Part shown: piece by piece, positions 1-64,000 of the stretch | Numbering within the stretch: the stretch's first letter is position 1 | How the letters are laid out: each line of letters starts with the position of its first letter | Origin: a virus | Length of the DNA: 64,000 nucleotides | Virus record (IMG/VR): IMGVR_UViG_3300045988_116240 | Strand: one strand, 5' to 3' | Notes under the pieces: model-generated | Told to the model about the DNA's origin: nothing | Seen by the model: the letters and a program-made list of their open reading frames with translations, nothing else | Database searches by the model: none | Program-made: the position numbers and the translations under genes

Positions 1-244
1 AGGTGTGTTCTTTTCTTGTGTAAATGCCGGCTTCGGCTAGTTCCTCTTCAGAAAAGTTATTTTCTAGGTAATTTGCGTCAATCATATTGGATGCACTCAA
101 GACCCAATACCAATTATCGGTTATCGCTTTCAGTAAGTCCTGTTTGCTTTTTGCGTTTAACCCCATCCTGTATCCATTTTGACAAGCATTATGTTTTTTA
201 GCCCGTTCAAGCAGATCTTCTTTTAATTCCTCGAATGTCTTCAT
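1..244 (-). CDS. partial CDS (N-terminal part, runs off window start); hypothetical protein
   Basis: ATG at 244-242 directly follows the TAA of the upstream small ORF. Open to the window edge (MKTFEELKEDLLERAKKHNACQNGY...). Absent from the ORF track because it is truncated. Confidence 0.4.
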   Translation of the reverse strand, partial: MKTFEELKEDLLERAKKHNACQNGYRMGLNAKSKQDLLKAITDNWYWVLSASNMIDANYLENNFSEEELAEAGIYTRKEHT

Positions 245-405
245 TATTTTTCGTTTATTAGTTCTACAATGTCTTTTCTTATCTCTATCAATTCTTCTTT
301 GCTAAGTGTCTTTAATTCGTCTAGGATATCGTCCTTCTTGGATCGGTTAGGTCTTGAAGGGGCTTGCACCACATATAACACCCCGAAATCATTTTTCTGA
401 CTCAT
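245..405 (-). CDS. small hypothetical protein (53 aa)
   Basis: Hand-translated ORF MSQKNDFGVLYVVQAPSRPNRSKKDDILDELKTLSKEELIEIRKDIVELINEK. Its stop abuts the next ATG (TAATG). Confidence 0.3.
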
Positions 406-658
406 AAGTCATTATAACTATTTGGCGTACCACAATAAAGATTGATATGATCGCTAGGATCAAGAGGTGAATATTGAGAGGTTTTTCGTACCACTCAAAT
501 ATTGACACTATTGATATCAGCCCTAGTACGGTAGCCGCGATCATCCTTAGCGAGAAGATGGTAATGCTCTTTATGGCCCGGAATATCTTCCAGAGCCACG
601 CTTGGTTTCTCTTTATCATATATATTGTTGTTTTTAAAAATCGGAAGAAAGGCCTCAT
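389..658 (-). CDS. small membrane protein, hypothetical
   Basis: 89-aa ORF with two hydrophobic helices. The start codon sits in the 3' arm of a conserved hairpin (650-678). Confidence 0.4.
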   Translation of the reverse strand: MRPFFRFLKTTIYMIKRNQAWLWKIFRAIKSITIFSLRMIAATVLGLISIVSIFEWYEKPLNIHLLILAIISIFIVVRQIVIMTYESEK

Positions 659-732
659 ATCCTCACGGACGGAGACCTGCGTTGCACTTTAGTGAAATAA
701 TTGATTGAATAGCATCCGCTAGGGATGAAGCG

Positions 733-806
733 TGCTCCCTGCCGGGCTTGAACCGGCGACCTTCCGCTTATGAGGCGGCTTCTCTTACCTACTGAGCTAA
801 GGGAGC
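733..806 (-). tRNA. tRNA-Met/Ile2-type (anticodon CAT)
   Basis: Minus strand GCTCCCTTAGCTCAGTAGGTAAGAGAAGCCGCCTCATAAGCGGAAGGTCGCCGGTTCAAGCCCGGCAGGGAGCA folds as a canonical cloverleaf. Anticodon loop is CTCATAA, T-loop TTCAAGC. Confidence 0.85.
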
Positions 807-928
807 GTTTGCCGGGGTGGGATTCCCCGGCACAGTTTAATAATAACTAATATCTAATTGCCTGCCTCACGGCAGTATATTAAGGTCTTGGTTGAGAAGT
901 GTAAATAATTAGCAATGTGATTTAAGCG

Positions 929-997
929 TGGTAGCCGGGGGAACTCGAACCCCCTGTAACCCTGAATAATAATATGAATTTATTATGGTTCGCTACC
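929..997 (-). tRNA. atypical tRNA-like element (no D-arm; possible UCA anticodon)
   Basis: Acceptor GGTAGCG/GGCTACC plus A, and T-arm GGGGG-TTCGAGTT-CCCCC. The middle is one AT-rich 7-bp hairpin ATAATAA-ATTCATA-TTATTAT. Total 69 nt. Confidence 0.35.
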
Positions 998-1075
998 TGC
1001 CCTAGCCATTTCCTAGGGTGGGATTCTTCTTTCTTTCATTGTTATAAAACTTGGTTATTAATAGGTCTATCGGTT

Positions 1076-1591
1076 TTATTCGTTTTCTTCCTCTATTGTA
1101 TCATCCAATAACTTATCGATAGCCATGATAACCTTATCCGGCAACTTATTGGCGGTATCGTTAGACTTGAGATATTCTATAGTTCCACCTATTCCGATAA
1201 TCATCAGCATATCCCTTTTAGAGGGGATGAACAGCAGCAAAAAAATAGGGATTGATATATAGGCGGCACATTTGATAGCCATGTTCTTAAACTTGGATTC
1301 GTTTTCAAAATCATCATCAACAAACCATCCGATAATACTTATGGAAGTTAATACTCCCAAGATAAATACTGCGATTATCGCCAACGTTTGTATGGCATCT
1401 AATCTTGTGATCCAATAAATCTCATTCATGTTGTTATTATTTAAAAGTGTTCGCTCCCCCACAACCTCCAACGGTTTCGAACCCGAATCATAGACGGGTG
1501 GGGGAGTATTTATCACTAACGTAAATCCGTAGTTCTCGGATTGACCGTCTTTCCGATCTGTCGTCATATGATTGTCTGTCCAATCTGTCAT
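1076..1591 (-). CDS. membrane protein, hypothetical
   Basis: 171-aa ORF with two or three hydrophobic segments (LAIIAVFILGVLTSISIIGW, AAYISIPIFLLLFIP). Confidence 0.55.
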   Translation of the reverse strand: MTDWTDNHMTTDRKDGQSENYGFTLVINTPPPVYDSGSKPLEVVGERTLLNNNNMNEIYWITRLDAIQTLAIIAVFILGVLTSISIIGWFVDDDFENESKFKNMAIKCAAYISIPIFLLLFIPSKRDMLMIIGIGGTIEYLKSNDTANKLPDKVIMAIDKLLDDTIEEENE

Positions 1592-1896
1592 ACGTTTGGC
1601 CGTATTAACCTCCTACTATATCTTAGATACGACCCGTAGGAAAAGTCGTATTATTTAGTACGATACGGTTTTATTTGCCAACCACCGAAAGGATACCCAA
1701 ATGGGATCGTACTTATTATATATACATTATTAATTATATGTATAAATCCAATACCGGAACCGATTAAACTACATCGGGAGCAAGGACTATCGTCCTTTCC
1801 TGTATTTTCACCTTACGCTTATCCCGTTTATATCTCGTATACCTTTTGATAGCCATAAGGATTTTTCTCACTAAGTCAAAGAACTCTTTTTTTTAG

Positions 1897-1969
1897 TAGC
1901 CCCACCGGTAATCGAAACCGGAACCTTCTTCTTAGGAGGAAGACGCTCTATCCGTTGAGCTATGGGGCC
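1897..1969 (-). tRNA. tRNA-Arg (anticodon CCT)
   Basis: GGCCCCATAGCTCAACGGATAGAGCGTCTTCCTCCTAAGAAGAAGGTTCCGGTTTCGATTACCGGTGGGGCTA forms a canonical cloverleaf. Anticodon loop is CTCCTAA; pair 1-72 is G-U. Confidence 0.85.
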
Positions 1970-1975
1970 GAGGAT

Positions 1976-2284
1976 TTATCTTTTTCTCTTTTTATCCTCT
2001 TTGCTTGACATCCATCGGATGTAAATCTCATCAGTCCGACTTAGTTCTTTCAGCCTTACTGTTGGATATTCAATCTTACCGGGACGGCATATTGGGCTTA
2101 TTGCTCCCATTTTTCTCCATCTTAATACATTAGCTTTACCATAAAGAGCTTCTGCTTTCCTTTGGGAAATGTAAGCTGGATCATCTTTATCCTCTTTGGC
2201 GAAGGTGTTTATCTTTGCCGCTAAGTCACGAATGAAGTCGTGATAAGACACAGATCTATCTGGAAATGTTATCTCGGCTATCAT
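1976..2284 (-). CDS. hypothetical protein
   Basis: 102-aa ORF, coupled by an ATGA overlap to the upstream HTH gene. Confidence 0.5.
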   Translation of the reverse strand: MIAEITFPDRSVSYHDFIRDLAAKINTFAKEDKDDPAYISQRKAEALYGKANVLRWRKMGAISPICRPGKIEYPTVRLKELSRTDEIYIRWMSSKEDKKRKR

Positions 2285-2466
2285 GATGGATCACTTTTAA
2301 TTTCTACACCTCCGTAAAATTTCAAGGCTCTTCTCCTTATCAATCTGGTATTGGCCGTATCTGTCAGTCCTTTTAACGCTTGCCGGACACACACCGTAGA
2401 TAAGCCCGTGTCGTTAGCGATTTTTGTTTGAGCTCCATGTGGAACCATTATTTCGTTCTTTCTCAT
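2281..2466 (-). CDS. small HTH DNA-binding protein (Cro/excisionase-like)
   Basis: 61 aa. TKIANDTGLSTVCVRQALKG looks like a helix-turn-helix. It faces an operator-like intergenic region. Confidence 0.5.
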   Translation of the reverse strand: MRKNEIMVPHGAQTKIANDTGLSTVCVRQALKGLTDTANTRLIRRRALKFYGGVEIKSDPS

Positions 2467-2555
2467 AATGTTATGTATTTTTTATTACTATCTTTGCCGA
2501 ATAATTATAACTGTTTCTATTTCGAAACCTATTTGTGCTTCGATTTTGATACCGC

Positions 2556-2598
2556 AAATGTACATCATTTAATGTACAAAACAAACATTTTGTACATT
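2556..2598. promoter_or_regulatory. three ATGTACA / TGTACA half-palindromes in a divergent promoter region
   Basis: aaatgtacat (2556-2565), aatgtacaaa (2571-2580) and ttttgtacatt (2588-2598), between divergent genes 2466<- and ->2663. Confidence 0.4.
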
Positions 2599-2662
2599 AA
2601 AATAATTACAATATTTATGCTATAAAACATGTATTATTGTATGTGATTGATTTATAAATAGT

Positions 2663-3235
2663 TTGATAAGTATTAAAGAAAGGAGTATGAGAGATAGATT
2701 ATTATTGGCATCATGTGCATGCTCTATGTTGATGAGCATATTGGCGATCTGTGTGGCGTTTTATAGATCACCAAACTTGGGTTTTGATTATCAGGGAGTG
2801 ATTGTCGCTACATTGACTATTCTTGTGACAGTGTTGGTTGGTTATCAGGTGATGAGCGTTCTTTCTTTTGATAAGACTATGAACACCAAGTTTGATAAGT
2901 TCAAGGAAGAATATAAAAAGGAGTTGAAATTGGAGACGGTGAAGGCGAATATAGACTTGAAGACTAATATTCGCTTTGCGTTTTTCAAATATGGAGATCA
3001 AGAGGTCATTTTCCATTTGTCAGAGAAAATACCAGATCTTATAGGAGAGCTTGAAGAGAAAGATCAGGTCATATTCTTTGTCGCCGAAATAGAACGGTTA
3101 AAGAAATATATACAAGAAAATCTGAAAGACATAGATAAGAAGTATCTCATTCGTATGAAAGAGGCTTACTTACGTTACGGATATGTTCCTTGCGTCTTTG
3201 ATTTTCTAAAATACTTAGATAACGTTTGTGCATAG
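2663..3235 (+). CDS. hypothetical membrane-anchored protein
   Basis: 190-aa ORF with two N-terminal hydrophobic helices and a charged helical C-terminus. Confidence 0.5.
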   Translation: MISIKERSMRDRLLLASCACSMLMSILAICVAFYRSPNLGFDYQGVIVATLTILVTVLVGYQVMSVLSFDKTMNTKFDKFKEEYKKELKLETVKANIDLKTNIRFAFFKYGDQEVIFHLSEKIPDLIGELEEKDQVIFFVAEIERLKKYIQENLKDIDKKYLIRMKEAYLRYGYVPCVFDFLKYLDNVCA

Positions 3236-3491
3236 CGTTGAGTATTAATAGCTCAGGTTCTTCCATTTTGTCTCCGAATGGATTTATATGCTTTTCCCAA
3301 TGCTTGTAAGTCCCTTTTGAGATGGCTTTAACGCTTTCGCTAATGATATAATAGAAATGCTCGTTATAGTGGTATCTTCTATACATATCAACTAAATCAG
3401 GCTTATACGGCTTATACCGTATTCCTATTAAGGACTCAAGGAATATCCTTAAACGTGATTTGATGGGTATTTTCTTTACGTTCTCTAACAT
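3147..3491 (-). CDS. hypothetical protein
   Basis: 114-aa ORF, convergent with and overlapping the 3' end of 2663..3235. Confidence 0.4.
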   Translation of the reverse strand: MLENVKKIPIKSRLRIFLESLIGIRYKPYKPDLVDMYRRYHYNEHFYYIISESVKAISKGTYKHWEKHINPFGDKMEEPELLILNAMHKRYLSILENQRRKEHIRNVSKPLSYE

Positions 3492-3559
3492 GGTTATAGC
3501 ATCCGATATGCGGATCGGATTTAATTGATAAACGTATCACCCGCATGTGATATAAAAAC

Positions 3560-3569
3560 AAATGTACAT
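3560..3569. promoter_or_regulatory. fourth copy of the AAATGTACAT operator-like motif
   Basis: acaaatgtacat lies 15 nt upstream of the ATG of the HTH gene at 3584. It has the same 10-mer as 2556-2565. Confidence 0.35.
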
Positions 3570-3583
3570 AAAATAATTTACAT

Positions 3584-4030
3584 ATGAGTATTAATACTAG
3601 AATAAAAGAAATAGTGGATTATTATTATGGAAGAGAAAGAGGCTCTTTCCAAAAATTTGCAGATAAGCTTAATGTGTCAAGACAAGCTGTAACAAATTTA
3701 TGTACTGAAGGATCTAGTGTTGGCATGACATCTGTAATGAAAATCCTAGATGCGTTTGATCTTATTGATGCAAATTGGCTTTTACGGGAAAAAGGCAACA
3801 TGTTAAGGGTTGTAACTTCAAATGATGCGTCAGCCGTTTCTGACGAGAAAGTAAAAGATGTCGCTTATTGGAAACATGTAGCTCTTTCCATGAGTGAGGA
3901 GGTGACAGAGAAGAAAGATCGTATTAAAGAATTGGAAAGAGAACTTCAGCGATTAGGTGATGAGTTGGATCAACGTTTATTAAAGGAGGAGAGAAGGGGA
4001 GCATCCGGCAACGCTTCCAAGACTGCCTAG
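3584..4030 (+). CDS. HTH transcriptional regulator with C-terminal coiled coil (repressor candidate)
   Basis: The N-terminus FQKFADKLNVSRQAVTNLCTEG...DANWLLREKGNM has an HTH pattern common in Bacteroidota phage regulators. The C-terminus is a coiled coil. Confidence 0.65.
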   Translation: MSINTRIKEIVDYYYGRERGSFQKFADKLNVSRQAVTNLCTEGSSVGMTSVMKILDAFDLIDANWLLREKGNMLRVVTSNDASAVSDEKVKDVAYWKHVALSMSEEVTEKKDRIKELERELQRLGDELDQRLLKEERRGASGNASKTA

Positions 4031-4125
4031 GTAAAAGACATAGATCGTGTTGTATAACATGTGAAAGATCGCATCATATAGGATCGTTTTCGTGTTATAA
4101 TAAGACAATTCATCATATTAGTCTA

Positions 4126-4293
4126 ATGAAACAAAAAACAAGTTCTTTGTCGGATCTAATCCACCCGATAGAGGTATCCGCTGATGAGCAGGAAGAAGTT
4201 AAGGTTTATCCTTTTGGAAAGTTGGTCCCATATCGAAGGGTAGGGAATAAGGTGTATGTGCGTTATATAAGGAATATAGATGAACGGACATAG
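4126..4293 (+). CDS. small hypothetical protein (55 aa)
   Basis: Hand-found ORF MKQKTSSLSDLIHPIEVSADEQEEVKVYPFGKLVPYRRVGNKVYVRY..., followed by a hairpin plus T-run. Confidence 0.3.
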   Translation: MKQKTSSLSDLIHPIEVSADEQEEVKVYPFGKLVPYRRVGNKVYVRYIRNIDERT

Positions 4294-4305
4294 TTTTCTT
4301 TGAAA

Positions 4306-4330
4306 GAGGCCGTTAATGCGGTCTTTTTTT
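4306..4330 (+). terminator. hairpin + T7 run
   Basis: ggccgt-taat-gcggtc (two G-U pairs) followed by ttttttt. Confidence 0.45.
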
Positions 4331-4615
4331 ATGCTTATATATTAATATGTATGCGCGCGAGGAAACATATGGATTTTTTAGTATATTGCGAAGCGTTTGA
4401 AAATGACGGTATGTGCTGTGGTTGATTTTAACTGTTCCAATGACTTACTTTTAAGCTTTTTGGCAGTTATTGAAGTGTCAAAAATTAAACCTAAATGTTT
4501 GTATATTGTTTTACCTTTTTTGCTAAACATCTGATAATCATATATAGAATTACTGCGGCGCAAGCAGCTATAGAAGGATAGGCTGTTAAAAACTGCAAGT
4601 CTTAAATATCAATAT

Positions 4616-4664
4616 ATAAGGCTGATAGACGGGTTGAGTCTTGTTTATCAGCCTTATATTTTTA
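4616..4664 (+). terminator. 12-bp perfect hairpin + T-run
   Basis: ataaggctgata (4616-4627) pairs with tatcagccttat (4646-4657), followed by attttt. Confidence 0.55.
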
Positions 4665-4703
4665 TGTCATTATTAGCGTAAAATGATCTGAATGATATGT
4701 GAT

Positions 4704-4756
4704 GTTTACACTTTGTTTGCTATATTTGCACATGGCGTTTACACCGTGTTTACACC
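4704..4756 (+). repeat. three direct GTTTACAC(C) repeats just upstream of the integrase gene
   Basis: gtttacac at 4704-4711, gtttacacc at 4737-4745 and 4748-4756. The last two are 11 nt apart. A related gtttacat lies inside the int 5' end. Confidence 0.6.
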
Positions 4757-4784
4757 ATAAATTTAATGTATAAAGTGTTGATAT

Positions 4785-6269
4785 ATGGCAACTTTTAAGA
4801 TTTGTGTTAGAAAGCAGCGTTCTGATGGCTTCTATCCTGTTTACATCAGAGTAACCCATAACCGTAAATCCTCTTATATAAAAATGGATAAAATGGTTGA
4901 TAAAAAAGGGTTGACTCGCACGGGGGAGGTGAAAGATCCTTTTGTCGTATCCTTCTGTTCAGATGTAATCATGCGATATGTGGAGAGAGCAAACAAAGAG
5001 GATATATCGCAATGGGATGTAAAAACCCTAGTGGAATATCTGGAAAAAGCGGATGAGGATATCTGTTTTTCTGATTATGCGAGAAAGTATAAACGGGAAA
5101 TGGAAACAGTTAGAGGCATGGCCCGTAACGCCAAGAATTATGAGTTGGCCTATTGTCATCTTGAGAGATTTGCGGGAACTAGCAAGTTGATGTTTTCCCG
5201 GTTTACCACGAAATTCATAAATGACTGGATAAAAACCTTATTACCAACGGCAAGGGCGAAAGAAATGTATCCTGTTAATGTTCGCCAGATTTTTAAAGCT
5301 GCAATAAATGAGTTCAACGATTACGATAGGGGCATAATCAGGATCAAGACTAATCCTTGGCTAAAGGTAAAAATCCCCAATGCGGACACCCCCGATCACA
5401 GGGCCTTGGATGCGGACTTCGTTCGTGAGTTTTTTGCGACACCCATACCTCCGACAAAGATGATATTATCACTTCCAGAGTTGGCTAGGGATGTAGCCTT
5501 GATGGTCTTTTGCTTGGCAGGAATTAATACCGTAGACCTTTTTAGGGCAAAGAAGTCCAATTTGAAAGGCTGGACATTCTGTTATAATAGGGCTAAGACC
5601 CAAAAATTCAGAAGGGATAAGGCGTATATGGAGATTATTGTTCCGGATATTCTCCGTCCTGTCATGGAAAAATACTTTACACCGGATGATGATGAGTTTT
5701 TGTTTAATTTCCATAAGACCTATCGTGATGACGATTCTTTCAACGCAAATATGAACTCTGGATTGAAACGTATTTGCAAACATGGCGGTCTCAATGCTAT
5801 ATGTATGTATAATTTCCGGCATTCATGGGGAACCATAGCGAGAAACGATATAAAAGCCTCAATGTATGACGTGGCTTTCTGTATGAATCATTCAAGCGCT
5901 CATAAGACTACAGAGATATATGTAAGACCGGATTACTCTATAGTCTCTGAGATAAACAATAAGGTTATTGATTTTGTATTTAACCAAAAAAAGGAAGAAA
6001 TGGTATATGAGGATCCTGTGAAATATTACCCTGATGATCAGATGAAAATATCTTTTAGACAGATGATTAAAGGCAGTGTCATATATCAAGGCAAGGAGAT
6101 ATTCTCATTTACGGATATAGGATATAATAACATTGACGAAATAATAAAAAAGCTAGCGGGGCATGTCCCGTCGTTTGTTCCAGATGGAGCCAAGGTTGAT
6201 TTTAGGATAGACAATTTAGATAAAGGCGAATACCGGATATTTATGAGACAAAAAGGAAAAGGCTTTTGA
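4785..6269 (+). CDS. int: tyrosine recombinase / phage integrase
   Basis: The N-terminus KICVRKQRSDGFYPVYIRVTHNRK is an arm-binding domain typical of Bacteroidota integrases. The C-terminus NFRHSWGT...HSSAHKTTEIYV fits the His/Arg...Tyr catalytic pattern. About 100 aa of extra C-terminal tail. Confidence 0.85.
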   Translation: MATFKICVRKQRSDGFYPVYIRVTHNRKSSYIKMDKMVDKKGLTRTGEVKDPFVVSFCSDVIMRYVERANKEDISQWDVKTLVEYLEKADEDICFSDYARKYKREMETVRGMARNAKNYELAYCHLERFAGTSKLMFSRFTTKFINDWIKTLLPTARAKEMYPVNVRQIFKAAINEFNDYDRGIIRIKTNPWLKVKIPNADTPDHRALDADFVREFFATPIPPTKMILSLPELARDVALMVFCLAGINTVDLFRAKKSNLKGWTFCYNRAKTQKFRRDKAYMEIIVPDILRPVMEKYFTPDDDEFLFNFHKTYRDDDSFNANMNSGLKRICKHGGLNAICMYNFRHSWGTIARNDIKASMYDVAFCMNHSSAHKTTEIYVRPDYSIVSEINNKVIDFVFNQKKEEMVYEDPVKYYPDDQMKISFRQMIKGSVIYQGKEIFSFTDIGYNNIDEIIKKLAGHVPSFVPDGAKVDFRIDNLDKGEYRIFMRQKGKGF

Positions 6270-6298
6270 TACTTATAAGACAAATAGACCAATAAAAA

Positions 6299-6326
6299 AC
6301 GCCCGTGTCAGAAAAAACACGGGCGT
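6299..6326. terminator. bidirectional terminator hairpin between convergent int and XRE genes
   Basis: acgcccgtgt-cagaaaaa-acacgggcgt, a 10-bp perfect stem with A/T runs on both sides. Confidence 0.65.
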
Positions 6327-6358
6327 TATACTTTTGGCATGCGACAAATAGGACAATT

Positions 6359-6577
6359 TTAGAGACTGGTATCATGCCGGACAAAATCAAGCTCATAACC
6401 TAGAGCGTCTCCGATCTTTGATAACAGGTCGATGCCCGTGCTGTATTTCCCGGACTCAATCCGGGCGATATTCCCTTGGCTGATCCCTGTAAGATCAGCC
6501 AGCTTGTATTGAGATATACCGGCCTCCATGCGGAGCCGGGATATCCTTTTGCCGATTCTTTCTCTATCATTTCCCAT
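6359..6577 (-). CDS. XRE-family (Cro/CI-type) HTH regulator
   Basis: IGKRISRLRMEAGISQYKLADLTGISQGNIARIESGK is a classical HTH_3 signature. Confidence 0.8.
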   Translation of the reverse strand: MGNDRERIGKRISRLRMEAGISQYKLADLTGISQGNIARIESGKYSTGIDLLSKIGDALGYELDFVRHDTSL

Positions 6578-6590
6578 ACTGCGGATTTTT

Positions 6591-6776
6591 TCATTCTATA
6601 TCTTCTATCGCATAATCTCCAGATGCAGCAGGAGCAAGCTCATTTACAATACTGTCAATTTTTTCCGCATCTTCATCAGATATTTCGATCTGCATATTTT
6701 CATTGCAGATCATTTCTATCCCGTTATTTTCCAGAATCTCTAATAACTCGCTATTTTTGCAATATAATGTCTTCAT
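6591..6776 (-). CDS. small acidic hypothetical protein
   Basis: 61-aa ORF, 14 nt upstream of the XRE gene on the same strand. Confidence 0.4.
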   Translation of the reverse strand: MKTLYCKNSELLEILENNGIEMICNENMQIEISDEDAEKIDSIVNELAPAASGDYAIEDIE

Positions 6777-6886
6777 TTTTATTACGCCGCTTATCCGTTG
6801 CCGCCGGTTCTATTGTTATTTTGATATTGCAAATGTAATATCAAATTTGATATCATGCAAGGCTTTGGTAAATTATTTTATATGTT

Positions 6887-7117
6887 TTATGGCATATTTT
6901 CTTTCTCTTTCTCCTCCAGTACCTTTTTAAGCTGATATAGGCTCAAAATATCATACTCAAATGTCGGATTTTCCCAGTTTCTTCGGACGGAGTTTGTCTG
7001 TACAGCAATGAATTTATGGAGGTCAAATATGTATTGACACGGGCTTAGTCTGATTTCGTTAAATGTGATCTCGTAGTTGTCGAACCACTCCAAAAGTTGT
7101 TTTAGTTCCTCGTTCAT
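6887..7117 (-). CDS. hypothetical protein
   Basis: 76-aa ORF, the first gene of the leftward unit from the 7118-7312 divergent region. Confidence 0.45.
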   Translation of the reverse strand: MNEELKQLLEWFDNYEITFNEIRLSPCQYIFDLHKFIAVQTNSVRRNWENPTFEYDILSLYQLKKVLEEKEKENMP

Positions 7118-7312
7118 GGTTATACAATAAAATTTGTTCTCGCAAATATGCCAATAATGCCTATATGACCGGACCTAACTATGTACGAATGATTCGTAGA
7201 TGATAGAAAACAGTATAGAATAGTTGATTTTTTGGTGTCCGATGGGAGATAATGATCAAAGTAACAAACACGAGTCACTTTATTTATCTCTTTTGCGAGA
7301 AAACAGTAGATT

Positions 7313-7867
7313 ATGATCGGAGCGATAGTTGGAGCCGCCAGTTCCTTGGCGAGTGGCATTGCCGGGGGAATAAAGGCAAGGAAGGCGGCTAGAAAAGCGA
7401 ACGCCGTGTTGGATAAACAGGCAAAGGAGAATGAGGATTGGTTTAACCGTAGGTATAACGAGGATTATACCCAAAGCGCGGAGGCGCAAGCCGCCTTGAC
7501 CAAGGCTAGGGAATTAGCGGATGAGCAGTACCGTAAGGCCTCCGGTACCGCCGCGGTCGTAGGAGCTACTGATGAGTCCGTAGCTCAGGCCAAGAAAGCG
7601 GCGGGCGAGGTGATATCCGATACCGCTAGTGGTATAGCCACTAACGCTACCGCACGGAAGGATGCTGTGGAATCCCAATATCTCAACACCAAGAATAATA
7701 TCAGTAACCAAAGGCTGTCTATCTATAATCAACAGGCGGCAAACGCCACGCAAGCGGCTAATCAAGGATTACAGGCAGGGATGGGCCTCGTTGGGGCTGA
7801 TGCGCAAGCCCATCTTGACAAGGGTAAGGGATTATTCGAGTCTATATTCAAAAGTAAACAACAATGA
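7313..7867 (+). CDS. Ala/Gln-rich putative internal virion (ejection/pilot-like) protein
   Basis: 184 aa. Gly/Ala hydrophobic N-terminus MIGAIVGAASSLASGIAGG, then low-complexity A/Q/N helices. An ATGA overlap couples it to the next gene. Confidence 0.55.
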   Translation: MIGAIVGAASSLASGIAGGIKARKAARKANAVLDKQAKENEDWFNRRYNEDYTQSAEAQAALTKARELADEQYRKASGTAAVVGATDESVAQAKKAAGEVISDTASGIATNATARKDAVESQYLNTKNNISNQRLSIYNQQAANATQAANQGLQAGMGLVGADAQAHLDKGKGLFESIFKSKQQ

Positions 7868-8913
7868 CATTAGAGGAAAGATATAATAGGAAAAGGACCC
7901 CGGTCGTTCAAAGGCCGGAATTGTCCACTACGCCATTGGTTGAGCCGGAGGTTGCCGGAAGCCAGAACCCTGTCGCTCCAACCGTGGATAATACGGATGA
8001 GACCGCTCCGCAAGCGAGCGTTGTCGAGCCTCAAATGAACGATTACCAATGGAACCAAAGGCTTTATGAGACGCTCTTTCAAAAGCCGATAAGTCAAGAG
8101 GAGGAGGAGAGAAGAAAACGGGCCGCTTCCGTAGCTACTGGAATCGGGCATCTAGGCAATGTGTTGTCTTCCTTCTCCAATTTGGCATTCGCGGGAGAGG
8201 CACCTTCGCAGAAACTACCCACCGTAGCTGATCCTAAACTACAATCCTATTCTGACAGGTTGGAGGCTATCAGGCAAAGATACGGGGCCGGGTATCTGGC
8301 CGCAAGGCAAAACGACATCAATAATTATCAAAGGGCATTGCAGCTTTATAGACAGGATCAAGCGAGAAAAGCCCAGAATGATTTGGAAAAGGCCAAGATA
8401 GCGCAAAGTGCCGCTCAATTCGCAATAAAGAATGACAGGGAGGAGCGGAAGATGAAACAGGATGCCGCATATAAAGAGAGAGAGTTGGGTATAAGGCAAT
8501 CCAATCTCCGTAGTCTTGAGCAATATCGTACCGCTAAAGCTAATGGTTCTGGGGCGGATAAGTCTATTGACATCATCGGCAGAAACGGTAAACGTTTCAC
8601 TTTGTCCGGTAAGGATAAAGATGGGGTTATCGCTTATATGTATAAGAGGATGTTGGAGTATGCGGAGGAAAATAAAGATAAAAACAAGAGCGTATCGGAT
8701 GTAACGTGGCAGCTTGGTGAAGGTGGAGACCAAAAGACCAAACAAGCCGCTATTGTCATGAGTAATATTCAGAATTTCCCGGAATTATACGATGAGTTTG
8801 ATAGGGTGATCGGATCGGGAGGTTCTTCTAGTAAGGGCAAGCATATCCCTTTAAACGATGAAGGAGGAACAGAAAATACAAACGAAAAATACAGCTGGAT
8901 TCATGGATTCTAA
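7864..8913 (+). CDS. putative virion protein with central coiled coil
   Basis: 349-aa ORF, translationally coupled on both sides to virion-type genes. Confidence 0.55.
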   Translation: MTLEERYNRKRTPVVQRPELSTTPLVEPEVAGSQNPVAPTVDNTDETAPQASVVEPQMNDYQWNQRLYETLFQKPISQEEEERRKRAASVATGIGHLGNVLSSFSNLAFAGEAPSQKLPTVADPKLQSYSDRLEAIRQRYGAGYLAARQNDINNYQRALQLYRQDQARKAQNDLEKAKIAQSAAQFAIKNDREERKMKQDAAYKERELGIRQSNLRSLEQYRTAKANGSGADKSIDIIGRNGKRFTLSGKDKDGVIAYMYKRMLEYAEENKDKNKSVSDVTWQLGEGGDQKTKQAAIVMSNIQNFPELYDEFDRVIGSGGSSSKGKHIPLNDEGGTENTNEKYSWIHGF

Positions 8914-11900
8914 TGTAAAACATTTATATGACGCTATGATTAGCCAAGGATATACGGGACTTGGCGATTTCTCTAATTTTGAGGGTAAGATGAAAGACTC
9001 TGGAAAGAGGAGAATGGTTTATGATTATTTGATACAAGATGATTATTTCTCCGAGATAGGCGATTTCTCCAAGTTCGAGAGTGCCCTAGGGTATTCGCCC
9101 GCAGAGAGGAAAGATTACGTTTCTCAATCAAGCGTTAATCCTGCACCTATCGCTTTAAGACAGGAGGTTGACGTGCCTATGAAGGATCAATCGGAATACG
9201 TTAATCCGTGGACGAACTCACCTGATTACAATTTTGAGTCCTTGCGTAAAAAAGGAAAGATTGAGACCGCTACTCCTCCACCTCCTACGGAGTATGAGAA
9301 GGATTCTTCTTTCATGAATACTTGGGTAGGAGACGCTATACAGAAACTTAACGCAGGAGGAGCCGATCTTGGTGCCGGTATATTTGGGGTCTTGGATAAG
9401 GCGGCTAAAGGGTTGGAATCCGCAACGGGAGGACTGATCCCACGTGGCGGGGCATTCAAGGATATCTCAGATATATTTAAGGCTGATGCGGAGTTTTCCC
9501 GGGCAAGGTCAAACAGATACAATGGCAAGGATTTCACCGATCTTTGGAAAGAAGGGAATTATATGGGTGCCATAGGTGATATAGCCTTGCAAGGCGTAGA
9601 GTCGCTTCCGATGTCAATCGGGGCCATGGCCGCTACAATGGCCGGAGCTCCAGCGGCCGGACTCGCAGGTATAGGGTCAATAGTAGCTAGCCAGAAATAT
9701 GATGATCTTGACCAGAATAACCCAAACATGGGAGAGTTCGCAAAGGTATCTAACGCTATTCTTACAGGTACGGCAGAATCCTTGTCTGAGATGCTGGGCG
9801 CTGGCGTATCCAAGGCTTGGATGTCAACCTTATTCAAGACGTTAGGAAAGGAAAAGGCACAAGAGGCTATCAAGCGTGGCATAATGGGTAAGATGCAAGA
9901 GTTCTATAAAAAATTCGGTATGTTTTTCGAGCCTGTAAATGAAGGTATCGAAGAGGTATCTTCCACGCTAGCGGAGAATATAACGGATAAGATAACAGGT
10001 GCGGATCCGGAAAGGGATTTGACCGATGGTGTATTGCAGAGTTTTGTCTATGGAATGGGAGGCGGCGCTTATTTTACTGGGGCCGGAGCGTTGGCTAAAG
10101 GTGCGCAATACGTAGCGGATAAAATAGGAGGCAAACAGGCTCAGCAGCCTATCACCGATTCCAATGTAACAGATCAAGGCGTTGAAACTCCTCCTCTATT
10201 AACTAAGTCTAGGTTTGCCGAGGCAGAGGAAGAAGGTCGAAATATGACTGATCCGGGCGATATACGGACGGCGAGCAAAAAGATGGAAGAGACAAGGCTT
10301 TCCCTATCTGGAATGGTTCCGGGTTTGGCTAGTACGATAGAAAGCTATGTGGATGATAAAGCTAGCGAGGCCCAAGTGATGAGTCTTCTTGATGGAGTTA
10401 ATGCGGATGCCCGTCCGTTAGCCGAGGATTTCTACGCTGATTATCTCAGGATATCCGGTTTGCAGGATCGTATAGGCGAGGAAATAGACAATGAGGTTGA
10501 AACTTACGTTGCCAATAATATTACTCCTTATGTTACCACGAATCCTGATGGTCAGTCTATCGTTACCATGGCTACGCTTAGCGAGGGAAATGAGGAAAGA
10601 CCTGTGTACGTTAGGAGTATCGAGGGAGATAAGGCCGTTATTTCCGATAACGGACAGGATCGGATGGTCTCGGTGAAAAGGTTGAGCGATATAGTAGAGC
10701 AAGATGCCGGTCATATGAGACGGACCTATGAGGATCAATTATTGGCTAACCGCCAGTCCGAGCTTGACATGACCATGCATCATAATCCCAAGACGCAATT
10801 ACCAAAGCCGGGGTTGATCGTATGGAACGGGGATAATGCGTTTATCCTTCAAGGACAAGATGAGAACGGTGATTGGATCGCTCAACCTGCGGCTTATGAT
10901 AGAGAAACCGGGCAGGTGACAGCCAAGAATGGCTCTTCTCCAGCAATGCCTATAACAGAGAATGAGATTCTTGATCTTCAAGATGCCATATATGACGCTC
11001 AACAAGTTAATGTGGTGTCGCCAGAGGATGATAATGTTGCAAGTGCTGATGCCGAGATAACCTCTGCACCTCCCGTGGAAGATGCGATCAACCAGCCAAC
11101 GAGTGAGATTGAGACGGAAGGTGCCATTGATCAGATAGCACAACCTAGCAATGTGGAGAATCTTTCCATGGTTATGCGAGAAGATGGTACACCCGATTTC
11201 GTATCATCAGGAACGGATATGGCCTTGGATTTCCTCTATGATAAATATGGCGATAAGATGCCAAGGAAGATCGAGGTGACGAGAAAGTCTTTCGATGAAA
11301 GCCTTAAAAAAGCGTCTGATGCCTTGGAAAAGGCGCAAGAGGCATACGATGATGCCCCTATCGGAAAAGAGGATAAGCCTGAGGCCGCATTGATAAAAGC
11401 CCGACAAGAATATGAGGCGATCAAGGTCGAGGCTGATTTCTGGGCTAATCTTGATGATGATATCAAGGAGGCCAGCAAGAAGCCGGGTGATGTCATAGCG
11501 AAGGAGATCTCCGTGATAGGTGATCCTATGAGCGGAGAGGAGCTTGCGGCCATGATGCTGGCTAATGGGGCGATCAAATTGACACGTGACAGTTACAAGA
11601 AAGAGACCGGTGCCGGGAATAATGAGACAGCGAGGATGTTCGGACTGTTCGCCTCTCCGGAGAAAGGCGGTGTTAATATAGAGAGGGCGGGTGAGATATT
11701 GGAGCTTGCCGATAGGGAGAATGGCACTAACTTCTTCGATGAGAACGATACGAACGCCGGAAGGGACGCTATCATAGAGGTCTTGTCTTCCGCTCATACA
11801 CGTGGAGACTTGATCGATTATGTCAAGAGGAACCGTGAGGCGATCGCTGAGCGTGAGAGACAGGCCGAGTACAACGCTTACGCTGAGTGGTGCGAGGAGA

Positions 11901-14900
11901 ATTATCATATGTCCCCGGAAGAATACGAGGCGTATGAGGAAAGCATGGTACGTGATTTCTCGGAGAAACAATTGACTGATGAGGAGCGAGGCGAGCTTGA
12001 TTCGCAAATCGTGGATGAAATACAGGCCATAATTGACGAACAAAATGAAATAGACGCTATCTTAGCGCAAAATAAACCGATAGAAAATGAAAACATTGAA
12101 GGAAATGACGAAAGCGGAGGCGATGGCTTACGCGAGGGAGGCGGCGAGGTACTGCCAAGAGAACAACTTGATCAGACCGGGGGAACTGGAGAGGTTGAGG
12201 GAAGAGAATCGGCTGGCCCCGACATTGATCGCACGGATGGAGCTACACAAGAAGGCTCATCAAGGGGACTAGTTCCTTTTGTCGCTCCTTCTCCAAAGGA
12301 GAATGAGACCCCATTGGACTATGCCGAGCGCATAGTTGAGGCTAAGAGATTGCACGAAGAGGAGCTAAAGGTTGATACCAATCCAACCGAGGCGCAGAAA
12401 GAGGCCGGCAATTACAAGAAAGGCCATATAAAGATAAACGGTTTTGATGTCACCATAGAGCAGCCCGCCGGTTCCGTCCGTTCCGGTAAGGACGCTAGCG
12501 GAAAGGAGTGGTCGCAGGTCATGAATAACACTTACGGTTACATTCGAGGTACTGAAAGTGTGGATGGTGATCATATAGACGTATTCCTAGGTCCGGATAT
12601 GAATAGTGACATGGTGTATGTCGTGGATCAGGTGAATACTGATGGCTCATTCGATGAGCATAAGGTTATGATGGGATTCCCTTCCTTGGAAGACGCTAGG
12701 TCCGCTTACTTGTCAAACTATGAGGAGGGTTGGCAAGGGTTAGGCAACATTACCGGGGTCACGTTGGATGGGTTCAAGAAATGGATTGATTCCTCGACTC
12801 GCAAAACAAAGCCCTTCTATGAGTATAAGGGAATTAAACAGGAGGAAAGCGATATTTCTAAAAATAATGATTCTGATAATTATAGCATTGTTTCCTCCCA
12901 ATATACTACCAAGAAAGGAAAAGTTCTTGATATGTGGCTATTGAAGTTCGGTAATGAATTATCGAAGGAACAGCAACGTGCCGCCAAAGAGCTAGCCAAG
13001 GCTGAAAAGGGTTGGTATGACAGGGAACAGCGAGGTTTCATGATGCGTAGCGATGAAAGCGCAAGGCGGTTGGCTGATACCATTCTTGGCGATACCGATG
13101 CCGTAAGCGATGCGCAACCTATTTCTCTTGAAGACACACGCAGGGTCGTAGAGCCTCAAAAGGTAAATGTAGAAAACCTTATTGGTGATATCAACGATAA
13201 GGGCAAAGCCAAATTGAGCGATCGTACCGTTACCCCTAGCGGTAACCGCCTTGTTACCGATGAACGGTATGCGGAACTCCGTGAGCGCATGCGCAAGAAA
13301 CTAGGCGGTCAAATGAATATGGGTGTTGATCCTGAGATATTGGCGATAGGTACTGAAATGGCGGTTTATCATATAGAGAAAGGCTTGCGTAAGTTCTCTG
13401 ATTACTCAAAGGCTATGATCGATGATCTAGGTGACGCTATACGACCGTATCTTAAATCATTCTACAATGGAGCGAGGGATTTACCGGAAGTAGAAGAGAA
13501 CGGATGGGATAAGGATATGACCACTTATGAGGATGTCCGTTCGTTTGATGTAGCTAATTTTGATAAGCCAGTCCCGGATATAATGGATGCCGCTGAGACC
13601 GTGGTTAAAGAGACTGAGATTGCCGGACAAGCGAGTGCCGCGGAGAAAAAAATAAAAAATAGCCGGAAAAAGCGAACGGACAACAAGGACAAACCATTAC
13701 CTTTGTATGGTAACGATTTATTCACTCCTAATAATATTAAAGACAATGAGCAAGGAAATTCAAGAGCGGATCAAGGCGTGGGAAGAAAAGCACGGGAAGA
13801 GGATCGAGGATCTGAACGCGGAGGAGACCGTGGAGGCGTGCATGGAAGTGATGTGCTTGACACGGAGCGAGGCCGAGGAATACCTATCAGCGACAGCGAC
13901 AAGCGGCCTGTTGTAAGGAATCAAAACAATTTCAGCTTCCCGGAGAAAGGTATTGAGCTTCCTTCCGGTGATATATCCAAGCTAAAAGCCAATATTGAGG
14001 CGATAGAAACGCTGAAAGACGTAGAGGACGGCCAAGGAAAACCTACCCCGGAACAACAAGCCAAGATGTCAAGGTACGTTGGATGGGGAGGTTTGGCCGA
14101 AGCCTTGAACGAAGGCAAATACAACGCACGTGACAACAATTGGACTAAGGATCGAAATTGGAATGATAAGTATCTACGTTATTATGAGAAACTAAAATCC
14201 TTATTAAGTAAAGAAGAGTTCGACAGTGCCGTCCGTTCCACGACAACCTCTCATTATACCCCGTCCGAGGTCGTGGAAAGCTTATGGGGAATAACGGAGA
14301 AACTTGGATTCAAGGGTGGCAATATCAGTGAACCCGCTATGGGTATAGGCAACATAATCGGTATGATGCCTAGGTCTATATCTGAAAACTCAAGTATAAG
14401 TGGGTTCGAGATAGATAGTTTATCCGGTCGTATGGCAAAGGCTTTATATCCTGACGCTAATATAAAGGTACAAGGATATGAGAAAGCGTTTTCTCCAAAC
14501 TCGAAAGACTTAGTTATCACCAACGTCCCATTCGGGAAAAACGCTCCATATGATAAGGTTTTAGATAAGCAATTCAGGAAGAAACTTGGTTCCTCTTATA
14601 ATCTCCATAATTATTTTATCCTAAAGGGGCTTCTGGAATTGAAAGAAGGTGGTCTCGGCGTATTCGTCACGTCCTCGGCTACGATGGATGGGGCCGATAG
14701 TAAGTTCCGTGAGTACGTGAGTGGGAACGGTTATGATCTGGTCGGAGCTATCCGATTGCCTAATGACGCTTTCCAGAAAGGGGCCGGCACGAGTGTCACG
14801 GCCGACATCGTTATATTCCGTAAAAGAAAGTATGGGGAACCTTCGAATGGGATAGGGTTCGCTACTACAACGCAAATAGGTGAAGGAACTTATATGGAGG

Positions 14901-17900
14901 ACGGGGATAAAAGGAGCAAGCCTATCATGGTTAACGAGTATTTCTCCAATCATCCCGATATGATGTTAGGTGATATGATGACTGCTTATGACGCTGGTAG
15001 CGGAGGTCTATATAGTGGAGCGTCCCAGACATTGAAAGCCAAACCCGGGGCCGATTTAAGCAAGGAGCTATTTAACGCTATTGATAACTTACCAAAGAAT
15101 ATCCTATCAGGTGTTGTAGAGACTAAAGGGCCGGAGGTTGTGGGTGACTCCACTTTGAAAGATGGTACTATTACCGTCCAGAATGGCAATGTCTTTGTTT
15201 TAGATGGGGACTCGTTAAAACCGATTAAGGCAAATCCTACGTTCGTTCATAATGGTAAGACCCGGAAAATAGCGGATGCGGTAAATGATTACAATGATAT
15301 AAAGAAAAATCTATACGATCTTATCCATGATGAGCAAACAAAGGGTGTGGATCCCGAGCCCGCGAGGAAAAGGCTAAACAAAGTATATGATGCTTTCGTG
15401 TCCAAATATGGGACACTTAACAGGAACAAGGCTTTGGACGATATTTTCGCCGAGGATGTTGAGCATGGATTACCCTTCTCTTTGGAAACCGTTAGAAGGG
15501 TACCTTCCACGACCGGAAAATCTATGGTATGGGAAGTCTCGAAAGCGGATGGTATCTTGAATAAGCGTGTAAGTTATCCATTCGAGCTACCGACAAAAGC
15601 GGATAATGTCTTGGATGCCGTCAATATAAGCAAGTCATATAAAGGTAATATTGATATACCTTATATCTCGGAGATAACGGGTATGGATGAGGTGAACGTG
15701 ACAAACGAGATACTAGAGAAGGGAATTGCTTATAGGGATCCTGTTACCGGCAATATAATAGATAAGAGCGAATATCTCTCTGGAAACGTAAAAGATAAGT
15801 TGGTAGAGGCTAAGGCGGCCTTGGAAGATCATCCGGAGTTTCAAAAAAACGTGGATGACTTGGAAGCCGTACAGCCAGAACGTATACCCTATGGTGAGAT
15901 AAGTTATCGACTGGGGACTACATGGATCCCGTCTGAGTTTATAAATAATTTCGCTGATAATGTACTGGGTATATCTTACGCCAACGCTAATTTTATCCCG
16001 GAGATCGGTGAGTATATTCTTGATAAGAGGGCGTTCATAACCGATTACGCTAAAGCCGGTCAATTCAAGACTGAGAGAATGGACGCTATAGACGTGTTCA
16101 AGGCCGCTCTTAACCAACGTAAACCCAAGGTTTATGACGAGATTAAATATTATGAGGATGGTAAGCAGAAAACGAGAAGGGTCGTAAACGAGCAGGAGAC
16201 ACAGGCCGTTGCCGAGAAAATATCCGACATGTCCGATAAGTTCGTGGAGTATATTGATTCTAAAACGATGTTTCATGGTCGTATTGAGGACGTGTATAAT
16301 GATAAATATAACAACTATGTACTAAAAAAGTATGACAAACCGGTTTTTGAGCATTATCCTAACGCTAATAAGAATATAACACTTAGGGATCACCAGAGCA
16401 AGGCGGTGCAACGTTGTCTATCCGAGAGCACGTTACTCGCTCACCAAGTCGGTACGGGAAAGACCTTTACCATGATTACGTCCGCTATGGAAATGAGACG
16501 GCTAGGTATAGCGAAGAAACCCATGATCGTTGTCCAAAACGCTACCCTAGAGGATTTCGTCCGTGACTTTTATAAACTGTATCCTTCCGCTAAGATTCTA
16601 TCTCCGACAAAGGAGGAGCGTAACGCCGATAATAGGACAAGGCTGTTCAATCTTATAGCTACCGGAGATTTTGACGCTATCGTTGTCCCACAGTCATTCA
16701 TGGCGTTTATCCCGGATAGCGAGGAAAGGAAAAAGGCATATATCCAAAAGCGTATAGATGATTTTGAGGAGGCTATCGATCGCATAGAAGACAAGGCTTT
16801 ACAGGAGAGATTGAAAAGGGAGGCCAAGAGTATGCGTGATTCTCTGGAAGGTATAAAGAAAGGGAAAAACGTAAAGGGCAAGGCAAAGACAGCGGAGACT
16901 ATCACGGCCAAGACGGAGCGTATTCTTGACAGGCGGACTGATAACGTCATGACGTTTGAGCAAATGGGTGTTGACGCTTTGTTCATTGACGAGGCGCATA
17001 ATTATAAGAAGATCGGGTTTCCAAGCAAGATGTCGAACGTTAAAGGTATCGATACGAGCGCGTCACAAAGGGCTAATAGTATGTTGCTAAAAGCCCAATG
17101 GATATCTGAGAATAATGGTGGTCGAAACGTGGTTCTGGCAACCGGTACCCCTATCACTAATACAATGGCAGAGGTCTGGACTATGATGAATTTCGTGGCA
17201 CCCGATATCCTAGACGCGTATAATATCAATAGCTTTGACGAGTTCGCTACCACTTTTGGAACGGTTGAGCCCTCATTGGAGTTTACCGCTACCGGTAACT
17301 TTAAGATAGCCGAGAGGTTCAAGAGCTATACGAATGTCCCGGAGCTTATAAAGGCGTTCAGGAGCCATACGGACGTTGTCTTGACAGAGGATGTCAAGGA
17401 GTTCAAGGAAGACAAGAATATCCCTAAGTTGAAAGACAATAAGATGACCAATGTCATTGTCGAGAAGAACGAGGACTTGGAGGATGTCATGCAAACCCTT
17501 ATCAAGGAATTAGAGGATTATAACAAATTGACAGGAAAAGAGAAGAAGGATAAGAGCGCGCTACCCTTGGTCGTGTTCAGCAAGGCTAAACAGGCTGCGA
17601 TTGACCTTCGCTTGCTTAATCCTACATTTCCCGACAATCCTGATAGCAAGACAAACAAGGTGGTCGATAACGTGTTGAGATTATATAAGGAGAGCGATAA
17701 GGACAAAGGCACGCAACTTATATTCTGCGATAGTTATCAATCCCCTTCTGAGACTCCAAAAATGGATTTATTCGATGTCGATTTATCTGTTCCTCAGTTT
17801 AATTTGTACAATGATATAAAGGAAAAGCTTATCAAGGGAGGTATTCCGTCTAATCAGATAGCTATCGTTGGCAATTATGAGGGAGAAAGGAGAAACGCCT

Positions 17901-20900
17901 TGTTCGATAAGGTCCGTAATGGGGATGTGCGCATTCTTATTGGAAGCACGGAGAAAATGGGAGTGGGTGTCAACGTGCAAGATCGTCTATTCGCCCTGCA
18001 TCATATTGACGCTCCAATCAGGCCTATGGATTTTGAGCAACGCAACGGTCGTATCTTACGACAAGGAAACTTATACGCCACATGGGATAAACCGGTGAAC
18101 ATCGTCACATATGGCGTTAAAGGTACCCTTGACGCTACCGCCTATGACAGGCTTCGTATAAAACAAAACTTCATCAACCAAATGATGAAAGGCGATATAT
18201 CGTCTCGTGTAATGGAGGAGCAAGACGATAGTGATCCGTCTGGAATGACATTTAGTGAGATGGCGGCGACGTTATCAGGAGATAAGACCGCCCAACTGCT
18301 GTTTGTGGCACAGAACAAGTTAAAGAAATTGCAAAACTCCAAGAGGAGCGATCTTAACAGTAAGTCTTCCATGCGTGACTCTATATCTAACTCCAAACTT
18401 AGGATACAAGAATACAACAGCCGGAAGGATATCATGGAAAGGAACGCCAATATCGTAAAAGAAAACTTCCCTGATGGGGTTGAGTCCGTGACTGTTAAAG
18501 GCAATACTTTCAGCGATGGTATATCGAATGAGCTTACGCCCATTATTGATGATTACTATGATAGATATACGCTTGACAGAAACACCCCTCCTCTGAAAAT
18601 CAGTCTCAATGGAGGAAAAGGCGAGGCAATCGTGCATTTCAATGAAGGTATGATGGTCTATAGCTTATATTTAGGAAAGGAAAAACTGGTTGAGAATCGT
18701 GATTTTAGCGGCGGCAAGGGTTTGATGGCTAGCATTGACAGGCAGTTGGGGATTCCCGCTAAATCCGTCTCAGATATAGCCGCTAAAATAAAGGCAGAGG
18801 AAAACAAGATAGCGGGATTAGAGGAAGCCGTTAAGAAACCGTGGGGAAAAGAGGATGAACTTAATGCGGCTCAGGCAGAGGTTAATGATCTGCAGAGACA
18901 ATTAGTTGAAAAAGCTAAAGCTGAGGATATTCAGTTAGAATCAACTCTTGACGTTGATGGTACGTTGGTAAAAGAGGAAGGAGAGACTCGATTTCGATTC
19001 ATGGGAGTAGATACAACTAATAATCAGGATAATGTAAGTTCTATTGAATCCTCAATCAACGATTGGTCAAACAAGCTTAATACCCCTGTCAGGGTAATCC
19101 ATGACGTGGACGATATAAACGATACGGATGAGAATATGTTGGCCCGTAAGAGAGATTCCAAAGGCTGGTATGATACTTCTACCGGGGAGATAGTCATAGT
19201 ATCACCTAATTCCACGTCCGTAGGTGACGCTCAAAGGACTTTCCTCCATGAGGTGGTAGGGCATCATGGGTTACGTGAGCTATTCAGGGATGATTTCGAT
19301 ACTTTCCTTGATAACGTGTATCGGAACGCCAACGAGGATATCCGGAAAAATATCATTGATCGGACTAAAGGCAATCCTCTTAACTTGCGTGAGGCTACAG
19401 AGGAATACCTCGCTGAATTAGCGGAACGTGGTTTCGATAACAAGGCCGAGCGTTCGTTATGGGAAAAGATCAAGGACTCTTTTCTTGATATGTTGAGAAA
19501 GGCAGGTATTAGTCTTGATTTCAAGTTATCGGATAATGACCTCCGTTATATTCTCTGGAGAAGCTATAAGAACTTGGAGCAAGGAAACTTGATGGATGTG
19601 GCCGAGGATATCGTGATGAGAAATAGATTAAGTCTTAACAATATAAATTTGAACGAAAATGGATCAATCGCAAGAGATATTGAACCTGAAAAAGGAAAAC
19701 AACCTTCTGAAACAAAAGGTACTGGAAGGGAACTCGAGACAATCGATGGCGTTGATGAGAACGGAAACGAAAGTGAACGAGACCATATCGACAAACCAAG
19801 GGGAGTTGAAAACGCTATTGACGGAACTGAAAACGCAACTGACCGAAATGGAAAAAAGACTGACGGCCAAGTTGACAACGATGGAGACCAACTTGACGGA
19901 GGAGATACGGGCGATAGGAACGGAAGTGTCCGGGATGGAATCGGCGGTGATCGGACTGTCATCGGACGTGCAGGATCTGAAAACAAGGGTAGAGGCGTTG
20001 GAGAAAGCGTAAGGGAAAAGACGGATGATTTCTCTTTCGCCGAGAAAACAATCCGTTTTAGGGAGAACGCGCGGAATGAGTCGGTATTGTTCGCTGATAA
20101 TGATATCCAAGTAGTAGAGAAACAGGTAGGTTCCGCCAAAGATCAATATGAGCGTACCCTATCTACATCGTCCTATCAATTTCAGGAGGCGTTTCAGGAT
20201 TCTATGCTAGGGCTTAAAACATTGCAGGATGCCGTGGCAAAGGCAACGAGGAGTCGTATATTGGATTATGAGAACGCTTATATGGCCGAGAATGCCCTTT
20301 CCTCCGTTAATGAAGCGGAGTTCAACGCTTATAGGAAAGCGGCTTTCGAGCCTATCTTAAAAGCGATCTCACGTTTGGAAAAGATGGGATCCACCATTGA
20401 TGAGATAAGGGATTACCTTATAACCAAGCATGGTATTGAGCGTAACAGGGAAATGGCCGTTAAACGAGTGTTGTCACAAAACTCGGAAACATATAAATCC
20501 CTGCTTGACGAGTATATCGGGAGAAGGAATGAGATACGTGAGAACGGTAGGTCTTGGGAAGAGCAGCAATCAGAAATGGATAGGCTTTCCGAGGAATACG
20601 GAGCTAATCTTTCTGATGATTTCAGCGGATTCACGTCCATGTATCCTAACGAGGATAACACGGGGTATGATCCGGATTCCGCAAGGAGATACGTATTGGA
20701 TTACGAGTCAAGATATGATACATCGGAATTATCGGCCTCTGTCAAAAGAGCCACTGACGCTATATTGGCAAAGCAACGGGATAGCGGGCTTATGAGCCAA
20801 AATACGTTTGATTCGATCAGCGATATGTATCAGTTCTATGTGCCTTTGCGTGGATGGGAGGAGACTACGGCAGATGAGGTTTACGCTTATCTTACATCCG

Positions 20901-23122
20901 AAAGCCAAACGTTCAACGCCCCTATAAAGACTGTCGTTGGGCGAAAGAGCAAGGCTGACGATCCTATAGCGACGATCGCTAATATGGCAGAGAGCGGAAT
21001 CATGCAAGGGAATAGGAACTTGATGAAGCAAAAGTTTTTGACAATGGTACAAAACCATAAGACGGATCTCGTGAGCGTAAGCGAAATGTGGGTTCGTCTT
21101 GACGAGGCTTCCGGTGAGTGGATCGCCGTTTTCCCGGATATACCATCTAACGCCAATCCGGAACAGGTGGAGTCTATCGTGGAATCTTTCAACAAACGCA
21201 TGGAGGAGCTATCCAATGAAAAAGGATCTAATGTTAGACGTTCAAGGGATGCTATAGGGATACCTTACAAGATATTGCCAAAGGACTTGAAGGAGCATCA
21301 AGTGATCGTAAAGAGAGCCGGCAAAGAATACTTACTTACCATAAACGGGAACCCAAGGGCCGCTCAAGCGTTGAACGGGCTTACAAACCCGGATAATACG
21401 AAAGGATGGTTTGGTACCGTGGAGAGATACGCCGGATGGCTGAATCGAAACTTGGCGGCTAATTTTACGACACGTAACCCGAATTTCATGGTAAGTAACT
21501 TCCTCCGTGACGCTCTTTATTCGAATACTACCGTATGGGTCAAGGAAAGTCCTGTATACGCATGGAAGTTCAATAAGAATTTCGCTATGGTAAACCCGAT
21601 CAATATGTATCGTCTGGTCAAGGGGTATGAGAACGGTACGTTGGATATGAGCGATCCATTGAATAAGGCATATCATGATTTTGTAATGAGAGGAGGAGAG
21701 ACCGGATACACCAATTTGAGAGACGTGGAAGCCAAGAAGAAGGCGATCCAAAAAGAACTTCAATACTCCAAGCAAAAGGTATCTATCGGAAAGGCTTTGA
21801 AAATACTAGGCGAATGGATGGACTTGTTCAATAAGAGCGTAGAGAATTGCGCTAGGTTCGCCGCGTTCATTACTTCTAGGGAAATGGGGCGGAGCATGGA
21901 TAAATCCATTTATGACGCTAAGGAGATATCCGTAAACTTCAATAAGAAAGGGGCGGGTTCAAAATTCTTGAATACTGAGGGGCAGACCAAGATAGGTAAC
22001 GCTAGCGCTTTCACGTCCGGATTGTCAAGATCCATGTATGTGTTTTGGAACGCTGGTGTACAAGGTATGTATAATTTCGGAAGGCTAGCCAAGGATAATC
22101 CCAAGAAATTCTTGGGGTTAGCGTCCTCTTTCTATTTACTTGGCACTATCATGCCTATGATCGCTGCCGCTTTTGGGGATGATGAAGATGATGATTACTA
22201 CGATCTTCCGGAATACGTGAGACGTAATAATATCTGTTTCCGTAACGGTGGAGGAAATTGGATTACAATTCCTATGCCCATAGAGTTAAGGGCTATATAT
22301 GGACTAGGAGAAATGTCTTCTGGAATAGTTTCCGGAAAGGAGAAGTATACCGATAAAAAGATGGCCATGAAGATAGCGGAGCAAATGTCACAGGTTCTTC
22401 CTTTGGACATGATGGAGGGAGGTGGAGGATTCTCCGCTTTCGTCCCAAGCTCGGTAAAGCCATTGATTGAGGCCGGAGATAACAAGGATTGGACAGGTTT
22501 GCCTTTATATAAGGATAACGATTTCAACAAGGGTATGCCTGAATGGACGAAGGCTTTCAAGAGCGTGGATCCCGCTATATTGGCGATGACTGAATATGCC
22601 AATAAGTTGACCGGTGGAGATAAATACACTATCGGTGCGGTTAATCTGAACCCGGCCATTATAGAGCATATATTGGACGGCTATTTCGGAGGTATCGAGG
22701 CTACACGTGCGCAGATGGTCAAATCCGCTGAAACCGCTTGGGGTAGTCGTGATTTTGACTGGAGGAATATCCCTGTCGGGAACCGTCTTATAAAAAGTGG
22801 TGATGAGCGGACGAAAAAGAAAGCCATAGATAACGCTTATTATGAGAATTTGGAGGAAATGGATAAGATCGGACAAAGATTGAGAGGATATCGTAAAGAA
22901 TTGTCTAATCCACAGAACGATAGTTTTGATATAGCAGAGTATCAGAAAAAATTGAATGATCTTATGATGAGCGATGAATATCGTGGATATGTAGAGTTTA
23001 ATAATCTTAACAAATTGTATCAATCAATGGGTGAGTATTTGAAGAAGGTAGATGATGAAAGATTGGAAATGGAGTTATACGATTTGAAAGCTATGATGAA
23101 TGAGATAGCTAATGGTAAATAG
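8858..23122 (+). CDS. giant polyvalent protein (4754 aa): pyrophosphatase-like + N6-adenine MTase + SNF2/DEAD helicase + zincin-like + C-terminal membrane-associated region
   Basis: A single uninterrupted 14.3 kb ORF. Motifs are listed in the sub-features below. The true start may be the ATG at 8903 (MDSNVKH). Confidence 0.9.
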   Translation: MKEEQKIQTKNTAGFMDSNVKHLYDAMISQGYTGLGDFSNFEGKMKDSGKRRMVYDYLIQDDYFSEIGDFSKFESALGYSPAERKDYVSQSSVNPAPIALRQEVDVPMKDQSEYVNPWTNSPDYNFESLRKKGKIETATPPPPTEYEKDSSFMNTWVGDAIQKLNAGGADLGAGIFGVLDKAAKGLESATGGLIPRGGAFKDISDIFKADAEFSRARSNRYNGKDFTDLWKEGNYMGAIGDIALQGVESLPMSIGAMAATMAGAPAAGLAGIGSIVASQKYDDLDQNNPNMGEFAKVSNAILTGTAESLSEMLGAGVSKAWMSTLFKTLGKEKAQEAIKRGIMGKMQEFYKKFGMFFEPVNEGIEEVSSTLAENITDKITGADPERDLTDGVLQSFVYGMGGGAYFTGAGALAKGAQYVADKIGGKQAQQPITDSNVTDQGVETPPLLTKSRFAEAEEEGRNMTDPGDIRTASKKMEETRLSLSGMVPGLASTIESYVDDKASEAQVMSLLDGVNADARPLAEDFYADYLRISGLQDRIGEEIDNEVETYVANNITPYVTTNPDGQSIVTMATLSEGNEERPVYVRSIEGDKAVISDNGQDRMVSVKRLSDIVEQDAGHMRRTYEDQLLANRQSELDMTMHHNPKTQLPKPGLIVWNGDNAFILQGQDENGDWIAQPAAYDRETGQVTAKNGSSPAMPITENEILDLQDAIYDAQQVNVVSPEDDNVASADAEITSAPPVEDAINQPTSEIETEGAIDQIAQPSNVENLSMVMREDGTPDFVSSGTDMALDFLYDKYGDKMPRKIEVTRKSFDESLKKASDALEKAQEAYDDAPIGKEDKPEAALIKARQEYEAIKVEADFWANLDDDIKEASKKPGDVIAKEISVIGDPMSGEELAAMMLANGAIKLTRDSYKKETGAGNNETARMFGLFASPEKGGVNIERAGEILELADRENGTNFFDENDTNAGRDAIIEVLSSAHTRGDLIDYVKRNREAIAERERQAEYNAYAEWCEENYHMSPEEYEAYEESMVRDFSEKQLTDEERGELDSQIVDEIQAIIDEQNEIDAILAQNKPIENENIEGNDESGGDGLREGGGEVLPREQLDQTGGTGEVEGRESAGPDIDRTDGATQEGSSRGLVPFVAPSPKENETPLDYAERIVEAKRLHEEELKVDTNPTEAQKEAGNYKKGHIKINGFDVTIEQPAGSVRSGKDASGKEWSQVMNNTYGYIRGTESVDGDHIDVFLGPDMNSDMVYVVDQVNTDGSFDEHKVMMGFPSLEDARSAYLSNYEEGWQGLGNITGVTLDGFKKWIDSSTRKTKPFYEYKGIKQEESDISKNNDSDNYSIVSSQYTTKKGKVLDMWLLKFGNELSKEQQRAAKELAKAEKGWYDREQRGFMMRSDESARRLADTILGDTDAVSDAQPISLEDTRRVVEPQKVNVENLIGDINDKGKAKLSDRTVTPSGNRLVTDERYAELRERMRKKLGGQMNMGVDPEILAIGTEMAVYHIEKGLRKFSDYSKAMIDDLGDAIRPYLKSFYNGARDLPEVEENGWDKDMTTYEDVRSFDVANFDKPVPDIMDAAETVVKETEIAGQASAAEKKIKNSRKKRTDNKDKPLPLYGNDLFTPNNIKDNEQGNSRADQGVGRKAREEDRGSERGGDRGGVHGSDVLDTERGRGIPISDSDKRPVVRNQNNFSFPEKGIELPSGDISKLKANIEAIETLKDVEDGQGKPTPEQQAKMSRYVGWGGLAEALNEGKYNARDNNWTKDRNWNDKYLRYYEKLKSLLSKEEFDSAVRSTTTSHYTPSEVVESLWGITEKLGFKGGNISEPAMGIGNIIGMMPRSISENSSISGFEIDSLSGRMAKALYPDANIKVQGYEKAFSPNSKDLVITNVPFGKNAPYDKVLDKQFRKKLGSSYNLHNYFILKGLLELKEGGLGVFVTSSATMDGADSKFREYVSGNGYDLVGAIRLPNDAFQKGAGTSVTADIVIFRKRKYGEPSNGIGFATTTQIGEGTYMEDGDKRSKPIMVNEYFSNHPDMMLGDMMTAYDAGSGGLYSGASQTLKAKPGADLSKELFNAIDNLPKNILSGVVETKGPEVVGDSTLKDGTITVQNGNVFVLDGDSLKPIKANPTFVHNGKTRKIADAVNDYNDIKKNLYDLIHDEQTKGVDPEPARKRLNKVYDAFVSKYGTLNRNKALDDIFAEDVEHGLPFSLETVRRVPSTTGKSMVWEVSKADGILNKRVSYPFELPTKADNVLDAVNISKSYKGNIDIPYISEITGMDEVNVTNEILEKGIAYRDPVTGNIIDKSEYLSGNVKDKLVEAKAALEDHPEFQKNVDDLEAVQPERIPYGEISYRLGTTWIPSEFINNFADNVLGISYANANFIPEIGEYILDKRAFITDYAKAGQFKTERMDAIDVFKAALNQRKPKVYDEIKYYEDGKQKTRRVVNEQETQAVAEKISDMSDKFVEYIDSKTMFHGRIEDVYNDKYNNYVLKKYDKPVFEHYPNANKNITLRDHQSKAVQRCLSESTLLAHQVGTGKTFTMITSAMEMRRLGIAKKPMIVVQNATLEDFVRDFYKLYPSAKILSPTKEERNADNRTRLFNLIATGDFDAIVVPQSFMAFIPDSEERKKAYIQKRIDDFEEAIDRIEDKALQERLKREAKSMRDSLEGIKKGKNVKGKAKTAETITAKTERILDRRTDNVMTFEQMGVDALFIDEAHNYKKIGFPSKMSNVKGIDTSASQRANSMLLKAQWISENNGGRNVVLATGTPITNTMAEVWTMMNFVAPDILDAYNINSFDEFATTFGTVEPSLEFTATGNFKIAERFKSYTNVPELIKAFRSHTDVVLTEDVKEFKEDKNIPKLKDNKMTNVIVEKNEDLEDVMQTLIKELEDYNKLTGKEKKDKSALPLVVFSKAKQAAIDLRLLNPTFPDNPDSKTNKVVDNVLRLYKESDKDKGTQLIFCDSYQSPSETPKMDLFDVDLSVPQFNLYNDIKEKLIKGGIPSNQIAIVGNYEGERRNALFDKVRNGDVRILIGSTEKMGVGVNVQDRLFALHHIDAPIRPMDFEQRNGRILRQGNLYATWDKPVNIVTYGVKGTLDATAYDRLRIKQNFINQMMKGDISSRVMEEQDDSDPSGMTFSEMAATLSGDKTAQLLFVAQNKLKKLQNSKRSDLNSKSSMRDSISNSKLRIQEYNSRKDIMERNANIVKENFPDGVESVTVKGNTFSDGISNELTPIIDDYYDRYTLDRNTPPLKISLNGGKGEAIVHFNEGMMVYSLYLGKEKLVENRDFSGGKGLMASIDRQLGIPAKSVSDIAAKIKAEENKIAGLEEAVKKPWGKEDELNAAQAEVNDLQRQLVEKAKAEDIQLESTLDVDGTLVKEEGETRFRFMGVDTTNNQDNVSSIESSINDWSNKLNTPVRVIHDVDDINDTDENMLARKRDSKGWYDTSTGEIVIVSPNSTSVGDAQRTFLHEVVGHHGLRELFRDDFDTFLDNVYRNANEDIRKNIIDRTKGNPLNLREATEEYLAELAERGFDNKAERSLWEKIKDSFLDMLRKAGISLDFKLSDNDLRYILWRSYKNLEQGNLMDVAEDIVMRNRLSLNNINLNENGSIARDIEPEKGKQPSETKGTGRELETIDGVDENGNESERDHIDKPRGVENAIDGTENATDRNGKKTDGQVDNDGDQLDGGDTGDRNGSVRDGIGGDRTVIGRAGSENKGRGVGESVREKTDDFSFAEKTIRFRENARNESVLFADNDIQVVEKQVGSAKDQYERTLSTSSYQFQEAFQDSMLGLKTLQDAVAKATRSRILDYENAYMAENALSSVNEAEFNAYRKAAFEPILKAISRLEKMGSTIDEIRDYLITKHGIERNREMAVKRVLSQNSETYKSLLDEYIGRRNEIRENGRSWEEQQSEMDRLSEEYGANLSDDFSGFTSMYPNEDNTGYDPDSARRYVLDYESRYDTSELSASVKRATDAILAKQRDSGLMSQNTFDSISDMYQFYVPLRGWEETTADEVYAYLTSESQTFNAPIKTVVGRKSKADDPIATIANMAESGIMQGNRNLMKQKFLTMVQNHKTDLVSVSEMWVRLDEASGEWIAVFPDIPSNANPEQVESIVESFNKRMEELSNEKGSNVRRSRDAIGIPYKILPKDLKEHQVIVKRAGKEYLLTINGNPRAAQALNGLTNPDNTKGWFGTVERYAGWLNRNLAANFTTRNPNFMVSNFLRDALYSNTTVWVKESPVYAWKFNKNFAMVNPINMYRLVKGYENGTLDMSDPLNKAYHDFVMRGGETGYTNLRDVEAKKKAIQKELQYSKQKVSIGKALKILGEWMDLFNKSVENCARFAAFITSREMGRSMDKSIYDAKEISVNFNKKGAGSKFLNTEGQTKIGNASAFTSGLSRSMYVFWNAGVQGMYNFGRLAKDNPKKFLGLASSFYLLGTIMPMIAAAFGDDEDDDYYDLPEYVRRNNICFRNGGGNWITIPMPIELRAIYGLGEMSSGIVSGKEKYTDKKMAMKIAEQMSQVLPLDMMEGGGGFSAFVPSSVKPLIEAGDNKDWTGLPLYKDNDFNKGMPEWTKAFKSVDPAILAMTEYANKLTGGDKYTIGAVNLNPAIIEHILDGYFGGIEATRAQMVKSAETAWGSRDFDWRNIPVGNRLIKSGDERTKKKAIDNAYYENLEEMDKIGQRLRGYRKELSNPQNDSFDIAEYQKKLNDLMMSDEYRGYVEFNNLNKLYQSMGEYLKKVDDERLEMELYDLKAMMNEIANGK
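12404..12830 (+). other. domain: inorganic-pyrophosphatase-like module of the giant protein
   Basis: NYKKGHIKINGFDVTIEQPAGSVRSG...YGYIRGTESVDGDHIDVFLG...DEHKVMMGF resembles the family I PPase signature YGxIPxT..DGDPxDVLV. Confidence 0.45.
13930..14960 (+). other. domain: N6-adenine DNA methyltransferase module
   Basis: SRYVGWGGLAEAL; AdoMet motif I ISEPAMGIGNIIG (about 14330); catalytic motif IV DLVITNVPFGK (14522-14536). Confidence 0.75.
16350..18150 (+). other. domain: SF2 (SNF2/DEAD-like) helicase module
   Basis: Motif I AHQVGTGKTF (16441-16470), motif II FIDEAHNYKK (16982-17002), motif III LATGTPITN, motif V GSTEKMGVGVNVQ, motif VI QRNGRILRQGN (18038-18070). Confidence 0.8.
19000..19560 (+). 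other. domain: zincin-like metallopeptidase-type module (non-classical HExxxH)
   Basis: TFLHEVVGHHGLRELF (19241-19270). The spacing is HEVVGH rather than HExxH, so catalytic competence is uncertain. Confidence 0.45.
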
Positions 23123-23130
23123 GAGAAGTG

Positions 23131-23154
23131 GCGGGTGACGTTGGTGTCACCCGC
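23131..23154 (+). terminator. 9-bp GC-rich hairpin after the giant gene
   Basis: gcgggtgac-gttggt-gtcacccgc, 8 nt after the stop codon. The T-run is weak. Confidence 0.5.
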
Positions 23155-23204
23155 TATATGTTATCAAACAGATTGTATAATATACTTCATGTAAAATAAT
23201 GAAG

Positions 23205-23212
23205 TACTTTTG
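23205..23212 (+). promoter_or_regulatory. Bacteroidota-type -7 box (TAnnTTTG)
   Basis: tacttttg lies 23 nt upstream of the ATG at 23235. Confidence 0.45.
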
Positions 23213-23234
23213 TGAAACCTAAATCTATTTTACC

Positions 23235-23993
23235 ATGGAAGAAAATATTGATATGCCTATTGAGCAAGATGTGACTATAGAGCTGATATTGTCTGTATTT
23301 AAAAATTATTCAGACTCGAAGCGGATGAAAGAAATAAAAGACATAATAGTTTCATTAATTCATCCTGATGAATTAATAGTTGACTCTGAAGAGAGAAGTC
23401 GTATAGAAAATAAAGTGGTTGAACTTATATCCATAGATAAGAGAAGAGGGGACGAATCCGAGCTCAAATATTCTAACGGTAAATATAGTAAGAGAAAAAA
23501 AAGATCAGATCCTAAACCTATAGTGGATCTATTGCCCAGCGTGGAGTATACAGGCACCGCCGGAGAATGCGCCGTGATATCAGAGCTGTTGTTTTCCGGT
23601 TACAATGCAAATAGGATGATGGTCGATGAGGGCGTAGATATAATAGCGGTAAAGGATAATATCTATTATTATGTACAGGTAAAGACTACGACCATAAAGG
23701 ATGGGCGTGTTTATGCGCAGATAAAAACAGATAGGTTCAACCAATTTATGTCCGCACAAATAAGATATATTATTGTAGCAAGGTATGATGATCATGGGAT
23801 TTCCCGTAATATGTTCTTCTCTTTCACTCCACAGCAAATAGATCAGGCGGCTTATGAAGGATGTATAAAGAAGAATGAAAACACGGTAAGTATAAAGATA
23901 AAGTTTAATGATAAAACCGGGAAGCCTTATCTTTATGATAACAATGAGTGTAGTTGTGCTTGGAATTGGAACAAGAAGGATCTTTTAGGATAA
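23235..23993 (+). CDS. PD-(D/E)xK nuclease-fold protein (Hjc/restriction-endonuclease-like core) with N-terminal extra domain
   Basis: GTAGECAVISELLFSGYNANRMMVDEGVDIIAV...YYYVQVKTTT fits the G..GE...L...G....D.G.D-x(n)-QVK nuclease pattern. The gene is AT-rich. Confidence 0.55.
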   Translation: MEENIDMPIEQDVTIELILSVFKNYSDSKRMKEIKDIIVSLIHPDELIVDSEERSRIENKVVELISIDKRRGDESELKYSNGKYSKRKKRSDPKPIVDLLPSVEYTGTAGECAVISELLFSGYNANRMMVDEGVDIIAVKDNIYYYVQVKTTTIKDGRVYAQIKTDRFNQFMSAQIRYIIVARYDDHGISRNMFFSFTPQQIDQAAYEGCIKKNENTVSIKIKFNDKTGKPYLYDNNECSCAWNWNKKDLLG

Positions 23994-24005
23994 AATTTTA
24001 AGACT

Positions 24006-24404
24006 ATGCCAAATATAAAGAAGAAATATATTCCTTTTTTTGTTCCCGCTTTGCTTTCAGTGATAGCGTTTTTTTATATTCCATCTCCATCCGAATTTAG
24101 CGATGAGAATCATGTGTATGTAAAAGCTTTTGATACTTATATGGAAGTTCTTAGCGTATCTACATGGCTTTGGGTCATTATACCGTTCTTTTTGTACTAT
24201 ATAGGAACTGTATATGAATTTTCTAAGAAAAGAGGAGATAGCGCTTTCCGGCTTTCATTATATTCAACATTGGCATTCATATCGCTATGGTTGTTCTGCA
24301 TTCAATTATCAACGGAATTTCATACACCTTGTTTATTACTCTTGTTCGCTTCGGTTTATACGTTCTTTTTCCCTTGGATAGGTAATAAAGTTAATTTGTT
24401 TTAG
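24006..24404 (+). CDS. multi-pass membrane protein, hypothetical
   Basis: 132 aa with four hydrophobic helices, AT-rich, paired with the nuclease-fold gene. Confidence 0.5.
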   Translation: MPNIKKKYIPFFVPALLSVIAFFYIPSPSEFSDENHVYVKAFDTYMEVLSVSTWLWVIIPFFLYYIGTVYEFSKKRGDSAFRLSLYSTLAFISLWLFCIQLSTEFHTPCLLLLFASVYTFFFPWIGNKVNLF

Positions 24405-24480
24405 AACCGTACTTGCTCTGCTAACGAAGTATATTTCCTATGGGATGAAGCTATTGATCGTTTTGAGGTATCTAAAATAG

Positions 24481-24515
24481 AAAACTCCCCAAATCCTCAC
24501 GGACAAGGGAGTTTT
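24481..24515. terminator. two-tier hairpin (family member H3), terminator-like
   Basis: aaaactccc...tcc-tcac-gga...gggagtttt followed by tatt. There are T-rich tracts on both strands. Confidence 0.5.
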
Positions 24516-24949
24516 TATTATTTAACTATAATCTATATGAATGGTTTTCAGACAACCTTAAACGATCCGATTCTCACGAACTAGAGCGTTTGTAATATCT
24601 AAATCCATATCTAAACAAAGACATACTTAATCATCATTGCCGATCCTCCCGGAATAGCAACGGTGGGTATATCCGTCTTAAAATGCTTCCCAATACCACC
24701 CAAGGGAAGCGGGAAATATTTATTCAAACTATATTTTATGCCATAAGGAAAGGAGTGTGCCCCCATCCTCCAAAGCTATCCCCTTGACATAAATATACCT
24801 CTGGTTCTCACGAAAGAGCGGTATGACATTGATAAAATTATTTTATGAATACAACCTAGTGTAATATCTTTAAGTAATGACTCCAGTCCATCACGGATGA
24901 GAGCCATAAGGGGTTATAAATATATAACATACCATATACGCATAAAAAA

Positions 24950-25087
24950 CGTGGCGCCGTCGCAACTACCAAGACCCGGCGTCCCCACGCCAACATAACA
25001 GGTAGTAAGCAACGGCCCACGTCTTATATATAGATTATATATACAAATAACGTGGGCGTATTGTTGCTATCGGCTCCCTGTTATGTT
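24950..25087. other. compound structured element (two adjacent long imperfect hairpins)
   Basis: cgtggcgccg pairs with cggcg-(tcc)-ccacg across 24950-24989. In 24992-25087, aacataacagg/cctgttatgtt, agcaac/gttgct and cccacgt/acgtggg enclose a 27-nt AT-only loop. Confidence 0.5.
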
Positions 25088-25270
25088 TATAAATTTGGGG
25101 AATTTAGGTCTTTATAGGAGACGATATCTTTAACGCCACAATGTGTGTCACGTCTTATATTCTAATCAGTGACTACGCAAATATACTCTATTTATTTTAT
25201 ATTAGTAAAAAATAAGTCGTATTTTATTTATCTAATATTGATTTTTACAGGGGAAACGTTCATGCGCACG

Positions 25271-27385
25271 CTATAAACTCGACTCATTTTTGGGATATGA
25301 ATCAAGATATCCCGTTGATTCTTCTTTGATTATAGAAGGCTTAGGCATATCCTCTGATATGAGCGCTCCTATCATGTCTGTCATCAATATATCGTCGTGA
25401 TTGCCACGACCGGGAATATTACCGTAACTACCGTCCGGACGTTGCTCGTATTTTGACGCTTCCTTGTACATACGCTCATCCGGGTCTATAAACATATCGT
25501 CCTCGAACGCCACTATGAAATTATCCACCATGTCCTGCTTGGTCTTCTTGTTGGTCTGGAAGCCTATCTTCTTGTATATGCCGTTCCTTATGTCCTCGGG
25601 ATCCGTCGCCGCTCGCATGTAAAGATTAGGGTAGATATCCTCTATCTTTTTCAGTATGCCACGAATATGATCGCCTTCCTCCACGAACTCGGATGCCTCT
25701 GATTTTTTCTTATCAAACGTATTGCTCTCGAAGGCGAGAAGGGCGTTCTTGTAGTATCTGGCGATCTTGACGGCTTTGTAGGCGAGCCAGTCATATCGTA
25801 TATGACCGTGCCATCTGGCTACCACCTCCGGCTTTCCTCCGCTAAATCGTAAATTCCATCTGTTTATCACTGTTATACATGAGGGGTCTGAGTTCTTGCT
25901 ACGTCCACCGACATCGACAATAACAAGATACTCGTTGGATGTCCTTGTATCATCGGGCCTCTTCCAGATTCTCAACAGGCCGTTCGGATTCTTGGTGAGA
26001 ATTATCCTCTTGGTCTTCTCTGATTGGGATATGTCGCCAATGAACTCCGGGGGTGATACGTATCTTTCCCGCATTACCTCGATCGTATAGATATTGAACA
26101 CGAGATTACCGGAATACTTGAAACACTCGACATCATCGGATGGTGCCTCGGATGCCATCGAGGCGTGATCATGAAACGAGGCCCTTTTCTTGATATACCA
26201 TTTGATGTGCTCCAGCGTAGCTCCTTTTTCCCATAGAGACCATAGATACTGTCCCGGCTCGCTATTGTCATTAGGGGAGGTCGTGACATCCCTTCCCTCT
26301 AATAGATCCAGTATGAAAAGCCGGGTCTCTTTCTTGTCCTTGAATCTTATCATGTCGTTCTCGATAAAGAAGAACGGTATGAATAGCGCCTTACGGGATG
26401 AAGTGCCCTCCTTGGCCATTTGGTACTCATCATAGAAATAACCGGCCATGCCATTAGCTGTAGACTCGGAGATCTCCATGGTCAACGGTCTCTCCAATAT
26501 ATTCGAGTCTATGTTTGTTATAACCTGCTCCGCCGATTTGCCATCCGTTGTTTTCCAGTAGGCTACCTCCGAGAAGTGAGCCATGGCATAGTCCATACCA
26601 CGTGTTGACTCGAAATTCTCATAAGATGCCACGGTTATCACGTTATCACGTACCTTGTTCCCGGACGGGTCGGTGATTATGGAGTCGGACGCCGAATGCT
26701 CGTAAGGGGCGAATTGTAGCTTGTCAACACCATATATAAATCCCGGGATATTATCGAGAACCTTTTTATACATGGCCTTGATACGTTTGGCGGTATCTTT
26801 CGTCTGGGCTATAATTACGGAATACCATCCTTCCATGACGAATAGCTGTATCCACGCCATATAAAGCTGTACCAAGGTGGAACCTCCCCATTGCCGGGCT
26901 TTCAATAATATTATACGGATCGGGACTCCCTTATGCCTCATTTCCTCCAGAACGGATAGCACGTAACGTTGGGCGTAATTAAGCTCGAAGGGGATCATTT
27001 CTCCCGCCTCTTTCGACTTGATCTTAAATAACGAGAAAAAGGCGAAGGAGGGGTCTCTCGAGCAACGAGCCCAAAATAGCATGTTGGCCACGTCCTCCTC
27101 ATTTATCCCATCTGAATCCGGGTACAGCTCGTTGAACCTTATCGTGTAGTCCTTTATGGAACCAGCTTTCAGAACATCTTGATACAGATCGTTCTTGAAA
27201 ACCTCCTCGGTAAGCCACTGCACCCTTATGGGGTAATCATCTATGACAACCCTATGGCTATGCCCCTCCATTCCACGCCCCGTGAATTGGTCGTGCGTGC
27301 CGAATATATTTTTCAGCCTCTTGTTATTCTCGGCCAATATAGACTCAACCTCTTCCGTGAACGCTAATTTTCTGTATGACTCCAT
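25271..27385 (-). CDS. terL: terminase large subunit
   Basis: 704 aa. ATPase region IILLKARQWGGSTLVQ, and a C-terminal RNaseH-like nuclease region (YLVIVDVGGRSKNSDPSCITV, GNHDDILMTD). Confidence 0.8.
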   Translation of the reverse strand: MESYRKLAFTEEVESILAENNKRLKNIFGTHDQFTGRGMEGHSHRVVIDDYPIRVQWLTEEVFKNDLYQDVLKAGSIKDYTIRFNELYPDSDGINEEDVANMLFWARCSRDPSFAFFSLFKIKSKEAGEMIPFELNYAQRYVLSVLEEMRHKGVPIRIILLKARQWGGSTLVQLYMAWIQLFVMEGWYSVIIAQTKDTAKRIKAMYKKVLDNIPGFIYGVDKLQFAPYEHSASDSIITDPSGNKVRDNVITVASYENFESTRGMDYAMAHFSEVAYWKTTDGKSAEQVITNIDSNILERPLTMEISESTANGMAGYFYDEYQMAKEGTSSRKALFIPFFFIENDMIRFKDKKETRLFILDLLEGRDVTTSPNDNSEPGQYLWSLWEKGATLEHIKWYIKKRASFHDHASMASEAPSDDVECFKYSGNLVFNIYTIEVMRERYVSPPEFIGDISQSEKTKRIILTKNPNGLLRIWKRPDDTRTSNEYLVIVDVGGRSKNSDPSCITVINRWNLRFSGGKPEVVARWHGHIRYDWLAYKAVKIARYYKNALLAFESNTFDKKKSEASEFVEEGDHIRGILKKIEDIYPNLYMRAATDPEDIRNGIYKKIGFQTNKKTKQDMVDNFIVAFEDDMFIDPDERMYKEASKYEQRPDGSYGNIPGRGNHDDILMTDMIGALISEDMPKPSIIKEESTGYLDSYPKNESSL

Positions 27386-27818
27386 AGATGATATAGGCTA
27401 TTAGGAATGACAGCAAGTGTATCCTCCAGTTGAATAAGGGGATAAACGCCATGACGATATTGCTCAATATTATTCTCCAAAGGCTTAGTTTATAGGCGTG
27501 ATATCTGCGAGCGTAACATCCCATGATAAATCCGGACATGCCGCATGTAGGAACCGGCAATGAGGCTAGTGGTACGAACGAGGCCAAGACGCAAGACACG
27601 TAACCGATCAGGCATGTTTTCACACGAGGCTTAAACTGGAATAAGGCGATAAGATTTAATGATAAATGAAAGATGTTCGCGTGGGTGAACGTGTAAAGGA
27701 AATGGTCGTATGGTATGGAATTGGTATCGAAATAGAAATGTTTACCTGCGAGTTGGAGTATGACGCTTGTCAAGGCGATTATTAATGAAGGAATCAGTCT
27801 TTTTAGCTTACCTTCCAT
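27345..27818 (-). CDS. rhomboid-like intramembrane serine protease (minimal, 157 aa)
   Basis: FTHANIFHLSLNLIALF matches HxxxxHxxxN, CGMSGFIMG matches GxSG, and a later His lies in a TM helix (WRIHLLSF). The protein is hydrophobic throughout. Confidence 0.55.
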   Translation of the reverse strand: MEGKLKRLIPSLIIALTSVILQLAGKHFYFDTNSIPYDHFLYTFTHANIFHLSLNLIALFQFKPRVKTCLIGYVSCVLASFVPLASLPVPTCGMSGFIMGCYARRYHAYKLSLWRIILSNIVMAFIPLFNWRIHLLSFLIAYIIYGVIQKISVHGRG

Positions 27819-28215
27819 TTTTCCTTTCCCGGTTGATGCGTTGTATTATCGCCAACGCCCGTGAATAGGATATGTAAAAACAGGGGGCCGTTTGATAGAC
27901 CGCGAAAGAGGTGATGAAATAAACGGAGCTTCCCTTGAATTCTCTCTTTTTCTCCAGCTCTTTGTAAATCTCATAAATGTCATCGATCATCTTGTTCCTG
28001 ATCGATCGACCCTTTTCCTTGGTCTTCCCTTTCCTGATCAGCAGGATTCCCCTATACGCTTGAAGGGTGGAGATCCAGAACCTAGAGGCATGTGAGGATA
28101 TAGCCCTCATTACCGCCTCTCGGTGGGATTTCACTTCCCTCATCTTCAAAGCACGTCTATAAGCTTCGTAAAGCTCCATGTCCCGCTCTGGGATGAAATC
28201 TACGCCATTAACCAT
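27808..28215 (-). CDS. hypothetical basic protein (position compatible with small terminase / DNA-binding)
   Basis: 135-aa ORF at the head of the leftward packaging operon, with its own TAnnTTTG box. No motif recognised. Confidence 0.5.
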   Translation of the reverse strand: MVNGVDFIPERDMELYEAYRRALKMREVKSHREAVMRAISSHASRFWISTLQAYRGILLIRKGKTKEKGRSIRNKMIDDIYEIYKELEKKREFKGSSVYFITSFAVYQTAPCFYISYSRALAIIQRINRERKNGR

Positions 28216-28242
28216 AAAGAACGCTTGTTTTGGTGAACATCA

Positions 28243-28250
28243 CAAAGATA
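28243..28250 (-). promoter_or_regulatory. Bacteroidota-type -7 box (TATCTTTG on minus strand)
   Basis: caaagata on the plus strand, 28 nt upstream of the ATG at 28215. Confidence 0.45.
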
Positions 28251-28368
28251 AAAAATAGATTCACATGTTTGATTATTCTTAGGGTTCATGGGTTAAATAA
28301 AATAATCAAAATAACAAAACGGATATACCTTATTATTTTCCTTTGCCTAAAACAAAATCGATTAAGGT

Positions 28369-29073
28369 ATGGCAGATATATCTAACAAAGAGAGATTCAG
28401 ACAGAGATACGCCAAACGGAATCCGGATCTTAACATGGATGACGAGGAGGCTTACTACGGCTCGGTCAACCAGTTCATGGACGAGTATGAGGGTTATGAG
28501 GGAAACTCTAAGAAAATGCGAGAGAACCTATCGAAGAGTCCAGCTTTCGCCGAGTTGATGGTAGCCGCTAGGGATCAGGATGATTTCGATCCCGTGGTGT
28601 GGATGGTACAGAATAAGGGGCTTGACTTAAAAGCCTTGGCCGATGATCCCGATTATTCGCAAAAGCTGGCCGACGCTCATAACGCTTACTTGGAGAAACT
28701 GGCGAAACAGGACGAGATCGAGAAACAAATGTCGGAGAATATGCCGGCTAGCGTGGAAGCGATTAGGGCGAAAGCCTCGGAGATGGGCCTTTCCGATGAT
28801 CAAGCGGAGGAGGTTATAGGCAAGATGTATCAAGTCATGGATGACTTGATCGTCGGTAAATTGGACCCGTCTATTTTCGAGATGATGGCCAAGGGAATGA
28901 ATTATAACCAAGACGTGGAGGCCGCTCGGGAGGAAGGCGTTGCGGAAGGGATCAACAAGAAAGTTACCGACAAGTTAAAGGATCTTAGCGGTAAGCAGGA
29001 AAGACCGAGAGGAAGACAAGGAGCACGGCAGGAGAAGCCGGTTACGCAAGACGTGAACAATCCTTTTTTATAA
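28369..29073 (+). CDS. putative head scaffolding protein
   Basis: 234 aa, acidic and predicted helical, with a basic C-terminal tail. It lies immediately upstream of the capsid-size gene. Confidence 0.55.
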   Translation: MADISNKERFRQRYAKRNPDLNMDDEEAYYGSVNQFMDEYEGYEGNSKKMRENLSKSPAFAELMVAARDQDDFDPVVWMVQNKGLDLKALADDPDYSQKLADAHNAYLEKLAKQDEIEKQMSENMPASVEAIRAKASEMGLSDDQAEEVIGKMYQVMDDLIVGKLDPSIFEMMAKGMNYNQDVEAAREEGVAEGINKKVTDKLKDLSGKQERPRGRQGARQEKPVTQDVNNPFL

Positions 29074-29102
29074 TAAGAATAATAACAATTAATACTTTTG
29101 CG

Positions 29103-30704
29103 ATGAATAAATTATTTAAAGACAAGATGTTTTGGGTCAAGGCTTTGTTCTTTGTCTTGGCGGTATTGACTGGTGGAGCGGCTATGGCCGTGGAGATCGG
29201 GGAGAATGGAAGTGATACGGATCCCAATGATGGCAAGCCGTTGGAGAACGCGACCCCGGACGCAGCAGGTAAGGGTATTGATCAGCAGGGGCAGGGGGCT
29301 ACCGGATCTGCGGTCACTGACGCTGATCTGGCCGAGAACAAGGTAGAGGATTACGTCAGTAAATTTCAAGCGTACAAATATCCCATGCACACGGATTTCC
29401 TCAAGCTCGCCAAGCAAGTCCATGTCAACACGAAGGAACCGGAGCATTACAATATTGGCGAGGCTATAATGGATTGCGTTACCAAGGCGGCGGTGACCAA
29501 CACGGAAAAGGACGCTGAGGTAAAACTAAGCTTGTATAAGAATGACGAGAAGTTATTTGCCGAGTGCAACACTGTCTTGGTAGACGGCGTAACCGGATAT
29601 GATGAGAACGGAAATTCTGACGGTAGTCCGTTAGTCCTCTATGTCATATCCGCGGATAAGGCTAACGGTATTATGGTTTCCGCTCTTAATGGCCCGTTGG
29701 ATGAAGGAAAAAACATGTATGTGCCGGATTTGAAAGCGGGTACCGGATTGCACATCATGGCACCGGCCATGAGTGAGAGTGAGGTGGAGATCGCCCCGGA
29801 TTCCGCTTATCCCAAGAAAGAGATCGCCTACTTGCAGAAGAAGGTATGTCCAATCACGTGGACGGAATTCTTCGAGCGTATCAATAAGAAGGCTAAGTGG
29901 AACGTGCAAGACTTGAAGGATTGGACTTTGTCTAATTTCCGTAAGAAATGTACACGCACGATGTTGATCGGCGTAGGTACGAAGTTCGTGAAGTATGGCT
30001 CCAAGAAAACAGGTACCGAATACGTGTATGCCCAGAAAGGCGTGTTGAGACAATTACGGCTGGGTTACCAGATCGGTTCGACATTGGAGTTCGCCGATCT
30101 TATCGGTATCACCCGTATGCTTTTCGGAAAGTACTCGAACACGAACGAGATGGACGTGTATTGCGGTACCAAGTTCATCGAGAAGTTGCTGAACATCGAT
30201 TTCACGAAACATAAGGATATCTCATTCGTCAAGAAACAGAATATCGGTATTGATATCTCCTCTTTCGAGACCACTTTCGGAAAGTTGAACTTCAAGGTCG
30301 AGCACGCCCTTGACGATCTTGGATATGAGGAATGCGCCGTCGCTTTCCCGATGTCCGAGGCCAAGCGTTATTACTACCAGAAAGGAAAGACTCTTACCGT
30401 GGATCATTCCAAGGGGGAAGGCGGTGAGGTGCGGGAGGCCAAATCCCAATATTATATTCAGGATGACTGCTTGATGCTTACGGGTTATAACTCGATGCTG
30501 ATCGGTCCGGACGTGACAGTGAGCGGATATAAGCTGTCTATGCTTGACACGGTCGTTTCCAGCGTGGCTTCCCTGAGTTCCGTATCTACACCGAAAAAGG
30601 ACGATGTGGTTTACTTGACCGTAGCGGACGATACGCACGCCGTCGGATTATATGTATATGACGGTACGGCATGGAAACCATACAAGGGAGAGATCAACGT
30701 GTAA
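29103..30704 (+). CDS. putative major capsid protein
   Basis: 533-aa ORF after the scaffold-like gene, followed by a strong 10-bp hairpin. Assignment is by position and size only. The first 30 aa are hydrophobic, so the start is uncertain. Confidence 0.55.
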   Translation: MNKLFKDKMFWVKALFFVLAVLTGGAAMAVEIGENGSDTDPNDGKPLENATPDAAGKGIDQQGQGATGSAVTDADLAENKVEDYVSKFQAYKYPMHTDFLKLAKQVHVNTKEPEHYNIGEAIMDCVTKAAVTNTEKDAEVKLSLYKNDEKLFAECNTVLVDGVTGYDENGNSDGSPLVLYVISADKANGIMVSALNGPLDEGKNMYVPDLKAGTGLHIMAPAMSESEVEIAPDSAYPKKEIAYLQKKVCPITWTEFFERINKKAKWNVQDLKDWTLSNFRKKCTRTMLIGVGTKFVKYGSKKTGTEYVYAQKGVLRQLRLGYQIGSTLEFADLIGITRMLFGKYSNTNEMDVYCGTKFIEKLLNIDFTKHKDISFVKKQNIGIDISSFETTFGKLNFKVEHALDDLGYEECAVAFPMSEAKRYYYQKGKTLTVDHSKGEGGEVREAKSQYYIQDDCLMLTGYNSMLIGPDVTVSGYKLSMLDTVVSSVASLSSVSTPKKDDVVYLTVADDTHAVGLYVYDGTAWKPYKGEINV

Positions 30705-30723
30705 ACTGTAATATTGTCAAACA

Positions 30724-30754
30724 AGACCCACCGGAGCAAACGCACGGTGGGTCT
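30724..30754 (+). terminator. 10-bp perfect hairpin downstream of the capsid gene
   Basis: agacccaccg-gagcaaacgca-cggtgggtct. There is no clear T-run, so it may be an attenuator or an RNA-stability element. Confidence 0.45.
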
Positions 30755-30769
30755 AATAAAATCAATCGA

Positions 30770-31174
30770 ATGATCACGAAAACATATGAGTTGGTAGGCA
30801 AGGATAATTGCATGCTCCGTACTATATACTGCGGCACAAGGGTCAGCATGGAGTTCAAGGGCGGTAATTTCATCAATGGCAAGAACGCCTTACTACGGAC
30901 TAGCAACCCTTTCGTACAAGACGCTATCGAGAATGATTGCCGATTTGGTACGTCTATCCGGCTCGTCTCTACGTTAAAAGACGATGATGTGTCTGGTGTC
31001 TCGGTCATGAGGAACTCGAGAGGCCGGGAAAAACAAGTGAAAGAGGTCAAGACCGTAAAGAACGTGAATGATGCTATTGACTATTTCGCCAAAATGGGCT
31101 ATAAAGTGGAGAACGATGATATGCTCGAGGAGTTAAAGGATAAATTAAGTGTCTCGTTCCCGAACATGAAATGA
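30770..31174 (+). CDS. hypothetical head-associated protein
   Basis: Start trimmed to MITKTYE (ATG 30770), downstream of the capsid stop and hairpin. Confidence 0.5.
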   Translation: MITKTYELVGKDNCMLRTIYCGTRVSMEFKGGNFINGKNALLRTSNPFVQDAIENDCRFGTSIRLVSTLKDDDVSGVSVMRNSRGREKQVKEVKTVKNVNDAIDYFAKMGYKVENDDMLEELKDKLSVSFPNMK

Positions 31175-31175
31175 T

Positions 31176-31814
31176 ATGGATATTAGCGTGAGCGACATAG
31201 TGAGTGAGGTCAAGATCTGCATAGACGAGATCGGGCTTAATGACGCTGAGTTCCTAGGAACGCAGGATAACGAGGAAATGGACACGATTATCAAGTCCAA
31301 GATATCGGAGGCGTTGCGCTTCGTGAACGGTAACGCAGACTGGGGCCTGTTGGAACCAAACAAGATAATAACGGACGGAACCATAGAGGAAGATCTTGTC
31401 GCTCATGTAAGCTTGCCGGAGAACTACTCTCGGATTTGTTACGCTAGGCTATCATCATGGCCTTTATTTATTTCAGATCCTATCTATTGGAACGATAAGG
31501 AATACGCCACGCTGTCGGATCCATACGCAACGGGGACATGGGAAAGACCTAAACTGGCGTTGACCATGAGGCCGGGTAAGACATTGGAGCTATATAAGGC
31601 GAAGGATAAATCCGACACGTTCGAGATCGGGATCATAACGGACGAGGATATAACGGATAGCTTGGAGGTAAGCACCAAGCTGAAAAAGGCGCTGATCTAT
31701 TATATATCCGGCCTCACGTTGCTTACTTACAGGGATCAGCACGCGGACAGTATGTTTAATCAAGCGTTGGTTCTTATGGGTGTCAATCCATCCGGGGCCA
31801 ACTCCAATCAATAA
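31176..31814 (+). CDS. hypothetical structural protein (head completion/adaptor position)
   Basis: 212-aa ORF, tightly packed in the late operon. Confidence 0.5.
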   Translation: MDISVSDIVSEVKICIDEIGLNDAEFLGTQDNEEMDTIIKSKISEALRFVNGNADWGLLEPNKIITDGTIEEDLVAHVSLPENYSRICYARLSSWPLFISDPIYWNDKEYATLSDPYATGTWERPKLALTMRPGKTLELYKAKDKSDTFEIGIITDEDITDSLEVSTKLKKALIYYISGLTLLTYRDQHADSMFNQALVLMGVNPSGANSNQ

Positions 31815-31829
31815 CAAGACTATAGAATC

Positions 31830-34196
31830 ATGGTATACATATTCAAGGACAGGTTAATTCGGGTAGAGTGGACTATTTACAAGGGGATAAGCCCGGTGAA
31901 AGAGGATTTCTCCCGATCTAATGTAAAGGTTTTTCTATTAGGCAACCGGGAGAAATATCTACTTCAAGCGAGAGCGGACAAAGGTACGCTTTATGTAGAC
32001 ATTCCTTCAGGGTTGGAAGAAGGAACTTACTCTATCGAGGCGATATGGGTCAAGAATATGGATCATGTCTTTGATACACGAAGCGTATGCCGCTCCAAGA
32101 AAGAGGATCTTTTCTCTATTACCGAATTTGAGGACGAGGCTACGAATATCGGAGAAGGTGTCGTCGTGCTGAAAGTAAAGACCTCTACCGCCACTTATGG
32201 CTATGATGGCTTGTCCTCATACGAGCTGGCCGTATTACGTGGGGACTGGAGCGGTACGGAAGGAGAGTGGCTGAAGCATGAGCGTTATGTAAGCGTACTC
32301 GATTCCCGTGGTGATAGCGAGGTTGACACCATGAGCCAAAAGGCCATTACCGATGAGTTGGAGAAACAAGACGAGGCTATAGAGGACATTCGAAATGATA
32401 CAAATGATCTTGGTGATCGGGTAGAGGAAGCGGAGGACAAGGTTAATAATATGGGGAATATCGTTGATGAGATCAAGAGTCACGCCCCGGTATCAGCCCG
32501 TCCCGCCGGTTTCAAGCCGGACATCGACCTTACCCCGGAGATCACGGTAGACCGTGCTTGGAGAGACCATGAGGGTAACGTTATCCGTGATACGTATATC
32601 ACCCGGAGGGGATTGAGGAACGAGATAATCGACATCACCAACCAGCAGGTAACGGACTTGAAGCCCGGTTCCGTCGATCCGGACGATCTTTCCGAGGCTA
32701 CGAAGCAATTGATAGGTAACAAGAGCATAACCAACCTTCCGGACGAGGAGGATATAACCGTTACGGATAACCAGACCTTAAAATTAAAAGACAAGGAATA
32801 CGCCCCGAAGGATTACTCCGGCATGGGACGTGTGTATCTCCGGAAGCATTACGTGAACGGCGTGAACACGCTCACGCAACACATGATGAGAAAACCGAAC
32901 ACCATTTATATCATCCAGTACGATTACTGCCTCGCTGGGCAGACGATCGAGGTGCCGGAGAATTGCGTGTTGAAATTCCAAGGGGGGAGTTTGAGGAATG
33001 GAATAGTAATATTGAATGGAACTTCTTTAATGGAAGATGGATCGAGAATTTTTGATAATATCACTCTTTCGGGCATTCTAAATGGGGACTTATCATGTAC
33101 GATGTTCGGGGCTTCTCCTTCTAGCTCAAAAGACCTAAATTTGGATTCCATAAAAGAAACAATAAAACAGTTAGATAACGTTGGTGGAGGGGAGTTGCTT
33201 ATTCCACAAGAAATAAACTATGGGTATGAAAGAAATACTCCATCTACATGGGTGTATACTACTGTGTCTAATAATATCATCGTAAAGGATGAATCAAAAG
33301 GGAATACATATAATCTTCCATCAAGAGATGGCTCCCAGATTAGAAACTTCTTTATGACAGAAGGAAACCCAATGGATGGCAAGCATGATGGAGGAGGATT
33401 CATGGTGAGAGCTAATTGGCATCCTTACATGATGCTTAGCAATGATAGAGATCCTGTTGAGGCTAATAACAGAAGAGCTACTTATTTTGTAGGTAATAAT
33501 GGGAAAATCTGTTGGGGCATAGGTCAAGGTTCTAATACAATAGAACCTGATGGGACGGATAGGGATGATGCTCTCTCTAATTTCAAGATAGTAGGAAATG
33601 ATATTGCAGGGGGAAATGGGCTTACCAATATGATGGTAATTAATAAAACTAATGCTTTTTTTGGTTTTAATTTGAGTACTCCAGCACAAGATTATCATTT
33701 TAATTTTAGAAATGTAGAAGGGAGGGATAATGCCAATGTTCATTTTGATGCGAGTCTTAGGAGTGGTACATTAGAAATATTATTAACGGCAGGTGAAGCG
33801 AAGAAAAGAATAGGAGTTTCACCAATTACAAATAATCTTTATTTTGTCTCAGATAATAGTATAGTTACAAGTATTACCCGAAATGGAGACATTTTATTAA
33901 AGGGTAACTTAGGCCTATTTACAGGAGAAGGAGACCCAAATGGTGTATTTAGTTGTGGAATTGGAGCACTTTACCAAAATAGAACTGTTCGGGCAAATGG
34001 AAAAGGTTTATATGTGTGTACTGATACAGCCAATAAAAAATTTAATCTGGTTTCGGGTGTAGATTCCTGTACATCGACCTCAAGACCTTCTACTACTGAG
34101 TTACCTGTAGGATTTCCAACTTTTGACACAACATTAGGTAAGCCTATTTGGTGGACAGGCACGAACTGGGTCGATGCCACCGGAGCTACCGTATAA
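31830..34196 (+). CDS. tail fibre / tailspike protein
   Basis: 788 aa with a coiled-coil neck and an AT-rich central module. The C-terminal tip is GFPTFDTTLGKPIWWTGTNWVDATG, a motif shared with 37505..38077. Confidence 0.65.
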   Translation: MVYIFKDRLIRVEWTIYKGISPVKEDFSRSNVKVFLLGNREKYLLQARADKGTLYVDIPSGLEEGTYSIEAIWVKNMDHVFDTRSVCRSKKEDLFSITEFEDEATNIGEGVVVLKVKTSTATYGYDGLSSYELAVLRGDWSGTEGEWLKHERYVSVLDSRGDSEVDTMSQKAITDELEKQDEAIEDIRNDTNDLGDRVEEAEDKVNNMGNIVDEIKSHAPVSARPAGFKPDIDLTPEITVDRAWRDHEGNVIRDTYITRRGLRNEIIDITNQQVTDLKPGSVDPDDLSEATKQLIGNKSITNLPDEEDITVTDNQTLKLKDKEYAPKDYSGMGRVYLRKHYVNGVNTLTQHMMRKPNTIYIIQYDYCLAGQTIEVPENCVLKFQGGSLRNGIVILNGTSLMEDGSRIFDNITLSGILNGDLSCTMFGASPSSSKDLNLDSIKETIKQLDNVGGGELLIPQEINYGYERNTPSTWVYTTVSNNIIVKDESKGNTYNLPSRDGSQIRNFFMTEGNPMDGKHDGGGFMVRANWHPYMMLSNDRDPVEANNRRATYFVGNNGKICWGIGQGSNTIEPDGTDRDDALSNFKIVGNDIAGGNGLTNMMVINKTNAFFGFNLSTPAQDYHFNFRNVEGRDNANVHFDASLRSGTLEILLTAGEAKKRIGVSPITNNLYFVSDNSIVTSITRNGDILLKGNLGLFTGEGDPNGVFSCGIGALYQNRTVRANGKGLYVCTDTANKKFNLVSGVDSCTSTSRPSTTELPVGFPTFDTTLGKPIWWTGTNWVDATGATV

Positions 34197-34215
34197 CCAT
34201 TAAAACATTATAATC

Positions 34216-34521
34216 ATGAGACAATTCATATACACGATCATCAGAAAGATATTCAAGCTTGTATTCTCTATCTACAAGCCTAAGGTAAGGACATTGTACA
34301 AAGGCCGTAAGAACATCGATCTTACGGAGAACGGCAATCAGCGCATAATGGTAGGTAAGCCTTTCTATCTGGCCGGGAACACCTACAAGTTAGATCAACG
34401 AGATAATACGAGCGTATTCAAGCTGGCCCTTTACAAGAAGGAAGGCGAGGATTGGGTAAAGGCTAATGACCTAGACTTGATCTTGAAGTTGAACGCCGGC
34501 TACAACATATTTTACGTATAA
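34216..34521 (+). CDS. hypothetical protein in the tail-fibre cluster
   Basis: 101-aa ORF between fibre genes. Confidence 0.45.
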   Translation: MRQFIYTIIRKIFKLVFSIYKPKVRTLYKGRKNIDLTENGNQRIMVGKPFYLAGNTYKLDQRDNTSVFKLALYKKEGEDWVKANDLDLILKLNAGYNIFYV

Positions 34522-34542
34522 CGAACTAAAGCACGATACATC

Positions 34543-35499
34543 ATGGAAGAGCGAAAAGATATTTGCGAGGGTTACGAGAGGGATAGCGTACAGCAGCTAG
34601 ACAAGCTGGCCAAGGATAAGAACGAGCGTTTTCCGATCTATCCGTTGACATACATTCAGGCCGTATATGACGCTAGGACGAAAGAGAGGCTTGATTCCAT
34701 ATTGTGGAAATGCAACAACGTGTATTTGCCTTGGATGGGATCGGCGGGGGATACCCGCGTACAGTTACCTTTCTGGATGAGAAGGAAGGGTATCATAATC
34801 ACTTACAAGAACCTTGACGAGGAGACGATAACGGAGAAGCTCACCTATGATCTTTGTATCGCCGATGATTTCTTCCGTCTTGACTCCTCTTGGACTAGGA
34901 TAACGGACGCCCTTCCGGTCGGGGGTAACATAACCATAGGCTCTAACGGAAATTGGTTTCAAGATGGCGTTGATACCGGCTTCAAGGCACAGGGGCCTAA
35001 AGGGGACAACGGACAAGTTCCACACCTTCGCTTGGCTGGTGGATACGTAAAATATAGCTACGATGAAGAGATATGGTATGATCTTTTTCCGCTCATTGAC
35101 ATAACGCCAAGCGTAAAGGTGGGGGAGGTAAAGACTTTACCCGCAGGTAGCAAGGCTTCGGTAACGAACGTTAGCGGGGATAAGGACGCCATTTTCGACT
35201 TTGGAATCCCTATGGGAAATACTGGGGCCAAGGGAGAGAAGGGGGATGGGTATGATTTGTTGGAATTCAGGGATACGGCGGATGCTTTGCCTTCCACCGC
35301 TAATATCGGTGACGCTTACGCTGTAGGAACTTCCTCCCCATATCATCTTTACGTATGGAAGGACAATGTTAGTAAGTTCGTTGATATAGGCTCACTTAAC
35401 GAGATAAAGGCCTCTATCTTTGACGGGGGTAGGGCTGATAGTAATTATGGTGGGACAAGAACCATCGATTGCGGTGGGGCTGACGCTTATTTGGTGTAA
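34543..35499 (+). CDS. tail-fibre protein with short collagen-like G-X-Y stretches
   Basis: GPKGDNGQ and GAKGEKGDG triplets, located in the fibre cluster. Confidence 0.55.
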   Translation: MEERKDICEGYERDSVQQLDKLAKDKNERFPIYPLTYIQAVYDARTKERLDSILWKCNNVYLPWMGSAGDTRVQLPFWMRRKGIIITYKNLDEETITEKLTYDLCIADDFFRLDSSWTRITDALPVGGNITIGSNGNWFQDGVDTGFKAQGPKGDNGQVPHLRLAGGYVKYSYDEEIWYDLFPLIDITPSVKVGEVKTLPAGSKASVTNVSGDKDAIFDFGIPMGNTGAKGEKGDGYDLLEFRDTADALPSTANIGDAYAVGTSSPYHLYVWKDNVSKFVDIGSLNEIKASIFDGGRADSNYGGTRTIDCGGADAYLV

Positions 35500-35517
35500 C
35501 TCATAAATTATTTACCT

Positions 35518-37494
35518 ATGGAAAGAATTCAGTTAAGAAGAGATACGTCGACAAGATGGAGAGAGGTGAACCCTATTCTCATGGAAGGTGAGGTCGGATT
35601 TGAGACGGATACCAGATTGAGAAAGATCGGTGATGGCGTGAACCGTTGGAATGACCTTGAATATTTGAAGGCAGAAGGTATCGTACAAGAAATTGGGGAT
35701 AGCGAGGATGTATCCATTAGCCAGAAAACGCTTTCTAATGAAACATTTTTGAATCGTGTGAACTTAAAAAGCTCAAATGATTTAGACTTGTGTACTCAAA
35801 TTGGAATTTATACATGGGCAAATGATGAGGTTCCTCTAAATTCCCCGGTACAAAGCTTAGGTTTAATGAGCGTATTTCCCTATCTCCTAGATAAAGATGT
35901 CTTAAAACAACGAATTGTCCAGCAAGTCTTCGATTACTATGGGAGAATGTATGTCAGGTATAAAGGTAGTGGAGAATGGGGTGATTGGAACAGTCCTGCT
36001 GAAAAATCCATATTGGATAACACCGTAGACAATACTTTCACTTACAGAAGAATTTTAAATTCGGATAACAATTTAGATGAGATCTCTCATATCGGGATAT
36101 ACTCGTGGATATCGGGCTCGGTTCCTCAAAACGCACCAGTTAGTTACGGAGGCGTACTTCTATTATTCCCTTATTTCCGGACGGAGTATACCGAGTTAAG
36201 CCGTACCGTGCAAATAGTCATAGCCTCAAGCGGGAAGATGTTCTCCCGATATCGTACCACATCGGGTTGGGGTTCTTGGGTCTCTGGAGGATCGGGAGGA
36301 TCTGGAAAGACTTATGAGGATCGATTGATGAGGGCGTTTTTAGATAAAACTTTCACGACGTGGCAACCCGAAGGTAATATACCTCGTAATTCACAAGAAT
36401 TGTCATATTACAGTGGGGCTATAAGTGGCCTTCCTTATAGCTCCGTGTTTAATTTTGGTAATGACATTTACTATAACCGTGGTCTCTCCTCCTTTTTTTC
36501 AGCGGTAAAGAATAAGGGAAGTGTTTTATATAGTAAAGGTTACGGACAGGACACTAGAAGAGGCTCTTATTATGGTACCGTTTGCTCTACTTTTGGATCT
36601 TATATATCTGGTCAAAAGATATATTATACCACGACGGAGATTCCGGAGGTTGCCGAGGAGATCACCTATGTTGATATCGAGCAAATAAACATAGGTGATA
36701 TTTTGTGGACTTCCGGGCATTGTAAGGTTGTTTCCTCTGTCAATGTGGATGAGGATGGCATCTATAATATCGTCGTTACGGAGCAAGGAGGATATAATAT
36801 GATGGAAACGGTTTACGATAAAGATGGGTTTGAGAAAATCCTTAAAGGGATAGATCCTCATGATAAGAGGGTCTTTAAATTATACCGTTTCCAAAATCAA
36901 AGGATACCGGTTTTGCCTAAAATAGAATATAGCGAGAATGTCATTTCTGAATATGGGGATAGGACCTATTTTGAGCAAGGGCAAGATGTCTTTATAGCGG
37001 TCAAAGACGGGGATCATATTAATATTTCTGATGGAAGCAATACGAATAGATACCTTTTATCGGGAATGTCCTCTAAAATCGTGAACGGGATCGAGCTATA
37101 TAACGTGCGACCATATCTATCAGGGACGGCAGAGTATGATTTGTATACCGATAATGATGATCTTCACGCTAAACTATCTGTGATAGACATGGGTGATGTT
37201 ATCTTGGATGATATTACAGTGAGGTTGACAGGATACAGCGACAATGTAAAACCTAGCTGGTATAACGTAATATACCTAATAGAAGCGGAGGAAGGAGAGT
37301 ATCCGTATTTTCCGGCCCCAGAAGGATACATGGGGCATAATGCCGTGATGTGCAAGGATTTCATAAAAGACAATACTTTTAACGTAATCATGAAGGATGT
37401 GAAGGATTATGCCTCTGGATATTACGTCAGATGTTATTATGAAACAAGATTTGGATTAGCTTATAAGGACAGTAATATCATTATGATAAAATAA
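35518..37494 (+). CDS. tail fibre protein (Mtd-N-like conserved N-terminus)
   Basis: MERIQLRRDTSTRWREVNPILMEGEVGFETDTRLRKIGDGVNRWNDLEYL is a fibre N-terminal motif. It is paralogous to the start of 37505..38077. Confidence 0.65.
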   Translation: MERIQLRRDTSTRWREVNPILMEGEVGFETDTRLRKIGDGVNRWNDLEYLKAEGIVQEIGDSEDVSISQKTLSNETFLNRVNLKSSNDLDLCTQIGIYTWANDEVPLNSPVQSLGLMSVFPYLLDKDVLKQRIVQQVFDYYGRMYVRYKGSGEWGDWNSPAEKSILDNTVDNTFTYRRILNSDNNLDEISHIGIYSWISGSVPQNAPVSYGGVLLLFPYFRTEYTELSRTVQIVIASSGKMFSRYRTTSGWGSWVSGGSGGSGKTYEDRLMRAFLDKTFTTWQPEGNIPRNSQELSYYSGAISGLPYSSVFNFGNDIYYNRGLSSFFSAVKNKGSVLYSKGYGQDTRRGSYYGTVCSTFGSYISGQKIYYTTTEIPEVAEEITYVDIEQINIGDILWTSGHCKVVSSVNVDEDGIYNIVVTEQGGYNMMETVYDKDGFEKILKGIDPHDKRVFKLYRFQNQRIPVLPKIEYSENVISEYGDRTYFEQGQDVFIAVKDGDHINISDGSNTNRYLLSGMSSKIVNGIELYNVRPYLSGTAEYDLYTDNDDLHAKLSVIDMGDVILDDITVRLTGYSDNVKPSWYNVIYLIEAEEGEYPYFPAPEGYMGHNAVMCKDFIKDNTFNVIMKDVKDYASGYYVRCYYETRFGLAYKDSNIIMIK

Positions 37495-37504
37495 TTTAAG
37501 GAAT

Positions 37505-38077
37505 ATGGACAGAGTATTACAAAGAAGAGATACGGCATCGAACTGGGCTAAGTTTAACCCTGTTCTTTCGGAAGGGGAGATAGGAATCGTCATCGACGGA
37601 GGTAAAGGTTATAAGATAGGTGACGGTGTCACACATTGGAATGATCTGGAATACCCCTCTAATCCAACCAGTGTTGTGGGCACGATCGGAGATAGCGAGG
37701 TTGCCGTGATTAACCAGAAAGGCGTATCCTCTTTGGTCGGCCTAGATACGTACCCTGTATTCTCCGATACCAAGCCCTACGTAAAAGGCGAGATCGTTAA
37801 TTACGGCGGTCTCTTGTACGAGTTCACGGCTGATCATGAGGCGGGAGGATGGAATGAAGACGATAATGAGTCTATTTCTTTTAAAGAAATAATTAATAAG
37901 TCAATTAACATTGTATTAAATCAAATCAACTTAATTAAAGGTAAAGGAACCTCATTAGAAAGACCTATCCTATCGGAACTAGATGATGGAGGTTTGTTTT
38001 ACGATACCTCCGTGAAAAAGTATATCTGTTGGGATGGGACTAAATGGGTAAATATGGATGGATCAGAATTAAATTAA
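37505..38077 (+). CDS. short tail fibre protein
   Basis: The N-terminus MDRVLQRRDTASNWAKFNPVLSEGEIGIVIDGGKGYKIGDGVTHWNDLEY carries the fibre motif. The C-terminus is GGLFYDTSVKKYICWDGTKWVNMDG. Confidence 0.6.
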   Translation: MDRVLQRRDTASNWAKFNPVLSEGEIGIVIDGGKGYKIGDGVTHWNDLEYPSNPTSVVGTIGDSEVAVINQKGVSSLVGLDTYPVFSDTKPYVKGEIVNYGGLLYEFTADHEAGGWNEDDNESISFKEIINKSINIVLNQINLIKGKGTSLERPILSELDDGGLFYDTSVKKYICWDGTKWVNMDGSELN

Positions 38078-38082
38078 AATAT

Positions 38083-38574
38083 ATGTACCGTTACCTCTCC
38101 TACATATCCGACCTCGCTAACTGGGCCAAGTCCATCGCCATAGCTGCCGTAGTAACGGCGATGGACTTTGTTTCGCCTATCGAGAACTTCTTGGTGGTGA
38201 TCCTGTCGCTGGCCTTCATCGATACGTTCTGGGGGTTGGCCGCGGATCACGGGGATTTCCGGAAGAGCAAGTTCATCCGTAGCTGGGTGTACATGCTAGT
38301 CTATTTCCTGATCATAATCATCTCGTTCTGGATAGGCGTGATGATGGATATATCGGAGGATAACGCCAAGGCTTTCGTATCTTGGATCACGTGGGCGATG
38401 ATATGGTTTTATGGTACTAATGTATTGAAGAACATGGGCAAGGTATTCCCGGATAACAAGGTGATAGCCTTCTTGTATTGGGTTGCCGCCGTGAAATTTA
38501 TCAGAAAGGTCAATTTCTTGGATGAGTATAACAAGACAAAGAATAAAAAAGGCTCCCCAGATCCAAAAGGATAG
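38083..38574 (+). CDS. holin (multi-TM)
   Basis: Start trimmed to MYRYLSY. It has three or four TM helices (LVVILSLAFIDTFWGLAADHGDFRKSKF) and sits immediately upstream of the amidase. Confidence 0.55.
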   Translation: MYRYLSYISDLANWAKSIAIAAVVTAMDFVSPIENFLVVILSLAFIDTFWGLAADHGDFRKSKFIRSWVYMLVYFLIIIISFWIGVMMDISEDNAKAFVSWITWAMIWFYGTNVLKNMGKVFPDNKVIAFLYWVAAVKFIRKVNFLDEYNKTKNKKGSPDPKG

Positions 38575-38663
38575 GGGAGCCGAATAAATTTTCGCTTCCT
38601 GTCTTTCGCAAGGGAGGATAGCAAGGTTAACAAAGCGCATAAAAGTATAAAAAAATAATTGAT

Positions 38664-39125
38664 ATGAGAACGATTAACAGGAAAATCAACTTGATCGTGA
38701 TCCATTGTTCAGCCACTAGGGTAGATAAGGATTATACCCCTGAGCAATTAGAGAGAGACCACAAGGCGAGAGGATTCAACTCCGCGGGTTATAACTATTA
38801 TATCCGGAAGAGCGGGGAGATAGTATCTATGCGTCCATTGGAATTGATTCCGGCTCATGTGACCGGATATAACAAGAACAGTATAGGAATATGCTATGAG
38901 GGTGGTCTTGATCCGGACGGGAATCCGGATGATACACGTACGGAGGCACAGAGACAGTCGATTATAAGGCTGTTGTTGGATTTGGTCGTACAGTTCCCGG
39001 ATAGTAGGATCTGCGGTCATCGTGACCTATCCCCGGATCTTAACGGTAACGGTAAGATTGAACCGGACGAGTGGATGAAGATGTGTCCGTGTTTTAATGC
39101 CGAGGAGGAGTATCGCAATATATGA
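38664..39125 (+). CDS. N-acetylmuramoyl-L-alanine amidase (Amidase_2/PGRP-type endolysin)
   Basis: LIVIHCSATR...GYNYYIRKSGEIV...AHVTGYNKNSIGICYEGG...CGHRDL matches the T7-lysozyme-type zinc amidase pattern. Confidence 0.85.
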   Translation: MRTINRKINLIVIHCSATRVDKDYTPEQLERDHKARGFNSAGYNYYIRKSGEIVSMRPLELIPAHVTGYNKNSIGICYEGGLDPDGNPDDTRTEAQRQSIIRLLLDLVVQFPDSRICGHRDLSPDLNGNGKIEPDEWMKMCPCFNAEEEYRNI

Positions 39126-39589
39126 AACCTTGGCAAGTAATATTAATACTAGTGTGCTTGGTAGCCAGTTTCACGGCTGGCTACCATATCCGGGGGGATG
39201 TGGATGGCAATCAAATACATAAGACCGACAGGTTTACTTATGTTGACACGATACATGACAGCATCCCGTACCCGGTCTATGAGACACTGGTACAAACAAT
39301 ACCTGAGCCGTTCCCTGTTTATATCACGTTGGACGGTGACACGGTAAAGGAACCTGTATATGTCCCGGTGCCGATAACCAACAAGGAGTACAAGACGGAT
39401 GATTATAAACTGTCGATTTCGGGTTACAAGCCAAATCTCGATTACATCGAGGTTTATAGAAGGACTGAGTATATAACCAAGACGATCTCCCCACGTAGAT
39501 GGGGAATCGGTGCGATAGCCGGTTATGGGATCGGTAAACACGGGTTGTCTCCCTATGTAGGGATAGGCGGGTTCTATAGGATTTGGTGA
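39122..39589 (+). CDS. spanin-like lysis accessory protein (possible unimolecular spanin)
   Basis: The N-terminal signal MKPWQVILILVCLVASF contains a Cys. The C-terminus is Gly-rich and hydrophobic (WGIGAIAGYGIGKHGLSPYVGIGGFY). An ATGA overlap couples it to the amidase gene. Confidence 0.4.
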   Translation: MKPWQVILILVCLVASFTAGYHIRGDVDGNQIHKTDRFTYVDTIHDSIPYPVYETLVQTIPEPFPVYITLDGDTVKEPVYVPVPITNKEYKTDDYKLSISGYKPNLDYIEVYRRTEYITKTISPRRWGIGAIAGYGIGKHGLSPYVGIGGFYRIW

Positions 39590-39595
39590 AAAAGG

Positions 39596-39631
39596 TTAAG
39601 CCCACCGAATCTCACGATCAAGCGAGCTTAA
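39596..39631. terminator. two-tier hairpin (family member H7) after the lysis cassette
   Basis: ttaagc...atc-tcac-gat...gcttaa followed by tatttattt. Confidence 0.45.
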
Positions 39632-39775
39632 TATTTATTTATGAATGCGTGCGGGGTAAAGCCCCTATTCCTTCTCTGATTCGACCCGGACGAAGGAAAA
39701 CATAGCCAAGCCATGTGTGTTTTTCGGGGCTTCCTTGATATAACATGCGTGGCTTTATTAATGTTCAATTAAAAT

Positions 39776-40081
39776 ATGAATATGAACAAGGTCGAAGAGT
39801 TTTACAAGCGAGTGATTTGTATCGCAGGTGAGGTATGCGGGGTTGATCCCGTAGACATGATGTCATTTAACCGTGAGGAATGCGTTAACGCCCGTGGTAT
39901 CCTCATTATAATACTCTTGGATAAGGGGTACTCGGAGAAAGTTGTGGCCGATCTTACAGGGCTTACCAGACGGGGCGTTAATAGGATCAAGAACGATTTT
40001 CCAGATAGGATAAGGCGTAATTGGATGATACATATGCTTGACCGGGAGGTCAGGAACAAACTAGGAATGAATAAGGAATAA
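39776..40081 (+). CDS. hypothetical protein with possible HTH
   Basis: 101 aa, with LTGLTRRGVNRIKNDF. Confidence 0.45.
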   Translation: MNMNKVEEFYKRVICIAGEVCGVDPVDMMSFNREECVNARGILIIILLDKGYSEKVVADLTGLTRRGVNRIKNDFPDRIRRNWMIHMLDREVRNKLGMNKE

Positions 40082-40172
40082 GCTAGGAACAAGATATTTC
40101 CCATGGTATGGACTTCTCTGGATTTTTGTGGTGTCCGGGATACCCGGACATGATCATTAAAAAATCTAGGTT

Positions 40173-40673
40173 ATGAGAATTAAAGGAATGAATGGTGAGG
40201 AGTACAGTGTCACCGGGCAAGGCCAAGGTAATTACAACACCGTGGGAGCTTCCGCAGGTATCGCTTCTTTCTTGGGATTGAACGCCGGGAATCTTTTGGG
40301 TGGTTGTGGCAACGTAAGGAACGCTGGATATGGCGGTCCGGTTGAGGTAATCACATCCGAAGACAGGCCTATTTCCCGCTATGAGGCTGGGATGATGGAT
40401 AAGATTTCCGCTAAGGACTCTGAGATCGCCTTGTTGAAATCCAACACTTACACTGACCAAAAGTTGGCGGATGTTTATGACCGCTTGTTGACAATCATCA
40501 ACAGGAACAAGGAGGAACAAGCCTCAATTAACATGAACCAAGCCGTTTACAATGGGACTAACACCGCTACATTGAAATGCATGCAACAGCAGATCGCGGA
40601 TCTAGCAGCATTGAGCGAGTTGGTGATCCCGCAGCGTAAGGTTTGTGATACGGGATGTTGCGGATGTAATTGA
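40173..40673 (+). CDS. hypothetical protein, Gly-rich N-terminus and Cys-rich C-terminal tip (CDTGCCGCN)
   Basis: 166-aa ORF. Confidence 0.5.
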   Translation: MRIKGMNGEEYSVTGQGQGNYNTVGASAGIASFLGLNAGNLLGGCGNVRNAGYGGPVEVITSEDRPISRYEAGMMDKISAKDSEIALLKSNTYTDQKLADVYDRLLTIINRNKEEQASINMNQAVYNGTNTATLKCMQQQIADLAALSELVIPQRKVCDTGCCGCN

Positions 40674-41140
40674 TGATGACCATGTACTCTAACGCTCAAA
40701 AACTGGCGGCTGTGCTCAATAAGTGGGCACAGCCCGCTATCCAAGGTCTCTTGGGAACTCGGTTGGGACAACTTCCTTTCATAGCGAACATAGACGCTAA
40801 GTTACGCTCCACGGGTTGGGTAAGTCCCATGTGGAGCATATCCAAGGAGATATCCCCATTGCTAGACGGATTGTCATCCTCATTAGTTGAGCCGATGTTG
40901 GCTCGGTACCTTCAAGGCATCCCCGATGAGGCTATCCCGGAGTTGGCGCACAAGGTGGTGGAGGACGCTATAAGAAACGGCGGGCTTTCCCTGTTTGAGG
41001 GAAAGGTCGAGTTCGAGACCGATGACTTGGAGGAACTAAGGACGTTGTTGCGTTACAATCTTCCGGTCCCGGAAAAGACCGGCTCATACGATGTATTGAC
41101 AGAGGAACCTATTCCACAAGGTGATGATGTGGATAAATAA
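40670..41140 (+). CDS. hypothetical protein
   Basis: 156-aa ORF with an ATGA overlap to the preceding gene. Confidence 0.5.
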   Translation: MMMTMYSNAQKLAAVLNKWAQPAIQGLLGTRLGQLPFIANIDAKLRSTGWVSPMWSISKEISPLLDGLSSSLVEPMLARYLQGIPDEAIPELAHKVVEDAIRNGGLSLFEGKVEFETDDLEELRTLLRYNLPVPEKTGSYDVLTEEPIPQGDDVDK

Positions 41141-41162
41141 ATAATCAATAATAATTACGATC

Positions 41163-41579
41163 ATGATTCAATTAACACCAATTGCGATCGCCGCTACCAG
41201 CCAACAATACTTGACTAATGTAGTGGAGAATTTATGTCAGGCCTATTGCGTAGACAATGGCGTACAGCCTACCGGCATAGTCAATTTCACCGTCGCCGAG
41301 CAAAGTACGGTGAATACGCAAACGACGGTTACGATCAATGCCGCCATACTTGTGGCTTATACGCCCAAGGGATCCTGCAGGACGGTTACCAAGCAATGGG
41401 TCGAGCAATTCAAGGTAGCTTTTATCGGGGCCGCTGGCGCTGTTCCCACGATATCTCTTACCCCTCTCGTCACCCAAGTCACGCCCGAGAACGTCAAGTG
41501 TTGTAACCGTGCCTACGGTGTAAGTTTGGCTACCCCATTGACTATTTCCGCTACCTTTCCAGCGGCTCCCGGCGCTTGA
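41163..41579 (+). CDS. hypothetical protein
   Basis: 138-aa ORF. Confidence 0.5.
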   Translation: MIQLTPIAIAATSQQYLTNVVENLCQAYCVDNGVQPTGIVNFTVAEQSTVNTQTTVTINAAILVAYTPKGSCRTVTKQWVEQFKVAFIGAAGAVPTISLTPLVTQVTPENVKCCNRAYGVSLATPLTISATFPAAPGA

Positions 41580-41605
41580 TTCATTAATGTTTAAAATGCA
41601 AGATC

Positions 41606-42097
41606 ATGCGTTACAAAGAACTGATGAAGGATTACCACTCAAAAGGGATGGTATCCGAAAAAAAGATGTGGGAGGCCATAGGAGAACTGGACGAGGCGAT
41701 GGAGTGTCTAAAGGAAAAAGATCCCGAGAAGTATGACGAGGCCATACGTGATATACATGAGGTTTTTTGCGGTCCTCATTATAATGAGCATTTCGCTAAG
41801 ATGGACGTGGCGGCAATGCGTCATAAAGGCAAGGCGGGAGAGCATAAAGGCGAGCACTGGAATATGGAGCAGGTGGCTACCGCTATAAAAGGCATGAGCA
41901 TACCGGGAAATACCAACATATGGGACGTGTACGTTGCTCTTAACGCGAACTGGCATGACAAGGAGATTAAATTCACGGAATGGTTTGACCATGACGCTGA
42001 AAAGAAAATCATCGAGGACGCTATAAATTTCTATTTCCTTGACGATGACGCTCCTGAAGGCAAGGTTTGGATTTATATGTGTGCCATGGATGACTAA
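41606..42097 (+). CDS. hypothetical protein
   Basis: 163-aa ORF. Confidence 0.5.
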   Translation: MRYKELMKDYHSKGMVSEKKMWEAIGELDEAMECLKEKDPEKYDEAIRDIHEVFCGPHYNEHFAKMDVAAMRHKGKAGEHKGEHWNMEQVATAIKGMSIPGNTNIWDVYVALNANWHDKEIKFTEWFDHDAEKKIIEDAINFYFLDDDAPEGKVWIYMCAMDD

Positions 42098-42245
42098 GAC
42101 ACGATCACATAACAAGAAAAGAAACGATTCTGTAAGACGGGAGATAGACCGCCTTATAGAATCGTTGTCGTTCGAGCCTATAAACTTTCATGAGATTAAG
42201 GCTAGGATAAGGCACCTAATGAGCATAGAAGGGAAAAGAAAGTGA
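42090..42245 (+). CDS. small basic hypothetical protein
   Basis: Start trimmed to MTKTRSHNKKRND (ATG 42090), overlapping the preceding stop by 8 nt. Confidence 0.35.
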   Translation: MTKTRSHNKKRNDSVRREIDRLIESLSFEPINFHEIKARIRHLMSIEGKRK

Positions 42246-42261
42246 TATTACACTTTATCCT

Positions 42262-44244
42262 CTATGCTGACATCAAGGCTTGTCGTGCCTTATTGAGCGC
42301 ATCTTGATTAACCTGTCCGTTGATTGCGTTCATTTGATCAGCTGGGACACCTTGGATATTACCACCTTGCTCAACCACTTGTTTGTTGGATTGAATGGAC
42401 TGAAGTATCTGGTCTGATCCGGGGTAATATGATAGTGATAACATTTGCTCCGCAGAAATGGCTCCGGCCATCCATAATTCCTTCACCAAGTCGTTTAACA
42501 TCATTCTCGCTACCGGAGATTCAGCGGATTCCTTGATATTGACCTTGAAATCTATATCTTGGACTGTCTTCGGGTCATACTCATTATAAGTGGCATAACC
42601 CGCTGATCTCTCCATCGATATGTTCCTTGGGGATTGATAATATTGATGGATCGTTTTCATCTTTTTACGAGCGATCTCGGCCTCGAACGTGGAGAACTTG
42701 GTTAGTAACGTAGCGATAGATGTAGTGGAGTTCTGTGTTTCCATGGCATATCTGCTTGCCGCTGTTGATCCCGACGGGGTTTTCCCTTGCAAGGCTTCCG
42801 ACACGGACGTTATATCGTTTATGAAACTCAATTGTAATTGCAATAGCTCCGTGGTACCGATATTGGTAGAGTTCGATGTTATGACTTCCGGTTTGTTCCC
42901 GCTCTTGGACGGCTCATAAAAAATAAATGATCCGATCTCAACGAATTGCTCGGCGAACTCACGATTGGACATCCCGTCCGGAACGGAGTCTTTAGGGATC
43001 ATCTTTACTCCCTTTACCGCTGATTGGATAGCCAAGTCGTTAAGCATGATCAGCCGGTTGATGTATCGTTGCTGATCTATGATAACGGAAATAAAAGGAA
43101 CTGTCCGTCCATTCACCAAATAGTGTAGCTTGTAAATATAGGGGTGAGACTTATATTCATAAGGCGTGTCATACTCGGTAAGTACACGTCCGTCCGGTGA
43201 TAGCATTTGGAAATGCCAATATTGATCTATTATATAGGTGTATTCTATCAATGGGATCTCCTCCGGAGGTAATCCCTGTGACATTCCCATACGCATACGA
43301 TCCTCGTTCTCTCTCTTGATGACAGGAAGATCGCTAAGCTCTATCCTGTATATAGGATCATCGGTGTCCATGATATCCACGCAACGGTATCTAGGCTTGT
43401 TCTCCAGTGTCCAAACATGGTAGGTCCGGCACAGGTCGGCGGCGGGAGGCGTGTCGAAAGACTCGTCCATGAAACGATCCGTCTGCTGGGTTCCCAGATT
43501 TTCCATACGATTGAGCCAAGATGAGTAAATCTCCTCCAATTGCCTGTAATCATACTCGGACTCCGCTAATACCGAGGCCAGCTCGCCTAATGTATAGTCA
43601 CGGATCTCCCCGATCAAGGAATCATCCCAGTGCCTTGGATCATTGGCTTTCGACTCATAGAAGAAATAGGAAGGGTTGACCACGTAGGTGTAGCTGTCCT
43701 CTATATCGTCATGACTAGACCATTCTTCCGTTACCACGGCGCATCCACCGCAAATAAACTCTATCATTTCGGAGGTGAGGACATCTTTCATAAGGTTATT
43801 TTCCCAGTTGGTCTGTAAAGCGTCCGTCATCATCTGTGACTTGGTATCCGCGTCTTTCTGCCGGGCGAAACATACGGGAAGGGTAGCGGTCTTTGCGTAT
43901 AACCCCGCCAAAGTATTTACGATCTTGAAAAGATGATTGTTCTGCAAAGCGACCCCTCCCGTACGCCTCGCTATCCTATCGCGTTCCTTCACCCTTTCCC
44001 CGTCCTTGTCCACCACGATATCACCCCATTGGTCACCGAACACGTAACGGAAATTGCGAAGACGGGTGGCCCTGAAATCGCTAAGGTTTTCCCAAGCGTT
44101 TTGGCACCTAGACAGTAAAGGTATGTTGGTCTTGTCCGTGCCTGATATCTTGATGCGGTGCTTGACGCTATCAACCGTCGTGGGGCGTCGGGAAAACCGA
44201 GATTTAGGAATAAGTCGTTTCATGATTGGTCTTTTTAATCGCAA
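42262..44244 (-). CDS. putative portal protein
   Basis: 660-aa acidic protein in the structural region. Assignment is by size and context only, with no diagnostic motif recognised. Confidence 0.45.
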   Translation of the reverse strand: MRLKRPIMKRLIPKSRFSRRPTTVDSVKHRIKISGTDKTNIPLLSRCQNAWENLSDFRATRLRNFRYVFGDQWGDIVVDKDGERVKERDRIARRTGGVALQNNHLFKIVNTLAGLYAKTATLPVCFARQKDADTKSQMMTDALQTNWENNLMKDVLTSEMIEFICGGCAVVTEEWSSHDDIEDSYTYVVNPSYFFYESKANDPRHWDDSLIGEIRDYTLGELASVLAESEYDYRQLEEIYSSWLNRMENLGTQQTDRFMDESFDTPPAADLCRTYHVWTLENKPRYRCVDIMDTDDPIYRIELSDLPVIKRENEDRMRMGMSQGLPPEEIPLIEYTYIIDQYWHFQMLSPDGRVLTEYDTPYEYKSHPYIYKLHYLVNGRTVPFISVIIDQQRYINRLIMLNDLAIQSAVKGVKMIPKDSVPDGMSNREFAEQFVEIGSFIFYEPSKSGNKPEVITSNSTNIGTTELLQLQLSFINDITSVSEALQGKTPSGSTAASRYAMETQNSTTSIATLLTKFSTFEAEIARKKMKTIHQYYQSPRNISMERSAGYATYNEYDPKTVQDIDFKVNIKESAESPVARMMLNDLVKELWMAGAISAEQMLSLSYYPGSDQILQSIQSNKQVVEQGGNIQGVPADQMNAINGQVNQDALNKARQALMSA

Positions 44245-44313
44245 ATAAATCGAATAAAAGGACTTGGTTTTGTCAGAATAACCAAAATAACAAAATAATC
44301 ATACCTAAAGCCC

Positions 44314-44321
44314 TATTTTTG
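44314..44321 (+). promoter_or_regulatory. Bacteroidota-type -7 box (TATTTTTG)
   Basis: 18 nt upstream of the ATG at 44339, in the divergent region facing the portal candidate. Confidence 0.45.
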
Positions 44322-44338
44322 CCAGAAAAGGATCACAA

Positions 44339-44782
44339 ATGACATATGAGTTTGAATATATAAAGGCGATAAATAAATGCGAGATGCTATCCAGCTTCGA
44401 GGGACGTGATCTCGTCGGGGATAGCGGGGAAAGCCTATATCTAAAGATAAAGATAACGGAACAGGACAGGCCTCTTATAAGGACATATCTGGAACAAGCG
44501 GCAAGGTCGTTGGAGGAAGGCATGTCCAAAATCATAACCTCTTCCGCTTACTCGGAAGAAGGGTTCGTATGGGAGGTCAGGACGGAGGATACACGTTGGA
44601 ACGTCAACAGGAAACTGGACGAGAACCTGTTGGACGCTCTGGTTGGTTATTCCATGATGAGTTGGCTTTCTGATCGGAAGCCTGATAGGATAGGGGTTTA
44701 TAAATCTTTGTGGGAGGATATGTCCGTCATGTGCGTGAAGAACATATACAGGAAGAATCCCCCGCTATTAAAAAAAGCATGA
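44339..44782 (+). CDS. hypothetical structural protein (paralogue set 1/3)
   Basis: 147 aa. Shares the pattern W-x-[VIL]-N...L-[AD]-x-[LY]-[IV]-x-[YF]-x-[VM] with the next two genes. Confidence 0.5.
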   Translation: MTYEFEYIKAINKCEMLSSFEGRDLVGDSGESLYLKIKITEQDRPLIRTYLEQAARSLEEGMSKIITSSAYSEEGFVWEVRTEDTRWNVNRKLDENLLDALVGYSMMSWLSDRKPDRIGVYKSLWEDMSVMCVKNIYRKNPPLLKKA

Positions 44783-44783
44783 T

Positions 44784-45311
44784 ATGGACATAAATCTAGG
44801 TTGGACATATTTAAAGCATGACATAGACCAGTGGACGTGGAGGCTGGGAGATATGAGAAAGGAGGATCCCGGTAAAAGATTCTCCTCGCAGTCCGATGAT
44901 AACGAGGCCGATGATACTTTTATAAGACGCAAGATAGAGGAGGCGGTGGCGACCTTAAAGGTTTCCTTGTCCGGTATCTTGGAGGATATGCCCGGCGATT
45001 CGGATGACTCATTGGATACCGATGCCGTGAATTGGGTGTTGCGCATGAAGGATCGTCGTGGAGGATATGATAGTGAGTCATTGGCGACCTTGATCCATAA
45101 ATACGTGGTGTGGTTCGTCCTTTGGAATTGGTGCCTGATTTACTTTGAGGAACTAGCCGGAAAGCTAGAGGAGGAGTTAAAGGGAATAGCGTCCATGATA
45201 GAGGAAACCGCCTATTCAAGGAAAGCCCCGCGAAAGTGCAAGAGGAAGCCGTTTAAGGATATCGATGATGTCATTGTTGATGATGTCATTATAGAAACAG
45301 GAGAAATATGA
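44784..45311 (+). CDS. hypothetical structural protein (paralogue set 2/3)
   Basis: NWVLRMKDRRGGYDSESLATLIHKYVVWFVLWNW resembles EWIINLVMERGWRGDPRRLAVYIHRFVVDSVLSFW in the next gene. Confidence 0.5.
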   Translation: MDINLGWTYLKHDIDQWTWRLGDMRKEDPGKRFSSQSDDNEADDTFIRRKIEEAVATLKVSLSGILEDMPGDSDDSLDTDAVNWVLRMKDRRGGYDSESLATLIHKYVVWFVLWNWCLIYFEELAGKLEEELKGIASMIEETAYSRKAPRKCKRKPFKDIDDVIVDDVIIETGEI

Positions 45312-45823
45312 GAGACAGGAAAATCATACAGCCACGTGTCGATATGCGTGGATTTGAGTTAACGATAACGCTATTGAGGTGCGAGATTGAGTATGACGTG
45401 GATTTCGAGACATGGAAGGTTGGGGATGTATCGGGCCTTCCCGGAAAGGAAAGAGCTGGGCTGGAGACCTCAGAGGAAACGGCGGATTGGATGTTTCGTC
45501 AAGTGAATGACGCGTTGTCGGAGGCTACCGGCCATTTACGGGCGTTTTCCCCTTGGGTTCAGAGCCGTGCCGTAACGGACGAGGTGAAGGATGATAGGGA
45601 ATGGATCATAAACTTGGTGATGGAAAGAGGATGGCGTGGAGATCCGAGGAGATTGGCCGTTTATATCCACCGTTTCGTGGTTGATAGCGTATTATCTTTT
45701 TGGTATAGGATGGTAGATCCATCTAGGGTACAGATGTACGCCTCTCAAAAGGAGGAGGATCGAAGAAATATCATAAACGAGGCAAGGGAGACACAGGTTA
45801 AGGATGTTTATTTCAGATTATAA
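45308..45823 (+). CDS. hypothetical structural protein (paralogue set 3/3)
   Basis: 171 aa, with an ATGA overlap. Confidence 0.5.
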   Translation: MRDRKIIQPRVDMRGFELTITLLRCEIEYDVDFETWKVGDVSGLPGKERAGLETSEETADWMFRQVNDALSEATGHLRAFSPWVQSRAVTDEVKDDREWIINLVMERGWRGDPRRLAVYIHRFVVDSVLSFWYRMVDPSRVQMYASQKEEDRRNIINEARETQVKDVYFRL

Positions 45824-45826
45824 ATC

Positions 45827-46117
45827 ATGGGAAAAGGTTTTGAGAATGGTCACATGAAGATGGGAGGAAGGGAGAAGGGAACCCGGAATAAGAACACGGA
45901 GATAAAGAATTTTTTCCGTGATTTCGTAATCGACAATCAGGAAGAGTTCAAGAAAGCTTTCCTCAAGCTAAAGGATAAGGATAAATGCGCTGTTTATTTA
46001 AAAGCTAGTGAGTTCGTGGTACCAAAGGTATCCTCTATAAAGTTCGAGGACGCTAAAAACACTAATTCCGCTATTGAGTTGTTGAAGGTTGCGGCCAGTT
46101 ACAAGCAAAAAAAATGA
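45827..46117 (+). CDS. small basic protein (DNA-binding / small-terminase-like N-terminus?)
   Basis: MGGREKGTRNKNTEIK is a basic motif of the kind seen at the N-termini of phage DNA-binding proteins. Confidence 0.4.
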   Translation: MGKGFENGHMKMGGREKGTRNKNTEIKNFFRDFVIDNQEEFKKAFLKLKDKDKCAVYLKASEFVVPKVSSIKFEDAKNTNSAIELLKVAASYKQKK

Positions 46118-46147
46118 CATATACCCCCGGCTAGGCCGAGGGGTACT

Positions 46148-48694
46148 TTAACGCATCCTCCAATCCCTTCTAGTCTCGAATCTTACTCTGGTTCCTGATA
46201 ATGTATCTAAATCATATAGGTTTGAGAAATAAACGAGCCGATAGTATTTAAAAGCCCTTTGCCTAAGAGATTTAAGCCGAGACCAATTTTTCCTATCCGC
46301 GCTTACGAATACCGCTATCTTGATTTTCGAGGACTCATCCTTTCGTAAACCCAACGTCCTAAGATCGACTAGTACCTTCAAAGAGAAAGGATCTCCTAAC
46401 GTCAAGGCACGTGTGATCGCTATGCCTTTTCTGGTATCTTCCGAGACATATTTTTCCAGTGAGTACAAGGCGTTACCTATTTGCACTACCGAGCTTGGAT
46501 AATCTTGCGCCATGGCCTTGACCTCTTCCCCTACGAAAGTGGAGAATTCCCCGGTGTCCAAAGAATATACATAATGCTTTCTAGTCCCTTTGGGATAAAT
46601 ATGCAATAGGGAATTCGTATAATCATAGGCAATCTTACAAGCTCGCAATGTCTCTACGAAAGTTTCCGTGTCCGGGATGAAAAGATCGCTAAAATCCGGG
46701 TTGACATTAAAGAATGTCTCATCAATATTTACTCCTTCCAACGATGACGATAAAAGGCTGATATCGGAGCCTTGCAATAATTTAAGGCCACGCTCGGTAC
46801 TGAATACTATCGAGGAATCCAGTTGCGTGATACTATCCGGATTATTGCAAACATCCCTGCTTATAGGTTGGATGGAGGAATACAATCCCGCATCCGATAA
46901 TTGCAAGGCCCATATCCCATCGGAAGAGAAAGCGTATAAGGGAAACTGCCCGAATTGCCCTTGGGACAGTGCTTTAGTGGTGGATCGGATACCTACGATC
47001 TCACCGGTTCCCACCGTGTTTATTCCCGCCAACGGGAAATAAAACGGGTTATTGACCTCGGACGTATATATCTTGTTTGGCATATTGACCGACTTGTCCG
47101 TTGATATTGGTGTGCTATCGCTGCCCGGTTTAAATATGATCGGGGCGTATGAGTCGAAATAGTAAGCCCCGTTCAGCGTGTTATGCGGAGAGAGGGTAAC
47201 GATCGCTTGGTATCCGTCCGAGTTTCGTGTTATCACCATCTTGTATGCGTTAGCGTTGGGGTAATATAGGTAATGCAAATTGATACCAAGGTTATATGAG
47301 GAGGATGTTTGAACGACGATATCCTTTTCTCCTTCTCTTATGAAAACCTTTATGCTCAACGTGCTGCTACCGTCGTTGTACGTTACCATGGACTCCGGAG
47401 GATAACCATCAAATAGTATCCTTTTTATATTAGCTATATTTAACCGCTGGTTATAAGTATAGGAATAATCAGGTATTAGCCAATCTAAATTCTGGTACCC
47501 GTCCGCGTCAACAAGTTGCTCTCGATTTTGCAACGATCCCAGCACATTATCCTCTAAAGTTAGAGAGCGTCTTTCACCCCCGTTATAACCGCACAAGTCC
47601 TCATACGCTATGCTTGCTACTTTGTAAAACAATGAATTATCCGGCACCTTATTATCCATGGCCTTTCCGGGTAAGACGAGTTGATCGGTATAACCTGATC
47701 CCGGCAGGGCTATGGACAAGGCTTCCTCGAATGTATGCCTATTGTAATATCCTCCACCTATAGAGTACACCCCGAAACCGTTATCGTCTGATATCTTTTG
47801 TGCCCCATTAATCTCCCCATAATAATCAAAGGTGTATATTGGCGGCGTTATGAATATATCAAGGCTTTTAACTATGTCCTTCCACCATTCCCTTTGATTC
47901 CCCATTCCGCTGACTTTGTAATTAATGGAGCATACCACTGAGGATATAATGAAGTTTACAATGATCTTTGCGTCAAAATCCTCTGTGTCCACGTCAATAG
48001 TAAATGGAACGTGAGGAGTTACTCCGGACGATGGTATCATCAGTATCGGGGCTGATTGCATGTAAGACGTTCCGTCATATAGTCTATAAGCGTAACGAAT
48101 AAAGAACGGATATATAAACATGCCTCGATCTACACTTCTCTCCCTGATAAATTTTGAGACATATCCCATTACGGAATTACTGATAGTTGATAGTTGATCT
48201 TCCGTAAAGGCTCCATTATAGGGAGGATCAACGGATACGGACAATTGTTCGGTCTTATCCAATGATCCTACCAATCCGAATGACAGGATAGGGAAGGGGG
48301 GCTTATCTCCTAATTCCTTATAAAACTCTCCATCCCAAAGTAAATATCTTATAGGATCTTCGCTTATTACAATCAAGGTGTTTCCTATGGACGTGATAGC
48401 TTTGGGAATTTTGTCATATTGGTTCGCCCCTATAAGATGGGTCGTTCCGTCCGTATCCGCATAGCGTAAAACATTCGTCTGGAAAAAGATATAGTGAAGG
48501 AGATCCTTTGTCCGATGCACGTACATAAGTATCGATCCTTCCGGAAGGGTTATGCCTAGTTCTTTTGGAGGCTGTATATTCACCAGTTCGCCATTCTTTG
48601 GTATCAGATTCACGCATTCTGATAATTCCCCCTCGTTTCCAATAGATGGAGAACGGTGTATCCCATAGGATAATGAAATATCTTGCTGTTCCAT
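46148..48694 (-). CDS. large structural protein (848 aa), function unknown
   Basis: Long ORF with beta-rich composition in a structural neighbourhood. Confidence 0.6.
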   Translation of the reverse strand: MEQQDISLSYGIHRSPSIGNEGELSECVNLIPKNGELVNIQPPKELGITLPEGSILMYVHRTKDLLHYIFFQTNVLRYADTDGTTHLIGANQYDKIPKAITSIGNTLIVISEDPIRYLLWDGEFYKELGDKPPFPILSFGLVGSLDKTEQLSVSVDPPYNGAFTEDQLSTISNSVMGYVSKFIRERSVDRGMFIYPFFIRYAYRLYDGTSYMQSAPILMIPSSGVTPHVPFTIDVDTEDFDAKIIVNFIISSVVCSINYKVSGMGNQREWWKDIVKSLDIFITPPIYTFDYYGEINGAQKISDDNGFGVYSIGGGYYNRHTFEEALSIALPGSGYTDQLVLPGKAMDNKVPDNSLFYKVASIAYEDLCGYNGGERRSLTLEDNVLGSLQNREQLVDADGYQNLDWLIPDYSYTYNQRLNIANIKRILFDGYPPESMVTYNDGSSTLSIKVFIREGEKDIVVQTSSSYNLGINLHYLYYPNANAYKMVITRNSDGYQAIVTLSPHNTLNGAYYFDSYAPIIFKPGSDSTPISTDKSVNMPNKIYTSEVNNPFYFPLAGINTVGTGEIVGIRSTTKALSQGQFGQFPLYAFSSDGIWALQLSDAGLYSSIQPISRDVCNNPDSITQLDSSIVFSTERGLKLLQGSDISLLSSSLEGVNIDETFFNVNPDFSDLFIPDTETFVETLRACKIAYDYTNSLLHIYPKGTRKHYVYSLDTGEFSTFVGEEVKAMAQDYPSSVVQIGNALYSLEKYVSEDTRKGIAITRALTLGDPFSLKVLVDLRTLGLRKDESSKIKIAVFVSADRKNWSRLKSLRQRAFKYYRLVYFSNLYDLDTLSGTRVRFETRRDWRMR

Positions 48695-48781
48695 TTTTTG
48701 CGATAAAATTATATGATATAAGTAATAGGTTTTGACATATTGATCAAAACCTATTGCATTTAGATGGCCTTGATGTGCCTG

Positions 48782-49606
48782 TTATGATGACATGTATTTT
48801 TTTACGACATCCATATTACTAAAGGACATGGATAGAAACCGCACTGAGTCATTCCTTACGCTAGTCAATGCCTCCACGTTGTCTTCAAATGGATTTAACG
48901 ATTTTATGGCGGAGACAAGATCATGCATACAATAGCATGCCAACAATACATACGATCCCATGACCTCTGAATTGTTTTGTTCAGCGGCTTTATGCAATAC
49001 TTTGTCTGCGAATCCCATCTTAACCATATTGCCATTGTCATCTTTTTGATACATAGGTATATCAACTCCCATTTTGTCCTTGAAAAAATCCGCTATGGAT
49101 AAATTAGCCTCTGCTTGTAGGCATCCGTATAGCCTCTCCAAATCTTTCGGGATGGTCTCTTGAACTATATCTGTCCAATCATCACAGACCAACTCCCTTA
49201 TGACTGAGTAAGGCTCAAGCCTGTCATTGGGAATATCCATGACTTTCACGCTTCCATCCTCGTTATAGTCATCGTCATCGCCGCCATATTCATTAACGCT
49301 CTCGACACGTTTCGAGGAAGCGTAATATTTCCAGCTCCCACCAAACTCTGTCAGGTATTCATCCAGTGTTTTTATCCATCCATTCAGCTTGTATATGAAT
49401 TGATGAAGATACATTTCCCACAAGCATGTATCATAAAAAAGATCAATGCAATATCGGCTATTTTCATCATCTTTATGACGAAAAGTACGGGGTGCGGATA
49501 TGATTCTCGCCATATCCAAATTCCCTAACACCTTATTGAAAAAGTTGGCCAATAAACTGTCTTCATCTATGCGTGATAACAGCTCATAAAAAGGTTTATC
49601 TCTCAT
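48782..49606 (-). CDS. hypothetical protein
   Basis: 274-aa ORF. Confidence 0.55.
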   Translation of the reverse strand: MRDKPFYELLSRIDEDSLLANFFNKVLGNLDMARIISAPRTFRHKDDENSRYCIDLFYDTCLWEMYLHQFIYKLNGWIKTLDEYLTEFGGSWKYYASSKRVESVNEYGGDDDDYNEDGSVKVMDIPNDRLEPYSVIRELVCDDWTDIVQETIPKDLERLYGCLQAEANLSIADFFKDKMGVDIPMYQKDDNGNMVKMGFADKVLHKAAEQNNSEVMGSYVLLACYCMHDLVSAIKSLNPFEDNVEALTSVRNDSVRFLSMSFSNMDVVKKYMSS

Positions 49607-49696
49607 TAGGCTGAAATTTTAAGGTTATACAAATCAAGGATGAACTTCTTCCCGGCCTCCGTCCAATACATATGCTGGCGTGTCTTAATCTCATGG

Positions 49697-49882
49697 TTAT
49701 TTATTATTAATAGAATGCTCTAATTCCGTAACCAATGACACATTGCAGATAGCTCTTTGTCTCTGCCACTCAAGAAACTTATTTTGTAATTCCTCGTTTC
49801 CCGAGTCAGATATTAATCTGAGCAGTTCAGATTCTATTTTGCTAAGTTTTTCAACTTCGATTTGATGATTACTTTTACTCAT
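49697..49882 (-). CDS. small hypothetical protein
   Basis: 61-aa ORF in a tightly packed leftward operon. Confidence 0.4.
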   Translation of the reverse strand: MSKSNHQIEVEKLSKIESELLRLISDSGNEELQNKFLEWQRQRAICNVSLVTELEHSINNK

Positions 49883-49888
49883 GATTTC

Positions 49889-50167
49889 TTACGGTTTAGC
49901 TACTAATTTCAATCTATATCCTAAGTTGTTAGTTTTCTCATCCTTATCTATCAGATGAGAGTACAATTCATCCATTATGATATAAAATATCACTTTGGGT
50001 AAAGGCTTTTGAAGGTAATTTGCGAAGTCTTCAAACAATAAATGTTTTGGGGTTACTTCTTCTATTTCTTCAAAACATTCATGTAGTGGCTTAAATTGTA
50101 AGCCATGTTTTTGGGGATTTGTCAGCAATTCTTTATATGCATTGACTGTTTCAGGTGATAATACCAT
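49889..50167 (-). CDS. hypothetical protein
   Basis: 92-aa ORF. Confidence 0.45.
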   Translation of the reverse strand: MVLSPETVNAYKELLTNPQKHGLQFKPLHECFEEIEEVTPKHLLFEDFANYLQKPLPKVIFYIIMDELYSHLIDKDEKTNNLGYRLKLVAKP

Positions 50168-50181
50168 AAATTCATCATTTA

Positions 50182-50403
50182 TTAATGTTGTACTAACTCT
50201 AACTCTGATTCAAAAAATTCCTCGAAATACATTTTCCCGTTAGGATAATGGAGCATAACACAATAAAGGTTTTCTTTACGTGCCCCATCTTTGGTTTTAA
50301 CTAAAGACTTTTCTTCCACGACTTCAGCGATAACGCCGACTTCCGACTTATGCCTTTCGTTCGTACACCACACATGTTGTTTTATTTTATATTTTGTTGC
50401 CAT
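50182..50403 (-). CDS. hypothetical protein
   Basis: 73-aa ORF. Confidence 0.45.
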   Translation of the reverse strand: MATKYKIKQHVWCTNERHKSEVGVIAEVVEEKSLVKTKDGARKENLYCVMLHYPNGKMYFEEFFESELELVQH

Positions 50404-50417
50404 GATTTATTTATTTG

Positions 50418-50630
50418 TTACCATTCTATTATTAATCCATAATCCCCTCGGAGCCATTCTCCTTGATAGACTTTGAATCCTTGTCTCATGAGTTCAAGTT
50501 TGCACTCATCGGAGAAGTATACCCAATGCGGGAAAAATATTTTATACTCGTTTTGTTTATTCGCTTCTTTTATAGCATTATATATCTGATCTAACGATGG
50601 TGAGTTTTTTTCTAATTCTCTAGCTTCCAT
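50418..50630 (-). CDS. hypothetical protein
   Basis: 70-aa ORF. Confidence 0.45.
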   Translation of the reverse strand: MEARELEKNSPSLDQIYNAIKEANKQNEYKIFFPHWVYFSDECKLELMRQGFKVYQGEWLRGDYGLIIEW

Positions 50631-50836
50631 ATATTTTTTTAATTATGAGCCTCCCATGAAGGCTCGGTTAATACTATTCATTTTTGCTACGTTTCTCGAT
50701 CATATAAATATTTTTACCATCATTTACCGTGACCAGAAATAACTTATCGCAATTTAGACATTTGCAATTATATAACCCACAGAGAAAAGATCCCTTTATG
50801 TATCTAGTCGAATGACAGAATGGGCATTTTATTGAA

Positions 50837-51202
50837 TTATCCATGATTTTCAGGTATTATCATCCAGTGTGTAATGTCTTCATCATCAACATGACCATTT
50901 GACAAAGCCCACATACTTTTATTATATCCTTTATTCTCTCTTAACCAGCCTAAGACAAGATGTCTTATAGAATTTATATCAAATAACAGAACCTCTTCTC
51001 CGGGTGGCGGTAGCCGATCCTTCACGCTTATCCACGGAGATTTCTTTGCCTGCCATTCGGCACCGGCTTTGAAAGCATTTATCATATCTATATCATCATA
51101 AGGATAGTCTAATGATGATTGACAATTAGCGATCCTACATCTATTGGAAAATAATTTTGCTGCTTCTTCTACTGTCTGTCCCATATCAATATTTCTTTCC
51201 AT
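50837..51202 (-). CDS. DUF551-like protein
   Basis: WISVKDRLPPPGEEVLLFD resembles the DUF551 core (W.s..d.lP..g..VL). Confidence 0.45.
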   Translation of the reverse strand: MERNIDMGQTVEEAAKLFSNRCRIANCQSSLDYPYDDIDMINAFKAGAEWQAKKSPWISVKDRLPPPGEEVLLFDINSIRHLVLGWLRENKGYNKSMWALSNGHVDDEDITHWMIIPENHG

Positions 51203-51773
51203 GTTTATTCTCCCTTAATTCGTTGTATTTCATTTTCTGCTCGATGTGCCATAGGAGATCTATATACAGTAAATCTGCGTTAAGAAATATAACTACGATC
51301 GAAGCCTTGATTACTTCCGCTATATCCCCATCGTTGGTTAGGATAGATGTTAAAAAGAACATCCTCTCAGTAAAAGACATTTCCTTTAAAGCATCATCCC
51401 AGTCTTTATATTCCGGCTCTTTCATGAAATCGTAGATATCTTCAAGGCTGATATCTAACGATCCGGCAAGGTCTAGCAAGCGGATAACCGCATCTGAAAG
51501 TTCATCCTCCACGGTATCCTTAATATACCTATTGAATACGTTAATAAACTTTTCTTCAGTTGTTAACCACCCTTGACACTCTGCATATTCACCGAGTTTA
51601 TGCTTTTCTTTATCAAAGCGCCTATTTTTCCTATCCGCTTCCACGGCTTCCATCAGCTCACTGATAACAAGACAAAGGAAATGCTCGTTAATTAACTCTG
51701 TATTGTGAAACCCATGCGCACATGCGCATTTGTACGCACGGTCACGGAGTGCGTTGAAATCAATCTTGCTCAT
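51186..51773 (-). CDS. MazG-like nucleotide pyrophosphohydrolase
   Basis: LCLVISELMEAVEADRK and DELSDAVIRLLDLAG are the two EExxE/D-type helices typical of phage MazG-family proteins. Confidence 0.6.
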   Translation of the reverse strand: MSKIDFNALRDRAYKCACAHGFHNTELINEHFLCLVISELMEAVEADRKNRRFDKEKHKLGEYAECQGWLTTEEKFINVFNRYIKDTVEDELSDAVIRLLDLAGSLDISLEDIYDFMKEPEYKDWDDALKEMSFTERMFFLTSILTNDGDIAEVIKASIVVIFLNADLLYIDLLWHIEQKMKYNELRENKHGKKY

Positions 51774-52068
51774 ATTTATTTCTCCTTTTTATAACTTTTA
51801 CAAATGTTACTTCTTGATCCGGATTTTCTTCCTCAAACCTAAATTTCTCGTTATAGAAGTCTATGAGTTCATCGAGGTCTGTAAATTCCTTTTCCACGTT
51901 ATCGATGTAGTATGTCGTTTTTGGCTTGCCGTATGATAGCTCGTGTTTTCTTGGGGTGATAGTAACAGCGGAAATCTTGTTAACGTCATCCCTGTACTTA
52001 ACGATTCCACTACCTTCCATAGACATACAGGACAATATCCTTAATTGTAAATCATCACGTGTGATCAT
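51760..52068 (-). CDS. hypothetical protein
   Basis: 102-aa ORF. Confidence 0.45.
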   Translation of the reverse strand: MITRDDLQLRILSCMSMEGSGIVKYRDDVNKISAVTITPRKHELSYGKPKTTYYIDNVEKEFTDLDELIDFYNEKFRFEEENPDQEVTFVKVIKRRNKYEQD

Positions 52069-52522
52069 GGTTACCTCCTTTCAGTAGTTCGGGATTGTCA
52101 TACACTGAGCCTATAACACTTCCTTGGCACACCTCTGAGTCTAGCAGTTCACATGGATTAACCCCATCTAGGGATATGCACCATCCTGTATGTTCATATA
52201 TATCAATTATTTTTAGAAACTCTCTTTTCTCTTCATGTTTCCATGTTGAGAATATAACGGCATAAATACGTCCGCTTGGAGCTTTTATTAAATCCCCCTC
52301 GTAAATCTCCTTTCCGTTCTTGTCTTTTAGGCCTGTGTACTGGCCTACGGTAGTTTCATCAACATAAGGTGTTTTATCATAGTTTTCATTAAAATGATAA
52401 CCGTCATCAATGAATTGTCCATGAACACCAATAGCTGTTTCTCCATCATTCCATTGCAATAAATCTCCATACACCCACTCTTTAGTATTAAGATTCTTCC
52501 CTCTGAATTTAATCTCACGCAT
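52055..52522 (-). CDS. YopX-family protein
   Basis: MREIKFRGKNLNTKEWVYGDL is a typical YopX N-terminus. Confidence 0.6.
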   Translation of the reverse strand: MREIKFRGKNLNTKEWVYGDLLQWNDGETAIGVHGQFIDDGYHFNENYDKTPYVDETTVGQYTGLKDKNGKEIYEGDLIKAPSGRIYAVIFSTWKHEEKREFLKIIDIYEHTGWCISLDGVNPCELLDSEVCQGSVIGSVYDNPELLKGGNHDHT

Positions 52523-53132
52523 TTGATCCTCCTTTCTCTAAAATATCCTTACAAGCCTTGCTATCGCACCTTACCGGTTTTTGATGGAAAGCGCACCAAG
52601 CGCCCCCGTTTGCGTCTTCATCCTCGATAAGTCGGCAATCACCGCATTTATCTGTTAGGTATTTCTTGTCAAGGTATCCTTCCTTGATAAGCCATTCAAT
52701 CATATTCACAACAGCATCTAAGACATTCTTTTTCATAACCTCATGCTTGCAGTCGTATCCCAGTTCTGTGTATTGGATGAACCAATACACGCTATCTTTT
52801 GTGATTTCCAACCTTAAATCGGGTCGGTTGCGTTGTGAAATCGAGGCAGGAAGCATGTCTATCATCTTGGATAGAGACCAAGCGGGACAATCGTCTTGAT
52901 ATGAATGATCGTAATCAGGGCTATCTCTAAGAAGTACACTTTCTGTCAAAGTGTATGTCTCTCCATATACATCATAGAAAAACTTTCCTTTTTCGTCTTT
53001 ACGGATATCCTCCCATGGCGCTATATTGCTTTCATCGTCAACATATAGTAAAACCATGTCCGCCGTCTCCGGTCTCACCCCGACCTCTAATAGCCGGGAT
53101 GATTGTTCTTTATTCGTGCAAATTTGATTCAT
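52515..53132 (-). CDS. hypothetical protein with C-terminal Cys cluster
   Basis: 205-aa ORF with CGDCRL...CAFHQKPVRCDSKAC. Confidence 0.5.
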   Translation of the reverse strand: MNQICTNKEQSSRLLEVGVRPETADMVLLYVDDESNIAPWEDIRKDEKGKFFYDVYGETYTLTESVLLRDSPDYDHSYQDDCPAWSLSKMIDMLPASISQRNRPDLRLEITKDSVYWFIQYTELGYDCKHEVMKKNVLDAVVNMIEWLIKEGYLDKKYLTDKCGDCRLIEDEDANGGAWCAFHQKPVRCDSKACKDILEKGGSNA

Positions 53133-53171
53133 GTTATAATTCGTTGTTAAAATATTCCTTATTATCCATAT

Positions 53172-53318
53172 TTATCCCTCATGAATAACCACGCATTCAA
53201 TTTGTTCCTCAAACGTAACGTCCACTATATCGTAGGTATAGTCATCGGATGTTTGTATAACGACCTCCGCTTCCGGGTCTTGCTCTTGGAGAAGAGCGAT
53301 TAGTTCTTTATTTCTCAT
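53172..53318 (-). CDS. small acidic hypothetical protein (48 aa)
   Basis: Hand-found ORF MRNKELIALLQEQDPEAEVVIQTSDDYTYDIVDVTFEEQIECVVIHEG that fills an otherwise empty gap. Confidence 0.35.
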   Translation of the reverse strand: MRNKELIALLQEQDPEAEVVIQTSDDYTYDIVDVTFEEQIECVVIHEG

Positions 53319-53323
53319 GACTG

Positions 53324-53560
53324 TTATTTTATTTCCTCATTAATAAAATCCTTCATCTCTTCATCGTAAACCCCGCTGTCACGCTGGAGCTCCAAGCATT
53401 TATCCTTGGAAAAATTGGCCTCCCTAGCTATATTAGCGGCCATAGATGGTGCCCTTAGCTCGACAACGAGCATCTGTATGGCGTACCATACGCCTCTGCA
53501 AAAGTCTAAATCGTTCATGTTGTTATATTTGATCTTATCATAGATGAATGCATCTTTCAA
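53324..53560 (-). CDS. hypothetical protein
   Basis: 78-aa ORF. Its start directly abuts the stop of the methyltransferase gene. Confidence 0.45.
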   Translation of the reverse strand: MKDAFIYDKIKYNNMNDLDFCRGVWYAIQMLVVELRAPSMAANIAREANFSKDKCLELQRDSGVYDEEMKDFINEEIK

Positions 53561-54718
53561 CTATGATGAATGAATTGATGCCTCTATCGCCTTGAATATC
53601 TCAAATGCTACTTGTGGGACGATGGCGTTTCCGTAGGCTTTTATCGACTCTTGTCTCCATTTTGTGAAAGGAATGGCAAGGTAGTCCACATCAAAGGGTA
53701 ACCCATCATCTCTTCCACAAACAGGGGGTTGAGTTGGGAAGTCTTTCCACCGTTCTGCTGACAATGCCGGCCTATCATTACTGGTATATTGCATAAGGCA
53801 TCGTCTCTTCTTTTCCCGTTCTTCCGAACTAACCCTGTCGGTGATACCGATGGTTGATAGTCTCTCATTGTCGGAGTCGGCAAAAGCATTGATACAGCAA
53901 GATCGTTCAACTCCATTGTCCAGCCTTGCGATATTTTCCTCCTCGATCTCCCGTCCGTTATTTTTGAGCCATTTTTGTAGCTTCTCGCCGTAGGTGTCGG
54001 TAGCATCTTTTTGTAGGCCGCCTCCGGTAATCCCTGTTGTTTGCTGTTCGGTCCCCTTCGCTTGAAATCTTGGGCCGTCGGTGTCGGAAGCAACGAGACA
54101 TCCATGAACCTTGTCTTTCCGTTCTTGTCGCAAACCTTCAATCCTTGCGTCTGAACGGTCGGAAGCAATGAACCATACCCTGTCCCTCCTGTGAGGGGCT
54201 CCGACACCGCAAGCTGGAATAAGAATCGGCTGGACGGAATATCCCTCACGCTCAAGATCTCGGCAGACGGTCTCGATAACGTATTCTTGCTCGAGTAGCG
54301 TTTCCTTGTCAGACGTTTCAAACAAAGAGGCTTGACTTTCCACCGTAACCTCACTGCCGGGTTGTACCATCGATAGGATTCCAGCAACGTTCTCACCAAT
54401 GACCCAAGTGGGTCGTATCTCTCGTATAGCACGGAGCATTTCTGGCCAGAGGTAACGGTCATCCTCCTGTCCTTTTCGTTGTCCTGCGACTGAAAACGGC
54501 TGACAGGGGAATCCTCCTGTGAGTACGTCAACCTTCCCTCTCCACGGAGTGAAATCAGTTCTTGTAATATCGTCATATTGAATGCTTTTTGGGAAATGAA
54601 ACCTCAGTACCTTTTGGCACCACTCGTTAATCTCGCAATGGAACAGGTTCTCCCATCCCATCCATTCGGCGGCAAGGTCAAAACCGCCCACGCCAGAAAA
54701 TAATGATCCATGTGTCAT
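53561..54718 (-). CDS. DNA (cytosine-5)-methyltransferase (frame A)
   Basis: Motif I LFSGVGGFD, IV GGFPCQPFS, VI GENV, VIII APHRRDRVWF, X YGNAIVPQV (53609-53632). Confidence 0.85.
   Translation of the reverse strand: MTHGSLFSGVGGFDLAAEWMGWENLFHCEINEWCQKVLRFHFPKSIQYDDITRTDFTPWRGKVDVLTGGFPCQPFSVAGQRKGQEDDRYLWPEMLRAIREIRPTWVIGENVAGILSMVQPGSEVTVESQASLFETSDKETLLEQEYVIETVCRDLEREGYSVQPILIPACGVGAPHRRDRVWFIASDRSDARIEGLRQERKDKVHGCLVASDTDGPRFQAKGTEQQTTGITGGGLQKDATDTYGEKLQKWLKNNGREIEEENIARLDNGVERSCCINAFADSDNERLSTIGITDRVSSEEREKKRRCLMQYTSNDRPALSAERWKDFPTQPPVCGRDDGLPFDVDYLAIPFTKWRQESIKAYGNAIVPQVAFEIFKAIEASIHSS
53641..54576 (-). CDS. nested +1-frame ORF (frame B, 311 codons) with LPTPT repeats and a motif-IX-like MMGYPLMWT
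   Basis: Fully inside the methyltransferase gene. Three LPTPT repeats lie at 54067-54093, 53980-54006 and 53860-53886, and LNPLFVEEMMGYPLMWT at 53683-53733. See findings. Confidence 0.45.
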   Translation of the reverse strand: MTILQELISLRGEGRLTYSQEDSPVSRFQSQDNEKDRRMTVTSGQKCSVLYERYDPLGSLVRTLLESYRWYNPAVRLRWKVKPLCLKRLTRKRYSSKNTLSRPSAEILSVRDIPSSRFLFQLAVSEPLTGGTGYGSLLPTVQTQGLKVCDKNGKTRFMDVSLLPTPTAQDFKRRGPNSKQQGLPEAAYKKMLPTPTARSYKNGSKITDGRSRRKISQGWTMELNDLAVSMLLPTPTMRDYQPSVSPTGLVRKNGKRRDDALCNIPVMIGRHCQQNGGKTSQLNPLFVEEMMGYPLMWTTLPFLSQNGDKSR

Positions 54719-54957
54719 ATCTCCTTGGTTTTAGCGAATACCACGCTTTCATGATCCGGTCTCAGATGGGCCATGCAAGCAGATGAGTATTCGCAGAATC
54801 TCGCTCCCTCGTCCCGAAAGACGCATCCCCTGCACGGGATCTTGTTCTGCCCGTTGTAGTAAGGCCTGTACTTTTCCACGACAATTTTCATGTCTCCTAC
54901 CAACACGATCAAACCGGTAGGGGTGTTCTTCAGTCTGTTTATTATTTCCATTTTCAC
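54715..54957 (-). CDS. small Cys-rich hypothetical protein
   Basis: 80 aa with CRGCVFRDEGARFCEYSSAC. An ATGA overlap couples it to the methyltransferase gene. Confidence 0.45.
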   Translation of the reverse strand: MKMEIINRLKNTPTGLIVLVGDMKIVVEKYRPYYNGQNKIPCRGCVFRDEGARFCEYSSACMAHLRPDHESVVFAKTKEI

Positions 54958-55433
54958 TTGTTTAAGTATTCAAACAGGCAAAAGTCTAAAAGCTGTTTGT
55001 CCCAGTTTATCCCATTGCCAGAATATGTCTTCTTGATTATAGTCTTATACTCATCGGCCTTTAATCCGGAATCCAAGCACGATATGTAGTCATTTACCTT
55101 ATCTATCGTGAAACTGTTTACCTTGATAATCTTGGCCTTACCCCGTGGTTGCTGCTTGACCGAAACCGTGAGGACGTTCCCCACGCAATACTTTATCGGA
55201 TCGTGCAACCTCAATGCGGTGAAATACGTGCCGTTCAACTTGTTATTCGAGTTAACGGCGAAATCTATGTTCTGATCCATGATTCTTATGTGTTTTCCGG
55301 TCTGTTGCTTGCAAGCGAAGCAATAGACCGCTACGTTACTAGTCTTCCTGTATAAGGTCATCACCTGATAGGGATGGCCGCAAGGACAGATATAGGCGTA
55401 TCTGCCCGGATAGAGAGTTACGGTCTTAATCAT
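54954..55433 (-). CDS. hypothetical protein with N-terminal zinc-ribbon-like CxC...CxxC
   Basis: 159 aa with CPCGH...CFACKQ. Confidence 0.5.
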   Translation of the reverse strand: MIKTVTLYPGRYAYICPCGHPYQVMTLYRKTSNVAVYCFACKQQTGKHIRIMDQNIDFAVNSNNKLNGTYFTALRLHDPIKYCVGNVLTVSVKQQPRGKAKIIKVNSFTIDKVNDYISCLDSGLKADEYKTIIKKTYSGNGINWDKQLLDFCLFEYLNK

Positions 55434-56223
55434 TGTTTTTTAATCTGGAGATCAAAAATCTTCCGGGATGATCGATCTTGTATTTCCCCTCCCGGCTATC
55501 CCGTATCCTTTGCAATAGTTTCCACACGGGATTTCCTATCTCTCCATAGTTCGATAACTCGCAAATAGTATTGAACTCATCAGGAGATAGCTTGAAATTG
55601 GTGAGTTCCCGTGTCAAAGCCTCATAATTCCTTTTCACGCCGTCCGAAGGCGGCGGGTCATTCCTAGAAAGATTAAAAAAACTTCCTCCTCCGCTTCCCC
55701 CCGTGGGGGATAGAGGGGGTATTTCTTTACTTTCCTTTTCTTTACTATACTTTACTTTACTTTGTCCTTGAATGTTGACATTTTCGTTGTTAATGCATAC
55801 ATTTTTGCCATTAATGTATACATTCTTGAAATCGGATACGTCTATAAGCAAAAAATCAGGATTAACGTCTATTCTCTTACGCCGTTTTGCCGCCTCAAAA
55901 TATCGTCTCTGGATACCGGAAGAGGTAAGTATACCGAACGAGTCAAAGCACCCCTTGTCAAAGAAACACCGTCTGACCAACCCGTTTACAACTTCCTTTA
56001 CAAATCCCGGGACAAATTCAGCACCCGCCTTCTTTGAAAAAAGCAAACACTCGTCTTCACCCCATTTATAAAAATATCCTTCCTTGTATATTTTACAAAG
56101 CAACTTTACGGCAAGGATTGAGCCTTTTATCCCAAATTCAGCCTCTATGAGTTCTATCTTATCATCTTCGAAAAAATCCACATTCATAGGAAAGTAGTCA
56201 AGTCCCATTATTTGAATACCCAT
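55426..56223 (-). CDS. DUF4373 (Lin1244/Lin1753-like) replication-associated protein
   Basis: LDYFPMNVDFFEDDKIELIEAEFGIKGSILAVKLLCKIYKEGYF is a typical DUF4373 N-terminal domain. Confidence 0.6.
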   Translation of the reverse strand: MGIQIMGLDYFPMNVDFFEDDKIELIEAEFGIKGSILAVKLLCKIYKEGYFYKWGEDECLLFSKKAGAEFVPGFVKEVVNGLVRRCFFDKGCFDSFGILTSSGIQRRYFEAAKRRKRIDVNPDFLLIDVSDFKNVYINGKNVCINNENVNIQGQSKVKYSKEKESKEIPPLSPTGGSGGGSFFNLSRNDPPPSDGVKRNYEALTRELTNFKLSPDEFNTICELSNYGEIGNPVWKLLQRIRDSREGKYKIDHPGRFLISRLKNND

Positions 56224-56773
56224 GTTCTATTCTCCATTTGATGAATTCTTCAACTGTTTTATCTTTTTTCTGTCTATTGCAGCGTCTGCAAGATGTAATC
56301 AAATTTGACATATCATCTGGCCCTCCTTTAGAAAATGGTATTATGTGATCAATCTCTAATATTCCTCCAATTTTACCACAATACTGACAAGTGTAGCTAT
56401 CTCGTTCAAAAACCAAATGTGCAATTCTATGCCATTCTTTTATATTGATTTCGTGCATCCTTTTGCGAGAAAATTCCATCCATTTATTTAAAATGTCAGA
56501 GTAGAATCTTTTATTATCATCAGTGAATTTAAATAGATCAAAATCCTCTATAACCGATTTTATTAATGTGGGGTCTTCGTGGAAATCAAATGCTAGTATA
56601 TCGTAATCTTTGATACTGGTATGATGTGGATCCTCTCTAAGACGTTCTAAGATCATAAGAAATATTCCATATCCAGTAGCTTTATATTTGTCTCGTAAGA
56701 GCGTCAACTTATCCGAGTTTCTAGCATTACTGTCATGAGGGAAAAATATTTTCTTTTCTTTCCTTATATCCAT
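56198..56773 (-). CDS. DUF4373-like N-terminal domain fused to an HNH endonuclease
   Basis: FFPHDSNARNSDKLTLLRDKYKATGYGIFLMILERL is followed by CQYCGKIGGILEIDHIIPFSKGGPDDMSNLITSCRRCNRQK. Confidence 0.7.
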   Translation of the reverse strand: MDIRKEKKIFFPHDSNARNSDKLTLLRDKYKATGYGIFLMILERLREDPHHTSIKDYDILAFDFHEDPTLIKSVIEDFDLFKFTDDNKRFYSDILNKWMEFSRKRMHEINIKEWHRIAHLVFERDSYTCQYCGKIGGILEIDHIIPFSKGGPDDMSNLITSCRRCNRQKKDKTVEEFIKWRIEHGYSNNGT

Positions 56774-56812
56774 ACGCTAATCCTCCATAAGCATGTTTTT
56801 TATATCATGTAA

Positions 56813-56971
56813 TCATAATTTTCTTTTGAATGCATCGCAAAACCTAAGACTATTAGCGACTCTTCCGGTATTTAGCACTATGCACCATACAGCTAGTCCC
56901 TTGTGAGGCTTACCGTTCACGCAATCGGCGCATCTGATACGCTCGGGTTGCTTGGTAGGTTTCTTCGCCAT
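56813..56971 (-). CDS. small Cys-containing hypothetical protein (52 aa)
   Basis: Hand-found ORF MAKKPTKQPERIRCADCVNGKPHKGLAVWCIVLNTGRVANSLRFCDAFKRKL. Confidence 0.3.
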   Translation of the reverse strand: MAKKPTKQPERIRCADCVNGKPHKGLAVWCIVLNTGRVANSLRFCDAFKRKL

Positions 56972-56972
56972 T

Positions 56973-57389
56973 TCAATCCTTTATGCCTTTCTGATCCCTC
57001 AAATCCTTTATTCGTTTCTTGTAATCTTCGATCATCAATTGGTAATCGAATGCCGAGAGTTTGGAGATAGAGTGCTTTTTCACCTCAAGCTCGTTAATTA
57101 CTTTTACGCCATACTTATTTATCAAGCCCTTGGCATAACCGATGTTGTTGCCCTCGTCGAAACGGTTGCAAGACCTGCATTGAGCGTTGCAGTTTCTCTC
57201 GCTGTATCTGGTACCCATATGTGACCGGTTGACGAAATGTCCGCAATCTGCCTCTTTCCAATGCACGATCTTCCCACAGCTTATACAACGGCAATAACCG
57301 TTGCCGTCAGCGTCCCTTATTCTTATAAATACGGAGAATATACGGTCTAGTCTGCTCTTTAAAGAGGTTATGTTCTTTACTTTTCCCAT
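56973..57389 (-). CDS. NinG/Rap-family recombination endonuclease
   Basis: FSVFIRIRDADGNGYCRCISCGK...ADCGHFVNRSHMGTRYSERNCNAQCRSCNRF matches the lambda NinG pattern. Confidence 0.7.
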   Translation of the reverse strand: MGKVKNITSLKSRLDRIFSVFIRIRDADGNGYCRCISCGKIVHWKEADCGHFVNRSHMGTRYSERNCNAQCRSCNRFDEGNNIGYAKGLINKYGVKVINELEVKKHSISKLSAFDYQLMIEDYKKRIKDLRDQKGIKD

Positions 57390-57511
57390 GGATGTTTTCT
57401 TTTTTCGTTTATTAATAAGAATCCTGCCAAGATCACTGCTATAAGTCCGAGTATTGCGGTGATAAGGTACATGGCCATTGTCAAGTGATCTAAATTCTGT
57501 ATTGTTTCCAT
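57377..57511 (-). CDS. small single-pass membrane protein
   Basis: Trimmed to METIQNLDHLTMAMYLITAILGLIAVILAGFLLINEKRKHPWEK. The longer track ORF would run through the tRNA-like gene. Confidence 0.4.
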   Translation of the reverse strand: METIQNLDHLTMAMYLITAILGLIAVILAGFLLINEKRKHPWEK

Positions 57512-57529
57512 AATTAGATTTGTTATTTG

Positions 57530-57730
57530 TGATGGTAGCGGGACTCGAACCCGCATGAGTGGAGTTTTCTCAGGACTCTCACCTGATAGTTTTGTTATTG
57601 GCACGTTGCGGTGACATTCGGCCTTACCCGTTATACTTCCTTTGGCTAGTTCAGTTTATTTTACGATAACCTTCATTCAACCACTCTATAAGAAATTAAC
57701 TTTAGCGTCTACCAATTCCGCCATACCACC
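57530..57730 (-). tRNA. class-II-like tRNA gene interrupted by a ~125-nt insert (intron-like or giant variable arm)
   Basis: The 5' part GGTGGTATGGCGGAATTGGTAGACGC is a Leu-type acceptor plus D-arm. The 3' part is GCGGGTTCGAGTCCCGC-TACCATC-A. The acceptor halves are complementary (one G-U). The insert is closed by GAGTGG/CCACTC. Confidence 0.5.
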
Positions 57731-57821
57731 GTGTTTGCCCCGCATATCCTCACGGACGGCGGGGATAATCATTCTAACCCAAATCTAATACCATGAAAAA
57801 CACACTCTAATATTAATATCC

Positions 57822-58634
57822 TTAGTTCTGAATCTTTATTAAATCGGGTATCGCTCCATAAATGGGGGTACGACCATCCCATTTGTCGATAAACTGCTTA
57901 TAAAGAATTTCTTTAGTCAATCCTCTCGAGGTGATTAACGCTTGTTCCGTTTTCAATTGCTCCAACTCGTTGCGTTTCCGTTGCTCCGCTATCTGCTGGT
58001 CTAAAACCGAAATATTGGTGTTAACTTCATTCCTACTATCAATTTTCTCGCGAACCGCCTTAGAAAACTCTAATTGCGCCGAGAATGTGAGTAATTGAAG
58101 ACCTCTTTTCTCGAATTCCTTATCTACAATCTGCTCAAGGCGTTTCTCAAAAAGAAGCGAACCTCCGTCTGCCATTAAGCTATCGGTCTTATGTTTACGG
58201 CTTTCCTCCTTGATCAGGTCATAGATGCGAGGTTCTAGTATATTATCCTCCAATGATTGCATGAAACCGTCTTTGCCTGATTCCGTATCAGCCTTGTCTA
58301 TATGTTTGTTATCGAAAACAACGTCTATTGCCCTGTTTTTGATGACCTTGTAGGAGTAAGTGGGGCGTGCGTTAAACTCCGTATTGTCTGCGGCTTTTAA
58401 CGTGACAGGGCTTCCGAACTCGCCTCGTTGGTCGAATAGCGGGACTTGAAATAATTCCGTGCCCCATTCCCAAGTTGAAACCTTGCCCGATACGACCTTG
58501 AAATCCTCCTTCCCTTGTTTCCCATAATTTTCCATCAATACCCCGGCGTAATTAGGTGCTACACGTTCACAAGAGGATAAAAATACCATAGCGATTATCG
58601 CTATAGTAAAAAACTTAAAACTTGTCCTTTTCAT
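57822..58634 (-). CDS. SPFH/band-7-like lipoprotein
   Basis: Lipoprotein signal MKRTSFKFFTIAIIAMVFLSSC, followed by a prohibitin-like beta/alpha region and a coiled coil. Confidence 0.5.
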   Translation of the reverse strand: MKRTSFKFFTIAIIAMVFLSSCERVAPNYAGVLMENYGKQGKEDFKVVSGKVSTWEWGTELFQVPLFDQRGEFGSPVTLKAADNTEFNARPTYSYKVIKNRAIDVVFDNKHIDKADTESGKDGFMQSLEDNILEPRIYDLIKEESRKHKTDSLMADGGSLLFEKRLEQIVDKEFEKRGLQLLTFSAQLEFSKAVREKIDSRNEVNTNISVLDQQIAEQRKRNELEQLKTEQALITSRGLTKEILYKQFIDKWDGRTPIYGAIPDLIKIQN

Positions 58635-58794
58635 TCTTGATAAAATTAAATAGTTTGTAAATTATAAATAATGAACTAGTTAACATAATGACTATTCCTA
58701 GCCATGCGTCAACATGGTTAAAAACTCTGTTCCCTACCGGAATAAAGGCTATGGCCAATATCAATATCCAGTGTTTGTTGATAAATTTCTTCAT
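58615..58794 (-). CDS. small two-TM membrane protein
   Basis: Trimmed to MKKFINKHWILILAIAFIPV..., immediately upstream of the SPFH gene. Confidence 0.4.
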   Translation of the reverse strand: MKKFINKHWILILAIAFIPVGNRVFNHVDAWLGIVIMLTSSLFIIYKLFNFIKNEKDKF

Positions 58795-58808
58795 GATCTT
58801 TTTATTTA

Positions 58809-59534
58809 TTAAACCTCCAACTCCTCGATTAATAGCTGTCCACATCCCATGAACCATACTTGGGAAGCTGGCGATTTCTGGAGCAAGGCGATCTCTATCG
58901 CGGCCTCCTTGAACTTGCTCTTGTCATGCCCGGCCTTTTGCCGGATGAAGGATTGCGTCCTAGTTATAAGATCCCCGTCCCCTTCCTTGGGATCACGGGT
59001 TATGATATCCTTGCACTCTCTCATCTTATCCTCTATTGATTTAGAGGTGTCAGACAATGATTTCTCTATCTCTTTTTTATCAATGTCAACAACTCTCTTA
59101 TTGACATCCGCGTTGAACGGGAATACGTCCATGATCATTGTCTCCGAGACAGAGGCGATGGTGTAATCCGCCATTGTCCCCTTCATGCCTTCTTCTAGCA
59201 CGGCTATGGCCTCTTTTAGATTAGAGGCTTGGGCTAACATGGTAGCGGCGGTTTTCTTTTCCGCTCCGCTCTTCTCGTCCAGCGTGATAAAATAAACCTT
59301 GATCTTATAGAACCGATCACCATTCTCGTTGAAGAATAATTCGGATAAACGAGCTCGTTTGATGTCTGTTACCGTGAATTCACCCGTGATGAAGGGGCGG
59401 ATCTCCTCGGTGATGCGAGCTTCCGCCTCCGTAAAAGACAGGGCGTCTACCAAGTAAGGCTCGGTTACTTTTTTCTGCGTGCCATTTTCCAGCATTTTCT
59501 CGTAAGAGACCTTGCACTCAAACCAATTTGTCAT
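58809..59534 (-). CDS. DUF4494-like protein
   Basis: MTNWFECKVSYEKMLENGTQKKVTEPYLVDALSFTEAEARI resembles the DUF4494 N-terminus common in Bacteroidota. Confidence 0.5.
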   Translation of the reverse strand: MTNWFECKVSYEKMLENGTQKKVTEPYLVDALSFTEAEARITEEIRPFITGEFTVTDIKRARLSELFFNENGDRFYKIKVYFITLDEKSGAEKKTAATMLAQASNLKEAIAVLEEGMKGTMADYTIASVSETMIMDVFPFNADVNKRVVDIDKKEIEKSLSDTSKSIEDKMRECKDIITRDPKEGDGDLITRTQSFIRQKAGHDKSKFKEAAIEIALLQKSPASQVWFMGCGQLLIEELEV

Positions 59535-59540
59535 AACTTA

Positions 59541-59768
59541 TTAATAATTAATACCATATTTCTTTCTTTCGTATTGTGGTACATACCCCTTGCAAGGGGT
59601 GTTCCCTTCAAATAGGGCCGAAGCCCTTACAGTTTCCCCATCTTTTTTAGACGGGTCTTTCCAATGCTTTTGCCGTTGATGACAGAGGCAATGCTTTTTA
59701 GAGCAAGCCTCATTGAGGCATAATATCAGTTCTTTCATTATTCTTGTATTGTGGGTCTGGAATCTCAA
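59541..59768 (-). CDS. small Cys/His-rich hypothetical protein
   Basis: 75-aa ORF. The start is uncertain (internal MKELILCLNEACSKKHCLCH). Confidence 0.35.
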   Translation of the reverse strand: MRFQTHNTRIMKELILCLNEACSKKHCLCHQRQKHWKDPSKKDGETVRASALFEGNTPCKGYVPQYERKKYGINY

Positions 59769-60138
59769 TACCTATATAATTAAGCGACCATTCCCTGATT
59801 ACCTGTAAATATGTGGCGAAAGTCTTCCTGTCCATTTCCTTGGTGGAGTCAGGGATGTCTATGATCTCTCCGGAATGGTAATTCACGTATCTATCAGAAA
59901 ACGTCCTCTTGCAAAACTCGTGGACTTCTTGGGTAGTCGTATAAGCGTAGCCTATATCTTTGAGTCCCTCGAGCAGGAGAGGGTAGACCACTCCCCACAG
60001 ATACCTGTTTTGCTCGCCGGATCTTAGATCTCCGACGGGATATATCGTCACTTGGTAAGTACCGGGTGGATATCCGGCCAGCTCACAAAGGAACTCCGTC
60101 AAATCCGTGTCCGTCCCAGTCTTCTCTATCTTGACCAT
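59710..60138 (-). CDS. hypothetical protein
   Basis: 142-aa ORF. Confidence 0.5.
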   Translation of the reverse strand: MVKIEKTGTDTDLTEFLCELAGYPPGTYQVTIYPVGDLRSGEQNRYLWGVVYPLLLEGLKDIGYAYTTTQEVHEFCKRTFSDRYVNYHSGEIIDIPDSTKEMDRKTFATYLQVIREWSLNYIGIEIPDPQYKNNERTDIMPQ

Positions 60139-60869
60139 GGCCGTGTAAGGTTTATGTCCAAGCCCGGCGTTGCCACGAAAGTCGGTCGTTGGGTAGCCTC
60201 GCTTACTTTCTCCTTGAATAAGACCTCGTCACTATTGTCATCGGACAAATGGAGCAGGATTATGTTGTCAACCCCCGAGAGGTCGTTAGCCTCCAAGGTT
60301 GTCACGCATGTTCCTAGCTCCATATGGGATAGCAATGTCCGGTCTCGTCTGGACTTGTTTATCCTCCCTTCCGTTACGTTCCTGTCTAGGATAGACCTGT
60401 CGTAATTGCACTCGATCATGACGTGCCTGAGATTCGGGAACCGATAATAGAGCATGTACGTGTCCGTGGCGAACAGGATAGGCCCCGTATCCGGATGGTC
60501 TATGAGAAAACCCAGAGGCTCATTGGCATCATGGGCTATCTTGAAAGGGACTATGGAGAAGGCCCCGGCCATTACGGTAACGCCTTCCTCGATCATCAAT
60601 GGCAGGCGCTTGCTCGTAAAAGATAACGAGCTTATCGTGCCGGATGACGCCAAACAATCTACCCCGTAATCAAGGAACTCGTTCATCCTTCCGGCGTGAT
60701 CGCCGTGCTCATGCGATATCACGCATCCAACGACCTTCTCCAGATCGAAGAACGGGAGGCCGTTGATGTTCTTGAAAGGTACGCCGCATTCCAGTATCAG
60801 AATCTCCCTCTCATCATATAATAGGTAGCAGTTCCCCGAGGAGGAACTGCCCGCTACGTATAGTCTCAT
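60126..60869 (-). CDS. metallo-beta-lactamase-fold hydrolase/nuclease
   Basis: The VISHEHGDHAG HxHxDH motif, plus later His/Asp residues. Confidence 0.75.
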   Translation of the reverse strand: MRLYVAGSSSSGNCYLLYDEREILILECGVPFKNINGLPFFDLEKVVGCVISHEHGDHAGRMNEFLDYGVDCLASSGTISSLSFTSKRLPLMIEEGVTVMAGAFSIVPFKIAHDANEPLGFLIDHPDTGPILFATDTYMLYYRFPNLRHVMIECNYDRSILDRNVTEGRINKSRRDRTLLSHMELGTCVTTLEANDLSGVDNIILLHLSDDNSDEVLFKEKVSEATQRPTFVATPGLDINLTRPWSR

Positions 60870-61744
60870 CTTCTCATCCAGTTAGGCTTGCCTTGAGGGG
60901 CGTTATTAAATGCTTGCGTTTTGGGAGGCTCGGGATTGCCGGGATTGGGTTGATCTTCCATGACGGGAGAAGGATCGCTCGCCGCTTTCGCTTCTTGCTG
61001 GCACTTGAACTCTTCCTTGTTAGCCTTTTCCAGTTCCTCCTTCAGCTTGTCTTCCGGATTGATCTCAATGTAATCCACGTCCTCTATATCACGTGCCTCC
61101 TCCTGCGTGATCATTCCCATGCTGATCTCCGGAGCGTACGCCCTTTGCCAGAAGGAAGCCGCCCGGTATTGGAGCATCAGCCTAGGCATTGTCTGCCATT
61201 TAGATCCCGACTTGGTATACCAGCCTTCCTTTATCGCCATTTCCATGGTGATAGGGGTGGATTCCAATATCTCGTCACGGCCTTTCTCCGAGGAATAAGC
61301 TATACATTCCCAATTGTCGATCTCGATATTCAATGTCTTTGTCACGGCCTCTTTCCTTCCGTTCCTCCATTCATAGTCGGTATACGTCACGTTCTTGATC
61401 TTTCCTAGGTTGGTGAACTTATACCTTAACGGGGAGAATCTCCCGCATGAGTTGACCGTAGCGATGAGAAATTTCGCGGACCATGACGGACGGCCTTGTA
61501 TGATATCGAGATTCTGCATGACCATCATATGGTCGGCGTTCATCCTTTGCGCCATGCTTACCGCTATCATGCAGTTCGCCACGGCCTTGCTCTCCGATCT
61601 CTTGTCCGTTACCCTATACGATTCGGGTACCAGATCGGAGTTCACGTACATCTTGCATATCCTTTGCATTGTCTCGAATTGTGCGGGATCGAAAAGATTG
61701 ATCGCCATGTTTTGCGGTTGCGCCGCTAATACGGGTGTGTTCAT
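60866..61744 (-). CDS. RecT-family single-strand annealing protein
   Basis: 292 aa. Pattern MQRICKMYVNSDLVPESYR...IIQGRPSWSAKFLIATVN with an acidic/proline-rich tail. It sits between the ATPase and the MBL nuclease. Confidence 0.55.
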   Translation of the reverse strand: MNTPVLAAQPQNMAINLFDPAQFETMQRICKMYVNSDLVPESYRVTDKRSESKAVANCMIAVSMAQRMNADHMMVMQNLDIIQGRPSWSAKFLIATVNSCGRFSPLRYKFTNLGKIKNVTYTDYEWRNGRKEAVTKTLNIEIDNWECIAYSSEKGRDEILESTPITMEMAIKEGWYTKSGSKWQTMPRLMLQYRAASFWQRAYAPEISMGMITQEEARDIEDVDYIEINPEDKLKEELEKANKEEFKCQQEAKAASDPSPVMEDQPNPGNPEPPKTQAFNNAPQGKPNWMRR

Positions 61745-61745
61745 A

Positions 61746-63665
61746 TCATTTGTTTTTAATTGTCAATTCTTTATGTTCTGGTGATACTATCAGCGATACG
61801 ACTTGCGTATCCGTGTCTATAAGTTCCGTGACGGACTCCCGGTTATCAAGGAATACCGGGGCGTAAACGTCATAGATACGAGAGAATGCCAAGGCTATGT
61901 CCAATCCCGCGTTTACCTTGGTGGCGGTGTTCTGCACGCCGAAGGGAACGCCATTTATATAGCACTCGCAACATTCCTTCTCGCCGCCGTTTATTTGCGG
62001 CTCGTACATCTTCCACTTGACCATGCGGAATAAGGAGTTGATCCTTTCCTCCATCATGTCCATCTTCTTATGTATGAACCTGTCCGCTATCATTTCTGTT
62101 TTCTCGTACCGGGCCAAGGATACGGCCAGATCCTTTTGCCTCGTCTCCAGCTCATCCACACGGGCCTTGGCCTTGTCGGAGTGTATCTTTCCGGAAAGCT
62201 CACCCTTTATTTCCTCTATCTCTTTCCTGATCTTGGATATCTGGTCTTTCACGGGAGACAGGTCATTGGATGTCACCACCGATCCGGATAATAGGTCTAT
62301 ATCCTCTTTTTTCTGGTCTATATCCTTGATGACATCCTTACGCTCCTCGTCTTCCGTATAGGCTGATACGAAGTGCTTGATGACTCTCCTGTCAAGAATA
62401 TCAAGATTGGAGGATAGCTCCGTGCGTCTGGCATTAAGGGCGGTTATCTTGTTCTCGTACTCCGATATAATTTGGTCATATGACCTTAGAAGGGCATCGT
62501 TTTCCTCTCCCTTCTTGTTTATATCCTCCAAAAGGTGGGCCTTGCGGTCATGCAGGAATTTCTCCGTGAACTCCTGTCCGCATGTCGGGCATATGCGATC
62601 ATCGCCTTCCACCTTACCGGAAAGGATCGCCTCGTATTGCGCCCCCAATTTGCTCAATATGTCGGATACCCTTTCCTTGGCCTTGGCATTGTCCGTTATA
62701 CCCTTTGCGAGTCGATTGATCTCGTCCTCTATGCCGGCGATCTCTCTCCTCGTCCTCTCTTTTTCGGATTCGAGATCGTTGGACTCCTTTTGATAGGAGG
62801 CCTTATATCGGTTCTCGATATCCATCTTTCTTCTTTCCAAGGAAGCGATCTCATTATATAGGGCTTGTATCTTGAAGTTGACATCCTTGTTCTCCTCTTG
62901 CACCCGTAGGTTCTCGTCCGCTATCCTCCTATCCAGTTTCTCGATCATGGTTTCCCGATCCTTGATTATGCCTTCCAAGGCGGTCCAGTCCTTATCGATA
63001 ATGCCTTGTCTGGCCTCGTCTATCCGGGCGGGGATCTCGTCCAGCTCTTTCTTGATCGGCTTCTTCTTGGCGGCGATCTCTTTCCTGTACTCATCCATCG
63101 TCTTGCCGGTGCAATAGGATAGGAGCCTCTTGAAATCCTCGTTGTCCCCGATAATCTCTTCCTCGCTCGGCTCCCCGGCCGCTTGGATAAGAAGGTTCCT
63201 CTTGTCTTGCCATTTCAAGGTGTTGAAATAGGAGGAGGAAGTGATAAGCTTGAACCTGTCCTCGTCTAGGATGGAGTTTATCTTGGTCTTGAAGTTCGTG
63301 GCGTTACATGCCACTCCGTTGATGGAATACTCGGTGACGTTGCCGGAGAACTCGGCCTCTTCCGATCCTTTTTTCTTTGTCCACTTCTCCGAGTAGATAC
63401 GCTCGAGCGTTAATTCTTGCCCGTCAAGATCGAACATTCCTCGCACGGATACCTTTGAGTTTCTCATGTCTTGATCCCGGGGCTTGATCTCGTAGTCTTG
63501 CCGCCCTTGCGTGTCCTTGCCGAATAAAAGCCAAAGGAAAGCGTCGTTAACCCTAGTTTTTCCGATTCCGTTCATTCCCAATATAAGCGTGTTCGCCGAG
63601 AACGAAATGCTGATTGTTAATCCCCTGAAATTGACAAGGGATAATTCTTTGATTGTAAGTCTCAT
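61746..63665 (-). CDS. Rad50/SbcC-like AAA ATPase with coiled coil and CxxC zinc hook
   Basis: Walker A LGMNGIGKTR, a long coiled coil with a central CPTCGQ hook, and a C-terminal Walker B-like VFLDNRES. Confidence 0.7.
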   Translation of the reverse strand: MRLTIKELSLVNFRGLTISISFSANTLILGMNGIGKTRVNDAFLWLLFGKDTQGRQDYEIKPRDQDMRNSKVSVRGMFDLDGQELTLERIYSEKWTKKKGSEEAEFSGNVTEYSINGVACNATNFKTKINSILDEDRFKLITSSSYFNTLKWQDKRNLLIQAAGEPSEEEIIGDNEDFKRLLSYCTGKTMDEYRKEIAAKKKPIKKELDEIPARIDEARQGIIDKDWTALEGIIKDRETMIEKLDRRIADENLRVQEENKDVNFKIQALYNEIASLERRKMDIENRYKASYQKESNDLESEKERTRREIAGIEDEINRLAKGITDNAKAKERVSDILSKLGAQYEAILSGKVEGDDRICPTCGQEFTEKFLHDRKAHLLEDINKKGEENDALLRSYDQIISEYENKITALNARRTELSSNLDILDRRVIKHFVSAYTEDEERKDVIKDIDQKKEDIDLLSGSVVTSNDLSPVKDQISKIRKEIEEIKGELSGKIHSDKAKARVDELETRQKDLAVSLARYEKTEMIADRFIHKKMDMMEERINSLFRMVKWKMYEPQINGGEKECCECYINGVPFGVQNTATKVNAGLDIALAFSRIYDVYAPVFLDNRESVTELIDTDTQVVSLIVSPEHKELTIKNK

Positions 63666-63694
63666 GAATCCTGTTTTTATTAGTTATGTGTTTT

Positions 63695-63762
63695 GTAGGC
63701 CTCCGGGAGTCGAACCCGGCTATTCCCATGTTAGGGACGCTCTGCCGATAAGCTAAGGCCTT
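63695..63762 (-). tRNA. aberrant tRNA-like element (shortened anticodon arm) or tRNA pseudogene
   Basis: AAGGCCT-TA-GCTTATCGGCAGAGC-G-TCCC-TAACAT-GGGA-ATAG-CCGGGTTCGACTCCCGG-AGGCCTA-C. The T- and D-arms are good, pair 1-72 is A-A, and the anticodon arm has a 4-bp stem with a 6-nt loop. Confidence 0.35.
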
Positions 63763-63766
63763 GAAT

Positions 63767-64000
63767 TTATTCGATCTCAATAATCTCGAATTTTCCTTTC
63801 TTTATATATATCTTATGATTGTAGTAATCTTTGACTATTCCATGATCGGAAACTGTATTTATGTTTCCAGTGCAATCCTCAACATATGAGTTATCGCAAG
63901 CCTCGACCGTGGCAGAGTCGTAAGCCTCGACCGTGGCAGAGTCGTAAGCCTCGACCGTGGCAGAGCCGTAAGCCTTGACCGTGGCAGAGCCGCAAGCCTC
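63767..64000 (-). CDS. partial CDS (C-terminal part; N-terminus beyond window end): octapeptide-repeat protein
   Basis: Hand translation gives ...EACGSATVKAYGSATVEAYDSATVEAYDSATVEACDNSYVEDCTGNINTVSDHGIVKDYYNHKIYIKKGKFEIIEIE, with the stop at 63767-63769. Confidence 0.5.
   Translation of the reverse strand, partial: EACGSATVKAYGSATVEAYDSATVEAYDSATVEACDNSYVEDCTGNINTVSDHGIVKDYYNHKIYIKKGKFEIIEIE
63901..64000. repeat. 24-nt tandem repeat, at least 4 copies, in-frame coding repeat
   Basis: Unit cctcgaccgtggcagagtcgtaag starts at 63901, 63925, 63949 and 63973 with point differences. It encodes E-A-Y-D-S-A-T-V on the minus strand. Confidence 0.85.

Follow-up and report, generated by a model that had tools for sequence, protein, structure and literature searches.

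A leucine tRNA-like frame in phages that apparently displays interchangeable structured RNA modules in place of the decoding half

Bacterial class II leucine tRNAs consist of a 7-bp acceptor stem, a D-arm, a T-arm, and an extra arm that emerges 2 nt before the T-stem, with U8, A14, A15-U48, G18G19, and A73 at their usual positions. These features are shared by the element described here, which lies on the minus strand of a 64,000-nt stretch of viral DNA (IMG/VR record IMGVR_UViG_3300045988_116240; hereafter the window). However, the region from D-arm to T-arm measures 45-236 nt in elements of this kind, as compared with about 35 nt in tRNA-Leu, and without an anticodon arm the element cannot decode. 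The element also resembles tmRNA, since its ends form an acceptor stem and a T-arm, and since a large structured body, reached through a closing helix, stands in place of the decoding half; the enzymes of tRNA maturation would be expected to process it. Unlike tmRNA, it has a true D-stem, a leucine-type instead of an alanine-type identity (pair 3-70 is U-A, and there is no G3-U70), no tag ORF, and a hypervariable body, whereas the tmRNA body is conserved. ARAGORN called no tmRNA, and RF00023 had no match at the element. Ponchon and Dardel reportedly engineered a 'tRNA scaffold', in which the acceptor, D, and T arms are kept and the anticodon region is replaced by a structured cargo closed by a stem. 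The same design principle, with processing and stabilisation of the RNA left to the cell, appears here; the engineered scaffold is artificial, and the element would be its natural counterpart.

Several other RNAs are similar in part. YrlA, a bacterial Y-RNA-like non-coding RNA that also occurs in phages, joins a tRNA-like acceptor/T/D module to a functional stem. Its topology is permuted, with the termini in the Ro-binding stem and a loop closing the acceptor-like stem, whereas the termini of the present element form the acceptor stem. The group I intron of cyanobacterial and plastid tRNA-Leu(UAA) likewise forms a long insert between D-arm and T-arm. There the insert, of at least about 200 nt and with a conserved catalytic core, separates U34 from A35 in an anticodon arm that is otherwise complete; no such position, arm, or core was found in the present element. 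The protein-RNA anti-CRISPR AcrIIIA1 uses fragments of host tRNA and not a phage tRNA-like RNA. RNAC and RNAD of phage T4 have tRNA-like ends. These two RNAs (species 1 and 2) are small, stable, and encoded together with tRNAs (PMC3014915, PMC9697503). They belong to a tRNA cluster, whereas the elements of the Bacteroides-phage group are mostly solitary and outside tRNA arrays (114 of 119). Besides tRNA, no Rfam family matched the element or its relatives, and the class is described neither in Rfam nor in the searchable literature. Overall, the element apparently belongs to a large undescribed class of phage RNA, in which the top half of a leucine tRNA is combined with interchangeable modules.

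The element is 201 nt long (57730 to 57530, minus strand), and encloses 150 nt between a leucine-type acceptor stem with D-arm on one side and a T-arm followed by the complementary acceptor strand on the other. An initial annotation had described this region as a Leu-type tRNA gene split by a structured insert, and the sequence features that it listed are all present at the coordinates it gave, on the minus strand, including the class II 5' part, the T-arm and acceptor of the 3' part, and the span between the complementary halves. The 5' strand of the acceptor stem, GGUGGUA (DNA GGTGGTA; 57730-57724), pairs at 7/7 positions with the 3' strand UACCAUC (57537-57531), and one of the pairs is G-U. 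The class II leucine-type D-arm (GCGGAATTGGTAGACGC / GCGGAAUUGGUAGACGC; 57721-57705) contains A14, A15, G18G19, and A20a, and is identical to that of bona fide phage tRNA-Leu genes. The position of the anticodon arm is taken by a stub hairpin, UAAAG-UUAAUUU-CUU(A)UA (57704-57687), whose stem is conserved and whose loop of 7-10 nt differs in sequence among close relatives. The stub hairpin is not an anticodon arm, and the proposal that it presents UAA, UUA, or AAU is not supported. A giant arm of 130 nt, the cargo module, occupies the variable-arm position (57686-57557). It is closed by GAGUGG (57686-57681) with CCACUC (57562-57557) and stops 2 nt short of the T-stem, which is the commonest arrangement in the class. 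U48 (57555) precedes the T-arm GCGGG-UUCGAGU-CCCGC (57554-57538), and the element ends with the discriminator A73 (57530), which is followed by C (57529); CCA is not encoded. A cleavage site for RNase P is predicted between 57731 and 57730, at the 5' end of the acceptor stem. The structural prerequisites for RNase P and for tRNA 3' processing, namely the coaxial stack of acceptor and T-arm and the D/T elbow, are present.

The cargo module contains a nearly invariant block, UAACGGGUAAGGCCGAAUGUCACCGCAACGUG (57633-57602), which is kept in 5/5 divergent relatives and includes two short hairpins, CGG-GUAAGG-CCG (57630-57619) and CAC-CGCAAC-GUG (57613-57602). A T-loop-like hairpin, UCAGG-UGAGAGU-CCUGA (57586-57570), lies closer to the T-arm. 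This hairpin and the 6-bp closing stem had both been recognised in the initial annotation, and both covary among relatives: the closing stem GAGUGG/CCACUC is replaced by GAUAGG/CCUAUC, with 2 compensatory pairs, and the hairpin stem UCAGG/CCUGA by CUUGG/CCAAG, with three. In the alignment of the window's cargo family (A4), pairing was 100% with 13 compensatory pairs, as compared with 0-1 in slid controls, and 0/500 shuffles reached the observed level; the module alignments are small, with 4-5 sequences from about 3-4 independent lineages. A second module type contains a pseudoknot supported by three pair types. The minimum free energy (MFE) of the window element is -47.5 kcal/mol, with z = -0.24 relative to shuffles, and the MFE fold lacks the closing stem that covariation supports. 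Therefore, folding energy alone gives no support, and the structural evidence is comparative.

Within a module type, cargo identity is 98.0-100%, as compared with 87-99.7% in the flanks. Cargo conservation equalled or exceeded that of both flanks in 7/8 groups and exceeded that of at least one flank in 8/8. Part of this high conservation could stem from a recent horizontal spread of the cassettes and not from purifying selection. In the viral collection, all 14 matches to the block UAACGGGUAAGGCCGAAUGUCACCGCAACGUG sit inside this tRNA frame, which argues against a cargo that moves or stands on its own. Further matches in metagenomes came either from relatives with other frames or from unrelated coding sequence of GC-rich bacteria. 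No ribozyme, riboswitch, or group I intron was matched by Rfam at permissive thresholds in the cargos of 22 loci and the window. Nested tRNA-like pieces were seen in some cargos.

The exact 5' half of the element is common to more than 118 viral contigs, where 40 variants were seen, with lengths of 104-220 nt. The same D-arm also occurs with other acceptor frames, in elements of 96-287 nt from diverse environments. Members were found in Bacteroides and Parabacteroides genomes and in human-gut metagenomes. Among the fetched loci, a matching T-arm with a complementary acceptor strand followed within 420 nt in 214 of 232 5' halves; the controls gave 17/232 when the acceptors were swapped and 5/193 when the windows were displaced, and the two-half arrangement is far beyond chance. 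Comparison of homologues shows that both frame and module covary. Across 58 frames, 193 compensatory cells cover 7/7 acceptor pairs and 4/5 T-stem pairs, although the percentage paired in this alignment is partly circular, since the 3' halves were chosen by complementarity. Across 23 acceptor frames, the two halves covary and stay complementary over 100-200 nt. The class II D-arm is invariant in the 58 long frames, and the dominance of the Leu type is partly by design, since the searches were seeded with a Leu-type D-arm. U48 is present in 85/85 long elements, beside hypervariable sequence, and A73 in 80/85; C follows at position 74 in 20/23 independent frames. Position 26 is U in 69/85 long elements and mostly a purine in real tRNA-Leu. 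Long forms account for about half of the matches to this D-arm pattern in a second viral scan. No uninterrupted ancestor with the exact 5' half was found in 185,579 species genomes, where 5/5 matches carry cargo. Some frames are degenerate, for example that of locus L251.

The cargos, sampled from roughly 260 loci, are 45-236 nt long and fall into 43 clusters without detectable mutual similarity, which corresponds to at least 43 unrelated module types. No motif is shared across types in the 43 clusters, apart from a boundary sequence in one subgroup. The modules behave as cassettes: syntenic phages hold unrelated modules in one frame, and an identical module occurs in different frames. Across the class, the cargo sits at the variable-arm position, at the anticodon-arm position, or at both.

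The leader of the window element contains a 23-nt 5' seed, GUGUUUUUCAUGGUAUUAGAUUU (57803-57781, minus strand), which is identical at 23/23 nt to the FopS consensus; its match to the FopS/GibS-like model RF04319 scores 32.2 bits (E 0.0075), under the gathering score of 56. The seed is an optional part of the leader: at least 33 of 124 related loci have it. Overlapping it is TAGATTTG (57787-57780), 57 nt upstream of the tRNA-like 5' end, which we take to be a Bacteroides-type -7 promoter box (consensus TAnnTTTG). The spacing of this predicted promoter is fixed at 51-59 nt in related leaders, and leaders without the FopS seed also have a -7 box at the fixed distance (TAACTTTG, TAGCTTTG). A hairpin follows, CCCCGC...GCGGGG with a GUGA (GNRA) tetraloop (57764-57738), and the linker CAAACAC (57737-57731) joins it to the tRNA-like element. 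The loop motif GUCYGUGARGAU occurs at a fixed distance of 27 nt in 56/124 loci, and the stem varies with the leader type (CCCCGC/GCGGGG vs GCCUGC/GGCGGGC). The likeness to the FopS and GibS sRNAs of Bacteroides lies in the 23-nt seed, a similar linker, and then a hairpin; however, the leader here has no U-tract terminator, and its hairpin is instead joined through CAAACAC, over a distance of 7 nt, to the tRNA-like element. The function of the FopS sRNA and its seed has been described (PMC11697453).

Downstream of the element, an ORF for a 44-aa membrane protein (METIQNLDHL...; 57511-57377, minus strand) begins 19 nt past its end, and the two probably share one transcript. Nine cargo types are followed by this same 44-aa ORF, which starts 18-20 nt away. 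The upstream genes vary by locus and encode a radical-SAM protein, a 245-aa protein, a 270-aa protein, or DUF4494. No consistently associated neighbouring protein was found across the loci compared, and no RNA-processing enzyme in the neighbourhood. Pairing between the FopS-like seed and the downstream start region appears in the MFE structure at -13.9 kcal/mol; it was dismissed as a meaningful interaction, since its energy is unremarkable (rank 289 of 12,791) and synteny can explain the co-occurrence.

What such an element does may be explained in several ways, one of which, implied by the initial annotation, is that a novel small intron is removed to yield a decoding tRNA of 75-90 nt. This is very improbable. 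When introns are allowed, ARAGORN does arrive at a 78-nt Leu(GAG) product whose loop, CUGAGAA, looks canonical, and relatives do pass the gathering score of the Rfam tRNA model as a tRNA with an insertion, at 29-40 bits end to end. However, neither splice site nor anticodon is conserved among relatives: within one module family the best splice is Leu(GAG) in the window, Phe(GAA) in L245, and none in u38, and variants that share one identical frame received eight anticodon identities overall. The anticodon stem of the 78-nt product has 4 bp and an A-C mismatch, and both its splice site and its 'anticodon loop' fall inside the covarying hairpin 57586-57570. The lack of a conserved spliced product also argues against a bulge-helix-bulge (archaeal-type) tRNA intron. 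The window element itself was not called by ARAGORN in default mode, and it was not found with RF00005 at the gathering threshold of 29 bits, to which it aligns partially at 15 bits. While the 7-bp acceptor stem, D-arm, T-arm, and conserved tertiary nucleotides are canonical, an arm with a conserved anticodon (5-bp stem, 7-nt loop, U33, R37, positions 27-43) is absent; an anticodon arm at the standard position was found in 0/85 distinct long elements, as compared with 47/54 normal-length genes with the same D-arm. No insertion into an intact anticodon loop with conserved exon junctions was found. The group I intron model RF00028 had no match in the window region at E <= 10 or in 9 loci at E <= 1, and none at its gathering threshold in the 13 loci with the longest inserts, those of 200-236 nt included; no cargo type matched. 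Among those ORFs of the window that could be annotated, none was found to encode an RNA ligase or a splicing endonuclease; many of the window's ORFs have no Pfam match. The element is very probably not an intron-interrupted tRNA gene; of the options that had been offered for the insert, an expansion arm or embedded sRNA is close to the evidence and the small intron is not. A decaying tRNA pseudogene or recombination scar without function can be regarded as extremely doubtful. The fast turnover of phage tRNA genes, the degenerate frames, and the nested tRNA-like pieces would fit such decay, but the complementarity held by covariation in 23 frames, the invariant tertiary positions, the leader and promoter at a fixed distance, and the abundance of long forms would not.

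The leucine-type frame itself raises the possibility of a non-decoding adaptor that accepts leucine, or of a decoy for leucyl-tRNA synthetase (LeuRS), with the module directing where or when it acts. The reported determinants for LeuRS suffice without the anticodon and variable arms (PMC9976931). The identity set of A73, A14, A15-U48, G18G19, A20a, and the T-loop/D-loop contacts is kept in full, and only the two arms that LeuRS can dispense with are replaced; the constancy of U48 and the frequency of C74 agree with this. However, the LeuRS rules were derived from E. coli and Aquifex and not from Bacteroides, the same positions serve the elbow seen by RNase P and the CCA-adding enzyme, the dominance of the Leu type owes something to the D-arm seeding, and no enzyme that depends on leucyl-tRNA is encoded nearby. 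The leucine-type frame may reflect mere ancestry and the room that class II offers for an extra arm, and not the use of LeuRS. Action through the aminoacyl end or through titration of LeuRS is unlikely, though worth some weight, and can be compatible with a scaffold. It is rather unlikely that the top half acts as punctuation only, as an RNase P/RNase Z signal that separates the leader or upstream cistron from the mRNA, with the insert as filler. The downstream ORF follows at 18-20 nt in 34 loci whatever the module, the upstream FopS-like unit has no U-tract terminator of its own, and the 43 clusters share no motif and appear unconstrained in length (45-236 nt). But a minimal stem would suffice for such a signal, whereas the modules are long, show compensatory changes together with a 32-nt block that hardly varies, and within each type surpass at least one of the mostly coding flanks in conservation; furthermore, the element of Weissella phage WC29P3 has its own terminator and no ORF following closely. 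The c4 RNA of phages P1 and P7 and the CI RNA of P4 are RNase P substrates, and the element may be thought of as a similar antisense or immunity RNA, whose variable loops would pair with targets in the same phage, in competing phages, or in host mRNAs. The occurrence of discrete 'specificity types' without mutual similarity at one syntenic position of the early region, and the adjoining FopS-like antisense seed, are in line with this proposal. It is nevertheless quite unlikely, since exact complementarity within the element's own 10-64 kb locus reaches only 9-12 nt, which is the chance level, and the modules are largely base-paired instead of forming long single strands.

We favour, with moderate confidence, a scaffold derived from tRNA-Leu that displays a selected, cassette-like structured RNA, in which the frame serves as a chassis for processing and stabilisation. 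A proposed evolution and mode of action of this scaffold can be described as follows. The ancestor may have been a class II leucine tRNA, of which the top half was kept (acceptor, D-arm, T-arm, U8, A14, A15-U48, G18G19, and A73), while the decoding half would have been exchanged for a 150-nt folded module made up of the stub hairpin and the 130-nt arm; the window element would represent one allele of a cassette-like locus. Transcription would start from the Bacteroides-type promoter (-7 box 57787-57780), or result from read-through of an early operon. The frame would then be recognised by the tRNA maturation enzymes of the host, with an RNase P cut at 57731/57730 and 3' trimming after A57530 or C57529, followed by CCA addition. 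Processing would release a stable RNA of about 200 nt; at the same time, it would define where the leader RNA ends and where the downstream mRNA begins. Within the released RNA, the module may be the trans-acting specificity part, most likely a protein- or RNA-binding domain, and the frame may possibly bind LeuRS or accept leucine. These steps, from processing and stability to aminoacylation and module action, we infer from sequence. More tentatively, phages of several host phyla might share a natural leucine-tRNA scaffold, fit for tRNA processing and perhaps chargeable by LeuRS, that presents at least 43 module types as trans-acting effectors. Such effectors would be, for example, aptamer-like decoys against host proteins of defence or RNA metabolism, or leucylated adaptors with a role outside the ribosome.

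If the scaffold reading is true, a substantial share of apparent phage tRNA-Leu genes would be non-decoders, and a hidden class of structured RNA would exist that annotation pipelines miss or mislabel as proteins. The engineered tRNA scaffold would then have a precedent in nature and, if the modules are effectors, phage non-coding RNAs would gain a new functional class. A strict chassis with unrelated modules, conservation of each module, and reassortment is the signature of conflict or specificity loci. The link to the FopS-like seed suggests that phages tap the host sRNA network for polysaccharide-uptake genes. The class is tractable, since the ends of the RNA are predicted to the nucleotide, transcripts can be assayed for leucylation and for cleavage by RNase P, and at least two cultured phages carry the element. 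These are Bacteroides phage BF1-TP2, in which the element occupies PQ571263 3829-3944 and is mislabelled as protein gp8, and Weissella phage WC29P3, in whose annotation it was missed.

The element is 201 nt long, runs from 57730 to 57530 on the minus strand, and contains all the sequence features listed in the initial annotation. In 5' to 3' order on that strand, these are the acceptor 5' strand GGUGGUA (57730-57724), the leucine-type D-arm GCGGAAUUGGUAGACGC (57721-57705), a stub hairpin UAAAG-UUAAUUU-CUU(A)UA (57704-57687), a closing stem of GAGUGG (57686-57681) with CCACUC (57562-57557), an internal hairpin UCAGG-UGAGAGU-CCUGA (57586-57570), the T-arm GCGGG-UUCGAGU-CCCGC (57554-57538), the acceptor 3' strand UACCAUC (57537-57531), and the discriminator A (57530). 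The element is called neither by ARAGORN in default mode nor by Rfam at gathering thresholds. Its minimum free energy is -47.5 kcal/mol (z = -0.24 against shuffles); folding energy alone is uninformative, and therefore the case for the element rests on comparison with related sequences.

In a scan of viral contigs, the exact 26-nt 5' half of the element was found in more than 118 contigs among the matches listed, and every complete copy has a T-arm and the complementary acceptor strand downstream. The sequence between the halves is very diverse, with 40 distinct variants of 104-220 nt; the variant of the window also occurs in human-gut metagenome contigs, and a 116-nt variant in BF1-TP2, a cultured Bacteroides fragilis phage, is annotated as hypothetical protein gp8. 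The same 5' half is present in five of 185,579 species-representative genomes (Bacteroides, Parabacteroides, and one MAG labelled Chloroflexota); all five carry the cargo-bearing form, and no uninterrupted tRNA with this 5' half was found in that set. When this D-arm was searched for next to other acceptor stems, the hits comprised some 55 ordinary tRNA-Leu genes of 80-86 nt and some 48 long forms of 96-287 nt, the latter with many different, internally complementary acceptor stems and from varied environments, huge phages included. The cultured Weissella phage WC29P3 (OP172841), whose host belongs to the Firmicutes, also has an unannotated long form, of about 128 nt (about 10268-10395). This form has the acceptor GCAUGUG/CACAUGC and a terminator of its own downstream; its closing stem is GAUGAUG/CAUCAUG, and its T-loop is a variant, UGCAAAU.

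The two halves of the frame, i.e. the acceptor stem with the D-arm and T-arm, belong together. Among 5' halves with enough downstream sequence, 214 of 232 are followed within 420 nt by a T-arm and a complementary acceptor strand, compared with 17/232 after swapping in the acceptor of a different locus and 5/193 when the window was displaced. Changes on both sides were seen for each of the seven acceptor pairs, and for four of the five T-stem pairs, in a set of 58 distinct frames that comprise 23 acceptor sequences. The frame alignment holds 193 compensatory cells and is 99.3% paired, versus 39-47% with slid partners, a percentage that is partly circular because the 3' halves were chosen by complementarity, so that the swapped and displaced control rates are the fair measure of half-to-half pairing. 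In the 58 frames, little or no variation is seen at U8, G9, the D-stem, A14, A15, G18G19, and the UUCRA T-loop. U48, directly 5' of the T-stem, is present in 85/85 long elements, is not imposed by the selection criteria for them, and has a neighbouring base that is free to vary. Position 26 is U in 69/85 long elements and mostly a purine in normal tRNA-Leu. In 20 of the 23 independent frames the discriminator is followed by C (position 74), although few of the long elements encode a complete CCA, and that of the window does not; the genome usually reads A-C-A.

The initial annotation had considered a tRNA gene split by a novel small intron, the removal of which would give a decoding tRNA. The only Rfam model that matches is indeed tRNA, end to end across relatives at 29-40 bits, and ARAGORN with introns allowed does return a 124-nt intron for the window element, with a 78-nt Leu(GAG) product that has a 4-bp anticodon stem and an A-C mismatch. 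However, a canonical anticodon arm at the standard position, present with a leucine anticodon in 47/54 normal-length genes with this D-arm, occurs in 0/85 long elements with it, and the hairpin after the D-arm has a loop of 7 to 10 nt among close relatives. The ARAGORN anticodons are inconsistent, being Met, His, Ala, Lys, Cys, Tyr, Leu or Phe for variants that share one identical frame; the equivalent splice gives Phe(GAA) in a related locus (L245) and no model in another variant (u38). Moreover, the 3' splice site and the 'anticodon loop' (CUGAGAA) that ARAGORN proposes both fall within the hairpin UCAGG/CCUGA, whose pairing is demonstrated by the variant CUUGG/CCAAG. Models of group I introns, self-cleaving ribozymes, and riboswitches matched no cargo type at permissive thresholds, inserts of 200-236 nt included. 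No RNA ligase, splicing endonuclease, reverse transcriptase, or nucleotidyltransferase domain turned up in those ORFs of the window that could be annotated, although many of the window's ORFs lack a Pfam match. The intron-bearing decoding tRNA was rejected on the missing anticodon arm, the discordant anticodons, the splice within a proven hairpin, and the lack of a group I match; judged by sequence comparison, the element is neither a decoding tRNA nor an intron-interrupted one. The comparisons show that the top half of the tRNA has been kept by selection and the decoding arm lost.

The RNA enclosed by the frame is conserved within a type and unrelated between types. The 85 distinct cargos, of 45-236 nt, form 43 clusters with no detectable similarity between them and no common motif. 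Within types, cargo identity is 98.0-100% versus 87-99.7% in the flanks; in 7/8 groups neither flank is more conserved than the cargo, and in 8/8 the cargo surpasses one flank or both. For the type in the window, identity is 99.9%, against 97.9% upstream and 87.3% downstream, and a 32-nt block (57633-57602, minus) is almost invariant. The alignment of this family, of five divergent sequences in three different frames, has a consensus with 100% of cells paired and 13 pairs changed on both sides; the slid controls all gave 0-1 such pairs and the shuffles 6.3 +/- 1.5, none of 500 reaching the observed number. The supported helices are the closing, acceptor, and T-stems and the T-loop-like hairpin. 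A second cargo type contains a hairpin-loop pseudoknot with a central pair found as U-A, A-U, and G-C. One downstream ORF is shared by nine cargo types and begins 18-20 nt after the element, a given cargo type can be found in more than one acceptor frame (L129, a 146-nt type, and L245), and in the viral collection every copy of the window's cargo block lies within a frame. Overall, the alignments indicate that the cargo is a selected, structured, and swappable module. Some cargos (L011:3502-3655, L121:4200-4375, and L205) enclose a nested mini tRNA-like unit with its own D-arm-like and T-arm segments. In one cargo type (u26-u33; L003, L009, L053, L067, and related loci) a homopolymeric tract of 7 to 10 G differs in length between otherwise near-identical contigs, which could reflect slippage-prone sequence or assembly error.

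Frame-constrained folding placed one or two arms between the D-arm and the T-arm in 47/57 non-redundant elements. Most commonly, exactly 2 nt separate the last arm from the T-stem, as is the case for a class II variable arm. In two-arm elements, that of the window included, the second arm is usually the larger (17 vs 9); others have a large arm directly after the D-arm and a normal-sized variable-arm-like hairpin before the T-arm. Therefore, the class can be described as a class II cloverleaf with either or both lower arms replaced.

The most likely working scheme is as follows. The frame would make the transcript a substrate of RNase P, cut between 57731 and 57730, and would also direct 3' end maturation and CCA addition, giving a stable RNA of about 200 nt in which the module may act as the effector; no c4/CI-type cis target was found. 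In this phage, the same cuts may also fix where a FopS-like/hairpin leader ends and where the downstream mRNA begins. A73, A15-U48, G18G19, A20a, and the D/T-loop contacts are reported to suffice for bacterial LeuRS, which needs neither of the two arms lost in the elements (PMC9976931). The positions retained are exactly these, and therefore leucylation or LeuRS binding is plausible and a serious possibility, although the same positions are needed simply for the tRNA elbow and the searches were seeded with the leucine D-arm.

With its integrase, P22-like portal, and T7 gp14-like protein adjoining a 4,754-aa ORF, the window is, by predicted gene content, a temperate podovirus-like Bacteroides phage. 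The 4,754-aa ORF (8858-23122, plus), directly after the T7 gp14-like internal virion protein gene, presumably encodes a giant ejection or internal virion protein. The element is located in a lambdoid 'nin'-type early region, with the minus-strand order RecT, MBL-fold protein, DUF4494, 270-aa protein, element, 44-aa membrane protein, NinG, and HNH. Seven nt before it ends a FopS-like unit (57738-57803, minus), which consists of a sub-threshold FopS/GibS seed match (57803-57781; 32 bits vs 56) whose 23 nt all agree with the family consensus, then a linker and a hairpin with a GUGA cap (57764-57738) followed by CAAACAC, and has no U-tract terminator; a -7 box TAnnTTTG is predicted at 57787-57780 (minus). 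The hairpin lies at a fixed distance in 56/124 related loci and the -7 box 51-59 nt upstream of the element even in seedless leaders, which suggests a dedicated promoter. In other loci, the element directly follows an upstream stop codon. Elements are mostly solitary, unlike ordinary phage tRNAs, and no consistently associated neighbouring gene was found across related loci. FopS sRNAs use the seed to repress translation of SusC-like transporters, and a phage copy was noted previously (PMC11697453); the present copy could likewise modulate host glycan-uptake porins.

The seed (57781-57803) is also complementary to 57505-57525, at the start of the 44-aa membrane-protein ORF (57511-57377, minus), and the minimum free energy structure of the 299-nt precursor pairs the two, with the tRNA-like element enclosed between them. 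At -13.9 kcal/mol this duplex is unremarkable, coming 289th among 12,791 windows. Both segments occur in 25 loci, one alone in 9 and 6, and neither in 74, a co-occurrence that may be mere synteny. A mechanical ORF list gives a 75-aa GTG-start ORF (57377-57604, minus) overlapping the 3' third of the element; most probably the actual gene here is the 44-aa ORF from the ATG at 57511. Elsewhere in the window, ordinary tRNA genes for Met-CAU and Arg-CCU (733-806 and 1897-1969, minus) lie near a tyrosine-integrase-like gene (4785-6269, plus) at one end and may mark, with it, the prophage attachment region.

The element resembles tmRNA in topology, with a tRNA-like domain closing a large body, and the engineered tRNA scaffold in design; T4 RNAC/RNAD and YrlA are loose analogues. 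When set against the defining tests of tmRNA, decoding tRNA, and group I intron-bearing tRNA, it fell outside each. Rfam 15 has no family for the class, and no description was found in the openly available full-text literature. There is a real chance that the class, to be placed among tRNA-like non-coding RNAs, is a new functional one. Other unusual RNA genes were seen in the same material. A tRNA-like gene of the window (63695-63762, minus) is reported by ARAGORN as 'tRNA-???' with an abnormal anticodon loop, and related loci hold other odd 82-nt tRNA-like genes (GGATGGTTAGCTTATCGGTTAGAGCT...), also without a normal anticodon arm. In one locus (L244:4331-4931) and its neighbours, a ROOL RNA (RF03087, 358 bits) lies inside a phage tRNA array that also holds long 'tRNAs' of 133 and 154 nt, and another locus (L158) carries a phage tmRNA.
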